A stretch of DNA of 62,700 nt, the filler included, from Nemertoderma westbladi (Eukaryota; Animalia; Xenacoelomorpha): the NCBI GenBank assembly GCA_032718475.1. It is 3 parts of 3 records of this genome, joined end to end, with 100 filler letters (N's around TTAATTAATTAA, not from the genome) between each part and the next. Parts side by side here need not be neighbours in the genome. Positions count along the whole stretch, not along the records: positions 1 to 27,423 come from JAUCBJ010001235.1; 2 more parts are not named here. The stretch is one strand, 5' to 3'. A program made the position numbers and the translations under genes. This document shows, in pieces, positions 1-62,700 of this stretch; the stretch's first letter is position 1, and every line of letters starts with the position of its first letter. The notes beneath the pieces were generated by a model. It saw only the letters and a program-made list of their open reading frames with translations. It was not told the DNA's origin and did no database searches.

Positions 1-236
1 GTTAGTGTGGCACCCTCCCAGTCTTACCGTAACAGCCGAGAGAGATGAGCACGGATTTTCATTTCGGTACGAATGCTTTAAAGGGACTAGCCAGTAGCCA
101 GGGCGCATCTCGGCCTTGCATCCTTAAGTGGTAGCTAAATGAGTACTGGAGTTTCCTCTGGGGAGTAAAGTTCTGGGGGGACCGCACTGGAAATAAGTTG
201 TCAGACTTTGTGCGTAATCCTTAGCGAACTGACAAT
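1..236 (+). mobile_element. SINE-like fragments (3' piece of one family abutting the core/3' part of a second family)
   Basis: 1-46 matches the reverse complement of ~4352-4400 in the SINE at 4302-4627. 54-155 (cgaatgcttt..gcatctcggccttgcatccttaagtggtagctaaatgagtactggagtttc) matches 35080-35170 in the tRNA-headed SINE. Confidence 0.7.
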
Positions 237-250
237 GTTAGGGGGCGGGT

Positions 251-976
251 CAGTGGCGTATCCAAGGGGGGGGGGGGGGAGTGGGGGGGGGGGAGGGGGT
301 GGGGGGGGATTCAGGAATCGATCCCCCTCCACTTATTGACAAGAAAACCTGATCAAACTATACGAGTTTTTAAAAATTGAGCTACACTATAATAGAACTA
401 CGTATATCATTATTGCCAGCAATTTCCAATTTGCCTCAGCCTCGACCAATTGAAAACCAACTTCTAAGGGAGTAAAGGCTGTATAAGGCTGTTGAATAAA
501 AAACGAACAAAACAAAAAGGCTGTTGAACTTTTTAAACATGTTTTTGGCAGTCTCAAACTAGAGGCGATCAGCTAAATGAAATCCTTAAAAAATTAAGAA
601 TATTTTGTGTTTCGGTATTTATTTTTTCATTCACAACTATAGTCATGTGATATATTTCATCACAAATTGGACGTCACATACTGTACACACACGTACTGTA
701 CTGTATATGTATAGTATACCTCCCCCTCCTCATGGCACTGCCCACAGTTGTGACACAAACTTCTGACCCCTCTTCCCTTTATTGACCGTGAAGTAATTAT
801 AAACAGCCCCTCAATAAAAACTGTAGATTTACAATTTAAATTTAAACGTTAAAAAACTCAAAATTGTTCTCTTTTTATTAAATTATTTTTATTTCCAAAA
901 TTTTTTCTCGAATTTTACTCACTATTAATCATCCAAATCATCAAATCCTTTCCGGAATCCTGGCTACGCCGCTCTG
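251..976. mobile_element. Probable non-autonomous hAT-like MITE
   Basis: Left end CAGTGGCGTATCCAAGG; right end CCTGGCTACGCCGCTCTG is an imperfect inverted match. Flanks ggcgggt and ggtgggt resemble a decayed TSD. Confidence 0.45.
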
Positions 977-999
977 GTGGGTCAATATTTACAAATAGT

Positions 1000-1260
1000 T
1001 GTTGTCGATGTCGTTGTCATCGTTGCTTTTTTAACATGCCAATAACTTGGCATGTTAAATTGATTCTGACAGGTCTGATTTAAACCTGTCAATTTGAAAA
1101 TTGGTAGGCATCAAAAGGAACAAAAGTTGAGATATTTGAGAGACTTCCAGTACACCATCAGTTCAACAGTATCCCGCTATAGGTCTACATGTCTAAACAT
1201 GGGCAGGAGCGTTGGCTAATGATACATTACTCTCCCGTCGGAAATGGCCCTTTTTATTAC
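1000..1260 (+). repeat. Diverged copy of the repeat unit at 51091-51683 (Helentron/DINE-like non-autonomous element suspected)
   Basis: Shares aaagttgagat..gagagactt..acaccatcagt..cccgcta..catgtctaaacat with 51380-51465 and is preceded by a (GTC/GTT)n-like microsatellite. Confidence 0.5.
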
Positions 1261-1956
1261 TCAGCCCACACCCTGATAACCTTAATCCGGCTCTGACGTG
1301 CATCTACATGTAGCTTACTGTATTTAATTGCGAAGTGTCCGAAGTTTCACTATTACCAATTATTGTCAATAAAATATATATAGCCTACTTTAGAGGCTAT
1401 ACATAAATATACGGAAAAGACTTAACCGAATTTATTTGGTGATTAGAGGTTTAGGCCTACAACCTTCCCCCTTCCTGCCCTACTAACTATACAACATATA
1501 CAGTATACCCTCACCTCAGCCCTTAGCCAATCACAGCTAACTGAACTGACTTTCCTATCGGCATGCTCTTGCCCTAGGCATAGGTATGTTCCTAGTTAGA
1601 ACAGTACAGTACATATCACCTTCAGAACCGGTACATAAAGTAACAGCGCTACTTTCTTGTGTTGCATGTCATATTGTACTGTTGTACAGTCAGTCGAGTC
1701 AGACAGTCCACACTCATGTAAACCTGTACAGCTGTAGGCCTTGCCTTGGTTGCTCAGCCAAGACCTGAAGACTGAAGACATACAGTACCGGTACCGCTGT
1801 AGCCTACCGGTACTATTTTACTGCTATTGCCAATTGCGCTATTCAGCTATTGGCTGGCCTACCACGTGGGTCGGTGGGTCTGACGCTGACCGTGCTTCTG
1901 GTGTCTGGTGTGGCTGACATACTGATAGACAGAACTAGCTGACACATTGGTAAAAG

Positions 1957-2041
1957 ATGGGTGAAACAACATGCGGCTGTGCGGGAGCGGGCCTACTCAT
2001 TCTACTGCTGACTGCAGCAACTCTTGAAATTGAAATCGACG
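1957..2041 (+). CDS. Putative exon 1 of a novel 3-exon gene (MGETTCGCAGAGLLILLLTAATLEIEIDG)
   Basis: ATG at 1957, 28 codons plus 1 nt, donor G|GTTAGT at 2042. Phase 1 matches exon 2. Contains a hydrophobic signal-peptide-like stretch. Confidence 0.5.
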
Positions 2042-2802
2042 GTTAGTGCTGTAGATTGTACCTGTCACCTGTAACAGTTTCTGTATTTGTCAGTTTGTCA
2101 ATATAGCCTACCGTACAGTACCGGTCAGCCGGTACCTAATCCAGTACTGCAGTAGGCCTACCGGTCCGGTAGCGGTACCCCTAATCAACCAATACCGGTA
2201 AATAACTGCTGAACACTGTACACTGAACTGCAGAACTGGATAACACTGATGTTCCGCGGTCGCGGTTTTGAAGTAGGTAGGCCTACCGGCAGACCAGTAT
2301 GCGACCCGACTGCCAAATGCTAAAATGTCAGACTGTATAGTAATATAAATACCGGTCCGGTACCCGTACGGTACGGTAGGTAGGTACCGTTAGGCTGTTA
2401 GGCCTACGGTACTGAAGTAGGCAGACTGGCTGACAGGTCAGTGCCGGTATATTATATTATATTAGGCCTATATTATTTGGGTGGAGAGACCACTGTCACA
2501 GAAGCGTAGGCCTATAAATAAAAATTGCATGATTAAAACAAAACAAATAGGGGCCTACCTACTGCGCTACTAGTAGAATAGCCTAATTCTGCTAATTGAC
2601 AACTGGTCACTAGTAAATCGCACTTAACGTTTTATCAGTTTACCTATACTAGGCCCGCGCCCCACTTAAGGCGCCGGTACGGGTACCGGTATATATATAT
2701 ACATATTTAACCTTGTGTGACTGGTGTACTGGTAGGTACTGATTTTCAGATTGTGTAACTACCTAACATCCTAATGTAGGTACCGTTCCTCTCTTGCTCT
2801 AG

Positions 2803-3238
2803 GTCACCCTGAGGTCGCTTCGCGAGAAACGGTTCCGACTCGTAACATTATTCCACCCCCCCAAGAAACGATTGGATCAGTTCTAGGTCGCCAAGAAACG
2901 GGTGAAACAGTTCCAGGTCGCCAAGAAACGGATGAAACAGTTCCAGGTCGCCAAGAAACGGATGAAACAGTTCCAGGTCGCCAAGAAACGGATGAAACAG
3001 TTCCAGGTCGCCAAGAAACGGATGAATCAGTTTTACCTTTAAAATCCGTTCGGAAATCATCCCAACCAATTTCAGCAACGAAAATGCTCAGAAATGGCCA
3101 CAGTTACGGCGGAAAGGTTTCTTATCGTGATACGATTCCACCTCCTCAAGCAGCGATGGAAACAGTTTCATCTTCTCAACAAGCAATTGACACTTCGGAT
3201 TCGGATGTAGAAATAGAAGCATTTCAAATTCCAGACAG
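2803..3238 (+). CDS. Putative exon 2: acidic low-complexity region with 10-aa repeats QETDETVPGR
   Basis: Strong acceptor ttcctctcttgctctAG (2801-2802) with a CTAAC branch-like motif at ~2763. Stop-free for 436 nt in the frame set by exon 1. Donor CAG|GTTAGA at 3239. Confidence 0.65.
2862..3031 (+). repeat. 30-bp coding minisatellite, ~5.5 copies
   Basis: Unit CAAGAAACGGATGAAACAGTTCCAGGTCGC repeated in tandem. Confidence 0.95.
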
Positions 3239-4224
3239 GTTAGATCATATTATAGCATCGTAAGAGGGCGTTCATAAAGTGTATAGGAATTGGCACATCC
3301 GCAGTGCGTAAAGCTCCTAGGCTGCTTGTAAATATATCAATTAAGATTTTGTTAATTTGCACACTGTCACATGGGTTTCGTTAACTAAGGTCTATTTACA
3401 AATTTTAGATATATCTAGAAAAGGTATCCCTAAGGGTGTTGTCGATTTTTTATTAGGTATAACTCAATTTTGTAATAAAATAAGTGACAAAATAATAGTG
3501 GTATATATAGTTACGATTTCTCAAGCCCGAATCACACAAAAATGTATGCTTTTAGCCAATTTGAATATTCTTACCAAAAATATACGAAAATATTTCTGTC
3601 TATGATGTGGCAAGCGTTTCACAATCAGATCAAGCAGGCAGACATCTAGGCAAAGAGACAGACTTACCAGCCAGGGAAAGATGAGACGGCCAACCAAACA
3701 GCCAAACCAGACAGTCATCCATGTCAGGCAGGTAGACCTGCCAGAAGACAGTCTCCCAGTCAAACGGATAGCCAGACAGACGAAAGACAGTCTGTCAGCA
3801 TCAGTGTCAGCCAAACAGACAGCCATCCAGGCAGTCAGACCATCAAACCAGGCAAGCAAGCAGTCAGACAAACAGCCAACCAAACAGAAAGGACGGACAA
3901 GACAGATATATGGACTCCATGACGCTGTTATTTATAGTTGTGGAGCGGACCATATGGTGCTGTTATTTACAGGTGGGGGCCAATGTTAAATTTCAAGTAA
4001 GGGAAGGGAGCAGGTTACAGTATGAATGTCTCTCTGTCTGTGTGCTATGGCTGTCCATCTGGTCTGATTGTGTCTCTTTTTGGCTGTCTGTCTGGTCTGT
4101 ATGACTGTCTGTCCCTCCGTCTGTTTGGTAGTTTGTCTACGTGGTCTGGCTAGTGGTCTGTGACACATTATGGACAAGAAGTTAACAAGATATTCGTGTT
4201 TTGCGTTTACTAACGGGATACCTA

Positions 4225-4955
4225 TGGATAACAGCACCATATGGTTCACTGCACAACTATGAATAACAGCACCATATGGTTCACCACTATGAATAATAAA
4301 AGTGATCAGTGAACATGTGACACACGAAACACCGGAGGCGACCCGAAGGCTCCTCTCTCTCGGCTGTTACCTATAAGGTAGGGAGGGCGCCACACTAACT
4401 CCCAAGGGTGAACAATCCATAACTATCCACCCCTTGCTTTACTCCCCCAGCAGAAGCCAGGTTCCCATTGTACCGCTGGGTTTGCGTAAGCACTAATTTC
4501 TGAAGTGTCTTGTTTAGGGACACAACAGTGCCAAATTTATACAGCCTGTAGTCGGATTCGAACCCGCGCGCCAATCGCTAATGTTAAGGCAGTTCAGGCG
4601 CTGTATGCACTCGGACACTGGGACACTATGAATAATAGCACCATATGGTTCACAACTATGAATAACAGCACCATATGGTCCATAACTATGAGTAATAGCA
4701 CCATATGGTTCACAACTATGAATAACGGCACCATATGTTCACAACTATGAATAACGGCACCATATGGTCCATAACTATGAATAATAGCACCATATGGTTC
4801 ACAACTATGAATAATAGCACCATATGGTCCATAACTATGAATAATAGCACCATATGGTCCACTCCACAACTATAATAACAGCACCTTATGGTCCATAACT
4901 GTGAATGTTTAGTACCATATGGTCCATAACATTTAAATGCAGCACCATACAGTAT
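4225..4955. repeat. 30-bp tandem repeat interrupted by a SINE
   Basis: Unit AACTATGAATAATAGCACCATATGGTCCAT, with copies on both sides of the 4302-4627 insertion and an inverted copy at ~3925-3970. Confidence 0.9.
4302..4627 (-). mobile_element. tRNA-derived SINE
   Basis: The minus strand starts AGTGTCCCAGTGTCCGAGTG (A-box-like), then GGTTCGAATCC (B box), then a CORE-like TGTGTCCCTAAACAAGACACTT. A partial second copy lies at 1-46. Confidence 0.75.
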
Positions 4956-5591
4956 GGTCCACAAATACATATAAATAACAGGAGGCATATTCCATCTTTC
5001 TGTCAGGTCTGGCTGTCTGTCTGGCTGGTTTGTTGTCGGTTTGTTAAGCTGGCAAACCCGCAGACCGTCGCCTGTCAGAGTATCTGTTTGGCTGGCAGAC
5101 TGGCATCTGTTTGGCTGATAGGTCTATCTGCCTGTCGGCTCTGGATGGCTATCTCTCTATCTGTTTGATCTAACTGGCTGTCTGGTGTGTATGTCTATAT
5201 CAATGGCCTGGTCGGTTTGACTGTCAATCTGTCTGTCAGCAACGTTTGGCTATATTATATACCTGTCTCTCTGGTCAAGTTGGCTACCGTCTCGTCTGGC
5301 TGTCTGTCTGTTTTTGCCTGGTCTAGATCGTTGCCTGCAACAATATTGCCACATTATGGACAATGTGGACGGTACGGTAGAGAATTCGGTACAGTATGAG
5401 ATATCCGTCTTTTGCGTTTACTACCTGGACAACTGAGTAATAGCTGAGAATAGGGACAACAATTTGGAAGTTGTTGGTATTCGACATCCAGACAAACAGC
5501 AGAACATATATTATACTAGCCAATGGCTGGTAGCCATTAGTCAACCAGACCAGACAGGCAGTCCTGACTGACTGACAGTCATACCAGACAG

Positions 5592-6554
5592 TAGGGATGC
5601 AACAGAGCTCCAGCTCCGGATATCCGGAGCTCCGGCTCAATTTTCTAGCTCTGGTTCCGGCTCCGGGCCAATCCATCCGGAGCCAATCCGGAGCTTCTGT
5701 TGTTAAAATTTCAATTAAAATAATTAGTTTTTTAATTAGTATAAAAAACACAAGGGTCATAAACGCTGAATAGTGCCCTTTTCACACAATGGTGTCTGTA
5801 ATATGCAAATATTTGCAGTAAAGGTAACAGCAGTACGGTAAATATTCTTACGCTTAGCCTGCAATGGCTATCATCAAGTTTTTGATCCGAATATCCCCCA
5901 AAATCGGAAGTAAAAGAAGCACTTTTTCCCATAGGGAAATAAGTATCCCATAGGATTGAATTGAATTTAATTTTTTTCACGGAGAAAAAAGCAACATAAT
6001 GAAAATAAGAAAATGTGAAAATAATTTTGGTGGAATTTCTTAAATTTTATTACATGAATCAAAAGTGCATCGATGTAAAAAAAGTTAGCATGCAATTTCA
6101 GCAAAATCCGTGCGCACACTCAAAAGTTATTGTAACTTTCAGTGTTTGCAAGAAATGTTTGGTTAGAGCGCCAAAACGCTAAACATTACAATACTAAAGC
6201 TAAAAATTAAGCATTCAGAACGCCGATAAGTTGACATAATGTAACAAAATCACGTACACCATTGTGTTGAATGGACACTATTCATCGTTTATGACCCTTG
6301 TTGTCATTCAGAGTTAATAATTTGACGAAATAATTTGGGAAAGGGGAATAAAATACGCTCCTATTGCCCAATGCAATATGCCGACCTCTAAAACAACATT
6401 AATTTAAGCCCGAACATTCGTCTGTCTGTATGCTGTACATTGGAATTATCAATTCACCAAAGCTCCGGCTCTGGTTCCGGCCGGAGCTCACATTGTTACC
6501 CGGAGAAACCTCCGGGCTCCGGCTCCGGATGAAATTTTAGCTGTTGCATCCCTA
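5592..6554. mobile_element. Non-autonomous hAT element
   Basis: 14-bp TIR TAGGGATGCAACAG / CTGTTGCATCCCTA, perfect 8-bp TSD CCAGACAG (5584-5591, 6555-6562), GCTCCG subterminal repeats. Confidence 0.9.
5751..6300. mobile_element. TIR element nested in the hAT element
   Basis: ~25-bp inverted repeats CAAGGGTCATAAACG(C/A)TGAATAGTG. No clear TSD. Confidence 0.65.
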
Positions 6555-6642
6555 CCAGACAGGAAGCTAGATAAACAGTCAGACCTGACAGACACACAGC
6601 TAGACAACGTTAATATTTATAGAGATGTATTTTTATTTTCAG

Positions 6643-6871
6643 TTTGAGTCCGATCAATCGTCCTCAATTCAACCGCCGGCGACAGACACGTATAGAGTGG
6701 ACTCCCCGATCCAACCAAAGACTGGTTGATGTCTTCCGGGACGAGATTAAGGGGGCAAGGATGCCTAGAAACAGCTATAAGATAGCGAAAGTTCGGCAGC
6801 TTTTTCCAGGAAAGAGCGATAAGCAAATATATGCCCGGTTAAATACTATTAAATATTACCGGAAACGCTAA
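6643..6871 (+). CDS. Putative terminal exon 3: basic Myb/SANT-like helix-turn-helix domain
   Basis: Acceptor tatttttattttcAG (6641-6642); phase 2 joins exon 2 (AG+T=Ser). Sequence RRRQTRIEWTPRSNQRLVDVF...LFPGKSDKQIYARL resembles the Myb W-T..L...PGRT..Q..R pattern. AATAAA at 6886. Confidence 0.65.
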
Positions 6872-6914
6872 CTTTCTTTATTTGTAATAAAGAATTGTAA
6901 TTATGTAATTATTT

Positions 6915-8925
6915 CCGAATTTGTATTTTGTTTTATCCTAGATTTTTAAGCTTATAGTCAATCCGTTGTGTATAGTCTAAAAACGGCTTGGGATAATGAC
7001 CCAAATGTGAATTATTTAGTTATGAAATACTCATGAGATAATACCGAATTTGTATTTTGTTTTATCCTAGATTTTTAAGCTTAGATATAGTCAATCCGTT
7101 GTGTATAGTCTAAAAACGGCTTGGGATAATGACCCAAATGTGAATTATTTAGTTATGAAATACTCATGAGATAATACCGAATTTGTATTTTGTTTTATCC
7201 TAGATTTTTAAGCTTAGATATAGTCAATCCGTTGTGTATAGTCTAAAAACGGCTTGGGATAATGACCCAAATGTGAATTATTTACTTATGAAATACTCAT
7301 GAGATAATACCGAATTTGTATTTTGTTTTATCCTAGATTTTTAAGCTTAGATATAGTCAATCCGTTGTGTATAGTCTAAAAACGGCTTGGGATAATGACC
7401 CAAATGTGAATTATTTAGTTATGAAATACTCATGAGATAATACCGAATTTGTATTTTGTTTTATCCTAGATTTTTAAGCTTAGATATAGTCAATCCGTTG
7501 TGTATAGTCTAAAAACGGCTTGGGATAATGACCCAAATGTGAATTATTTAGTTATGAAATACTCATGAGATAATACCGAATTTGTATTTTGTTTTATCCT
7601 AGATTTTTAAGCTTAGATATAGTCAATCCGTTGTGTATAGTCTAAAAACGGCTTGGGATAATGACCCAAATGTGAATTATTTACTTATGAAATACTCATG
7701 AGATAATACCGAATTTGTATTTTGTTTTATCCTAGATTTTTAAGCTTAGATATAGTCAATCCGTTGTGTATAGTCTAAAAACGGCTTGGGATAATGACCC
7801 AAATGTGAATTATTTAGTTATGAAATACTCATGAGATAATACCGAATTTGTATTTTGTTTTATCCTAGATTTTTAAGCTTAGATATAGTCAATCCGTTGT
7901 GTATAGTCTAAAAACGGCTTGGGATAATGACCCAAATGTGAATTATTTAGTTATGAAATACTCATGAGATAATACCGAATTTGTATTTTGTTTTATCCTA
8001 GATTTTTAAGCTTAGATATAGTCAATCCGTTGTGTATAGTCTAAAAACGGCTTGGGATAATGACCCAAATGTGAATTATTTAGTTATGAAATACTCATGA
8101 GATAATACCGAATTTGTATTTTGTTTTATCCTAGATTTTTAAGCTTAGATATAGTCAATCCGTTGTGTATAGTCTAAAAACGGCTTGGGATAATGACCCA
8201 AATGTGAATTATTTAGTTATGAAATACTCATGAGATAATACCGAATTTGTATTTTGTTTTATCCTAGATTTTTAAGCTTAGATATAGTCAATCCGTTGTG
8301 TATAGTCTAAAAACGGCTTGGGATAATGACCCAAATGTGAATTATTTACTTATGAAATACTCATGAGATAATACCAAATTTGTATTTTGTTTTATCCTAG
8401 ATTTTTAAGCTTAGATATAGTCAATCCGTTGTGTATAGTCTAAAAACGGCTTGGGATAATGACCCAAATGTGAATTATTTACTTATGAAATACTCATGAG
8501 ATAATACCGAATTTGTATTTTGTTTTATCCTAGATTTTTAAGCTTAGATATAGTCAATCCGTTGTGTATAGTCTAAAAACGGCTTGGGATAATGACCCAA
8601 ATGTGAATTATTTAGTTATGAAATACTCATGAGATAATACCGAATTTGTATTTTGTTTTATCCTAGATTTTTAAGCTTAGATATAGTCAATCCGTTGTGT
8701 ATAGTCTAAAAACGGCTTGGGATAATGACCCAAATGTGAATTATTTACTTATGAAATACTCATGAGATAATACCAAATTTGTATTTTGTTTTATCCTAGA
8801 TTTTTAAGCTTAGATATAGTCAATCCGTTGTGTATAGTCTAAAAACGGCTTGGGATAATGACCCAAATGTGAATTATTTAGTTATGAAATACTCATGAGA
8901 TAATACCAAATTTGTATTTTGTTTT
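6915..8925. repeat. 133-bp satellite, 15 near-identical copies plus a partial copy
   Basis: Unit starts at 6915, 7044, 7177, 7310 ... 8906. The first copy lacks 4 bp. Confidence 0.97.
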
Positions 8926-9030
8926 AATAAATAGTTTTGCTGTGTTGTGTTGTTTTAATAAATAGTGTTTTAATTGTAGTTAAATAACAATTTTTATCAA
9001 CTCAACTGGGAAATGGTAATGGGTCTTGGC

Positions 9031-9728
9031 GGTCTTACCTTTGTACTTTTTACCATTACTTTTGCTTTTGTACCAGGGGGGTCTTACTTTTGTACCAGGG
9101 GGGGTCTTACTTTTGTACCAGGGGGGTCTTTCTTTTGTACCAGGGGGGGGTCTTACTTTTGTACCAGGGGGGTCTTACTTTTGTACCAGGGGGGTCTTTG
9201 TGTACCAGGGGGTCTTACTTTTGTACCAGGGGGGTCTTACTTTTGTACCAGGGGGTCTTACTTTTGTACCAGGGGGGGTCTTACTTTTGTACCAGGGGGG
9301 TCTTACTTTTGTACCAGTGAGGGTCTTACTTTTGTACCGGGGGGGGGTCTTACTTTTGTACCACGGGGGTCTTACTTTTGTACCAGGGGGGTCTTACTTT
9401 TGTACCAGGGGGGTCTTACTTTTGTACCAGGGGGGTCTTTGTGTACCAGGGGGGGTCTTACTTTTGTACCAGGGGGGTCTTACTTTTGTACCAGGGGGGT
9501 CTTACTTTTGTACCAGGGGAGTCTTACTTTTGTACCAGTGGGGGTCTTACTTTTGTACCAGGGGGGTCTTACTTTTGTACCAGTGGGGGTCTTACTTTTG
9601 TACCGGGGGGGGGGGGTCTTACTTTTGTACCACGGGGGGTCTTACTTTTGTACCAGGGGAGTCTTACTTTTGTACCAGGGGGGGTCGTACTTTTGTAGGG
9701 TCTTAGGTCTTTGTTTTGTACACACCCC
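9031..9728. repeat. ~22-bp tandem array (TCTTACTTTTGTACCAGGGGGG) ending in a transposon-terminus-like sequence
   Basis: About 30 copies with variable G-run length, ending ...GGTCTTAGGTCTTTGTTTTGTACACACCCC. Confidence 0.85.
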
Positions 9729-9969
9729 ATCCATCGCATCGATCACATCGCATTCTGGGGTAAATCTTTTCGCCCTACGCGTAGGCCTACGCGTAGCTAC
9801 GCGTAGTTTGTAACTTCCATTCCTGTCATTTACCGGTAGGGCCAGACTTACTGCCTTTTTAACAACTAAATAAATTGGAGATGAGCTGTTGCAACTGTAA
9901 TTAAAGGTGTAATATTATGGGTTTGTTCAGAAGTGGAAAAAATGGGAGCGCGTCACCGGGGGTTGAACC

Positions 9970-10015
9970 AGCGCTATGCGCACGTTTCGGCCTAACAGGC
10001 CTCATCAGTAGCGCT
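9970..10015 (-). ncRNA. Minimal type-I hammerhead ribozyme, copy 1 (non-canonical GCA triplet)
   Basis: Minus strand AGCGCTA-CTGATGA-GGCCT GTT AGGCC-GAAA-CGTGC-GCA-TAGCGCT: 7-bp stem I, 5-bp stem II, intact CUGAUGA and GAAA boxes. Confidence 0.75.
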
Positions 10016-10309
10016 AACCAGCTCAGCCACTAGCCTCTGACACTCGCAGTCCCACCTAATCCACTTCTATTGAACGGGCAGTCTTAAGTTGCAAATATTC
10101 TATCTCTAACAGCGGACCTAACGGCCTCAAGTATGCTAGAGTGAAACAGGAGGGAAGTACAAATAAATAAATATTCAGCTCGGTATTGCTGCCAGGTGAT
10201 ATTAATTAAATAAATTGGAGATGAGCTGTTGCAACTGTAATTAAAGGTGTAATATTATGGGTTTGTTCAGAAGTGGAACAAATGGGCGCGCGTTACCGGG
10301 GGTTGAACC

Positions 10310-10355
10310 ACCGCTATACGCACGTTTCGGCCTAACAGGCCTCATCAGTAGCGCT
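10310..10355 (-). ncRNA. Minimal type-I hammerhead ribozyme, copy 2 (canonical GUA triplet)
   Basis: Minus strand AGCGCTA-CTGATGA-GGCCT GTT AGGCC-GAAA-CGTGC-GTA-TAGCGGT. The stem III region ACGUGCGU is self-complementary with two G.U pairs. Confidence 0.85.
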
Positions 10356-11126
10356 AACCAGCTCAGCCACTAGCCCCTGACACTCGCAGTCCCACCTAAT
10401 CCACTTCTATTGAACGGGCAGTCTTAAGTTGCAAATATTCTATCTCTAACAGCGGACCTAACGGCCTCAAGTATGCTAGAGTGAAACAGGAGGGAAGTAC
10501 AAATAAATAAATATTCAGCTCGGTATTGCTGCCAGGTGATATTAATTAAATATATTAAATATTAAATATCATAGGGAGGTTTTTTTCCAAGGTCGTTTCA
10601 GGTTGTCAACTTGGCAACTTCGGGCGTAGCAATTAGGCAAATAGGCATTACCGACTGTGAAAACTGAAACTGTGAACGTCGTGATTTACGGAGCCTCCTC
10701 TGAAAGAAATTAGATGTAATTCTTAAAACTTTCTAAACTTTTTGTTTGAAAAATTAAGATAATTATTGACTTTCAAACATTGAGTGAGTCAGATGGACAG
10801 ACGGACAATTCTCACAAACTAAATTCACAGACTACGTGGCTCGCCCCGCAAACAGATTAATTAATTAAACTATCGGTATGATACACAATATGGTTAACTT
10901 CAAGTTGAAACACATGGTAGTATCGTTTACATCAAGGTACCATATGGTCATTGGCTTATTTTTTAAGTTTAGTCGTTTTTTAGGAATTGATTTGAATTTT
11001 TTTTGTTCACATTTAAATAATGACCTTTGTTATCCTGCATTTTGATGCCTGCTATACGATTATAAGTAAAAAAGAAGCTTCATAACAGCTTTCCAAATAG
11101 TGACCATAATGGTTCGTGTTGGATAC

Positions 11127-11207
11127 ATGTATGTATGTATGTATGTATGTATGTATGTATGTATGTATGTATGTATGTATGTATGTATGTATGTATGTAT
11201 GTATGTA
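11127..11207. repeat. (ATGT)n microsatellite, ~20 units
   Basis: Perfect tetranucleotide run. Confidence 0.98.
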
Positions 11208-13218
11208 TCAATCTGCCATCAGAAGTTACTCGCGCAGTTTTGGGACTTGGCATAGTTTATCATAAAGGTCATCAGTCTTCATTAGGAAATATATTTTATG
11301 ACGGGACAGAACGAGCGCAATGAGGCAAAATGAAGACTAGTATACTGCGTTGACTATACTCCTAGAAACCACCTGATTTAGCATACATAGTAACTATATA
11401 TCATTTTGTTTTCAGTTCCAATAGTGGAATGTTGAAGGTATATATTTGAAGACCAGATGTAAAGACCGAGCGTAACGTGTTGATTACTCTCCTAAACTAC
11501 CGTGTTTAACTCATTGAACGATATGTCATTTTATTCAGTACCGGTAGTAGATTTTAAGCTATATATTTAGTGACCAGATTGTACAGGACGAACGCAACGA
11601 TGGTTGCAATGGAGACGACTGATAAGAGTGCTGGGCAGGTTTGTTTAACCCTGCTCAAAGCGTTTCTAGTTACGAATCGATAAGTGAACAACATAGTCAG
11701 TCATCTTACTGGTCCTATTATTTTTAATATGTGATCATTCTAAGGCCTCCTCCTCTCATTCATTATAAAATGAATTAACCGCTGTTCCCATGCGCTTCAG
11801 GTAAATTGAATCCAAAGTAATTACATTTTCTGCTAGGTGTACTGCGTGATTGGTTATTTGATGTTATTAGGCCTAGTGAAGTAATTATCACCTTTGCGGA
11901 AGGTAACACAGTTAAGGCACTCAGGTTCGAAGCCAATATAAATAACGGTATGTGAGGAAATTAAAGGAACACAATTTGTGTAAATGAAACCTAGCTAGTC
12001 GACTCTCTAATTAGGCAGCAGTTCACTTTAATATAATTTAGTACAAAAAGTTTTGGTATTGGTGAACCGTTTCTTGCTACTTAAGTTTAAACGGAATTGA
12101 TTTGCTTTACTTGCTTTTGTTATACCTGATGTGGGACAAAGTGACGTCTTGTGTCCAGAAATAGATCCTCGAAAGTGTTTATAAAGTAATATTTCCCTAA
12201 AATCATTTAAATTTAAAGTAATTTAGTTCAATTTACGTCACGTGTTAGTCATTTACAAAAAAAACTTCTTAAGAACATGGACGCCTACATTCATTACACC
12301 TGATGTAAAAGTCGAGGAGATCCAAAACGGATTTCCTCGAAAAAATAGCGCCGTATTAATTTACTTGAAAGCCAATGATATAATAATCGGTTTAACCGCA
12401 ACGCCACAACGGCATTAAGAGGGATTTAATTAATACTGAAAGAACCGCCAAAGTCGAAAGATAGGCACGTGACCTCAACGGACGCCCACAGGACAGAGAG
12501 AACATCAGAGGGACAATGTACTGATGCGATGGGGTAAATAGGAAGGGACCCGACGCCGCATCTATCACTTAGCCCAAAAAGTACTTGTTATTTCCCAAAC
12601 TCGTTGTCCGATGAGAGATAGGCTGTGAGTACCGGTAGCAGTCTCTCTATAAGCAGTACCTGTCACACGAAGCCCTGTGGAGAAACGCAAGATAAACTAG
12701 TAATTATTGCGATGTCAATTACGTGGCAATTGGATTTATTTTCAATTACTTGTGGTGCCGTAATTATTCTCACAGTGTGTGACCTGTTTGAGAAACAGTT
12801 GACATTGATTGGTTATGCAATACAAACTCTTCTCCATTTCACATTTTTGTAAAGTGTAATTATATGGCAATAGAGAAGGCACTTTTAAATAGGATAATTT
12901 AATTTTATATCACGTGCTTCAACATAATTGATCCCATTGGAACTATCAACGAATTATTTGAGCCCCATCTGACCTGTCTAGAATTTAATTTGATTTCAAA
13001 GTAATTCTCAAGTGAATAAAAAACCCACCTGTCTGACTTTTTCTGATATAAAAATACTACAAATTTCAAGGATACTTGAGATAAATTTATCACAAGACAT
13101 TTGTACAAAATTTTAGTTTTGTATAAAGCAATTAATTGTAGAAATAGTTGTTGACTTGTTGAATTGTTGTAAATTTCATGACTTAATGATCTAGGAAGCC
13201 GAATATGCGTACTTTCAT

Positions 13219-15235
13219 TTGAATAACTGTAACTGACCTACAGTCTATAACTGTAACTGACGCGCCAGTTGAATAACTGACCTACAATATGTAACTGTAA
13301 CTGACGTGCCAGTTGAATAACTGACCTACAGTCTATAACTGTAACTGACGCGCCAGTTAAATAACTGACCTACTATATGTAACTGTAACTGACGTGCCAG
13401 TTGAATAACTGACCTACAATCTATAATTGTAACTGACGCGCCAGTTAAATAACTGACCTACAATATGTAACTGTAACTGACGTGCCAGTTGAATAACTGA
13501 CCTACAATCTGTAATTGTAACTGACGTGCCAGTTTAATAACTGACCTACAATCTGTAACTGTGACTGACGTGCCACTCGTGCCAGTTGAATAACTAACCT
13601 ACAATCTGTAACTGTGACTGACGTACCAGTTGAATAACTGACCTACAATCTGTAACTGTAACTGACGTGCCAGTTTAATAACTGACCTACAGTCTATAAC
13701 TGTAACTGACGCGCCAGTTGAATAACTGACCTACAATATGTAACTGTAACTGACGTGCCTGTTTAATAACTGACCTAACCTACAGTCTATAACTGTAACT
13801 GACGTGCCAGTTGAATAACTGACCTACAATATGTAACTGTAACTGACGTGCCTGTTTAGTAACTGACCTAACCTACAGTCTATAACTGTAACTGACGTGC
13901 CAGTTGAATAACTGACTTACAATCTGTAACTGTAACTGACCTACAATATGTAACTGTAACTGACGTGCCAGTTTAATAACTGACCTACAGTCTATAACTG
14001 CAACTGACGCGCCAGTTGAATAACTGACCTACAATATGTAACTGTAACTGACGCGCCAGTTGAATAACTGACCTACAATCTGTAACTGTAACTGACGTGC
14101 CAGTTGAATAACTGACCGAAAATCTGTAACTGTAACTGACGTGCCACTCGTGCCAGTTGAATAACTGACCTACAATCTGTAACTGTAACTGACGTGCCAC
14201 TCGTGCCAGTTGAATAACTGACCTACAATCTGTAACTGTAACTGACGTGCCAGTTTAATAACTGACCTACAATCTATAATTGTAACTGACGCGCCAGTTG
14301 AATAACTGACCCCCAATATGTAACTGTAACTGACGCGCCAGTTGAATAACTGACCTACAATCTGTAACTGTAACTGACGTGCCACTCGTGCCAGTTGAAT
14401 AACTGACCTACAATCTGTAACTGTAACTGACGTGCCAGTTTAATAACTGACCTACAATCTATAATTGTAACTGACGCGCCAGTTGAATAACTGACCCACA
14501 ATATGTAACTGTAACTGACGCGCCAGTTGAATAACTGACCTACAATCTGTAACTGTAACTGACGTGCCAGTTGAATAACTGACCTACAATCTGTAACTGT
14601 AACTGACGTGCCAGTTGAACAACTGACCTACAATCCGTAACTGTAACTGACGTGCCACTCGTGCCAGTTGAATAACTGACCTACAATCTGTAACTGTAAC
14701 TGACGTGCCAGTTTAATAACTGACCTACAATCTATAATTGTAACTGACGCGCCAGTTGAATAACTGACCCACAATATGTAACTGTAACTGACGCGCCAGT
14801 TGAATAACTGACCTACAATCTGTAACTGTAACTGACGTGCCAGTTGAATAACTGACCTACAATCTGTAACTGTAACTGACGTGCCAGTTGAACAACTGAC
14901 CTACAATCTGTAACTGTAACTGACGTGCCAGTTTAATAACTGACCTACAATCTGTAACTGTAACTGACGTGCCAGTTTAATAACTGACCTACAATCTGTA
15001 ACTGTGACTGACGTGCCAGTTGAATAACTGACCTACAATCTGTAACTGTAACTGACGTGCCAGTTGAACAACTGACCTACAATCTGTAACTGTAACTGAC
15101 GTGCCAGTTTAATAACTGACCTACAATCTGTAACTGTAACTGACGTGCCAGTTTAATAACTGACCTACAATCTGTAACTGTAACTGACGTGCCAGTTGAA
15201 TAACTGACCTACAATCTGTAACTGTAACTTACGTG
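13219..15235. repeat. 44-bp minisatellite, ~45 copies
   Basis: Unit TTGAATAACTGACCTACAATCTGTAACTGTAACTGACGTGCCAG, with recurrent variants (CTCGTGCCA insertion). Confidence 0.97.
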
Positions 15236-16389
15236 CTCCCTAGCCGTAAGAATGTGATGGCAGCCGTGTTGATAGCTCTTGTAAAGAAGTGGGATCTTTC
15301 GTAAGTCTTGATAACAATAAACTACATCTCAAACCAATCAATGTGCTATATACAAACCTAATATGGAAGGTTACTCTTACGTGTAACGTGTAGCCGTATA
15401 TAGCGATAGCTAACATTTTAGGGGTTATATCTAATAAGATCTGCCATTTACGGTCATCCACACGACTATGCCTTACCACTTTAATCCACAACTGCGGGTC
15501 ACTGATTCTTCAGAGTTCTTTGTCATAGATTTACGATGGAGGCCGTTCTTCTTTTGTTAAGACTCTTATAGTTTGTTGATAAATTGAAATAATTGATATA
15601 ATTTAATTAACCGGTTTGATTCGAGTTCTCTCAGAAGGTCTTTCTTTATTACTGACTGGTAGCTGCTGGGCCTCCGTGCCCGAGAGAGCAGATGGTGCGA
15701 ATAACTCAAGTGTTGTCTAATGCGAACTAAATCTCAACGTCCTTGTGATTGAGGTTATTCTTACAAGAGGTCTCACGATGATGCCTGACTCCAATCTGTT
15801 ACAACAGCCAACTCACAAGAGGAATTGTATAAACCTACACAAGCATATAAAATGGATCCTTGAGCCCACACATTTAATCGTCATTGTTGGTTTAACAGCA
15901 GTTAAACAGATCTATTTCCAGCGACCAACGTTAAACTAACACACAAGTGTGTTCCCGCCGCGGGCCTTATCTCTTCGCAGACACTTGGACGCCAACCTTG
16001 GCGTTCATAGGGGCATATTTGATTACAATTATACCTATATGAGATAGTATTAATCACCATCTATACTATGAGAACTACTAGAACTAATCAGTAGTATTTA
16101 TTTACTGGCGCGTAAGAACTTTATATGATTGTAGATATTCGACGAGTAGTTTTAGTGTAATAAAGGAGTCAAAATCGGTATTCCTAGAAGCCGCGTTCCA
16201 ATATTTTATTCAATATTTCAATAAATAGGAGAGATAGACAGGAGACTTCGACTTTTCTATTTTGTTGCTTTTCAATATCTGAACGAAAAAGGTAATGAAG
16301 CGAAAATTATGGAAGCTCAGCGATGAACCCAAAAGTACGGAACCTCAAAATAAGGAACATAAAAGTAATGATGATACTAAAAGAATGAA

Positions 16390-17300
16390 CTACTACTACT
16401 ACTAGTATCGGCATGCTGCATTGCAGCTGCATTTTTAAGAATGCTGTGCCGGCTTGTCAATAAAATTGCGCCGCCACAACTCCCTATCACCCATGACATT
16501 TGCTAGATCATCCGCATCTTCAAGGCCAGTGTCATTTAAGATGCGTCTCAAGAACGTCAAGGGCTGTCCACCATGCTTATTCACTCCATGAGGCTGCCAA
16601 AGTACAAGATTATGCACTGGCTGGTCCTCACGGCGAAAGCAATGTCCTGCAAAGCGGAGGCGATTTTGTTCTAGTGTCAAGCTTGGGGGAACCAATGAGA
16701 CACCTCCAATATTATATAGTGTCTGGTTGGAGATGTGTGCATTATACTTGACACAATGAACCCGGCGTAGCATTCTTGTGAATGTGCCATCCAGAGATTT
16801 GGTGTCCTCAGCAGTTAGAGCCCAGCATGGACTCCCATAGAGGAGTACTGGAACTACTGCTGCTCTAAATAATCGGACCTAAAGTTTCCGATTAATTCTC
16901 GGTGACTTCCAAATCCTGGAAAGCCCATTCAAGGCTGCCCATGCCTTTCCCTTACGTATTCGAAGGTCCTCACCTGACTTCCGGATCCATGATCCCAGGT
17001 AACAGAAGTCGTCCACATGCTCAAGCATACCATCCTTTGAGCTTATGCTCATCCGATCAGAGACTTGCTGAGAACTTTCAAAGTTAACTGTCAAAATTTT
17101 GGTCTTTCTGGAGTTAATAAAAAGACCAACACTAGAAGCAGCATGTTCTAATGAATGAGCTGAGGAGCCGTTGGGCTCCCTCTAGTGATTCTGAGAGTAC
17201 TCCTAAGTCATCAGCAAAGTCTAGATCAATTAGGTACTTGGCAGGATTTCCTCGACTTCTGGAGCCAGTAGGTGGAGTTATCATCACCCCATCATCACCA
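16390..17300 (-). mobile_element. 5'-truncated RTE-like non-LTR retrotransposon (RT C-terminal half, frameshifted)
   Basis: Nearly identical to the 3' part of the 58505-59668 copy: DFADD, YLGSWI, RLRFAGHCFR motifs and a (TAG)n tail. Confidence 0.9.
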
Positions 17301-19186
17301 CATCAAAAGAATGAAACATTAAATATGAACCCATAATAAAGTGTGCAACGAAAAATAATGTAATTGACAAGTTTCGAAAATAAGGGTATAGATGGTAAAA
17401 GTAACAATAAGTCTGTAAATTTGTTCAATCAGCTCTGCAGGGCGGGTACTGTGCAGCAGTAATGCTTTTAGAAAAGTAGAAGAATCTATACAAAATCAAT
17501 GCATATTTTCTTATGATCCTTTTTTACACTCAATGTATAACACACCTAACGTGAGGGGTTGTGTGTGTCACACGTTGCGTCTCAGGCACGCTGTGCCAGG
17601 TCAATCAAAATATCTATAGACTAATCTCTGAGACATGTCTATTGTCTATAGACACAATAGATCTCACATCTGTGCTTCATGGGATAATTTCCCGCTCTAG
17701 GCTAAACCTTTAATACTAACCGTACGCGAACAACCGCAGAACCAAGCGTAATAACGAGACAATACAGTGCCTAACAGCTCGGTTATAAATCACCAACTTT
17801 AGCAATAGCGCTCTTAACTCCAAGACATTTTTAATCGTGGACCGACAATGAGCTGAGGTTTACTTACATCCACAGACGAGAGATGGGTGGGTACTTCCAA
17901 GGTCAACCCAGACCAACACAGATCTAATTATTGTATCGAAGTTAAGGATTTCAACGAATATTATTAGCCAAGCAAATGCTCCGCGCATTAATAGACCTAA
18001 TAGGGGCGCCTGAACTCCTCAAAAAAGGATTAAGTCGAAATGGACCCGGTCTCTCTTTTGTCCACTAGGAAGTGCATGAAAAGGCCCGCCTATTGATAGG
18101 GGATTAGCGGGTGGTTAGACCATGGTTCCCTCCATAAGCGTGAGTAAAGGTATCGCATAATTAGTTTCCTACCCTGGCCCACATCATAGCGCTATAAACA
18201 CACACAATGTGGTGTAAGCGATATCTGTATTGGCACCAACGACAAATTCACTCGTATAAGTTAAACATGTATAAAACGCACTAATGAGGCGGACGGAACC
18301 TGGTTAATTTGTTATTCACAGATAATGTCAGCGTCACTAAAGCGAAACCAATCCAATTCCATTTGAACATCTTCAACCGGGCGTAAAAGTAAAGGAGATT
18401 TTACAACATACAACATCTAAGGGCCACGTCACACGAGGAAACTATTGTAGCACAACTTGTTTCGAAACATGCGTTTACGTTTAATGCGTTTTCTAACTGA
18501 AGAGTGTGTTTAAATTTATATCCATATAGGTATATATCATATGTCTGTCTATGCTATATATTATTGTTTGTTATTTATATATTATTAATATTGTTTGCAT
18601 TAATATAATATATTGTTTATATATATTTTAACGAAAAATTAATATTCTTCAAGCGAAACATGCGTTACCTTAAACTTTGCGCAGCAGGTGACAAAATTTA
18701 TGTTAAGGGTCAGGTCGTTAGAAATATAAGCAAAATATTAGCAGAAATCCCCTAATCACTTTGCCACGCACCACCTAGAGGCAGACTGGGTAACTGCAGT
18801 CGGTTTAAGACCTCACAAAAAGTTCAGTCTTGAGGTTTTGAATATACTTTAATATGTGCCAGGTATCAATGTATCAATCAGGATGAGAGGATTTTAAACA
18901 ACAATACGAAATGGCGTAAGGATTTCATTTCGATATTTCTAACATGTATTCATTTAAGAGTTTAAGACTACTAGCACTAGCGGTTGATTGCCGATGGATT
19001 AGTATCGCACAAAGACGCATCCTATGGATGTTCTAGCACGTATATCTCCCAAGGGATAGCAAATAACGAAATGAGAGAAGATGTTCACTTGTTTCGCCCT
19101 CTAGCGCCAAACTTTAGAAGAGTAGATAGAGCCAGCGTCCCACGAAGATGCCCTATTGGTGACGGATGTTGATAGGCTACCTCGCT

Positions 19187-20381
19187 GGATCTAGGACACT
19201 TCCACCCCCCTGGACAGTCCCCCCCCCCCCTCCCCCGGACACTTCCCCCCGCCCAAGTAGGACACTTCCCCCCCGGACACTTCCCCCCCCCCCCCCCGGA
19301 CACTTGCCCCCGGACACTTCCCCCCAGTTAAAGTGTTAAAATTAATCTGGGTGCATCAGAGCAATAAACAAAAGTTAAAGATGGTTACAGGGCAAGTTGT
19401 ATCTAGACAAGTTTTTTCAAAATTATAAAAGAAACATTTTTATAGTCAAATTTTGTTTGTTTATCTTTTAATTAGGGGCTGCCGCTCCCAAACCCCCGCT
19501 TCTTTTGTTGGGGGCTGCCGCGCCCAAACCCCCGCTTATTTTCTTGGGGGTTATCGCCCCCAGACCCCGGCATTTCCCTGAGTGCCCTTGATGAAAGACT
19601 TAAGACCATTTTGAAATAATTAATTCATGTTTTTATCATCGGATAATAAATTGACTAAGCCTAAAGTAGGAGCTGTATTGAATGTTAACCAAATTAATAT
19701 ATAAATCACTACAATATTATATAATTCAACAAAATCCTATTAAAAATATTGTAAGTAACCAGGAAATTTAATATGTAGTGTGTATATCTATATATAGTAT
19801 GTATAGTAATATGTACAGTATATCAATATGTAATGCTGAACACAGAATACAGGTCGACGCATGTCGATTTTACCCTGGAGAGGTATAATTTTGATTGCAA
19901 CAATAATATTCATCACCATCTGCTACAATTTGAAGAAGACTATTACATAATATTACCTTTAATTAAAACAATTAATTATTATAATTCTATAGTTAATAAA
20001 AACAGTATATCATTCGGGGATGGAATTTTAGGTCATCTAATTAATTGTTTAAAGATTAGCAAACAATACGATGTAATTGCATTGATAAAACCCATAAATA
20101 AAACTTGGATATAAAATGTAAAATCGGGATGCAAAAGATCACTTTCTGAGCTACGAAAGGAAAATTGGATACAACTTATCTGGATACAAGCGGTCCGTTT
20201 ATCTTACAAAATGAAAAATAAGAATGTGCGAAGTTAAGAACAGTCGGGGGGGAAGTGTCCGGGGGGGAAGTGTCTGGGGGGGAAGTGTCCGGGGGGGAAG
20301 TGTCCTTCTTGAGCGGGGGGGAACTGTCCGGGGCGGAAGTGTCCGGGGCGGAAGTGTCCGGGGGGGAAGTGTCCGAACACC
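19187..20381. mobile_element. Non-autonomous Mutator-like (MULE) element
   Basis: Termini GGATCTAGGACACTTCC and GGAAGTGTCCGAACACC with arrays of GGACACTTCCCCCCC subterminal repeats. Perfect 9-bp TSD TACCTCGCT (19178-19186, 20382-20390). Confidence 0.9.
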
Positions 20382-20494
20382 TACCTCGCTACCTGTCAAC
20401 TATTTTAAAACAATAAGTAGGCTAGGCCTAACATGTATATAAAGTAAACTATAAGTAATTGGTTTCGTTTCGGTTTGTCTATTTGTATTATTCA

Positions 20495-20538
20495 TTATCC
20501 TGAAGATGGCCCACCAAGTGAGAGAAATAAATTGATAA
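20495..20538 (+). ncRNA. Degenerate minimal hammerhead motif (Penelope-type remnant)
   Basis: TTATC-CTGAAGA-tggccCACcaaGTGaga-GAAA-taaatt-GATAA: stem I TTATC/GATAA and the core boxes are present, but stem II is damaged. Confidence 0.35.
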
Positions 20539-20799
20539 AAAGCACAAGTTTTTCGTTAGTTATCAGGGAAATTATACATATAAGTTTGTCTCTGTATGAA
20601 ACAAACTTTATAAACTATTCTCATAGATCAGACCTACTATGTTTTAGTTTAAGAAAGTGGAGAGTTTCTTATAAATAAACTTTCAATGATCGACCACCAA
20701 CAATTAGGCAGAGACGAGAGTCGAGATAGTGGTACCCGTACGTTAAGCTCGAATACTTCGAATACTTTCGTGGCTTATACAGGAGCTTATAAATCAACA

Positions 20800-22555
20800 G
20801 GTTAGGTTGATGCCGTTAATGATGCTGACGACAGCAGGCAATCATCCCAGGCATGGAAATCGATCAACTTGCTTACTGGGCGGAAAAGCCAACCAACCAC
20901 CAGGTCAAGGCAGAATCACCAGCCGATCGCCTCAATGTTGGAAGGCCCACTTTGAAAAGCTGCTCAATAATGACAGGGTATTGCCTGATAACTTTATAGA
21001 AGTAAAAGTATCTGATAGTCTGAATCTGAGTAAGAGCATTAAGACCAATCGTGCCAGTGGAGTAGATGGTGTTCTCCCCGAGGTCTTTAAAATACCTGAG
21101 TGTCTAAAGCTCATCTATCCTATCATAGTAAACATGTACTGAACAACAAGAGTCCCACAGGAAATGAAAACAAATAAGTTGGTGCCAGTTCCCAAGAAGG
21201 GCAACCTAACACTCTATGGTTCTTTTCGGAGAATCTCATTGATCTCGATTTCTGCAAAGCTATACAATATAATTCTATTTAATCGCATCAGGGATCCCAT
21301 TATTGCGAGGCTGCTCCGTGGAAATCAGAATGGGTTCCGTAAAGGTCGTGGGACCATATGGAGCCCATTTTTGCACTTAAAAGGATAATTGAAGAGTTAT
21401 CAAAAAAGAAAGACAGGCATCTGGCTGTTATCTTTGTTGACTTCTTCAAGGCCTTTGATTCAGTCTCTCGATCTCGTATGTTCAGCATACTTTCATCATA
21501 TGGGATTCCTGATGAAATTATTGCAGCAATCAGATCAGTATACGATGGTTCGACAACATTTGTGTCTTCTGTTGACGGTGACACAGAACCATTTGAAGTG
21601 TTATGGGGCGTCCTCCAGGGAGACACACTTGCACCATTCTAATAATTGCGGTTGACTATGTTCTACGCATGCACTTAGATCATCACAATGATGATGGGGT
21701 GATGGTAACTCCACCTACTGGCTCCAGAAGTCGAGGAAATCCTGCCAAGTATCTAACTGATCTAGATTTTGCTGATGAATTAGGATTACTCTCAGAATTA
21801 CTAGAGGGAGCCCAACGGCTCCTCAACTCATTAGAACATGCTGTTTCTAGTGTTGGTCTTTTTATTAACTCCAAAAAGACCAAAATTCCTCAGCAAGTCT
21901 CTGACCGGATGAGCATAAGCTCAAAGGATGTTATACTTGCTCATGTGACGACTTCTGTTACCTAGGACCATGGATCCGGAAGTCAGGTGAGGACCTTCGA
22001 ATACGTAAGGGAAAGGCATTCCAGGCTTTCCAGGATTTGGAAGTCACATAGAATTAATAGTAAACTTAAGGTCCGATTATTTAGAGCAGCAGTAGTTCCA
22101 GTACTCCTCTATGGGAGTCCATGCTGGGCTCTAACTGCTGAGGACAACAAATCTCTGGGATGGCACATTCACAAGAATGCTACGCCGGGTTCACTGTGTC
22201 AAGTACAATGCAGACATTTCCAACCAGTCACTAATATAACATTGGAGGTGTCTCATTGGTTCCCCCAAACTTTACACTAGAACAAAGCCGCCTCCGCTTT
22301 GCAGGACATTGCTTTCGCCGTGAGGAACAGCCGGTGCATAATCTTGTTCTTTGGCAGCCTCATAGAGTGAATAAGCATGGTGGACAGCCCATGACATTCT
22401 TGAGACGCATCTTATAGAACACTGGCCTTGAAGATACGGATGATCTAGCAAATGTCATGGGTGATAGGGAGTTGTGGCGGCGCAATTTTGTCGACAAGCG
22501 GGACAGCATTCTTAAAAATGCAGCTGCAATGCAGAATTCTGATCCTAGTAGTAGT
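20800..22555 (+). mobile_element. Degenerate RTE-like non-LTR retrotransposon (RT, multiple frameshifts)
   Basis: PVPKKG, QNGFRKGR, FVDFFKAFDSV, GVLQGDTLAPF and DFADE motifs across fragmented ORFs; short (TAG)n tail. Confidence 0.9.
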
Positions 22556-23045
22556 TCGTGGCTCGCCCCATAGTGATACCTGTATGCTAAGCTCGCATAC
22601 TTTTGTGGCTCACCCCATAGTGGTACCTGTATTCTATGCTCGCATACTTTCGTGGCTTGCCCCATAGTGGTACCTGTATACTAAGCTCGCATACTTTCGT
22701 GGCTTGCCCCATAGTGGTACCTGTATACTAAGCTCGCATACTTTCGTGGCTTGCCCCATAGTGGTACCTGTATGCTAAGCTCGCATACATTCGTGGCTTG
22801 CCCCATAGTGGTACCTGTATGCTAAGCTCGCATACTTTCGTGGCTCGCCCCATAGTGGTACCTGTATACTAAGCTCGCATACTTTTGTGGCTCACCCCAT
22901 AGTGGTACCTGTATTCTAAGGTCGCATACTTTCGTGGCTCGCCCCATAGTGGTACCTGTATGCTAAGCTCGCATACTTTCGTCGCTCGCCCCATAGTGGT
23001 ACCTGTATGCTAAGCTCGCATACTTTCGTCGCTCGCCCCATAGTG
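22553..23045. repeat. 47-bp tandem repeat, ~10 copies
   Basis: Unit TAGTGGTACCTGTATGCTAAGCTCGCATACTTTCGTGGCTTGCCCCA. Confidence 0.95.
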
Positions 23046-24908
23046 TGTTATTCGTGGTACGTATTGAACCGGATCATTTTAGAAAATATTAGAAATTTAG
23101 ATCTTGGCTGAAAGATCACACTTTTGAAGGTATGGGGCAGGGGCATGGCCTACTTAAATATTTACGTAGGCCAGGTATGGGGTTTATCGAGGTCGCTGAT
23201 CACGGTAAAACTTTTTAAACAGATTTTCTGATAATGCAACCATGATTTTTGGTGCAATTGTGGTGCTTCACGATGAAAAGTACGTTTGTATTTCAAACTG
23301 TTAAATTTTGCCTTTGGTTGGGTAATTCTTATTAAAGTTTCTGAGAATATTCTAATGATTTTTGATATTCGAATATTGTTAAAGCATTAGAATATTCGAG
23401 CACTAAATTACATAAGTTGAAAAAAATCACTAAAAATGACAAATAGATTGTTAACTTAATCAGTGAGATTTACTTAACAAATTATGTTTACTTATTATTA
23501 TTATTGTACTGTATAAGCGCCTACTGTAAAAATATTATAATATTAATATACTTAAAGTATCAACAAAATATTCGATTATTTTTGTGACGAATATTCGAAT
23601 TAGAGAACTTCCTTTCTCAGAAACTGAAATTCTCATTATTTTTGTTTTTTTTTGTTCCCCAGGGGGTACATTCGAAATTATTAAAACATTTTGCGAATGT
23701 TATATTTGAATTCTATAATCGTGATCAGATTCCAAAAAACCTCTATATACCGCAAATATAATTTTATTTCAGCGAGCAATAAACATTTTTTGACAATTTT
23801 AGCATATAAAAAATATTGCAGATGGGTGCCAGAATGAGAGAATAAGAGACAAAATGTAACAAGCTTGCCGGTGTAATAAATTGGCGTCTGCGCTGTTGCA
23901 TAGTCCATTCAATTTGATGAAAAGTGACGAAAACTCGGTTTTTCCAATAAAGCTGGCCCGAAGATACAGATAATGAATTACAAAAACGTTCTTAAATGAT
24001 CACCCCCCCCCCCCCCCCCCCCCATCTGTACTATAAGTAATGTAAAGGCTTTCTCAAGGTCAATCAATGCTTGACATTTTAAAACTGTTTAGAAAAATTA
24101 AGAGGAAAATATTTTTATCTCGTATCGTATAATAAGAATAATTAATTCTCGTATTTCGATTCATATTTTCGAATCAATAGATATATATTTATTGGGTGAT
24201 ATTGTAAAACATTGAACCCAATTAACTTTATGGTGCAACGGGAAAATCCGCTCTGGGAAGAAAATAAATAAATATAGAAACCGCAAGGTGGCGTCATGAA
24301 AATGAAGTTTCATATCACTGCTTAATAATAAGGTCAATCAACAAGAAGTTAAACAATCTATTCGGCTTCTTGACAGCCGATAACTTATTATAACCCTTCG
24401 GATAAATTAATTAATTTACACCAAAACCTTTTCTTCCTCCAAAAATTATAATGTTTATCGGAAAAATACGTAATGATGTTTAAGAATAATTGGGGTCAAA
24501 AAATATAAAAAAAATTTTATACCCGTTTCTTGTAGCAAATTTTATGGAGATTTCAAATCTGTAAACAGTTTATTTCTAGTTTGTCTAGTTTTCGAGTTAT
24601 GGCTCATTATATAGACACGCATCCTGAAAATTATTTGAAAAAAATGACAAAAATTAACAAAATTTCCGGCTTGTTGCACTGAAATCATTGTATTGGCTAA
24701 TAAGTTATTACAGGTTGGAATGTATTTTAGCGGGAAGTTTAAAACGAGAATTTGCACATTGTTATGTTTTAGTTACTAACTGTATGCTGTATTGGTGTTT
24801 CAATCAATGCAATCAGCAGTTTTGACGGACACAGACTATAGAGCGTCCTCCATCTTCGAATCGAAAATTGTACATACATCGTTGACGATATAATTTTTAT
24901 AATACAGT

Positions 24909-26594
24909 ATGCCACGAATAACTCAACAACGGAAAGCAGGATTTCGAGGAACCACGAAACAAGATACCGGTACATTGAACCTCGCGCATATGAAATCGAT
25001 TTCAGTACCGGTACCGGTAGTGCCAAAAGATCGAGAACCGTCGCTAATAGCATCGAATCTGAATGTCCTACCCTCAGATGGAAAGTTGGAGGGATATAAC
25101 GTTGTAGCAACGCAAATAATAAAGAAACTGATAATGGAGAAACATGATGATAAGCAATGTGACGGTACAGTAGTGATAAATGAGTCACATCGTGGTTATA
25201 GTACCAATTTTGAGGGGAAATGTTCACGTTGTGATTGGCAATATTCTACTTTCACGAGCGACCAAGTTTCTCGAACTGAACCTCGTCCTGGAAGAAAAAC
25301 AGCGGATGTGAATCTTCGTGCAGTACTGGCTTGGCTTTGTGTTGGTGGGACCCATGGTGATGCAGAGACGTTTTCTAGAATAATGTCACTACCATCTCCT
25401 GTTGCGAAGAGAGCCTGGCAATTTCATGTCAACGAAATCTCGAAGGTCACGGAATCACTTGCACGAGGAAATGCAAAAAATTGTGCAATGAAAGAGATTG
25501 ACAGGGAAATATGTATATCTTTTGACGGTACATGGATGAAAAGAGGCCATCAATCACTTTATGGTGCCGCGTTTATCATATCCGAAAATACAGGACATGT
25601 CATTGATTTCGATGTTTGTTCAAAATACTGTAATATTTGTAGCCGCAACAAAGAAGAAGATGGCAATGCTGATCATGAGTGTAATATAAATTATTCAGGG
25701 TCCAGTTCAGGTATGGAACCTCATTTAGCTGTTAAACTATTCAATAGATCCCTATCAAATAATGGTGTCATATATCAATCAATGGTATCGGATGGCGACA
25801 GCAGCGTTATGAAGAACATATTGGAGTCCGATCCTTACAGAGAGCAGAATGTAACAGTGCAGAAGAAAGAGTGCCTGAACCACGTTGCGAAGCGTCTATA
25901 TACAGGTCTTTCCAATGCTCGCAAAACTCATAAACTTGGAGGCAAGGGAGGGTTGACTGATAGTCGATGTCACCAATTGCAGTCATATTACCGAAATACG
26001 ATCGTGAAGAATATAGGAGATGTTGATATAGATAAACTCTCAGAGACTGAAAAATCAGTGCTCATAAGCACGATTCGAAGTGAAATCGTGGCTGCAACAC
26101 ATCACTATTGTGATTATGGAGATAATGTTGAGAAACAACATGAGTTATGCCCTGAAAATAAGTGGTGTAAATTCAAAAACAATGCTATAAGTTACAAAAA
26201 TGTAACATTTATAAAAGAGGCAAACATGAAGTTTATTTTACCTGTTTATGAACGCCTAACAACGAGCGAAATTCTGGAACGCTGTATCCCTGGCCTCACA
26301 CAAAATCCGAACGAATCTCTGCATTCACGGCTATGGACTCGTCTATCTAAAGAAACGTTTGTGGGTCTAAGTACACTCATGTTTCATGTTTCGTATACTG
26401 TTTTAGTTCACAATCGGGGGTGTTCAGCAGAACAGATAATTTTGAAGAAGCTTGGCCTTGAGGAAGATGATGGTGACCTTGCAGAACGAGCAAAGAAGGT
26501 CAACCTAAAACGTAAACAGAAAAGTACTGAACACAAACCATCAAAGAAATGGCAAGCACCCGATCATAAGTCATATAAATCTGGGGCCTTTTAA
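24909..26594 (+). CDS. Intact DDE transposase, 561 aa (Mutator-like/Kolobok-related family)
   Basis: Family motifs ISFDGTWMKRGH.S.YG, SKYC..C, HEC..NYSGSS..ME, SDGDSS, KKECLNH..KR, TQNPNES. Uninterrupted single ORF. Confidence 0.85.
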   Translation: MPRITQQRKAGFRGTTKQDTGTLNLAHMKSISVPVPVVPKDREPSLIASNLNVLPSDGKLEGYNVVATQIIKKLIMEKHDDKQCDGTVVINESHRGYSTNFEGKCSRCDWQYSTFTSDQVSRTEPRPGRKTADVNLRAVLAWLCVGGTHGDAETFSRIMSLPSPVAKRAWQFHVNEISKVTESLARGNAKNCAMKEIDREICISFDGTWMKRGHQSLYGAAFIISENTGHVIDFDVCSKYCNICSRNKEEDGNADHECNINYSGSSSGMEPHLAVKLFNRSLSNNGVIYQSMVSDGDSSVMKNILESDPYREQNVTVQKKECLNHVAKRLYTGLSNARKTHKLGGKGGLTDSRCHQLQSYYRNTIVKNIGDVDIDKLSETEKSVLISTIRSEIVAATHHYCDYGDNVEKQHELCPENKWCKFKNNAISYKNVTFIKEANMKFILPVYERLTTSEILERCIPGLTQNPNESLHSRLWTRLSKETFVGLSTLMFHVSYTVLVHNRGCSAEQIILKKLGLEEDDGDLAERAKKVNLKRKQKSTEHKPSKKWQAPDHKSYKSGAF

Positions 26595-27423
26595 TTAACT
26601 TTTTAAATTTCATTTTAAATTTTTAAATTTAATTTTAATTAATGAATATTAATATAGTGCCTAATTTGAATTATTATTTTTTATTGATTTCAGATTTTTG
26701 TTCAAATTTTGTCAAAAAATTCACACCCTTTAACATGTCTTTTATATGAAATAATATGACCTTAAGATTAACATGCGATAATAATACAATTTTTGGAATC
26801 TACTTAAAATTTGGAACTAGATGAAAAAAATTTTATTAGAATTCACTGAGTTTATCTCATTTAATCGAAATTTCAAAAATTTAACTTCATAATAAAATAA
26901 ACAAACTTTAACTTTAAACCTGTTTTTCTCCAATTAGCATTTTTCAAACGAAAAATGCTAAGGCTCTGTCAAAAATGGCCCAAATGTGCTGATTTTTTGC
27001 ATGATCGATGATTGTGGGGTCCTTTACAAAATGCATTGACAAAATTTTGATATTTTTTTAAAAACTCAATTTTTTCGAAAAATTGGGCCAAATTTTTGAA
27101 ATTTTGGTCATTTTTTGGACCAAAAATGTCCCTTTTGGTGCTTTTTGCTCTTCTCGACAAGATATCAAAATTTTGTCAATGCAAATCGTTTGGGACGTCC
27201 TACTGACTTTCTCACGTATTTGGATAATTTGGCTAGAAGCCTTAGCATTTTTTTCATTTTTTGCCTTTTTGGCAAAATTTTGGCGAAAAAATAAAATTTT
27301 TGAAAAATTTTGAATTTTTCCAAAATTTTAATTCCTTAGTGACAAAACTCAAAATATGACTCCTAGCAAAAAAATAATTTTAGATGCATCTATAGAGCGT
27401 CCAAAATTTATGGTCTATTATTA

Positions 27424-27523
27424 NNNNNNNNNNNNNNNNNNNNNNNNNNNNNNNNNNNNNNNNNNNNTTAATTAATTAANNNNNNNNNNNNNNNNNNNNN
27501 NNNNNNNNNNNNNNNNNNNNNNN
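27424..27523. other. Artificial assembly linker (N44-TTAATTAATTAA-N44)
   Basis: 12-mer with stops in all six frames between two 44-N runs; an identical structure occurs at 57330. Confidence 0.97.
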
Positions 27524-27661
27524 ACACACATCAAGAATGCTACTAGAAAGAAAAACGATACAACAAATTACAGAGGAATTTCAATCTCATCAATCTTCGT
27601 CAAGCTGTGGGAAATTGTAGTTCTGAGCGAATTCACTCGAGAAGCAACTAGCCATCTCCAA

Positions 27662-28954
27662 ATGGCATACAAGAAAGGAATCAATGGAGAAATCCCCTAC
27701 ATGGTAGCCAATAAACTAATTAAGCGTTTTAATGCAGGTGGCTCAGACGTCCACGTGCTCTCAATAGACTTATCTGCGGCTTTCGACTGCGTAAACCACA
27801 AATCTCTCTTTAGTAAGCTTAGGGAAACAAATATCGATAAACCCTGGTTACAACTACTCGAATCACTCTACAAAAAATCTACAGCTTATGTAAGAACAGG
27901 ACGACGTTTATACACACAATCAATCAAACTATCCAAAGGCGTAAGACAAGGGGGAGTATTATCTGCCTGGCTCTTTAATTTTTATCTAAAAGAATTATTC
28001 GTCAACATAGAATCATTAGGATTAGGTATACACATCAACAAGCACTCCTACCCTATAATTGGGTATGCAGATGACATACTGCTTCTAGCAAACCTAAAGA
28101 GCGATCTACAGAAGTTAACAACAGTCTGTACTACCTACTTCTCTGCACATGGCCTAAAAGCGAACCCAACAAAATCCCATTATGTTATCTGCTCACCAAC
28201 AACAAAGACAACCACTAAACAAACCCTGAAAGTTGGTCACACTACCCTAGAACACGAAAATAGTTGTCGATACCTAGGACTGCCCTTCCCCTTAACTCAG
28301 GACAGCCTAAAAGACAACTTCGTCAAAAGGTGCTGGTGGAATGTGGCGCGATTAAAGAACCGGGGGTTATCAACTTCTGATGTGCCCCTGATAGTTACGA
28401 AGACCATATGGAAAACCATTTGCACCCCATCAATCCTATATGGAACAGCAAATTACACAGATGCTATCACCAACGATTTTGAAGTCTTTTTTCGAAAGGC
28501 TATGAGATCAATATTAGGTGTCAAAAACTACGTATCAAACAATACCCTGTACCTTCTCCTAGGACAAGAAACCCTATCATCCCTAGTGGCATACAACAAA
28601 TGTAGGATCATATACAGTGCTTTCAACTCTCGCAATCCAAAAATAATATACCTCTTCGCCTGGCTTCTAGCGCAGCATAGCCTTAATATATATAAAGACC
28701 CCCTATTTGATGACTACAACGCTGCGTCGTGGATTTACGGACTACCATGCATAACCAGCCTAGTAACGGCATCCTACAGCACCAAACATACCATAAAGAA
28801 TGCGAAAGAACGCAACAAGCCAACAGCCAAATATAAGGACATTTTCAATGCGCTGTTTTTAAATAGTATCCTAAACAACATCAACTCAGAAAACCACGTA
28901 AGGCATGAATGTATCCTTGATTTTTATGGAATCGAAAAATCAACCACACAATAA
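27662..28954 (+). CDS. Reverse transcriptase of a 5'-incomplete non-LTR retrotransposon (CR1/L2-group-like)
   Basis: IDLSAAFDCVNH, GVRQGGVLS, YADD and YLG motifs; 3' UTR ending in (TGAA)n at ~29113-29127. Confidence 0.85.
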   Translation: MAYKKGINGEIPYMVANKLIKRFNAGGSDVHVLSIDLSAAFDCVNHKSLFSKLRETNIDKPWLQLLESLYKKSTAYVRTGRRLYTQSIKLSKGVRQGGVLSAWLFNFYLKELFVNIESLGLGIHINKHSYPIIGYADDILLLANLKSDLQKLTTVCTTYFSAHGLKANPTKSHYVICSPTTKTTTKQTLKVGHTTLEHENSCRYLGLPFPLTQDSLKDNFVKRCWWNVARLKNRGLSTSDVPLIVTKTIWKTICTPSILYGTANYTDAITNDFEVFFRKAMRSILGVKNYVSNNTLYLLLGQETLSSLVAYNKCRIIYSAFNSRNPKIIYLFAWLLAQHSLNIYKDPLFDDYNAASWIYGLPCITSLVTASYSTKHTIKNAKERNKPTAKYKDIFNALFLNSILNNINSENHVRHECILDFYGIEKSTTQ

Positions 28955-31432
28955 TAACTCATGACTAGGTACACACAGAGCTAACTATCACCATGGTGTC
29001 TTTGAGTGACCTGACTTTTATTGATTTATTGTTTTATTGATTTACTGATTTATTGATTTATTTTTTGATTATTGACCGTTTTAATTATAGCCTGCCGGGG
29101 CGTATGCCGTGCAAATGAATGAATGAACACTCAGCTAAATAATAAGTAATATTCTAGAATAGAGACAAAAAAACATTAGAATTATAGCGATTTACGTCTC
29201 AAAATTTGCACATTAGTATTTTGATAATATCTTTGCCACTTTTGGTTATATTTAAAACGAAAAAAAAATTTAAAACGAAAAATAAAGTCTACGGAGGTGC
29301 TTAAACATTGCTAAATATACATATTTTTAAGGGCTTGTTGTATGGAAATAACTGAGAAATTGAAAAAACCGGCCAGGCCAGCAGAAGTTATGAATCCAAA
29401 CTCTGCGAATTAACATATCCTATCAATGTTAAATCCTATCATCGTTTCGTTAACTCGATTATATGAAAGGATCAAGTTTCACCAGTTAATCGTAATAAGG
29501 CACAAAAATTATAAATATAAGATAATTTGTTTATTTAGTACTTCTTCAGCTGTGAAAGTGCTTACGGGTACCAATAATTTTATTCTCGCTTATTTTTTGG
29601 ATAGTTATTCATTCTGAAAAAAAAATGTGGGGAAACATACATAATAACTTAAAAACATTTCATAATAAAATAAATATGAGATATAAACATATCTCCTATC
29701 TTAATAAAGGTACACATTTTTAAATAAAAATTACGTGAACTATTATAATAATACGAAAAGGGCTGACTTTTAACTTAAATTTAATTATATTTAATATTTG
29801 AATTGAATCTCTGTCTTAATGGCTAATTTTTTCGTAATATAAAAAACGTTGTCTAGATAATGTTTCAAAATTGGAATTAAACTACACATTGTACTTACTA
29901 TCTTGTGAAATTCCCATATAGAAAAAACATGGAAAATTGATAATTTCTATAAGAAAAATGACCACCAGCCACTCATTCAGACAATTATAAATTGAAGAGG
30001 GAATGTGAAACTAGCAATATTTATGTTACCCGTTAAACATTGAACATGAAACAACAGCCACAAATAAATAGACGATGTTTGTAAAATTAGATTGTTGTAA
30101 GACAATATAATAATAATACAAACAAAAAATATCAATATACTAAGGAATACTAATTAATAGTTAAGCACAATAAATCATACAATTAAACGGAAGCAGACAT
30201 ATTACAAAATAAACAATTTATTATACGGAAACAAAATAATAGGAATGCGGGGAAGAGAGGGGGGGGGGGGGGGGGGGGCAATGGATATACCGGCAATGAA
30301 ATATAAACTAATTAATTACAGCACGCCGTATAGAGTAGCCATTAATAATAAAACAGTAAGAGTTTGTTTACTGTGCAGGCGAAAAGATGCAAGAATTAGC
30401 GTTTTGTATCGCACTTGCGTAATAAATATAAATACGTTAAATTCAAATATTCCAATATTTATTTCCAAGAAAACACTGTGACTGTATATATAACTTAAAT
30501 GTATAAATGCTATAAATATAATTTTAATTTTTGTAACTTAAAATAAATACTTTTATATAAATTAAATATATTGTTATATCAAAAAGAAAAAAAGTTGACA
30601 AGATTTCCATTTATTTATTAAATAATAATTTTCACACAGTCATTATTCCTAAATCTATACAGGTCCTTAACCATTATTTGGCACCTGGATTCCTTGTATA
30701 TCATGAATTTAAAACAGCGGAGGAAATAAATAATCCAATAATTATATTATTAGTACTAAAACTATGCAATGAAATTAAATATCAATAAAATAATGAAATA
30801 TTTAAACGAAATCAATTAATTTGAAGGACAATAATAATGACATTAATAATAATAATACATATACAGGATTTTATAAACAATTTGAACTATTTCACAAAAC
30901 AGGAAAACAAACAGGTTTTCCCGCTGACCTCAAAATGTATAATTATCGATGTTATTGTATATATACTATATAGTTATACAAAAGGAATACAATTTTTTTA
31001 TACGTAGAATAATTCATTGTGCAAATGAAAATGTTTTGTTTTTCAAGCAAAACGTAATTTTATTTCACAAAATATTATTATTATTATTATATATTTATTG
31101 GATATAGTGGAGTGCTCAATAGTAGTGGAAGTGGGGTAAGTAAGTGGGGAATGGCAAGGACGGTTGTTAAGAAATGATAACAGTAGTCGAGTCAATCTAG
31201 CATAAAACCCCAAAGTAATTCTCAATCAATCCGAACTACATATTTTGGGATTCTATATTTACCTTGTTAATGACCAATAAAAGTTTATAAAAATCTTAAA
31301 TGTAGAATAAAAAAAATTACGCTCTGATGAATTGGGAATTAGTTACGGGTCTTTTTCGCTAGATTGACTTGACTAAATGGTAAGTCGGTACAGCTGTATT
31401 TATACAGTATTAATACTGCATGCATGCAGTAT

Positions 31433-31714
31433 TAGTCGCCCATGTGAAGAATACCAGGATTTCACTTTTCGGTCGACTTTTCATTGGAATTTTATAATGA
31501 AGATTATTTATTTTTTTTAATTTATCTTTATTAAGAGTTTTATAGCGCTTATTTCTGTCTTATAACCTGTACATATACTAATTCGTTTATTGTTTTGGTT
31601 AGATCCAGCCCTTCTGTAAACTGTGGTTTTGGTGAAAACCTGGTATTCTTCACATGGGGGTAACTGCAAAGTGAAATTTAACGGTAGAAAGTCTGGTCTT
31701 CACATGGGCCGCTA
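31433..31714. mobile_element. Small MITE-like inverted-repeat element
   Basis: CCCATGTGAAGAATACCAGG at 31439 is inverted at 31639-31658, with a further TCTTCACATGGGC at ~31697-31709. Confidence 0.55.
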
Positions 31715-32775
31715 GCTGGCCCATCGGCTATCGTGACCAAAAAGGCGCAACAACTAACACTTCTGTATGGATCCCTATTTTTGCACAGAGTTCTGGGAAG
31801 ATGTAATGGTCAATTTTCATATAGGAGTTGGCTATTAGAATATAAATTTTTTTGATTTTCTAAAAAAACTTTTTTTTAGTAATTTTCAGAAGCAGAACAA
31901 CACATGAAAACGAACTAACATTTATTTAGCTGTTGGTTGTTTTGATTCAGGGAATTTGTCGCAGAGATAGGTCAACCAATATAATTTCCATTGGTTGTGT
32001 TACTATATTTTACAACTGCGTATGTGGATATGTAGAACAACCCAAGTATAGGTTGCTGTTTCTACTATTATCTCAATATCTTCTAAAGGACCAATATATG
32101 GCCCAAGGATTTTAACGCCACCTTGCATCATTATGGTCAAATGTTTATAATTGTGGTATATGACGATGACGAGTGGTTGTGGCTTTCTGGCCACGATATT
32201 TCTACAATCTAGAAACTACTAATGTAGGTTGTAGATACAAATTAAACAATGTCACAAGCGGTTAAATTTAAAACGGCGATGATTTTACTAACTCTGTTAT
32301 TATTCGAAAAGTCAGAGTTTTTAATTTCTCATAAAAACTGACTCACATAAACGCGTTTTAAAAAGTGAATGAATAGATCTATCAACAATCCCACAGGGAT
32401 TTCTTTCTCCCTTTGTCAGAGCGTTTTGAAACCGCTCAAACGAAATGTGAATTTCAAATCAAAAAATGAAACGAGATCAAATACAAATAATACCGAACAA
32501 CGCAAGGAACGCGCGATGTGAATCGACTACGAATCGTTTACATTACGAATTAATTATTTATATTTACTGTACTAGTTCCTTAGTCAAGTCACACGCACTC
32601 ACACCCACGTAAAAGTATATTTAACGTTCTGAAAAAATTACATAGTTATGAGTTATGACACACATTATTACATTATTCAATCAATTGTGGCATTTTATTT
32701 ATACCCGGAACGAGTAACCAACTAGAAGCGACGTATTTACGCTCCACTGCAGTTCTATACAATACAAAGTTATGT

Positions 32776-34410
32776 CTACTTAATAGGATGCTGGTTGATG
32801 CCATTGAATCTCTTACCTTTATTGTAACTAAATTCCCTATTATGGAACTCCATACCTTGCGGCAGATCGCCTATGTCAGCACTACTGTGTCTGTCTAATC
32901 TACAACCTCTACCGTAATATCTACGCGCATTATACCTACTATTGCTGGATGTTTGGGACTTTCCTCCCCCGTAACCCGATGTCTCTCCACTCCTGACGCC
33001 ACTAACCACGCCATCGCCGCAATACCGCTCCCACGGGCGGTCAGCGTTGTTATTGTCGTCGTTAGTTGGAAGGTCCGACTGCGGTCTGCACGGACGGGAA
33101 TGTCCCGGGTTCCAGTGACGTCGGGACCCGCGGAGACTCGCGTTGGGAGGGCCCCAGCGGGGCGGGGCGGGGTCCCTTGGGTGTCCTCCGCGTCTGTACC
33201 CATCGCGTTCGGAACGTGGCTGTAGGCCAGTCTCTACGTGCCGGAATGCATCCGGCGCACTAACACCGTAGCTGCGGCCGCCCATTAATGGGTGCGATAC
33301 AGGAGATTCTACATCAACATAGTTCGATGGGAACCGTTCGTATGATTCTTTGCGTTGTGAGTTATTGTGATGATGTCTTTGTCTTCTATGACGCCATGAG
33401 TTATCGCAGTGGCGTATCGATTTGTTAGATATTATTGTTCCTTCCCGCGGAATCGATTTCCCCTCATTTACCCCAGATTTAACCCCGTTAGAGCGACGGG
33501 ATTTCCGCGCCGTGAACTTCCCGGCGCATTCGATCGGACAATCCTCGAGGACACCCCCGTTAGCCGCGGGATCCCCGCCCTCCAGCGACTCGCACTCTTC
33601 CCGACTACTACCACGACTAACGATCACAACGTTATCCGGGACCGGAGTCGCTCTCGTTATAAGGAACTTATTGCGCTGCTCGTCCACATCGATGATACCC
33701 CCTTTAGCCATCTGATACGCCCATTTATCCGCCATTTTATCTCGGAACCCCGCGATCTCATCCGGTATAACCAACTCGTTACAACTCCCGTCCTCCGAAG
33801 AGTCGCTAATTTCTCGAAACTCCGAAATTAAACTTTCCAAGAAGTGGCCCTCCAGAGTTTCACGGCAAACTGGACAACAACATCCAACTGGTTCTGTCAT
33901 CTCATCGCCGCTGTCGGCCTGCGTCGCAGTCTGTGAGACCGAGACGTAGGAATACAAACACTTGCCATGGAAATAATGCAAGCAATCTGTCAACCAAACG
34001 CCGTCCTTTTTATCGAGATCCTCCAAACATATCGCGCAATCTCCCACAGGTACATTATTTTCTTCGAGGTAGTTTTTCACGATTTCTATAACGTTATAAA
34101 CAACTGGATCTCCGATTTGTGATTCAGTTTCGTTTGCCAATATTTTATTTAAACTGTCGACTTGTGATTCAGAAAGACCCCGCGGTTGTACGATACTAAC
34201 AGTTGCCGGTACACTGGGATACTTAGGGGATAAAAATATCTTGAGATTTAATTGAACGTAACTGACCTCGCAACAAGTCGCCGAAACATCCTGAATAGGT
34301 AAGGCTATATTTAAAACAGTTCCATTATTTAATTTATTAACAATTAAGTTACTTCCATAAATAGATTGCAAAATCTCGAGTTCTTCTTCGTAATCGTTAT
34401 TAATCGACAT
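32776..34410 (-). CDS. RNF25: E3 ubiquitin ligase RNF25-like (RWD + RING-H2 + disordered C-terminus), intronless, ~544 aa
   Basis: RWD: EELEILQSIY, YPSVP, PRGLS, GDPVVY..IE. RING-H2: CAIC..CLHYFH..C..CPVCR. KGGIIDV..E.NKFL follows the RING. The first ATG is at 34410; the track start at 34446 is TTG. Confidence 0.85.
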   Translation of the reverse strand: MSINNDYEEELEILQSIYGSNLIVNKLNNGTVLNIALPIQDVSATCCEVSYVQLNLKIFLSPKYPSVPATVSIVQPRGLSESQVDSLNKILANETESQIGDPVVYNVIEIVKNYLEENNVPVGDCAICLEDLDKKDGVWLTDCLHYFHGKCLYSYVSVSQTATQADSGDEMTEPVGCCCPVCRETLEGHFLESLISEFREISDSSEDGSCNELVIPDEIAGFRDKMADKWAYQMAKGGIIDVDEQRNKFLITRATPVPDNVVIVSRGSSREECESLEGGDPAANGGVLEDCPIECAGKFTARKSRRSNGVKSGVNEGKSIPREGTIISNKSIRHCDNSWRHRRQRHHHNNSQRKESYERFPSNYVDVESPVSHPLMGGRSYGVSAPDAFRHVETGLQPRSERDGYRRGGHPRDPAPPRWGPPNASLRGSRRHWNPGHSRPCRPQSDLPTNDDNNNADRPWERYCGDGVVSGVRSGETSGYGGGKSQTSSNSRYNARRYYGRGCRLDRHSSADIGDLPQGMEFHNREFSYNKGKRFNGINQHPIK

Positions 34411-34920
34411 AGCGAAACATTTAGAAATTGTTTGATGTTGAAACAATCATTGATAACGCTGAAACAACTCATTCAGTCATTGAAACCTGTAGGCTATATC
34501 CAGATATCAGTAGGCCCTACCTGGTACCGGTACCGGCAGTACGGTGCAGCATTCAGCTATTGGCTTTGTACTAGGGTTTTTAAAAAACATCATTTTAAAA
34601 ATCTGTGATGTTTTAATTGTTTTTTTTGTTTTTTAAAATGTTTTTTTTGTTTTAAATGTTTTTTTTGTTTTTTTTTCTAAACAAGGTATTTCTCCGATAA
34701 ACAATATATTTTGAGTTGCTGTAGAGGATAGGCCTAGTACTTTTCTATCTTTAAAGTTAACATAGGTCGTACATAGGCCTACAGGCCTACTATGTGACAA
34801 AGCCAGAGCACATAACTTCTTCAAATACAGTCCGACAGTGCAAACAGACTACCTATCAGCCTATAATACTGTCTGACTGTTAACCAGTCCAGTCCAGTCC
34901 CAGTTAACCAAAAGATATAA

Positions 34921-36341
34921 TAGGATGGCTAAAACGTCTGTCCTTATCTGATCTGATCTGATCTGACGGTATCTGACACTTGTTCCACCTTGGTTCAGAG
35001 CCCACCTTGGTGTAGTGGTTATATTGAATTCACATCTCACGGAAGTTGTGGGTTCAACCCCGGCATGGGGGCCAAGGTAGTTTTCGTTTCGTCACGAATG
35101 CTTTGAAGGGTTTAGCGAGGCATCTCTGCCTTGCATCATTAAATGGTAGCTAAATGAGTACTGGAGTTTCTGCCCATGTCAGTCAATCTCAATATAACAC
35201 CCCCCCCCCCCCCCCCCCCCCCCCTCTCTCTGAAACTAATGCTACTAACTAAAAGACTAACTGGAACTAACTAAAAGGAATTCATATAAAATAAGCTAGA
35301 AATTTTAATCTTGTTTTTAGCGGCGGGTGCCAAATTTTGGTGCCAGCCCCAAATTTTGAAATATTTCAATTTTGTAAATTAATTATTTGAAGCTGTTTTT
35401 TCCGCAATAGGTGTTTTAGGCGTTCTAGTCTCGTTGGAATATATATGAATTGCAACAACTAGGCCTATGGGGTTTCTTGCGTTATACGGATTTGTGAGGG
35501 TTCGGAATTCAATGGAATGTGTAAAAATTGCATAAGAATTCTGAAACTTGTATTTTTCGGCGATGGGTGAAAATTTTCAACAACATCGTTTATTGTTTTG
35601 GTTAGAAATTGTCGCCGCTGTAACCTGCTCTTTTCCTTCAATTGGAAGGTAAAAACATCGTTTGATTCCCACCTTCCCACTCACCTTCCCATCTTCCTTC
35701 ATTGTCTGGGCATAATAAACTCCACTGTATCAGTGGCAATCAGGGCAATATGGGGAATGTTAAAGTGTTTCGCCATATTCGGCAGTAACAGTACTGTACA
35801 GAGTTACTGTACCTCTTCCTGCCTTCCCTTTAGCATAACAAACAAACAATAAATATTTTAAATGTAATATACTAATAAGCACAATATCATTATTTAATAA
35901 TATTAATTATAATTAATATAATTAACTTTAACTATTAATAAACTATTAACAAGAAAGATTACTAAAATATTGCAGCAAAGGCAGAAAGGCTGTATTGTTT
36001 TTAATAAATGATTAATGTTTCAACACCAACTACATCTGCGAAAGTTGTTTACATCTGAAACAACTATCCATCCATCTTTGCTGGGGCAATCACACAACTT
36101 TATACCCGCCATCCTTCATCCTACTGTATATCGCATTTTTAACATGCCTTTGCTGCCTTGGCTGCATACCGGTATGCCTGAAGGCCTACTGCTATGTTAT
36201 ATGATGATACTGATACGTAACATATGGCAACCTGATCCCCTATTGGCTATTTACTTATATCTCTTTCTCCTGATTGGTTATATGATCAGATGCCGTCAGA
36301 TCAGATCAGATCAGATAAGGACAGACGTTTTATTCTACCTC
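34921..36341. mobile_element. Mutator-like non-autonomous element nested in the hAT element
   Basis: ~55-bp TIR containing TAAAACGTCTGTCCTTA(TCTGA)n; 9-bp TSD AAGATATAA (34912-34920, 36342-36350). Confidence 0.8.
34999..35172 (+). mobile_element. tRNA-derived SINE (3'-truncated)
   Basis: A box TGGTGTAGTGG, B box GGTTCAACCC, then the core shared with 54-155. Confidence 0.75.
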
Positions 36342-37094
36342 AAGATATAATAGCCTACTGTAACAACTGTAATACCAGAATAATGCTTAGGCCTATATGG
36401 CATTTGAATGTAGTATTGTCTACCTACCTGTACTGTGTAGGTTAGGTAGTCCTGCCATGTACAGCTGTTCTGGTTGTGGTAACGGTACCGGTACCTGAAA
36501 TAGACAGGCCTAGCATAGAACTAAATATGAAGCAGAGTGAACAGCGAGGTCGGAAGAGCTCGATAGGACATAGATTTTTCGATTCGACGATATCAGACCG
36601 GAAGAACGTATGTATCTTCTGTATAGTACATTACATTTTGTGAACTATATAGTACTTTTTGTGCTGTTTTTTGTCAACTATAGTACTTTTTGTGTTTAAA
36701 CTGCCGATAAGGTTAAAAAAATAAAAAAAACAAAAAAAACAAAAAAAACAGTGTTTTTTAAAAATTAATAAAAAACAAAAAAAACATTGTTTTAAAACAT
36801 TTGTTTTAAAACATGGTGATGTTTTTTAAAAACCCTACTTTGTACAATGCAGTTACCGGTACAGAGTTACATATTACAGTATTAAATACTGTAGCAATAA
36901 TATTACAATAATATTATTAGTTAGAAACTGACAAACAATTAAATCCTAGGTACGGTACGACAGACTCTCTGCTCTCACACGGGCATTTATAAAACTGTAA
37001 CACGATGATCCAATCAAATTAGTGCGGAGCGGACAGGCGGATCCTGTTGGGGATCCCATAGCAGCATGTTACCGGTAGGCTATTCATTCACTAA

Positions 37095-37570
37095 ACAGGA
37101 CTAACCTCATAATGACCACTAACCGCATAGCATACACCATAATGTCCACTAACTGACTAACCCCATTACTGCATTATGTCCACTAACCCCATACTGCCAT
37201 AATATCCACTAGTCTGCTAGTTGCATAATGTCCACAAACCCCTTAATGTCCATTAATCCCACGATATCCACTAATCCTGTAATCCCACTGCACTGCTGCT
37301 ATGCCTACTAATCCAGTAATCCCATAATTTCCACCAACCCAATAATTTCCACTAGGCCTAACCTGTAACCCCATACAGCCATAATGTCCACTAACCCCAT
37401 CTGATAATGTCCAGGTCCACTACTGCACTAACTGACTAACCTCATAATGTCCACTAACCCCATAACTGCATAATGTCCCCTACAGCACTAACCCCAATAT
37501 CAGAATATGTCCACTAACTGCAGTCTGCAGAACTGACTAACGACTAACCCCATACAGCCATACTGCCATA
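37095..37570. repeat. Degenerate ~18-25-bp tandem repeat
   Basis: Recurring CATAATGTCCACTAACCC core. Confidence 0.8.
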
Positions 37571-38126
37571 ATCAGTAGGCTGGTAGGCCAGACAGCCAGA
37601 CTCGAATCCATACACTTTGCGTTTGCGCCGGATTAATCCGGCGCGCTTTACAATAAAAGCGCGCCAATGTGGCGCATGGCGCACTCGAATAAATCGTAAA
37701 GCACAGCTCTAGCCAATAACAGACTGACAGAGAGTTTGTATCCTAGCGACGGCAACACTTTTTGTAGTGTGCAGGTGTGACAGTGTGAGGCAAGGACAGA
37801 AGGATAATGAACTCACAGCTGGCTGTGTAGCAGTTCAGCAGTTATAGCTGTATAGTGTTGGAATTTATATACCAGCATACAGGTCCGCGCACCACTGGAA
37901 TGCCTGCTGCAGAACGGCAGTAGGACTGTAGGATAGGCCTACCACCGCCCCTACTTTCACAGGCCTTACCGGTACTACAGCAGGCCTAATATACCTTGCA
38001 CTTGTATTCCTGTATTCTAAGGCTTGTCTGCATGTTATCAGGTTTGGTACAGCTGTACGGTATGTCTGTATGTCGGTTGTTGTATAATTATTAATTAGGC
38101 ATATTTCAGTAGGCCTACAGGCCTAG

Positions 38127-38484
38127 TGTCACAACTGTATTATAATTTGTGCACCACCTAGCGGCCAGTATCGGAATAACAATTATAATACATTATCTTT
38201 CATTTACTGGTAGATGGCTCATTCAATTACATGTATAAAAGTAGCCAGAAGTCCTTATAACAGTTGGTACCGGTAGAGAATATTAAGATTATTATTAATT
38301 ATATTTAGAACACATAATTAACTTCAATTATAAAATACTGATAACTGATTACCAATGAAACCTTTTTCAAACCAAAACCTTTTTCATTTTATATATTATC
38401 TCTATTATAATACGACGCTCCCTCACCCAGACTCTATCCGTACCCGCCGCAGTCACTTCAGCTGTCTCTTGGAGTGGTCTGACA
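38127..38484 (+). repeat. 5' LTR (358 bp)
   Basis: Matches 46216-46563 apart from a few substitutions and one indel region. Confidence 0.95.
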
Positions 38485-38502
38485 TGGAGGTCCCACCGAG
38501 AT
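38485..38502 (+). promoter_or_regulatory. Primer-binding site complementary to the tRNA-Gln 3' end
   Basis: TGGAGGTCCCACCGAGAT directly follows the LTR and is the complement of ...TCTCGGTGGGACCT-CCA of eukaryotic tRNA-Gln. Confidence 0.85.
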
Positions 38503-38594
38503 GAACTCATCGATCGACACCGAGATGAATGAACTCATCGATCGACACCGAGATCGAGAGAAAATCAATCTGATAACGACACTGGCCACACATC

Positions 38595-39574
38595 CAGGTG
38601 CCGACAGAGGTGCCGACACAGGTGCCGACACAGGTGCCGACACAGGTGCCGACACAGGTGCCGACATAGGTGCCGACACAGGTGCCGACACAGGTGCCGA
38701 CATAGGTGCCGACATAGTGGCCGACATAGTGACCGACTTAGGCACTCAGGTTTCTCTCAATATGTTTATCTCACTAAATGGCTTACTTGTTGTGACGTTA
38801 TATACTGTCTATTTGTAACTTTCAGAAAAATCAAATTCCAAAAGCTTTATATGGCAGACTATCCCCGTCGGCAGTATGCAAAGGTTTAACACGTCAAAAA
38901 ATATTTTATACCACACCTGAAGACCCCCTGCGATAGGAACACATGTTGTATAATAACATCCTGCTGTCAATAATTAACGTAAATCATATGTTTCATTCAC
39001 CCAATAAACCTTGCCTTGCCGTATGTCTGGCATCAAGTCAGAATGTTATTATTAACTTCATATAAAAATAATTATTCCTTTTCAGCATCATCCATTCAGA
39101 AGACTTTAAACAAGCGAATTACATAAGATACAAGGAGTCTAAACAATTACCCATTTATATTCTCCTCATGTGTCAGTCTAAACTATACTTAAAAATTATT
39201 CTAATTCTACGGCGGTAATCGAATACCGCAAATAAAGCTTTTGGAATTTGATTTTTCTGAAAGTTACAAATAGACAGTATATAACGTCACAACAAGTAAG
39301 CCATTTAGTGAGATAAACATATTGAGAGAAACCTGAGTGCCTAAGTCGGTCACTATGTCGGCACCTATGTCGGCACCTGTGTCGGCACCTGTGTCGGCAC
39401 CTGTGTCGGCACCTGTGTCGGCACCTGTGTCGGCACCTGTGTCGGCACCTGTGTCGGCACCTGTGTCGGCACCTGTGTCCGACCTTGGCACCTGTGTCTG
39501 CACCTGTGTCTGCACCTGTGTCGGCACCTATGTCGGCACCTATGTCGGCACCTCTGTCGGCACCTCTGTCTGCA
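38595..39574. repeat. Long inverted repeat with 12-bp GGTGCCGACACA subrepeats in the Gypsy leader
   Basis: Arm 38595-38850 is mirrored by 39232-39574 around a ~380-bp spacer. Confidence 0.9.
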
Positions 39575-39607
39575 CAGCGTCAACGCCCGATAAAATACTT
39601 TCTCACA

Positions 39608-41423
39608 ATGGCTTACGGAGGATTAGAAGAAGATCTGTTACTAGGAGACACAGATACCCCAACTGTATCGTTTAGAGAACAACCTATTTCTGGTGAGCGT
39701 CTAGGTCGTAGACTATTTTCTGATCCAGGTACATGCGAATTCTATAGTAAATAGAATTAATGATAACAATAATACTCACATATTTGTAAAACCAAGTAAA
39801 TATAGTGGTGATAAAACTCTCCCAGGGGATACTGATGTACCACCCGTGGACGTATAGTTAGGAAGTTTTGAGCGGGCCGCAATAGCAAACAATTGGTCTT
39901 TAGGTAAATGTACAACAGTTTTATCAGGATATTTAGAGGGAAAAGCGGGCAGATGGTACGACCAAAATATCGGGCGTTTGGAGTTACTTCCCTTCCAGGA
40001 ACTTAAACAACAATTGTTGTTACGTTTTAGCCATGGTGAGAGTCAAACTTATTATTATACAATTTTTTCAGCTATGAAACAGGAAACGGATGAGAGTGTA
40101 GACGATTTTTATGAAAGACTTATGCAAGTGGCAAAGCGTGCATTAAGTACTAGTAATAGTAGAGATATGCGAATTCGAGTGAGAGATAGATTTTTACATG
40201 GTTTACAGAAGGTAATTTTATCTAGAGTGAGTGAGAAAGTCAAAGCAACGGATGACTTAGATTCTGTGGTTGCTATAGCGCGGCACATAGAGCAAAGTGT
40301 GAGGCTTGAAAACCCAAACTTGTCCTTGCCACTGACTCGAGCAGATTTGGACCAGGTATTCAATCCCAATACAGTAGTAAGCAGTTATAGAGAAACTAAT
40401 AGAGATCAAGCTAATAAGGATAGTAATTCCCAGTCTTTAACTCACCGACTTGCAAATTTAGAAACGGCAGTTGACAAACTTGTAACTGAACTAGACCGGC
40501 AAACAGTAGGTCCCTTAGCACAAAATAATAAGGCAACTATCGTTTGTGACATTTGTTTTAAAGCTGGCCATAAAACTATCGATTGCTTTCGGCATCCAAA
40601 CCGGCAAAATCAACATTTATCTTATTATCCACCACCGCCAAGATTTAACCGTTTTAATGGCCACAGTAGTAATCCAAGTGGGGTAAACAGGGGACAAAGT
40701 AATTTTCAACAAAATTACAACGGCCATCCGCAGCAACACCAGCTTTATAATAGTTATTCTCCTGTTGATTCACGCAATGAGTATTATCAATCTGAATCTA
40801 GACCTTATTATAACAGAAATACCGATAGAAATATATCACACCAAAATAATGGTAATAATAGGAATTATACAGTACACCCCAGTGATAATACAATAAGAAA
40901 CACAACTCCAATACATAATCAAAATACATCACCAGTTGGTAATCCTACATTTTTCCCAAGCAACAGGCATCCCCCACCGTCATCTTTCAATAATAAGACT
41001 GTAATAGTGAATTTTACTGAAACACCCCCTCATGATATGTTCCTTGACGTAATTTTAGAGGGCCGTTATATTGAGTCAGGTGTCGTAGATACAGGCGCCC
41101 AAACTACTATGATTAGCGAACGATTGCTAAATAAAGTACAACCGGGTACAGTAATTGAACCAATTGGAATATATCTACGGGATTTTGTGGGAACGACCAT
41201 CCCTATTTTAGGTGCCGTTTGGTTAAACATTGAAGCGGGAGGGCGTACAGCGTTGGTTCGTGCTTTAGTTGCCAAAGAGTTAGAGTGTAATTCTGGAATT
41301 ATTTTGGGCTTGAGAACATTAGGTGCATTACGTGTACATATTAACTGCAGTGAGAGAAAAGTATTTCAGGAAGCAGTAAGTCAATTAGGAAGAGACAGAA
41401 CCTATTATTGCCCAGGAAATTAA
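39608..41423 (+). pseudogene. Gypsy gag-protease (5' part disrupted)
   Basis: LEGKAGRWY, zinc knuckle CDICFKAGHKTIDC, aspartic protease VDTGA; stops upstream of 39978. Confidence 0.85.
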
Positions 41424-42137
41424 TTCACCACCTTTACTTAGTAATACAAACCTCTTTTCACCCAATTATGTTAATTCTCCATCAACAAACGCTAAAGTAG
41501 TTGCGCAAGAAAATAGTGAGCCTAATACAAGCACGAGCAGTGAACATAAAAATAATACTACCAAGCATTTACACGTCTTCCGTGTTGTCGCCGATCGAAA
41601 TATTTTAATTCCACCAAGCCACGAAGCTATAGTACATGGTCGACCAGTTGGTGTGGCATTAGAATGTAGGCCTAAGTCTAAGTCTAATGTAGTGGTAGGC
41701 TTATTTGAACCGAATGCAACTGGCTTAGGTAAGAATGGCTTGATAGGAGCTCGTACACTAAATACAGTAGACCAGGGTCTTATTTTGTGTCGCATTATGA
41801 ATCCCAACAATAAGCGAATAATTCTTCAAAAGAATAGTCGAATAGGTGATCTGAAATAATAAATACTTCTACACCGAATGTAAATAAATTTGACTCACCA
41901 ACTGACCCTGATGCGGACATAATATCTAAATTCCCTACTTTAGAAGACGACACACACACTAGAGCTTTACATGACGTCCTACTTAAGCACTTTAATGTAA
42001 TATCTAATAACGATTATGATGTAGGATATTGTGACTTAATTTCGCATGAAATTGATGCTGATGGGCCTCCCATTCGTCAGAGACCGTACCGTATACCATA
42101 CAAACACCGTGATTTCGTTGATGAAACCATTAAGACG

Positions 42138-43433
42138 ATGATTAAAGAAAACGTGATTGAAGAAAGCTCTAGCCCATGGGCAAGTCCAGTAGTAATTGCA
42201 CAAAAACCCGATGGAGGATTGCGATTTTGTGTTGACTACAGACGGCTAAACGCTCAAACTCGTATTCCATTACACCCTTTGCCTAGAATAGATGAAGTGA
42301 TTGATCAATTAGGTGGTAATGCATATTTTACCACTCTTGACTTAACGGGCGGTTATTGGCATGTTCCAATAGCAGTCAAAGATCGTGATAAAACTAGTTT
42401 CATCACAAACAGCGGCCAATGGAATTTCCGTCGCATGCCTTTTGGTTTGGCAGGAGCACCCAGTACATTTCAACGACTAATGTCAAAAGTTATAGGTAGA
42501 TTAAGTAATAAAATTTGCCTCGTTTACTTAGATGACGTCATTATTTATTCGGAAACATTTGAAAAACATTTACATGACATTGATAGTGTACTAGAGTGTA
42601 TCGAAGCTGCAGGTTTAAAGCTAAAGCTACGGAAATGTACGTTTGCTGCAGAAAAGGTTACATATTTAGGTCATGAAATAACTGTGCAGGGAATAAAACC
42701 AGCTGTTAGGAATCTGCGAGCAGTAAGTGAGTTTCCACGGCCAACCGCAATAACTCAGGTTCGTCAATTTTTAGGACTTGCTTCATTTTACCGTAAGTTC
42801 ATAAAGGATTTTGCGAAAATAGCTTCGCCGTTAGCACAGCTGTTACAGAAAAATGTAGTATTCAGTTGGACAGCTGATAAGGAACAAGCATTTCAGACAT
42901 TAAAAACGAAATTATCGAATCCACCTGTACTTGGTTTTCCTATTCTACCATCTACTGACTCAGAACCTTACTGTATTTCGACTTATCGGTTGATGACAGA
43001 CGCCTCTATAGTTGGCTTAGGCGCCGTTTTAGAACAATTTCAAGGTGGTAAATATGTAGTTATAGGCTACGCAAGTAGATCTGTAAAACCAGCCGAGAAG
43101 AATTACAATATTACTGAATTGGAGGGTCTTGGAGTTGTCTGGGGTGTACATTACTTCAGACACTACTTGATTGGTACGAAATTCAAAATTATCACTGATC
43201 ATTCTGCTTTGAAGCACATATTAGCAGTAAAAGAACCAACCGGACGGATAGCGCGATGGTGCTTAGCCTTGCAGCAGTACGATTTTGAAGTTGAACACCG
43301 GCCTGGAAAGCATCATTTTGCCCCCGATGCATTGAGCAGAAATCCAGTATCAGCTTTTCAACCAGATAGCGACATCGATAACATACAAGTAGGTCCGGAT
43401 ATAAATATCATAAATAAAACAGGGAAATTATAA
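42138..43433 (+). CDS. Gypsy reverse transcriptase-RNase H
   Basis: SPWASP, RFCVDYRRLN, MPFGL, YLDD, TDAS.VGLGAVL and TDHSAL motifs. Confidence 0.95.
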   Translation: MIKENVIEESSSPWASPVVIAQKPDGGLRFCVDYRRLNAQTRIPLHPLPRIDEVIDQLGGNAYFTTLDLTGGYWHVPIAVKDRDKTSFITNSGQWNFRRMPFGLAGAPSTFQRLMSKVIGRLSNKICLVYLDDVIIYSETFEKHLHDIDSVLECIEAAGLKLKLRKCTFAAEKVTYLGHEITVQGIKPAVRNLRAVSEFPRPTAITQVRQFLGLASFYRKFIKDFAKIASPLAQLLQKNVVFSWTADKEQAFQTLKTKLSNPPVLGFPILPSTDSEPYCISTYRLMTDASIVGLGAVLEQFQGGKYVVIGYASRSVKPAEKNYNITELEGLGVVWGVHYFRHYLIGTKFKIITDHSALKHILAVKEPTGRIARWCLALQQYDFEVEHRPGKHHFAPDALSRNPVSAFQPDSDIDNIQVGPDINIINKTGKL

Positions 43434-43555
43434 AACCTGACTCTAACCCCATTACTGTAAATGTCATACGTGCTGGGCATGAAACTGAAAGGAGACCAAA
43501 GGAAAACAATAATTGTAAGAGTGCATGGCTATTAGCCATCGCAACCGATCCCACA

Positions 43556-44694
43556 TTGGAAGCAATCCAGCGCATGAAACTCAACGAGCAAGGTCCAGCA
43601 GCATTGTCTGATATTAATTTCGTAGCTTTGAAGCGCTTAGCTACTTTAATCTCTATTGACCAGTTAGGTTTTATGTACTATATTGGGCGTCGAGGTGAGG
43701 AAAATCTACAAGTAGTACCTAAACAGTTTCAGCAAGAAATAATTCGCACTTTTCACGATCAACCGTGTGGTGGACATTATGCGTTTAATAAAACTTATTA
43801 TAAGGTTAGAAACAAATATTGGTGGATTACGATGCGAAAATATATATTTAAGCACTGTCAAACTTGCTTACCGTGTCAGTTGGCCAAAAGACCGCGATTA
43901 AAAATTGTGTCTCCACTGCACCCATTACCAGTAGTAGGAAACCCTTTTGATAGGTGTGAACTAGATCTACTTGGACCCTTTCATTCTTCTGCTTCCGGTA
44001 ACCGTTTTATTTTACTGTTTACCGATAGTTTAACTAAGTGGCCGGAGGGCGTGGCAACCGCTAACAAAAGTGCAAATACAGTAGCTAAGGCATTTATAGA
44101 CTTGGTGGTCAGTCGCCACGGTGCACCACGCGTATTACTTACCGACCAGGATTCGAATTTTTTATCTCGAATGTTCCAAAGTGTCACGCAAATGCTTGGA
44201 GTTGACCAAAAATCCGCTGTGATTTATCATCCACAAACCGTAGGGTTGGTAGAGCGATTAAATCAAACTCTAGTAACCATGCTGTCTATATATACCGATT
44301 CTGACCAATTACACTGGGATGAGTGTCTCCCAGCTGTACTTTTTGCGTATCGCACTTCTATACATTCAACTGTCTATCAAACTCCATTTTTCCTTACCTA
44401 TATGGTCGTGAAGCAACATTACCTTCAGACGCTGTTTTACTTAAAGCGACCGACAATGCTAGTTTAGATGACTATACTAGACGACTAGCGCAAACAGATT
44501 TGATCAGTAGGAAAAATGCAGAGTCATTACAAAAACAAGCTCAATCTAGATTCATTCGGAATTATAATAACAGTCACAACATAGTTGTACCGCAATATAA
44601 AGTAGGAAACTACGTGTTTATAGAAGAAAGGGAGTGTCCCGTTGGCTTGTCACGAAAGCTCAGAGCAAAATATCTTGGGCCTTACAGGGTATAG
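43556..44694 (+). pseudogene. Gypsy integrase (frameshifted near the C-terminus)
   Basis: HHCC (H..GGH..C..CQ), DLLGP, TDQ.SNF, GLVERLN. The GPY motif lies in the shifted frame. Confidence 0.9.
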
Positions 44695-46203
44695 GCAATT
44701 GAAGGTGAAAATTTACGATTAACTAGGCCAGGTCGTAAAAGTGTAAGCACCCTTATTCACCCCAACATGGTAAAACCTGCGCGTTTACGCTACAGTCTGT
44801 CTGATACCAGCCCCGCTATTGAAACAGATGACAACCCAAACATTATAACAAACTATCTAAGCCCACAAGGAAATTCTACAGTTTCTAGTGTGGAATTATC
44901 TCTAGTAGACGAAAGTGAATTATCATGAAAAATTAAATGTAACATTTAATAATCATGAGAAACATTGTTATCATTAATCATGTAACCTCGTGTAATCATA
45001 TAATCATTAATCATGTGACCTTAATTTTAATCGTGTATTATGTTATTTTATGACTTATAAATGAAGCCGATTGTAAGAAGTTATAAAGGACTCATAACTG
45101 TGTAATGTTTTAACGTTATACTGTAGAAATATCGGTATTGAAATAGTGAATTAGACCTACAGTAGCCTAGTTGTTATCCGCATGTCATAATTTTACATTT
45201 ATATTCTAGTTGCTCTGAATACCCATTTATCATAAAATAGTGTCACATATTTTCTATTTTAGTTATCCATTAAGTATACTGTGCTACAGTGCATGATTAA
45301 TATTATAATACTATTGATATAATGTCATTATACTGTAGTATCGTTTGCAATTGCAAAAATAAATATGTAGGCCTAATTGTAAAGATAATTTAAAGATAAA
45401 TTATTATAAAGATACTTATTGTACTTATATTACGTAAATTTAATGTTTGAATAAAGTGATTCTTTATTGTGTTAAGAGTAATTTACCGACCATGTCTTTG
45501 AATAAAGTTTTAGTGTTATTTAAAACAATTAGAAATAAAGAGAATAAGAGAACAGTATGTGTCAAACAAACTGTGCAATGAGTATCCAGTACAGTAGAGG
45601 CGAAAACTCCGTTGTCTTAATTATTGCAATTTTTATGTTATCAAGTTTGATTTAATTTAATCATTTAATTATTTTGCTGTAATTTTCTTACAGATATATT
45701 TGATTGACATTATTTTTGAGTTCTCGGATTTTCAGATGTAGTTATTTCAAAAGCTTATATGTGAAGGTAGTAGACTGTCTGTGAAATAGGCAAATTCAAC
45801 GAATTTGTAATTTCATATTTAAGTTAAAGGTCGACACAGATTTTTGGCCTCAGGATATTTTCCTACAGTATGTCACTTTCTTAATAATAATTGTAAGTAA
45901 ATAAGTTTAAATGGTAACTGGAAGTCAAACAATGTATTTATTTTTTTACAACAATTTTATTGACTTTACTTTAATTGACATGTTTTTGATAATCATGTGA
46001 TGTTAAACACAGTTTACAACTGTGGTTTCGTTACCATAATGTACTATTTACGGCATGTCGAATGTTCTATAGATCCCTATGTAGTTGAAAGAGCCAAAAT
46101 ATATTTTATATTTATTAGCTTTCATATGAAAATTAAAATGAATAACAGCAAAATGTCTATAACTGTAAGATAAGAAGTTATGCAACACGGGGACGTGTTG
46201 ATT

Positions 46204-46215
46204 GATGGAGGGGAG
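46204..46215 (+). promoter_or_regulatory. Polypurine tract
   Basis: GATGGAGGGGAG immediately upstream of the 3' LTR. Confidence 0.8.
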
Positions 46216-46563
46216 TGTCACAACTGTATTATAATTTGTGCACCACCTAGCGGCCATTATCGGAATAACAATTATAATACATTATCTTTCATTTACTGGT
46301 AGATGGCTCATTCAATTACATGTATAAAAGTAGCCAGAAGTCCTTATAACAGTTGGTACCGGTAGAGAATATTAAGATTATTATTAATTATATTTAGAAC
46401 ACATAATTAACTTCAATTATAAAATACTGATAACTGATTACCAATGATACTGAAAACCTTTTTCATTTTATATATTATCTCTATTATAATACGACGCTCC
46501 CTCACCCAGACTCTATCCGTCCCTGCCGCAGTCACTTCAGCTGTCTCCTGGAGTGGTCTGACA
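46216..46563 (+). repeat. 3' LTR (348 bp)
   Basis: TGTCAC...CTGACA followed by the CTAG TSD. Confidence 0.95.
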
Positions 46564-47344
46564 CTAGGCCTATTTCATTTATAATTTTTTAGTGAGCCTA
46601 ATACTGTGATTGAACTAGGCCTAGCATTTTTGTTGACTCATGTCAACTATTCTTTCAGTAACCAATCCACAGTCACTCTTTTGGCTAATAACCTCAGGAT
46701 TTTAGTAAACTCAGGAGTCCGACTTCCCTCTGAAGCTCTGACTGTCTGATCTAAGTTCCACCTACCTACCTACATACTGCTTATTTTATACAATCTGCCT
46801 GCATTATACAGTTATACTGCAGTTCTAAACTTCGAGTTCGGAAGTTGTAATCCTGTAATCCTTATTATATCCGAGGATCCATATGCAGATATGAGCAGAT
46901 GAGGTGAGGATCACTTGCAGCTTATCCTAACGAATCGTCTCCTGCATATAGATGACTGCAGAGTCTTCAACGTTGACGACAAAAACTGGCTGACTGGGTG
47001 CCAGTACGTTTGCGATATTATTCTCGCATATCTCTGGACGGCCAAGGTCGAGAGAGGGTCGTACCGGAACTCTATAATCACGACTTCCGGCCCTTAGCCT
47101 CGTTTCTCCAACTCAAAAGCGCTGCAAAAGTGCTACTGTGCATGCTCGAATCCGGTGCGAAAACTACCGGTAGTTCCAATCGCATTGTACGTGTACGTAA
47201 GCAGGACTTCGCTAAAAGCAAACATGCAGGTGAAACTAAAGAAACTTCGTGGTATCGGTACGATTACAGCGCGTGGTATATGGTACTTGCAATGTTTACC
47301 AGATGAAATCTTACTGTCTTAAGCTCTAGAATCAGCGGCACGAA

Positions 47345-47680
47345 ATAATATAATAATAATAATATAATATAATAATAATGTATAATTTTATATAGCGCCT
47401 ATTTAAAAATGATACTAATTATTCTAGGCGCTGCACGAAAGGCAATCAATGAAGTAAAAATAAATATGTCATAATTAAAAACAGACAAGTATTGAGTTAG
47501 AACAAACAATGGGTTGTTGGCCGAGTTGAAACAATTGAAGGACAAGTTAAAACAAACGCCGACGAACTGAATACTGAAATACAAAGAGCAAAACTTCCAT
47601 GGGTCAACTGTGGTACAGCAATTCAATGCAACATCAAGCGATGAGTTATTATGGGTTCTGTTCCTGAGCGAATTGGGATC
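47345..47680 (-). mobile_element. 3' end of an L2/CR1-type LINE
   Basis: Minus strand GCAGCGCCTAGA...TAGGCGCTATATAAAT stem-loop followed by a (TAT)n tail. Confidence 0.55.
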
Positions 47681-48056
47681 CCCAGTTTAAATTCGCGAGT
47701 GGTTCGGTGTCTATCAGTCGACCAGACACGCTTTGGTTCATTGAGTTTCTAACTTTCATGTCTTCGTTTCATCCAAACCGCATCCGGGTAGGGATACCAC
47801 ACCACCGTGTTATTTAATGCTTTTTAATTTTGTTATTGTCTATCGATTGACTTATAGCTAACCTGTGCTGATATACAGTTACTGTGTTAACATGTATGAC
47901 ATCGTATTGGTTTAAATGTATGCCCATGTGTTAAATTTGTGGTCCTACTGTTTATTGCCATGTGCAGAAATTATTTTATTAATTGAACAAATTAAATTCA
48001 CAAATTAGTATTGAATCTTTAATATATTATACTAAATAATAATGATATTTATTATA

Positions 48057-50412
48057 TTATGTAAATATATGAATAGTATAAACAGGTTGAACAGGTAGAA
48101 TAGTATAAACAGGTATAAACATGTTGAAAATTTTAATACCAGTTTCAATAGAGACCAAATTAAGATTCCGTAGACATCCAATTATTGTGTAGGCGTTTTG
48201 TTTCTTGTTTTCAATGTGTTGAGAGAAGCAGAGGGTTGGTTGTAGTGTTATTCTCAGGTAGTTGTACTTGTTGGTGATTTCGACATTTTCATTGAGGTAG
48301 GTGAATATATCTGTATTGGCTAATCTCCCTCCTCGTCTGAATTTTATAATTTTAGTTTTACTTATGTTTAAATCCATATTATTATGTTGGCACCATTCGT
48401 CTAGTAGAAGTAAAGCATATTGTATGTGTTGTTTTTCGGTTGAATAAATAACTAAGTCATCAGCAAAGAATATAAAATATAATGTAGAGGCGATTTGCCT
48501 TAGAGCAGCTGCTAGATCAGTAATGAACATTAAGAATGCGGTTGGCGAGAAACAATCCCCCTGTAGTATACCCCGAAGTTGCGAAATAGGTGCTGAAAAA
48601 CTAATGCCATCGAATATTTTGACAGTGTTTCCGAATATTGACTGAATTAACGCAAAGTTTTCCTTTTATATTAAATTTGAAGAAAATCTTATGAAGCAAA
48701 ATTTTTCTATCAATCAGGTCAAAAGCTTTACGGAAGTCTATAAATAGCGCATAGACCGGTTTCGATTCATGACTGTGTAGATTGGAGTGAATAAAATCAA
48801 TGAGTTTTCTGATTGCTTGAGTAGTAGATCGACCGGGGATAAATCCATATTGTTCTAGAGGTAGCTGATCCATTATTTTCTTTAATACCCTTGAGTTTAT
48901 TATCGACGTCAATACCTTCAACAGTACACAAATTAGCGCAATACCACGGTAGTTTCCAGGATCTGTTAATTCGCCCTTCCCTTTGTATAGAATAAATGAA
49001 TTCAAAATGCTAGTTTTCCAGACACGTGGAATTTCACCGAGATTTAAACATGTGTTGTAGAGAAGTATAATAACAGTGACTAATAGTGGGAGTGAAAGTT
49101 TCAAATGTTCATAATATATTCCATCACAGCCGGATGCTTTACCACTCTTTGTTTTGTTGATTGTGTCTGTTACATCAGTGTCTTGAAATGGTTCATTGAA
49201 CCACTCTGGGGAATCTTTTGTACTGTCGATAGTAGCTTGGTTTGGAGGTTGTATGTTTGTAGGATTTTGTTCGCCAATTAGAGAATGGAAATGGTCCTCT
49301 AATTTGTCTAGCTCGATGGGGGCTGTAGGAAAGTCGGTCTTAGTTCTCCATAGTATCCATGGGGTTATCTCGGTTTGTTTTAAAGTTTCTATAAGAGTGT
49401 TTTCATCAAAATTTGTCTTTTTGGAATTCAGAAGTTGTTTGTATTCGGTTCGAGTAGCCCAATAATAATTGGAGTTGTCACCATTTTGTAGGAGTGTCAT
49501 AACTTGTTGTTTCTTTATCCTGCATTCCTCGTCAAACCAAGGTTTATGGTGGTGGGGGGAAGTGGTTTTTGGTGGTTTTTGCGAGGAAGTTGAAATAACA
49601 TGTTGAATGTCGTCAGTTGCTGCGTCTAGCCTGTCAGAGAGAAGGTTGGATATGATATCGTGGTTCCTTAGTTCCTGTTCTAGAATATTTGTGTTTAGCT
49701 TGCGGGATAGTTTTTCGACTGGCTTATTGGCATTTACATTGGTACCATACATTGTATCAACTTGGATATCAACACATTGGTGTTTACGAATTGGGTTATG
49801 GTTGATTGAAATGCGAGCTGTAATGTTAGACTGTGGTGGTGTGCGAGTGAACCACAGATCGATCGTACTCGAGCCCTGAGGCGATATATATGTTTTCTCA
49901 GTTGGATTATTGTAGAGTATGAAGCTCAGACCCTGTAGATTATGTATGAGATCTGCACCACGGTTCTCCTGAGAGTCTATACAGCAGTTGAAGTCACCTC
50001 CTTTGTAAATCGGTGTGTCTGGATTGGTATACGTAAGGGCTTTGCTGATAATTAATAGTACATCCTCAACTTTATTCTCTGGGTTAAAGTAAAATACTAG
50101 AATTGATCCAGCTGTTTTGTTTAGTACCATATAGTTTTCATTGGCGACAATTAATTTAGCTCTCAGTTCCAGTTTTGCCAAGATAATAAGCCCTCCATGA
50201 GGCCTTCCCCTTTGAGACCTGGTTGCGGGTTGCACAAATGCGTAAAAATCGGGAAAAGAAAGTGATTCATTGCAGTAAAAAGATTCTGTTAAAAGCACCA
50301 GATTGGAATCACCAGTGATATATTTTAGTGCACAGTTTTCGCGTACATATTTGAATCCTTCTATGTTCCAAAGCGACAGCTTAATGGTTGTCTGTTGTTG
50401 GAGTTGGGAATG
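48057..50412 (-). pseudogene. LINE ORF2 (APE endonuclease + RT), frameshifted near 48600 and 3'-truncated
   Basis: LSLWNIEG, LTES, GGDFN, STIDL, NYRGIAL, QYGF, FIDFRKAFD, QGD and FADD motifs. Confidence 0.9.
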
Positions 50413-51090
50413 TCAATCTTGAGCATTCGACGACTCGGCGGGTGGAGTGGGTGGGTCTCGTCGCCTTAACCCAAACTTCTCTCGTTCGTCGTTATTGAGT
50501 TTGTAATTCTTAATCGTGACTCCTTCTGGCCAGATATCGGGATTCATTAGTGTTTCGCGATCGTCTTGATTGCAGACGAGGTGGAAATTTCGGTATGCAG
50601 CAGTGGCGTCCGTTGGAGCTGGTCGTTCAATGACGATGTCAAAGGGTAGGTTTTCGTCTTTTAGGAATGTCATTACATCCTCACTCGTTGTAGAGGGAGC
50701 AAACCTCCCAAGGAAGATGTGGGCCTTCTGGATTTGTGGGGTGGTCTGTGGAGCAGCTCGCAATGCGCCGCCAGACCGGCGCCCGTAGGTAGCAATCGGT
50801 GGTTCTTGTTGTCCCGACTGAGCGCTATTTCCGTGGGGACTCGAGCCTTGGTTGGGTACCGGTACCGGGGGACTTTGTTGAACGGCATCTCGATACGAGC
50901 GTTGTCCAGTTTGGTTGATGTTCGACCCATTTACCTGAACTGCGCCCGACAGTTGGTTTGTTGGAGTAGATCGAACAGTGATTAAATCGTCTTTGGCTTT
51001 GATTGATTCTGCCTGAGCATCCGCGAGTCTGCCCAGTCTAACACCAAGTCTGACTGCAGGACTGCCACTGTAGGCATCAGGGCATAACGG
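50413..51090 (-). CDS. LINE ORF1 C-terminal part (RRM-like), 5'-truncated
   Basis: HIFLGRFAPSTT..DV..FL, Y..F.L and LMNPDIWPEGV are typical of invertebrate LINE ORF1. Lies directly upstream of ORF2. Confidence 0.75.
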   Translation of the reverse strand, partial: PLCPDAYSGSPAVRLGVRLGRLADAQAESIKAKDDLITVRSTPTNQLSGAVQVNGSNINQTGQRSYRDAVQQSPPVPVPNQGSSPHGNSAQSGQQEPPIATYGRRSGGALRAAPQTTPQIQKAHIFLGRFAPSTTSEDVMTFLKDENLPFDIVIERPAPTDATAAYRNFHLVCNQDDRETLMNPDIWPEGVTIKNYKLNNDEREKFGLRRRDPPTPPAESSNAQD

Positions 51091-52170
51091 ACTTTCAGAC
51101 ACCATCAGTGCAATGGTCTCCCGCTAGAGGGCCACATGTCTAAACATTAAATGCCCTCCCATTTCTTTGCTTTTAATCCGTTTAAGCTGAAACTTGGCAG
51201 ATATGTATTAGACCATTAGCTGTGACTTTCAAAGGAGGCGAATCCATCTGCAGTTCTCCAGTCTGCCGCTAGAGGGCCAAAGGTCTGAAAGTGAAATCGT
51301 TGTCCTCGTTAGGATTTTGACATGCTAATAACTTTGTCGGATTTAAAGCTGCCAAGTTGAAAATTTGTAGGTATCAATATGAGCTAAAGTTGAGATTTTT
51401 GAGAGACTTTCAGACACCATCAGTGCAATGGTCTCCCGCTAGAGGGCCACATGTCTAAACATTAAATGCCCTCCCATTTCTTTGCTTTTAATCCGTTTAA
51501 GCTGAAACTTGGCAGATATGTATTAGACCATTAGCTGTGACTTTCAAAGGAGGCGAATCCATCTGCAGTTCTCCAGTCTGCCGCTAGAGGGCCAAATGTC
51601 TGAAAGTGAAATCGTTGTCGTCGTTATGATATTGACATGCTTATAACTTTGTCGAATTTAAAGCTGCCAAGTTGAAAATTTGTTTTGTTGAAAATCAGTT
51701 CAACAGTCACCCGCTATAGGACTACTTTATGCCTGAAAGTGAATAGATTCTCCCGTCTCATTGATTTGAATCAGTTTAAGCTGAATCTTGCCATATATTC
51801 TGGACCACATGCTGCGTATTTGTGGGGGGGGGGGGGGGGGGGGGAGATTTAATCGGTCTGCCGCTATACGACGAAATTTCTGAAAGTGAGATCCGTCTCT
51901 CATTTCGTTATCCGTTATTCAAGATGAAACTTGGCCGATGTACGTATGTACTATTCATCCATAGGCTGTGTCTTTGTGGGCCTGGAGACCCTAATCCATC
52001 TTCAGTTCTCACTATACCGCTAGAGTCAGAAATGTCTGAATAGAAATGAAAGAGGTAAAAAGTGATTAGGCGAAATCTGCTTAAAATTTGCTAATACAGT
52101 AATACTTTCGAATTAGTACTTAAATTAAATTTAAGTCACGTGCTGCGCGAAGGCCCCACTTCGTGTTCTA
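51091..52170 (+). repeat. 315-bp tandem repeat (2 copies plus decayed subunits), probable Helentron/DINE-like element
   Basis: Units at 51091 and 51406, each with two CCGCTAGAGGGCCA subunits. A homologous copy lies at 1000-1260. Confidence 0.7.
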
Positions 52171-54091
52171 CTATCATGTTCTATAATTGACTAAAGTTAC
52201 AAAATATATAATTCCTAGGAAGTTGTTTATTTTTGATAAGCATGTAATTATTTTGTGGCGAAAATTTGTTAATTTCGTTAAAATCAGTGAAAATTTGACG
52301 GTTTGGAGTAAAATTGGGTGGGTTGGGCCAACTCATATAAATTGTTGCCAGTGTCATTTTTCTTACCCTAAAACGTTCTTTAATTGAGCACAGTTTTAAA
52401 AAATATAATTTCTAGGAAGTTCTTAAACTACAGCTCAGACTTTCAAAAAGACGGTAATTTAACTGACTTTTTTTATTTGTCTGTCATACCTTCACACTGT
52501 GTCGAAATCGAAAATGGCGTGCATATTCGGATTCAGCAAACCAAAATGTACCTATATAGTATATTTTTAATTAATGTGAGGCTAAAATTAAAAAAAATTA
52601 AAAAGTGAAAAAAATTTTGGCCAAAATTTGCCAAACTTCCAAAAATACTTAACCTGCTCAGATTTTCATGAAATTTGGTATAGTTGTGCCCAGAGCAATT
52701 CTAAGAAAGTAATTTGAAGGATTTATGGAAAAATGCAATTTAAGCCGATATATGACATTTTGAGTGCCTAGTTTTGGGCTAAATTTCCAGAAAATACAGA
52801 TTTCTTAAGTTTGGCACTTATTTACTACCAGAAAGAAGCAAAGAGTTTTTGCATTAACATTATTGATAAAATGTAGAGCTATCTTATCTATCTGTGATGT
52901 TAAAGTTTCAGAAAAATATAATGACATAATTTGGAGAAATCCACTTTCTACCAAAACCTATTTTGTCAACTTCCAAAATTACCATTTTTCGGCCCGAATT
53001 TCCAACCCTTAATATTCAGACAACGCACAATATCAATAACTGTAATTGAACTCCCACCTTCCCTCTATATTACGCAAGTGGAACGGTTTCGTTCTAATTA
53101 CAAGAAACAGATTTATAATGATTTAAAATTGTCAAAAATATCAAAATTTGGCCAAAAGTATAATTATTGGCATAATGTTCAATATTTTTGGCCAATATTT
53201 TGATCCGATGAACAACTGTTTTGGATATGTATTCGGTATGAGTTTCAATGAAAATGGACAAACTGCTATGGTGATAGTGAGAAAACAACGTATAAATTTA
53301 CCATTGGGATAATTTTTGGGTAAAATTAAAATGTGGCCAAAATTGCCAAATTTGGCTAAACGAAATTTTTTAATGAAACTTGCAAATTTATCAGCGCACA
53401 AAGTCTCCAGAGAACATTTGAAGATTTCTGTCGCCTTCACTCCGAATTTCACCATTTAGTGCTAGAAGTTTCCAAATTATTGAACAACTAAATTGAAAAA
53501 ACGAAAACTACAAACGAGCCAAATTTCAGAGAATATAATTCCTAGGAAGTTGTAAACGTTGCAACGCCTACGCCCAGTGTGGGTGAATCCTCACGAAGGA
53601 TCCTCCCACGTTGTGTTGTTTTTTGCTTTACATAAGAACCGCATAACCAACGAGTTACGTTTTCATTGGCTCGCAAAGGACCGGCCCTAATTAATTGTTG
53701 TAGGCCACCAATAAAAAAGCAGATTGTTCCATCTGATGCAAAGGGGCTCATTCATTGGCTGTTTCGGGTTTCTTTGTCCTAGGACGGTAACTGAGACCGG
53801 TCCTAGCCAGGACACCATATTATGAATACTTAAGTTGCAGACATAGCTACTATAGGACCGTGTAAAGCGACTTAAATTTAGGACTGGACTTAAACACTGT
53901 TAGTGTTTACTTAGACCGAGATTGGAATGAGAAACAACTTTTGAAATTTAAATATTTTTCGTTATTTTTGTAACCCACATTTACTCTAAAAATTTGCCGC
54001 ACAGAAAGTATTATATTTGTACAGAATAGTTTAATTAAATGTACAACTTCCCATCACCATTTTGGGATTTCAACCGTTAGGATAGTTGAGT

Positions 54092-54290
54092 TTAGCATCC
54101 ATAGTACAAATTTAACTGACGATGGTCTTCTTCAGTCGGTTCATCATTCCTATCTATAAACGACCCATCTTTAGTGATCATAGTAGGAAGAATTCCAGTT
54201 TCAGAAAATGCGAAACTGTTGTAATGCATTATTGATTTTGTCTCATATGGACTTCCCAAAGAATCTATGTTCATGATATTGAAATTGTGC
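54092..54290 (-). CDS. Terminal exon of an astacin-family metalloprotease
   Basis: Acceptor tactttttAG; HNF...SLGSPYETKSIMHY..AFS (Met-turn SxMHY) and D..LN..Y.C-stop. Confidence 0.8.
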
Positions 54291-54649
54291 CTAAAAAGTA
54301 TAATATTGTTAGTTACATATGTAAAATAAATATACAATTAAAATCCTTTATATTTATCATAATTTATAATTTATCTTTATTAAGTTTCCTTTATAATTTT
54401 CTTTGATAGATAACACTCATAAGTAACTCATTTTACCAGTTACAATGTCGTCGTTTGCATCTATTTATGTCCCTATTGATTTGTAACTCAGTAACTCGAT
54501 AAGTTCATCCAGTTAGGTACGGGTTGCAAGAGTCGAAACCACGATTCCAAATTAAACAAATTTCGTATCACATGGTAAATGTTACATGCATGCACATACA
54601 CATGCGACACATGCATAACGGTAATCTAATTAGATTTTATACATGCATA

Positions 54650-54965
54650 ACGGACAGTCGTTGGAATAGGTGCCTGGCCGCATCGGGAGCGGGAATGCCT
54701 CGACGGAGGCTCTGGAGGTGGAGACACGCGATTTCTCAGAGGACAGCACTGGAGTCCGAGTCCCATCCACTCAGAGCCTCCAACACAATAGGGGTGAATC
54801 CCACACCCGAATTGTAGCACTCCTCGAGGTGGGTGGTGGGTGAGTTTGCGTTCCCGGGCGATGGAGAGGGCATGTCCAGGGGTACTGGCGGCTTGGGAGA
54901 GGGTTCGTGACTGAAGGGGGGAGATAACTGTGACATCTAGTGCCATGGGCTGGCCCCTTTCCTTA
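54650..54965 (-). mobile_element. Remnant restriction-like endonuclease region of a CRE-like non-LTR retrotransposon
   Basis: ALDVTVISPLQ...GHAL..ARERK..H..EC...G.GF.PIVLEAL.GW across a frameshift. Confidence 0.65.
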
Positions 54966-55229
54966 GTTACGGATATCAACTGATATGATTTTGATTATTT
55001 CGAATTTAAGGAACCCCATTTAGATAATCGGAATTTTTGAAGCCCTTGACTGTTGGTAGACTATCTGGGACTGTTTTCTGACTGTTTGGTGAGTTTTTCT
55101 GACTGTTGGTAGGTCGTTTTGATTGTTGTCCTCAATACAACAGTATTGTCCTTATTAACCTGGCTGACGCTCGGTAAATAAAATGCCTCGAGAATAATGA
55201 AAAAAAGTTCTACTTTTCTTCCCATGTAA

Positions 55230-55395
55230 TAAATAATAGTTTTTGGGGAGGAATTATTGTTTTTGGGGGGTGAATAATTAATTGCTCTTGGGGTATGATG
55301 AATTGTTTTTGTGGATGAATAATTGTTTTCGGGTATGAATACTGTAATTGTTTTTGGGGGATGAAATAATTGTTTGTGGGGGATGAATAATTGTT

Positions 55396-55426
<31 letters not shown>

Positions 55427-55595
55427 TGAATAATTGTTTTTGGGATGAATAATTGTTTTTGAGGTATGAATAATTATTTTGGGGGTATGAATAATTGTTT
55501 TGGGATTATGAATAATAGTATTTGGGGGATGAATAATTGTTTTGAGGGGCGAATAATAGTTTTTGGGAATGAATTATTGTTTTTGGGGTATGGAA
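55230..55595. repeat. ~21-bp degenerate tandem repeat
   Basis: GATGAATAATTGTTTTTGGGG units. Confidence 0.85.
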
Positions 55596-55725
55596 GAATT
55601 AATGAACAAAATGTAAGTATATTTAATTAATCAATATAAAACTGCACCAAATTCCCACCACCTATCAGAACAATAAAATTAAAAAGATATAAACAATACA
55701 ATTAAAAAAGGGGGTGCACTGGGGA

Positions 55726-55950
55726 TTAATACCGGTCTACGAGGTCATTCTCCCGCAGACCCGCACCATCCCCAAAGCCCAACGCCCTCCATGGTCGCCG
55801 GCCACCACGCAGACAAAGGGAGTTTGAGCGGAGGAGCGCGAACTGCAGCCGCCTCCGAACTCCCCCGAGAACGTAGGCTAGGCCACGTTCCCGCATCCCC
55901 TGCCGCCGAGCCACAAGGGTCTCAGCGAGGTGGCTGCTGAAGATATCAGT
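55726..55950 (-). mobile_element. 3' coding end of a second CRE-like non-LTR element
   Basis: LA...Y....VRRRLQFALLRS..LCLRG.R C-terminal motif in a GC-rich island. Confidence 0.55.
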
Positions 55951-56635
55951 CTCCTTGCACTGTTGCACCACACCCCATCGGTGGTTCCGACAAGGGGGGT
56001 GAAGGAGAACCTTCTGTCTTCGCACTTCGTCATTAATTGTTTTTGGGGGATGAATAATTGTTTTTGTTAAGATTGTGTGAAGAATAATATCATAACAGCA
56101 GATACCAATATTTGTTTTAATGAACAGACTGCAGACTGGTACATAGTGCGGTGCTACATAAACACAGGAGCACAAACTGCTATATACTGACACGGTCTGA
56201 CAATACACAACAATATGTATATATATAGTAACTTAAGGCCTAATACAGTACGGTACTACAGTACTGAGTTTTAGTTACATGGTAGTGTGTGAGTTACAAT
56301 GGGATGGCCTGAAGCCATGGTCTACACTACAAAAATCCAACACCAACTCTCGATGAGGCAGGTTAATTTGATGACAAGAATTATTAACAAAATAAAATAT
56401 ACTGTATAACAGTAATATAAACAAATCAACTGTGTCATCGCTACTATGTAGTTTAACATTTGCTTTGCGGGAAAGGGGCACTTTTACGAATAGGTGAATA
56501 TAAAAGGAGAATATTTCTCAAAAAGGCGATTATAAAAAGGGCACATTTCCCAAACATCTGTTCGTATAAAAGGGCATTTTTCTCAAAAGGGCGATTCGTT
56601 CGAACCAACGAACCCCCCCTGGCTACGGGCCTGGT

Positions 56636-57130
56636 GAACGAAATGTTTCAGCTGTTGGAGCATATGTTTCAGAATAATTCACATCTTTCACTTGGCTAAA
56701 ACCACGGGCTACAAATCTAGCCTTATATTTGTCAATCAAACCACTATTTTTATACTTTACTTTATAAACCCATTTACCAGATATAACCTCTTCAGTCTTC
56801 ACCAGGTGGTACAGTTGTTAGACTCCATGTTTTGTTATTTATTAATGAATTATATTCGGATTCCATAGCAATATGCCAATGATCACAGTTATCACTGTGC
56901 ATTGCATCTTCATAAGACATCGGCTCCATTGCACCATTTAAAATGTCAATATCACCATCATTAATGTGACTTTCATACTTAGATATATTGCCCCAATATA
57001 TTGGATTTTCATCATAAACGAAGTCACCATAGAGATGAGTTATAGACTTAAGTTATAGACTTGAAAATTTTTCACTAGGATCATTTGTTACCGTAGAATA
57101 AGGTAGACCAATTAGTTTTTTTATATTATT
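56636..57130 (-). pseudogene. Ty1/Copia reverse transcriptase N-terminal remnant
   Basis: Hand translation: EPMSYEDAM..W.IAMESEYNSL..NKTWSL..P.G / VISGKWVYKVK..G.IDKYKARFVARGFSQ..VNYSETYAP, with one frameshift. Confidence 0.85.
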
Positions 57131-57329
57131 TACGCATAAGCACCGAATTGTGATTGTAATGTTTGAGACACTAATTATTTGGATAATTTTTTTTGAAAAT
57201 TTGGTCCATTTTTTAAAAAATAAGCTAAATATATGAAAAAAAAATTGAAATTCAAATACCAATTGGTCTACCTGAAAGCCCGTTAAATTCCGGTTGGAAT
57301 GCAAGAAGAGTCGGCGTATAAAGTAATCT

Positions 57330-57429
57330 NNNNNNNNNNNNNNNNNNNNNNNNNNNNNNNNNNNNNNNNNNNNTTAATTAATTAANNNNNNNNNNNNNNN
57401 NNNNNNNNNNNNNNNNNNNNNNNNNNNNN
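57330..57429. other. Artificial assembly linker
   Basis: N44-TTAATTAATTAA-N44. Confidence 0.97.
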
Positions 57430-58504
57430 AATTCGAATGGCGCAAGCTACCGGCTGATTGGCTGATTCGCTGTGCGAAGGGATCTGGGCTACGTTTGATT
57501 GTCCAACCAGCTTGGGAAAGTATCTGCCAATAGGATTTGAGTTGATTTTGATTTCGACCTATCACAGATCTACTGAACTGAATTTTCCTATCTGTATGCT
57601 CTTTCTCTGTGTTGGGTGGAAGCCTTTGTAAATAAGGTTATTCTTATCAGTTTTCAGTGTTGTTGGTCTTTCTTTCCTGAGCCAGGAGAGAACGGTTTGT
57701 AAATATTTTGTGCTTTTCTGTTTTAGTCTAACACTAGTAGGCTTAATTATAAAGGGCATATATCCGTTATCAAACCAACAATCAACACCTAATATCAAAC
57801 TAATGAACACACTGAATCACTGTGCATACTTTTATATTGATATACTGCTATTTACTGTCAGTTCTTCATAATATGGTTGATGAATTATTATATTTGGAAT
57901 AACGATAAATAACCCCGAAACCCAATATTCTTGATATACCGAAGGTAAGAGAGAAAGGTTACATATAACGATTGTGACTTATGTTAAAGTGGTTTGAAGT
58001 GAATCTAATGTTATTTGATAGACCCTACATGAGTCAGTCCGTGTTCCTTTTATATATAACTAAAATCAGTGAAGATCGGCAGATCAGTGTGCAGTATTGT
58101 GCAGCATTGTGTATGAATGAGACTGATAACGAAGCATTTCCTAAAGAATGCGCCATATATGTGAATTATAACTAAGCCATATCGTTGTGAGTAGTTTAAG
58201 TCATAACTCTGTTTGTATAGATAAAGCGCCACGTCCTAAAGGAACTGTTAATATTCCCCGAAGGTGAATAATATTGTCAGAGATTATATAATACTGTCAG
58301 TCGAATAATACATTAAGCTTACATAGCAATAAGATTAAGCCGTCGAACCCAATCTCCCGGGTATATCCAGCGGGTGAATGATCGCGCACAGATTGGTTTC
58401 GACTAGTGTAGTGAATTAAATACTTGTCATAGACTAAAAGTGATTTATTATCTAGAAGACATCCTAATTTGGTGGGTTAAACTGCCAAAGGTCTAAAAGC
58501 GCGA

Positions 58505-59668
58505 ACAACTTCTTCAAGGCCTTTGATTCAGTCTCTCGCTCACGTATGTTCAGCATACTTTCATTATATGGGATTCCTGATGAAATTATTGCAGCAATCA
58601 GATCAGTATACGATGGTTCGACAACATTTGTGTCTACTGTTGACGGTGACACAGAACCATTTGAAGTGTTATGGGGCGTCCTCCAAGGAGACACACTTGC
58701 ACCATTCTTGTTCATTATTGTGGTTGACTATGTTCTACGCATGTCCTTAGATCATCATAATGATGATGGGGTGATGATAACTCCACCTACTGGCTCCAGA
58801 AGTCGAGGAAATCCTGCCAAGTACCTAACTGATCTAGACTTTGCTGACGACTTAGGAATACTCTCAGAATCATTAGAGGGAGCCCAGCGGCTCCTCAGCT
58901 CATTAGAACATGCTGCTTCTAGTGTTGGTCTTTTTATTAACTCCAGAAAGACCAAAATTCTGACAGTTAACTTTGAAAGTCCTCAGCAAGTCTCTGATCG
59001 GATGAGCATAAGCTCAAAGGATGGTATGCTTGAGCATGTGGACGACTTCTGTTACCTGGGATCATGGATCCGGAAGTCAGGTGAGGACCTTCGAATACGT
59101 AAGGGAAAGGCATGGGCAGCCTTGAATAGGCTTTCCAGGATTTGGAAGTCACCTAGAATTAATCGGAAACTTAAGGTCCGATTATTTAGAGCAGCAGTAG
59201 TTCCAGTACTCCTCTACGGGAGTCCATGCTGGGCTCTAACTGCTGAGGACACCAAATCTCTGGATGGCACATTTACAAGAATGCTACGCCGGGTACATTG
59301 TGTCAAGTACAATGCACACATCTCCAACCAGACACTATATAACATTGGAGGTGTCTCATTGGTTCCCCCAAGCTTGACACTAGAACAAAATCGCCTCCGC
59401 TTTGCAGGACATTGCTTTCGCCGTGAGGACCAGCCAGTGCATAATCTTGTACTTTGGCAGCCTCATGGAGTGAATAAGCATGGTGGACAGCCCATGACTT
59501 TCTTGAGACGCATCTTAAAGGACACTGGCCTTAAAGATGCGGATGATCTAGCAAATGTCATGGGTGATAGGGAGTTGTGGCGGTGCAATTTTGTTGACAA
59601 GCCGGCACAGCATTCTTAAAAATGCAGCTGCAATGCAGCATGCCGATCCTGGTGGTGGTGGTGGTGGG
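58505..59668 (+). mobile_element. 5'-truncated RTE-like non-LTR retrotransposon with an open RT frame (58546-59619)
   Basis: KAFDS, GVLQGDTLAPFLF, DFADD, YLGS and RLRFAGHC motifs; (TGG)n tail. Confidence 0.92.
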
Positions 59669-61934
59669 CGCTTAAGTTGCTAATTGGTTGGTCAGGGGGG
59701 GAGTTTATTAGATTTATAGAGATATACATAAATGCCATGCCAGCACTTAAATCTCCTCCGCACGATTTTTCAGTTCCGATGAAATAATATCTTAGGACTA
59801 CAATCTTAAGATCCACCATATTATATAGATGGCAATGGGAGCACGCCCACATCAACCCTACATGTGCGGGCTATTTTGCCGGGACGCAAAAGTATGGTGG
59901 CGTGACAAATGAAAGACTACAATGAGAGGACGACTAGTGTTTTATTACCCATAGAGACAACTGCTACAATCGTGGCTTTTGATAATTTTGAACGCAGGGT
60001 CCGAATCATGAGAATATAGGAGGAGGACTCAAGAACATAAAGGTAAAACAGAAAATGTTTGAATTGAACATAGTCTGTCATCGTGCTCCTTTCATTTTTT
60101 CATGAATTTTCTGTTTTTTTTTACAAAGGGACATGGATGGGGGAGCAAGATAATAATTTTCGCTCAATTTTGAATAAAAACATTTGTAAAAGTGCATACG
60201 GTGAAAAATAGCCCCCCCCCCTCCTCGCTTGAAAAAAATAGAGGAAAAGTTAACATATTTTTATAATTACATTTTTCATACTCAGGAAATAAATTCAAAC
60301 AGTTCCAGAAAATGGATTAAATAATTATTATTTATTACATGGGAAAAAAAGTAGAACTTTTTTCACTATATCTCGAGGCATTTTATTTACAGAAAACGTT
60401 AGCGAGGTTAATAAAGGGTCGAGAGAATATTGAAAACAAAGTCTACATTTTTATTCCCATTGTAATAATAGGTAATTTTATTGCTAAATTGGACTTTTTT
60501 GTTGTTGCTCAATTCTTTAATAAAAGAAAGAGCGATATATTGTTACAAAATAAATTGAGCTGTAGAATTTTACTATTTTGCTTCCATAGTTACTGCGATT
60601 CTCCAATTACTGTACTCTTAAACTCCTGATGCTGCCTTACAGATGTTCGCCTAGCAGATACTACATTTTCAATCTTGTGAGTGTGTGAATAGATTTTGCC
60701 CAAATTACGTGCAAACCTTTTCTACCTAGATGCTCTTTCAACACATGTAATAAAATTTAAGAAATTCCAAAAAAATATTTTATTTTACAATTTCCGCCGC
60801 TCGCCGGGAAAATAACTTTTCTTCCCTACGAATAAAAAAAGTACTCCTTTTTCAACCGATTTTTGAGGAATATTCGAGCGAAAAAGTATCAATTTAAGAA
60901 TAAAAATATTTATTATCCTTAGCCCGTGGTGGTTGGCACCAAGTTGTCCCAATTACAGTCTCATCGGCTTCCTTCTCTTTAGAGGAATATGTTAGTTACA
61001 AATTTAATCTCTAGTGGCAATGGGAAGTTCAAAGGTGATTCGATCTAACATCAGTAGACTGTCTAAATATACTTTGGATTATGCAGACAGCCTATTGTCC
61101 AATCAATAGTTTTTAGTTTTTTATCAATTAATTAACTCAATGTTCTGTGTAATTAATGTGAATAATAAAGTCGAATATATATAAACAATAATAAAGAAGC
61201 TTCTTCGTCAATAATTAAATTAAATTACGCGAATAAAATAGCACCAACAGTCAGGGTAACACTAAATACTTGACATTATGTCAAATTATCTGCACTCTGG
61301 TAATTTCCTCGTAAAGCTAGATAAAGTTTTAATTAATAACACGGAAACAATAACCTTCGAGAACACTTATTGAGTATACCCCAGTGTTCTAGCGTTTTTG
61401 ATAGTAATTTTATTGTTGTAAGATTGTCTAACAATAATTAATAATTAGGAATTTCAACAATATGCCTAAATATGACAAAATTAAAGTGAATAATTAAGTT
61501 GTAGAATGCTGAAAAGTAACATGGTGAAATGTAACACAGGTAGGCCTACGTATATCTAACGGCACCACTATTCAGCGTAAGACCCTTGTAAACCTCCCTC
61601 GCTTCGCTCGTTCGGGTCTACCTATATACTTTAGTCTTTACTACTTCACTAGATACATTTGATTAACTTGTTTTGCAATTTTAATTAAATTGTTAACAAT
61701 AAATTTTGCACAATAAAAATATATTAAAGTAACCATATATATATAAAAATTCATTTTATATATCAAAATAATAAAATCAGTTAGATATATTATATAGACG
61801 GAAAATGCAATAGTCCCAAAGGGGGTGGCTTGTGCTTTATGTGTCTGGTTTACGTTGGGAGGTAGTTTAATAATCTTTAGTGGTTTCCATTATGACATTG
61901 TTCATCCAACCTTTGCGAATCGTAATAAATAATC

Positions 61935-62591
61935 TCACAGCCATATTGCAGTAGCGCCGACGCCTCCCTCGTGCACCCCCATAGAGGGAGCGGGGTTCCA
62001 CTCGTCGGTCTCCGGATCGTAGACCTCCACGGTGGATAGGTTAGTGGCCCCGTCGTAGCCGCCCACGGCGTACAGACGACCGCACACGGCGACCACGGAC
62101 ACGCGGGAACGCCGACAACTCATCGGAGCGACGAACTGCCACGTATTGAGGTACGGGTCGTAGACCTCCACTGTGTTCAGGAAACTGTTCCCGTCGTAAC
62201 CGCCGCACACGTACAACTTACTATGCAGCACCGCGGCTCCTAGCCTGCACCGCTTCACCCCCATCGGGGTGGTCAGCGTCCAGCTATCCGTCGAGGGGTT
62301 GAACATCTCCACCGATTTGAATATGGAGAGTCCGTCGTGGCCGCCGCACGCGTAGATACTCCCCGAGAGAACCGCGAACCCCGCTGCGCTGCGGGACTTC
62401 TGCATGGAGCGTTGGAACTCCCAGCGGGAGTCCTGGCCCGGGATGAACCGCTCCACCGAGCTGAGACTCTGGGAGCCGTCGTAGCCGCCGCAGCAGTAGA
62501 TCGTATTGCCTATAGTTACCGCGCCCAGCGCGCTGCGTCGGCAGTTCATAGGGAGTAAACTGTTCCATTCGTTTATTCGGGGGTTGAAAAC
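61935..62591 (-). CDS. KLHL18: Kelch-like protein 18, last exon (Kelch repeats)
   Basis: Acceptor ccccccgtAG at 62593-62592, phase 0. KLHL18-type motifs GGHDGLSIF.SVE, RCRLGAA, RRSRVS and HEGGVG. Confidence 0.85.
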   Translation of the reverse strand, partial: VFNPRINEWNSLLPMNCRRSALGAVTIGNTIYCCGGYDGSQSLSSVERFIPGQDSRWEFQRSMQKSRSAAGFAVLSGSIYACGGHDGLSIFKSVEMFNPSTDSWTLTTPMGVKRCRLGAAVLHSKLYVCGGYDGNSFLNTVEVYDPYLNTWQFVAPMSCRRSRVSVVAVCGRLYAVGGYDGATNLSTVEVYDPETDEWNPAPSMGVHEGGVGATAIWL

Positions 62592-62700
62592 CTACGGGGG
62601 GGGCAAACAATACTCTAGTAAGCAGAATCACGCAGAGGGGGGGTTAGTGAGTGACTAATAATTCATCACGCATTATATCACCCTCGGTGTGGGGTAAGAG

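Follow-up and report, generated by a model that had tools for sequence, protein, structure and literature searches.

We interpret, with moderate confidence, a short segment of Nemertoderma westbladi DNA as an insertion of two damaged copies of an abundant non-coding animal repeat whose family probably acts as a self-promoted non-LTR retrozyme, with a predicted cut that falls between A box and B box of its own promoter. The segment lies within the 62,700-nucleotide stretch that was analysed as a whole (the window). Its units combine a D-arm motif of tRNA origin with a hammerhead ribozyme motif, the family occurs in high copy number and head-to-tail, and hammerhead core, stem I and a T6 run are kept in other copies.

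TRF reported a period of 340 with 2.0 copies and a 98% match over 9867-10556, and the insertion comprises 2.02 head-to-tail 340-bp units; no further copies were found within the window. We named the unit upstream on the transcribed (minus) strand copy A and the downstream unit copy B; six differences separate them, all within the tRNA-like/hammerhead cassette. On the minus strand the cassette of both copies reads A box, type I hammerhead, B box, CCCA and T-run, with 60 nt from A-box start to B-box start. The tandem 340-bp units and the minus-strand motifs quoted for them in a first-pass annotation are all present, and the features are as follows.

9867..10552, minus strand: whole insertion, 2.02 units of 340 bp, with TAAATA (on the plus strand) at both ends
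10207..10546, minus strand: copy A; hammerhead core intact, a single mismatch in stem I (10311), T-run interrupted at 10279
9867..10206, minus strand: copy B; all 7 bp of stem I present, T6 intact, core position 16.1 (9978) occupied by C; predicted non-cleaving
10391..10415 (copy B 10051-10075), minus strand: 5' arm of the enclosing long helix, upstream of the tRNA-like +1
near 10376, minus strand: predicted Pol III +1
10349..10376 (copy B 10009-10036), minus strand: tRNA-like 5' half (about tRNA positions 1-29) with the D-arm motif
10358..10369 (copy B 10018-10029), minus strand: A box, some bases of which are predicted to form distal helix I together with the B box
10310..10355 (copy B 9970-10015), minus strand: type I hammerhead
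10349-10355 with 10310-10316, minus strand: hammerhead stem I, copy A
10342-10348, 10329-10341 and 10325-10328, minus strand: CUGAUGA, stem II and GAAA, copy A
10318-10325, minus strand: 2-bp stem III with near-palindromic 4-nt loop, copy A
10318 and 10317, minus strand: U16.1 and A17, copy A; predicted cut between 10317 and 10316
10299..10309 (copy B 9959-9969), minus strand: B box / T-loop motif
10265..10286 (copy B 9925-9946), minus strand: CCCA as tRNA-like 3' end, the T-run at 10277-10282, and the enclosing helix's 3' arm
9937..9942, minus strand: T6 of copy B, predicted Pol III terminator; neither unit has another run of at least 4 T on its transcribed strand

Two details can be added to the earlier description. 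The TTTTTT said to follow a copy is present at 9937-9942, in the lower-coordinate copy B; copy A reads TTTGTT. The T/C difference between the copies had been recorded without the remark that it falls on the conserved U16.1. At the insertion no clear target-site duplication was found, the only 6-base match being also the unit's own continuation. The upstream junction (10543-10570) carries short imperfect TTAAATA repeats, possibly from template slippage, and a 22-bp satellite array starts 170 bp from the element.

With descriptors composed after the sequence had been seen, an A box and a strict B box 30-100 nt apart occurred in none of 50,000 dinucleotide-shuffled versions of the unit and in none of 50,000 of its 124-nt core, and with a looser B box in 11 of 50,000 and 0 of 50,000, respectively; the type I hammerhead descriptor, composed in the same manner, matched 1 of 20,000 shuffles and, within the whole window, copy A alone, copy B failing it. 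A chance origin of the boxes and the hammerhead is excluded. The cassette has the layout of a Pol III type 2 promoter, that is A and B boxes at a workable spacing, tRNA-like ends and a T-run. Furthermore, the D-arm motif of the window retrieved 23 loci from the viral collection: genes for tRNA-Asp, -Val, -Asn and -Ile account for 22, with the motif at D-arm register, and the last is a tRNA truncated by the contig end. This sequence comparison points to a tRNA origin of the D-arm motif, and the earlier view of a tRNA-like cassette is supported at family level, the hammerhead occupying the place of the anticodon arm and variable loop.

A functional tRNA gene, with a cloverleaf including acceptor stem and anticodon arm, was rejected: ARAGORN found no tRNA at default settings, nor at the 100% and 90% thresholds, and its calls at 80% were accompanied by a spurious opposite-strand call. 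A tRNA-Phe parent was likewise set aside. A second search pattern retrieved tRNA-Phe at 7 of 8 genome loci and at 9 of 37 viral ones, an outcome selected for by the CTGANGA within the pattern; against 72 tRNAs from the retrieved loci, a pattern-biased set, Asp, Ile and Val score above Phe overall, so that the isotype of the parent is not assigned. The tRNA-Phe anticodon loop does match the hammerhead CUGANGA box, which leads us to speculate that tRNA and hammerhead may have been fused via the anticodon loop. Another pair of A and B boxes, either tRNA-like or the head of a SINE, lies at 35000-35070 (plus strand), about 550 bp upstream of an RNF25-like ORF; its 11-base B box is identical to that of the cassette, it is without a hammerhead, and ARAGORN makes no call there.

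Copy A has all elements of the hammerhead core (CUGANGA, GAAA, U16.1-H17, stems I-III), whereas copy B has C at 16.1 (9978). In hammerhead chemistry, U16.1 is required opposite A15.1. The locus is therefore predicted to cut once, in copy A only, without monomer release, and the earlier claim that cleavage at consecutive hammerheads would free a 340-nt monomer fails here. The type I assignment itself stands for copy A. U16.1 is retained in a contig of sequencing run X1. The Rfam search that had been suggested as a check gave no match at gathering score over the element; the best match, to Hammerhead_3, scored 20.6-20.7 bits where 48.5 is the cut-off (one overlapping clan match omitted).

In the fold constrained to the hammerhead, stem I is extended, beyond a bulge of 4 nt, by a helix of A-box and B-box bases (10365-10360 with 10304-10309). 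Such a modelled distal helix is consistent with the canonical type I layout, described as one where loop 1 meets loop 2 (PMC4209133). Stem III and loop 3 pair with themselves at -10.8 kcal/mol, a value that would allow cleavage as a dimer; a palindromic stem III/loop 3 is described for dimer-cleaving animal hammerheads (PMC4209133). In addition, an inverted repeat encloses the cassette: 4 and 2 of 3,000 shuffles pair equally well, and the 166-nt enclosing region outfolds all but 1 and 0 of 500 shuffles. As its 5' arm lies upstream of +1, the enclosing helix can exist only in read-through or circular RNA. The cost of adopting the monomeric hammerhead fold falls from 6.1 kcal/mol in a 100-nt RNA to 2.6 with the flanking helix for the X1-type form, and from 15.2 to 9.0 for copy A. 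The modelled helix thus favours the longer RNA. The hammerhead fold is never the minimum-energy one, lying about 2-15 kcal/mol above it (copy A 5-15) by energies that exclude tertiary loop contacts, and the pairing probability of stem I is 0.00-0.26. Folding of the circular monomer is unremarkable, being equalled by 41 of 200 shuffles (z -0.7).

To place the locus within its family, four of nine sequencing runs (X1-X4) were compared, with copy A plus flank as reference. None of the nine is recorded as RNA; X1 had been labelled 'RNA?' by guess, and X2-X4 are three DNA-type runs from two samples. Matching contigs numbered 1,909 in X2, 1,101 in X3 and 971 in X4, with identities from at least 99% (491 contigs in X2) to below 90%. 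Summed depth, which cannot be read as copy number, was 1.6e4-2.9e5 over the unit and about 200-500 on most of the flank in X2-X4, with a KLHL18 exon at about 20 as single-copy comparison. We infer hundreds to thousands of copies. Head-to-tail joints, going back by one unit, were seen in X2 and X3, which with the contig counts supports a high-copy family with tandem units. Divergent partial copies inside 2-3-kb contigs are dispersed, and at least 4 opposite-strand joints among those listed represent inverted copies. In X1 a single 371-nt contig consists of a 341-nt unit plus a 30-nt overlap, with core, stem I and T6 all intact together.

At 10311 and 10279, nearly all of the depth carries bases that restore stem I and the T-run, respectively, and no variant is listed at U16.1 (10318); the damage in copies A and B is therefore local. 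Removal of 6 flank differences and 4 found in copy A only from 32 variant rows left 22 for a test of constraint. None of the 22 listed variants breaks core, stems or boxes, against 2.5 under random placement (P 0.067); with the flanking helix counted, 0 of 22 compares with 4.0 expected (P 0.01). These values are subject to a 5% listing threshold, the use of contigs rather than reads, shared descent and constraints chosen by the analyst, and variant 10329, turning the conserved G10.1-C11.1 pair into G-U, was scored as tolerated. The listed variants sit in loop 2, loop 3, an A-box purine position and linkers. The sole A-box variant listed (10362) stays in the consensus and also, within distal helix I, replaces a predicted G-U pair with A-U; a common variant at 10321 makes stem III/loop 3 a perfect palindrome. 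A statement that GUAC is the majority form of loop 3 was dropped: it has 72-93% of summed unitig depths, yet the X1 consensus carries the letter of the window.

Whether the X1 contig might be a circular RNA was also considered and rejected. This run covers the RTE LINE at a depth of about 113 and other repeats, but not the KLHL18 exon, and its element-to-LINE depth ratio is about 0.05 compared with 0.05-0.09 in the DNA runs. X1 is not distinguishable from low-coverage DNA, and since it tracks DNA proportions, its circular contig is explained by a consensus of tandem DNA.

According to the retrozyme reading that we prefer, TFIIIC and Pol III would initiate near the first base of the cassette; most transcripts would end at T6 (about 100 nt) and a fraction would read through into the next unit, which has no other T4 run. 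In this longer RNA, the flanking helix and A-box/B-box pairing would favour the hammerhead fold, and the hammerhead would cut after A17, either as monomer or, via the self-complementary stem III, as dimer. Cut units are predicted to close into circles. The linear unit would begin with the B box and end with the A box and, because the cut lies between the boxes, only the circle or its more-than-unit, tandem copies would restore the promoter. A borrowed reverse transcriptase, most likely that of a Penelope-like element, would paste the tandem copies; RtcB ligation and Penelope-like mobilisation have both been proposed for retrozymes (PMC7229834; bioRxiv 10.64898/2026.07.22.740005). At this locus, a Pol III RNA of about 440 nt would extend from copy A to the T6 of copy B and be cut once, in copy A.

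The T6 is the weak link: it sits at the position of a tRNA terminator, is kept in the family and opposes multimeric Pol III RNA, and because it follows the cassette, monomers need Pol III read-through. The earlier Pol III model was right about the A and B boxes but did not address that T6 would end the transcript at about 100 nt unless read through. By analogy with human cells, read-through past T6 is plausible. A human reporter study describes unstructured tracts as terminating well only from 7-8 U (10.1101/2020.09.11.294140), and read-through of hundreds of bases is reported as common in human cells (10.1101/2025.10.17.683076). The same reporter study describes upstream structure as strengthening shorter U tracts (10.1101/2020.09.11.294140), which counts against read-through here. 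Of nine Xenopus retrozyme dimers, one was described as cleaved in vitro (bioRxiv 10.64898/2026.07.22.740005), an analogous case that would also count against our interpretation. The opposite-strand joints resemble the inverted copies of Penelope insertions (PMC8557442).

An ordinary promoterless non-LTR retrozyme, transcribed by read-through from outside and retaining the boxes as relics of a captured tRNA or SINE for their pairing as distal helix I, appears unlikely. It would account for A-box and B-box sequences pairing in the predicted hammerhead fold and for a T6 that would stop Pol III multimers but not those of Pol II, and it agrees with a review stating that animal retrozymes seem promoterless and use read-through (PMC7761336). 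However, non-pairing positions are also kept, namely G18 and G19 of the A box (loop-1 bulge), the GGG...CCCA ends and the T6 after CCCA, and the lone listed A-box variant (10362) remains within the consensus. The tRNA-gene-like layout, with a terminator straight after CCCA that is kept in the family, would suit a short Pol III RNA gene, which makes a tRNA-like RNA of about 100 nt ending at T6, perhaps self-nicking once, and spreads at the DNA level without a circle, by unequal crossing-over or as passenger of another element. We consider this very unlikely: the flanking helix, which is beyond chance, needs sequence upstream of +1 that is absent from the 100-nt transcript, the hammerhead fold is less favoured in the short RNA, and the divergent copies are dispersed in 2-3-kb contigs.

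We give hardly any credence to the unit being the pseudo-LTR of a Penelope-like element, with the locus a 5'-truncated partial tandem, even though pLTRs are described as bearing type I hammerheads and as related to retrozymes (PMC4209133; bioRxiv 10.64898/2026.07.22.740005) and opposite-strand joints are present. The linkage to GIY-YIG that had been put forward for checking was not seen within the window: the domain occurs in 0 of the 11 ORFs scanned (LINE ORF 27476-28954 left out) from 58 ORFs of at least 100 aa, no Penelope partner was found, and there is no RT plus GIY-YIG ORF beside the repeat, nor any ORF of at least 100 aa between 9813 and 12905. Moreover, most of the loose ends listed run into the next unit or into variants, and the hammerhead is canonical, not minimal. 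Finally, the damage in both local copies and a constraint that reaches only P 0.067 when the helix is left out would fit an inert satellite descended from such an element and presently inactive; this is the most improbable reading, given the 491 contigs of at least 99% identity in X2 alone and the X1 contig in which core, stem I and T6 are intact together.

Among described systems, the Schistosoma repeats Sm-alpha and Sj-alpha are alike in combining a tRNA-derived repeat with a hammerhead, in tandem and with apparent Pol III transcription (PMC6765202, PMC2770079), such that an upstream unit would transcribe the next one; the parent is described as tRNA-Gln (PMC2770079). These SINE-like retroposons come closest among the precedents. 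They differ in having the promoter first and then the hammerhead, by the order in a review legend (PMC6765202), whereas here the hammerhead lies between the boxes and no complete promoter is found upstream of it. Compared by description, the distal helix predicted from the boxes and the T6 after the cassette are features of this element. Metazoan non-LTR retrozymes (PMC7229834; bioRxiv 10.64898/2026.07.22.740005) share, as far as the available accounts go, tandem 150-450-bp units with GC below 50% (45% here) and a type I hammerhead with short stem III in non-coding DNA, with no LTR, PBS or PPT seen, and differ in being described as seemingly promoterless (PMC7761336). The family consists of non-coding, multi-copy tandem units within these limits of size and GC and probably belongs among the non-LTR retrozymes; the resemblance to retrozymes and Sm-alpha noted in the first-pass annotation is supported at the family level. 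The locus itself lacks the two consecutive complete hammerheads by which Li et al. define an 'active' element (bioRxiv 10.64898/2026.07.22.740005), while the circular X1 contig suggests that the family has them. Penelope pLTRs (PMC4209133, PMC8557442) are alike in the type I hammerhead, palindromic loop 3 and tandem plus inverted arrangements; the element differs in having no linked RT/GIY-YIG ORF in the window, in its tRNA boxes and in its canonical instead of minimal hammerhead. Helenus tRNA-box TRIMs (Kojima 2024, PMC10886601) are likewise non-autonomous and hold an A box and a B box, both conserved, within a degenerate tRNA, but they have LTRs and a PBS, and the available description includes no ribozyme (PMC10886601).

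Searches with a hammerhead-plus-B-box pattern yielded 2 viral and 62 metagenome loci, 0 of them with type I stems plus A box, in collections that hold little animal DNA, so that the lack of relatives says little; the three pattern loci having an A box are intron-bearing tRNA-Phe genes. Non-autonomy and conserved A and B boxes are also shared with tRNA-derived SINEs, whose tRNA head is unbroken and not directly followed by a terminator, and which carry a 3' tail. In the metagenome contigs L004, L011, L015, L020, L027 and L056, a T-loop-like motif comes after hammerhead-like CUGANGA, stem II and GAAAC motifs. The setting resembles a tRNA, and by script it has neither a eukaryotic A box nor type I stems; judged from their sequence, these motifs may belong to an element akin to a ribozyme or an intron within tRNA arrays of prokaryotes or phages.

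In the literature covered, which lacked most subscription papers and Repbase/Dfam entries, we found no account of a hammerhead placed inside the interval from A box to B box. The combination of promoter and hammerhead is already known from schistosomes; what seems new here is the position of the hammerhead, and of its predicted cut, between the boxes. Since animal retrozymes are said to be promoterless and their mode of transcription is open, a family with a box-wrapped ribozyme makes the question directly testable. Such a family would also be expected to select inherently for intermediates that are circular or longer than one unit, an inferred and unproven step of the retrozyme cycle. More tentatively, and with clear doubt, the cassette could be a chimera of tRNA gene and hammerhead in which the same 100 bases act as promoter, ribozyme and switch. 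As DNA, the A and B boxes would recruit Pol III, and as RNA they would pair as the distal helix of the ribozyme; a leaky T6 would give both short RNAs, in which the ribozyme is mostly off, and read-through RNAs, in which the flanking helix turns it on; and the cut between the boxes would let only circularised RNA pass the promoter to its copies. If true, the cassette would parallel in nature the circular RNA systems that have been engineered from Pol III, ribozyme and RtcB.

The rest of the window is repeat-rich animal DNA with RNF25- and KLHL18-like ORFs and pieces of Gypsy, LINE and Mutator elements. The RNF25-like ORF at 32776-34446 (minus strand) has 556 unbroken codons and 29-33% identity to named relatives, and the KLHL18-like exon at 61935-62591 (minus strand) reaches up to 60%. 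A Mutator-like transposase ORF lies at 24903-26594 and a Gypsy gag-pol in pieces at 39858-44694 (both plus strand). The RTE-like LINE (Pfam RVT_1; RTE label by the analyst) occurs at 57800-59665, 16389-17297 and 21440-22555, with a summed depth of 1-2.6e6 compared with about 20 for single copy and 3' ends that run into (AGT)n; two further LINE pieces are found at 48057-51123 and 27476-28954 (minus strand). A 315-bp tandem dimer (97%) at 51090-51683, with a partial copy at 1073-1200, contains in each unit two occurrences of a 12-base motif (4 exact matches, 0.04 expected), which we take to resemble a CTCF site. Satellites are present at 6915-8926 (133 bp, 15 copies, 99%), 9065-9697 (22 bp), 13230-15236 (44 bp) and 22555-23045 (47 bp).
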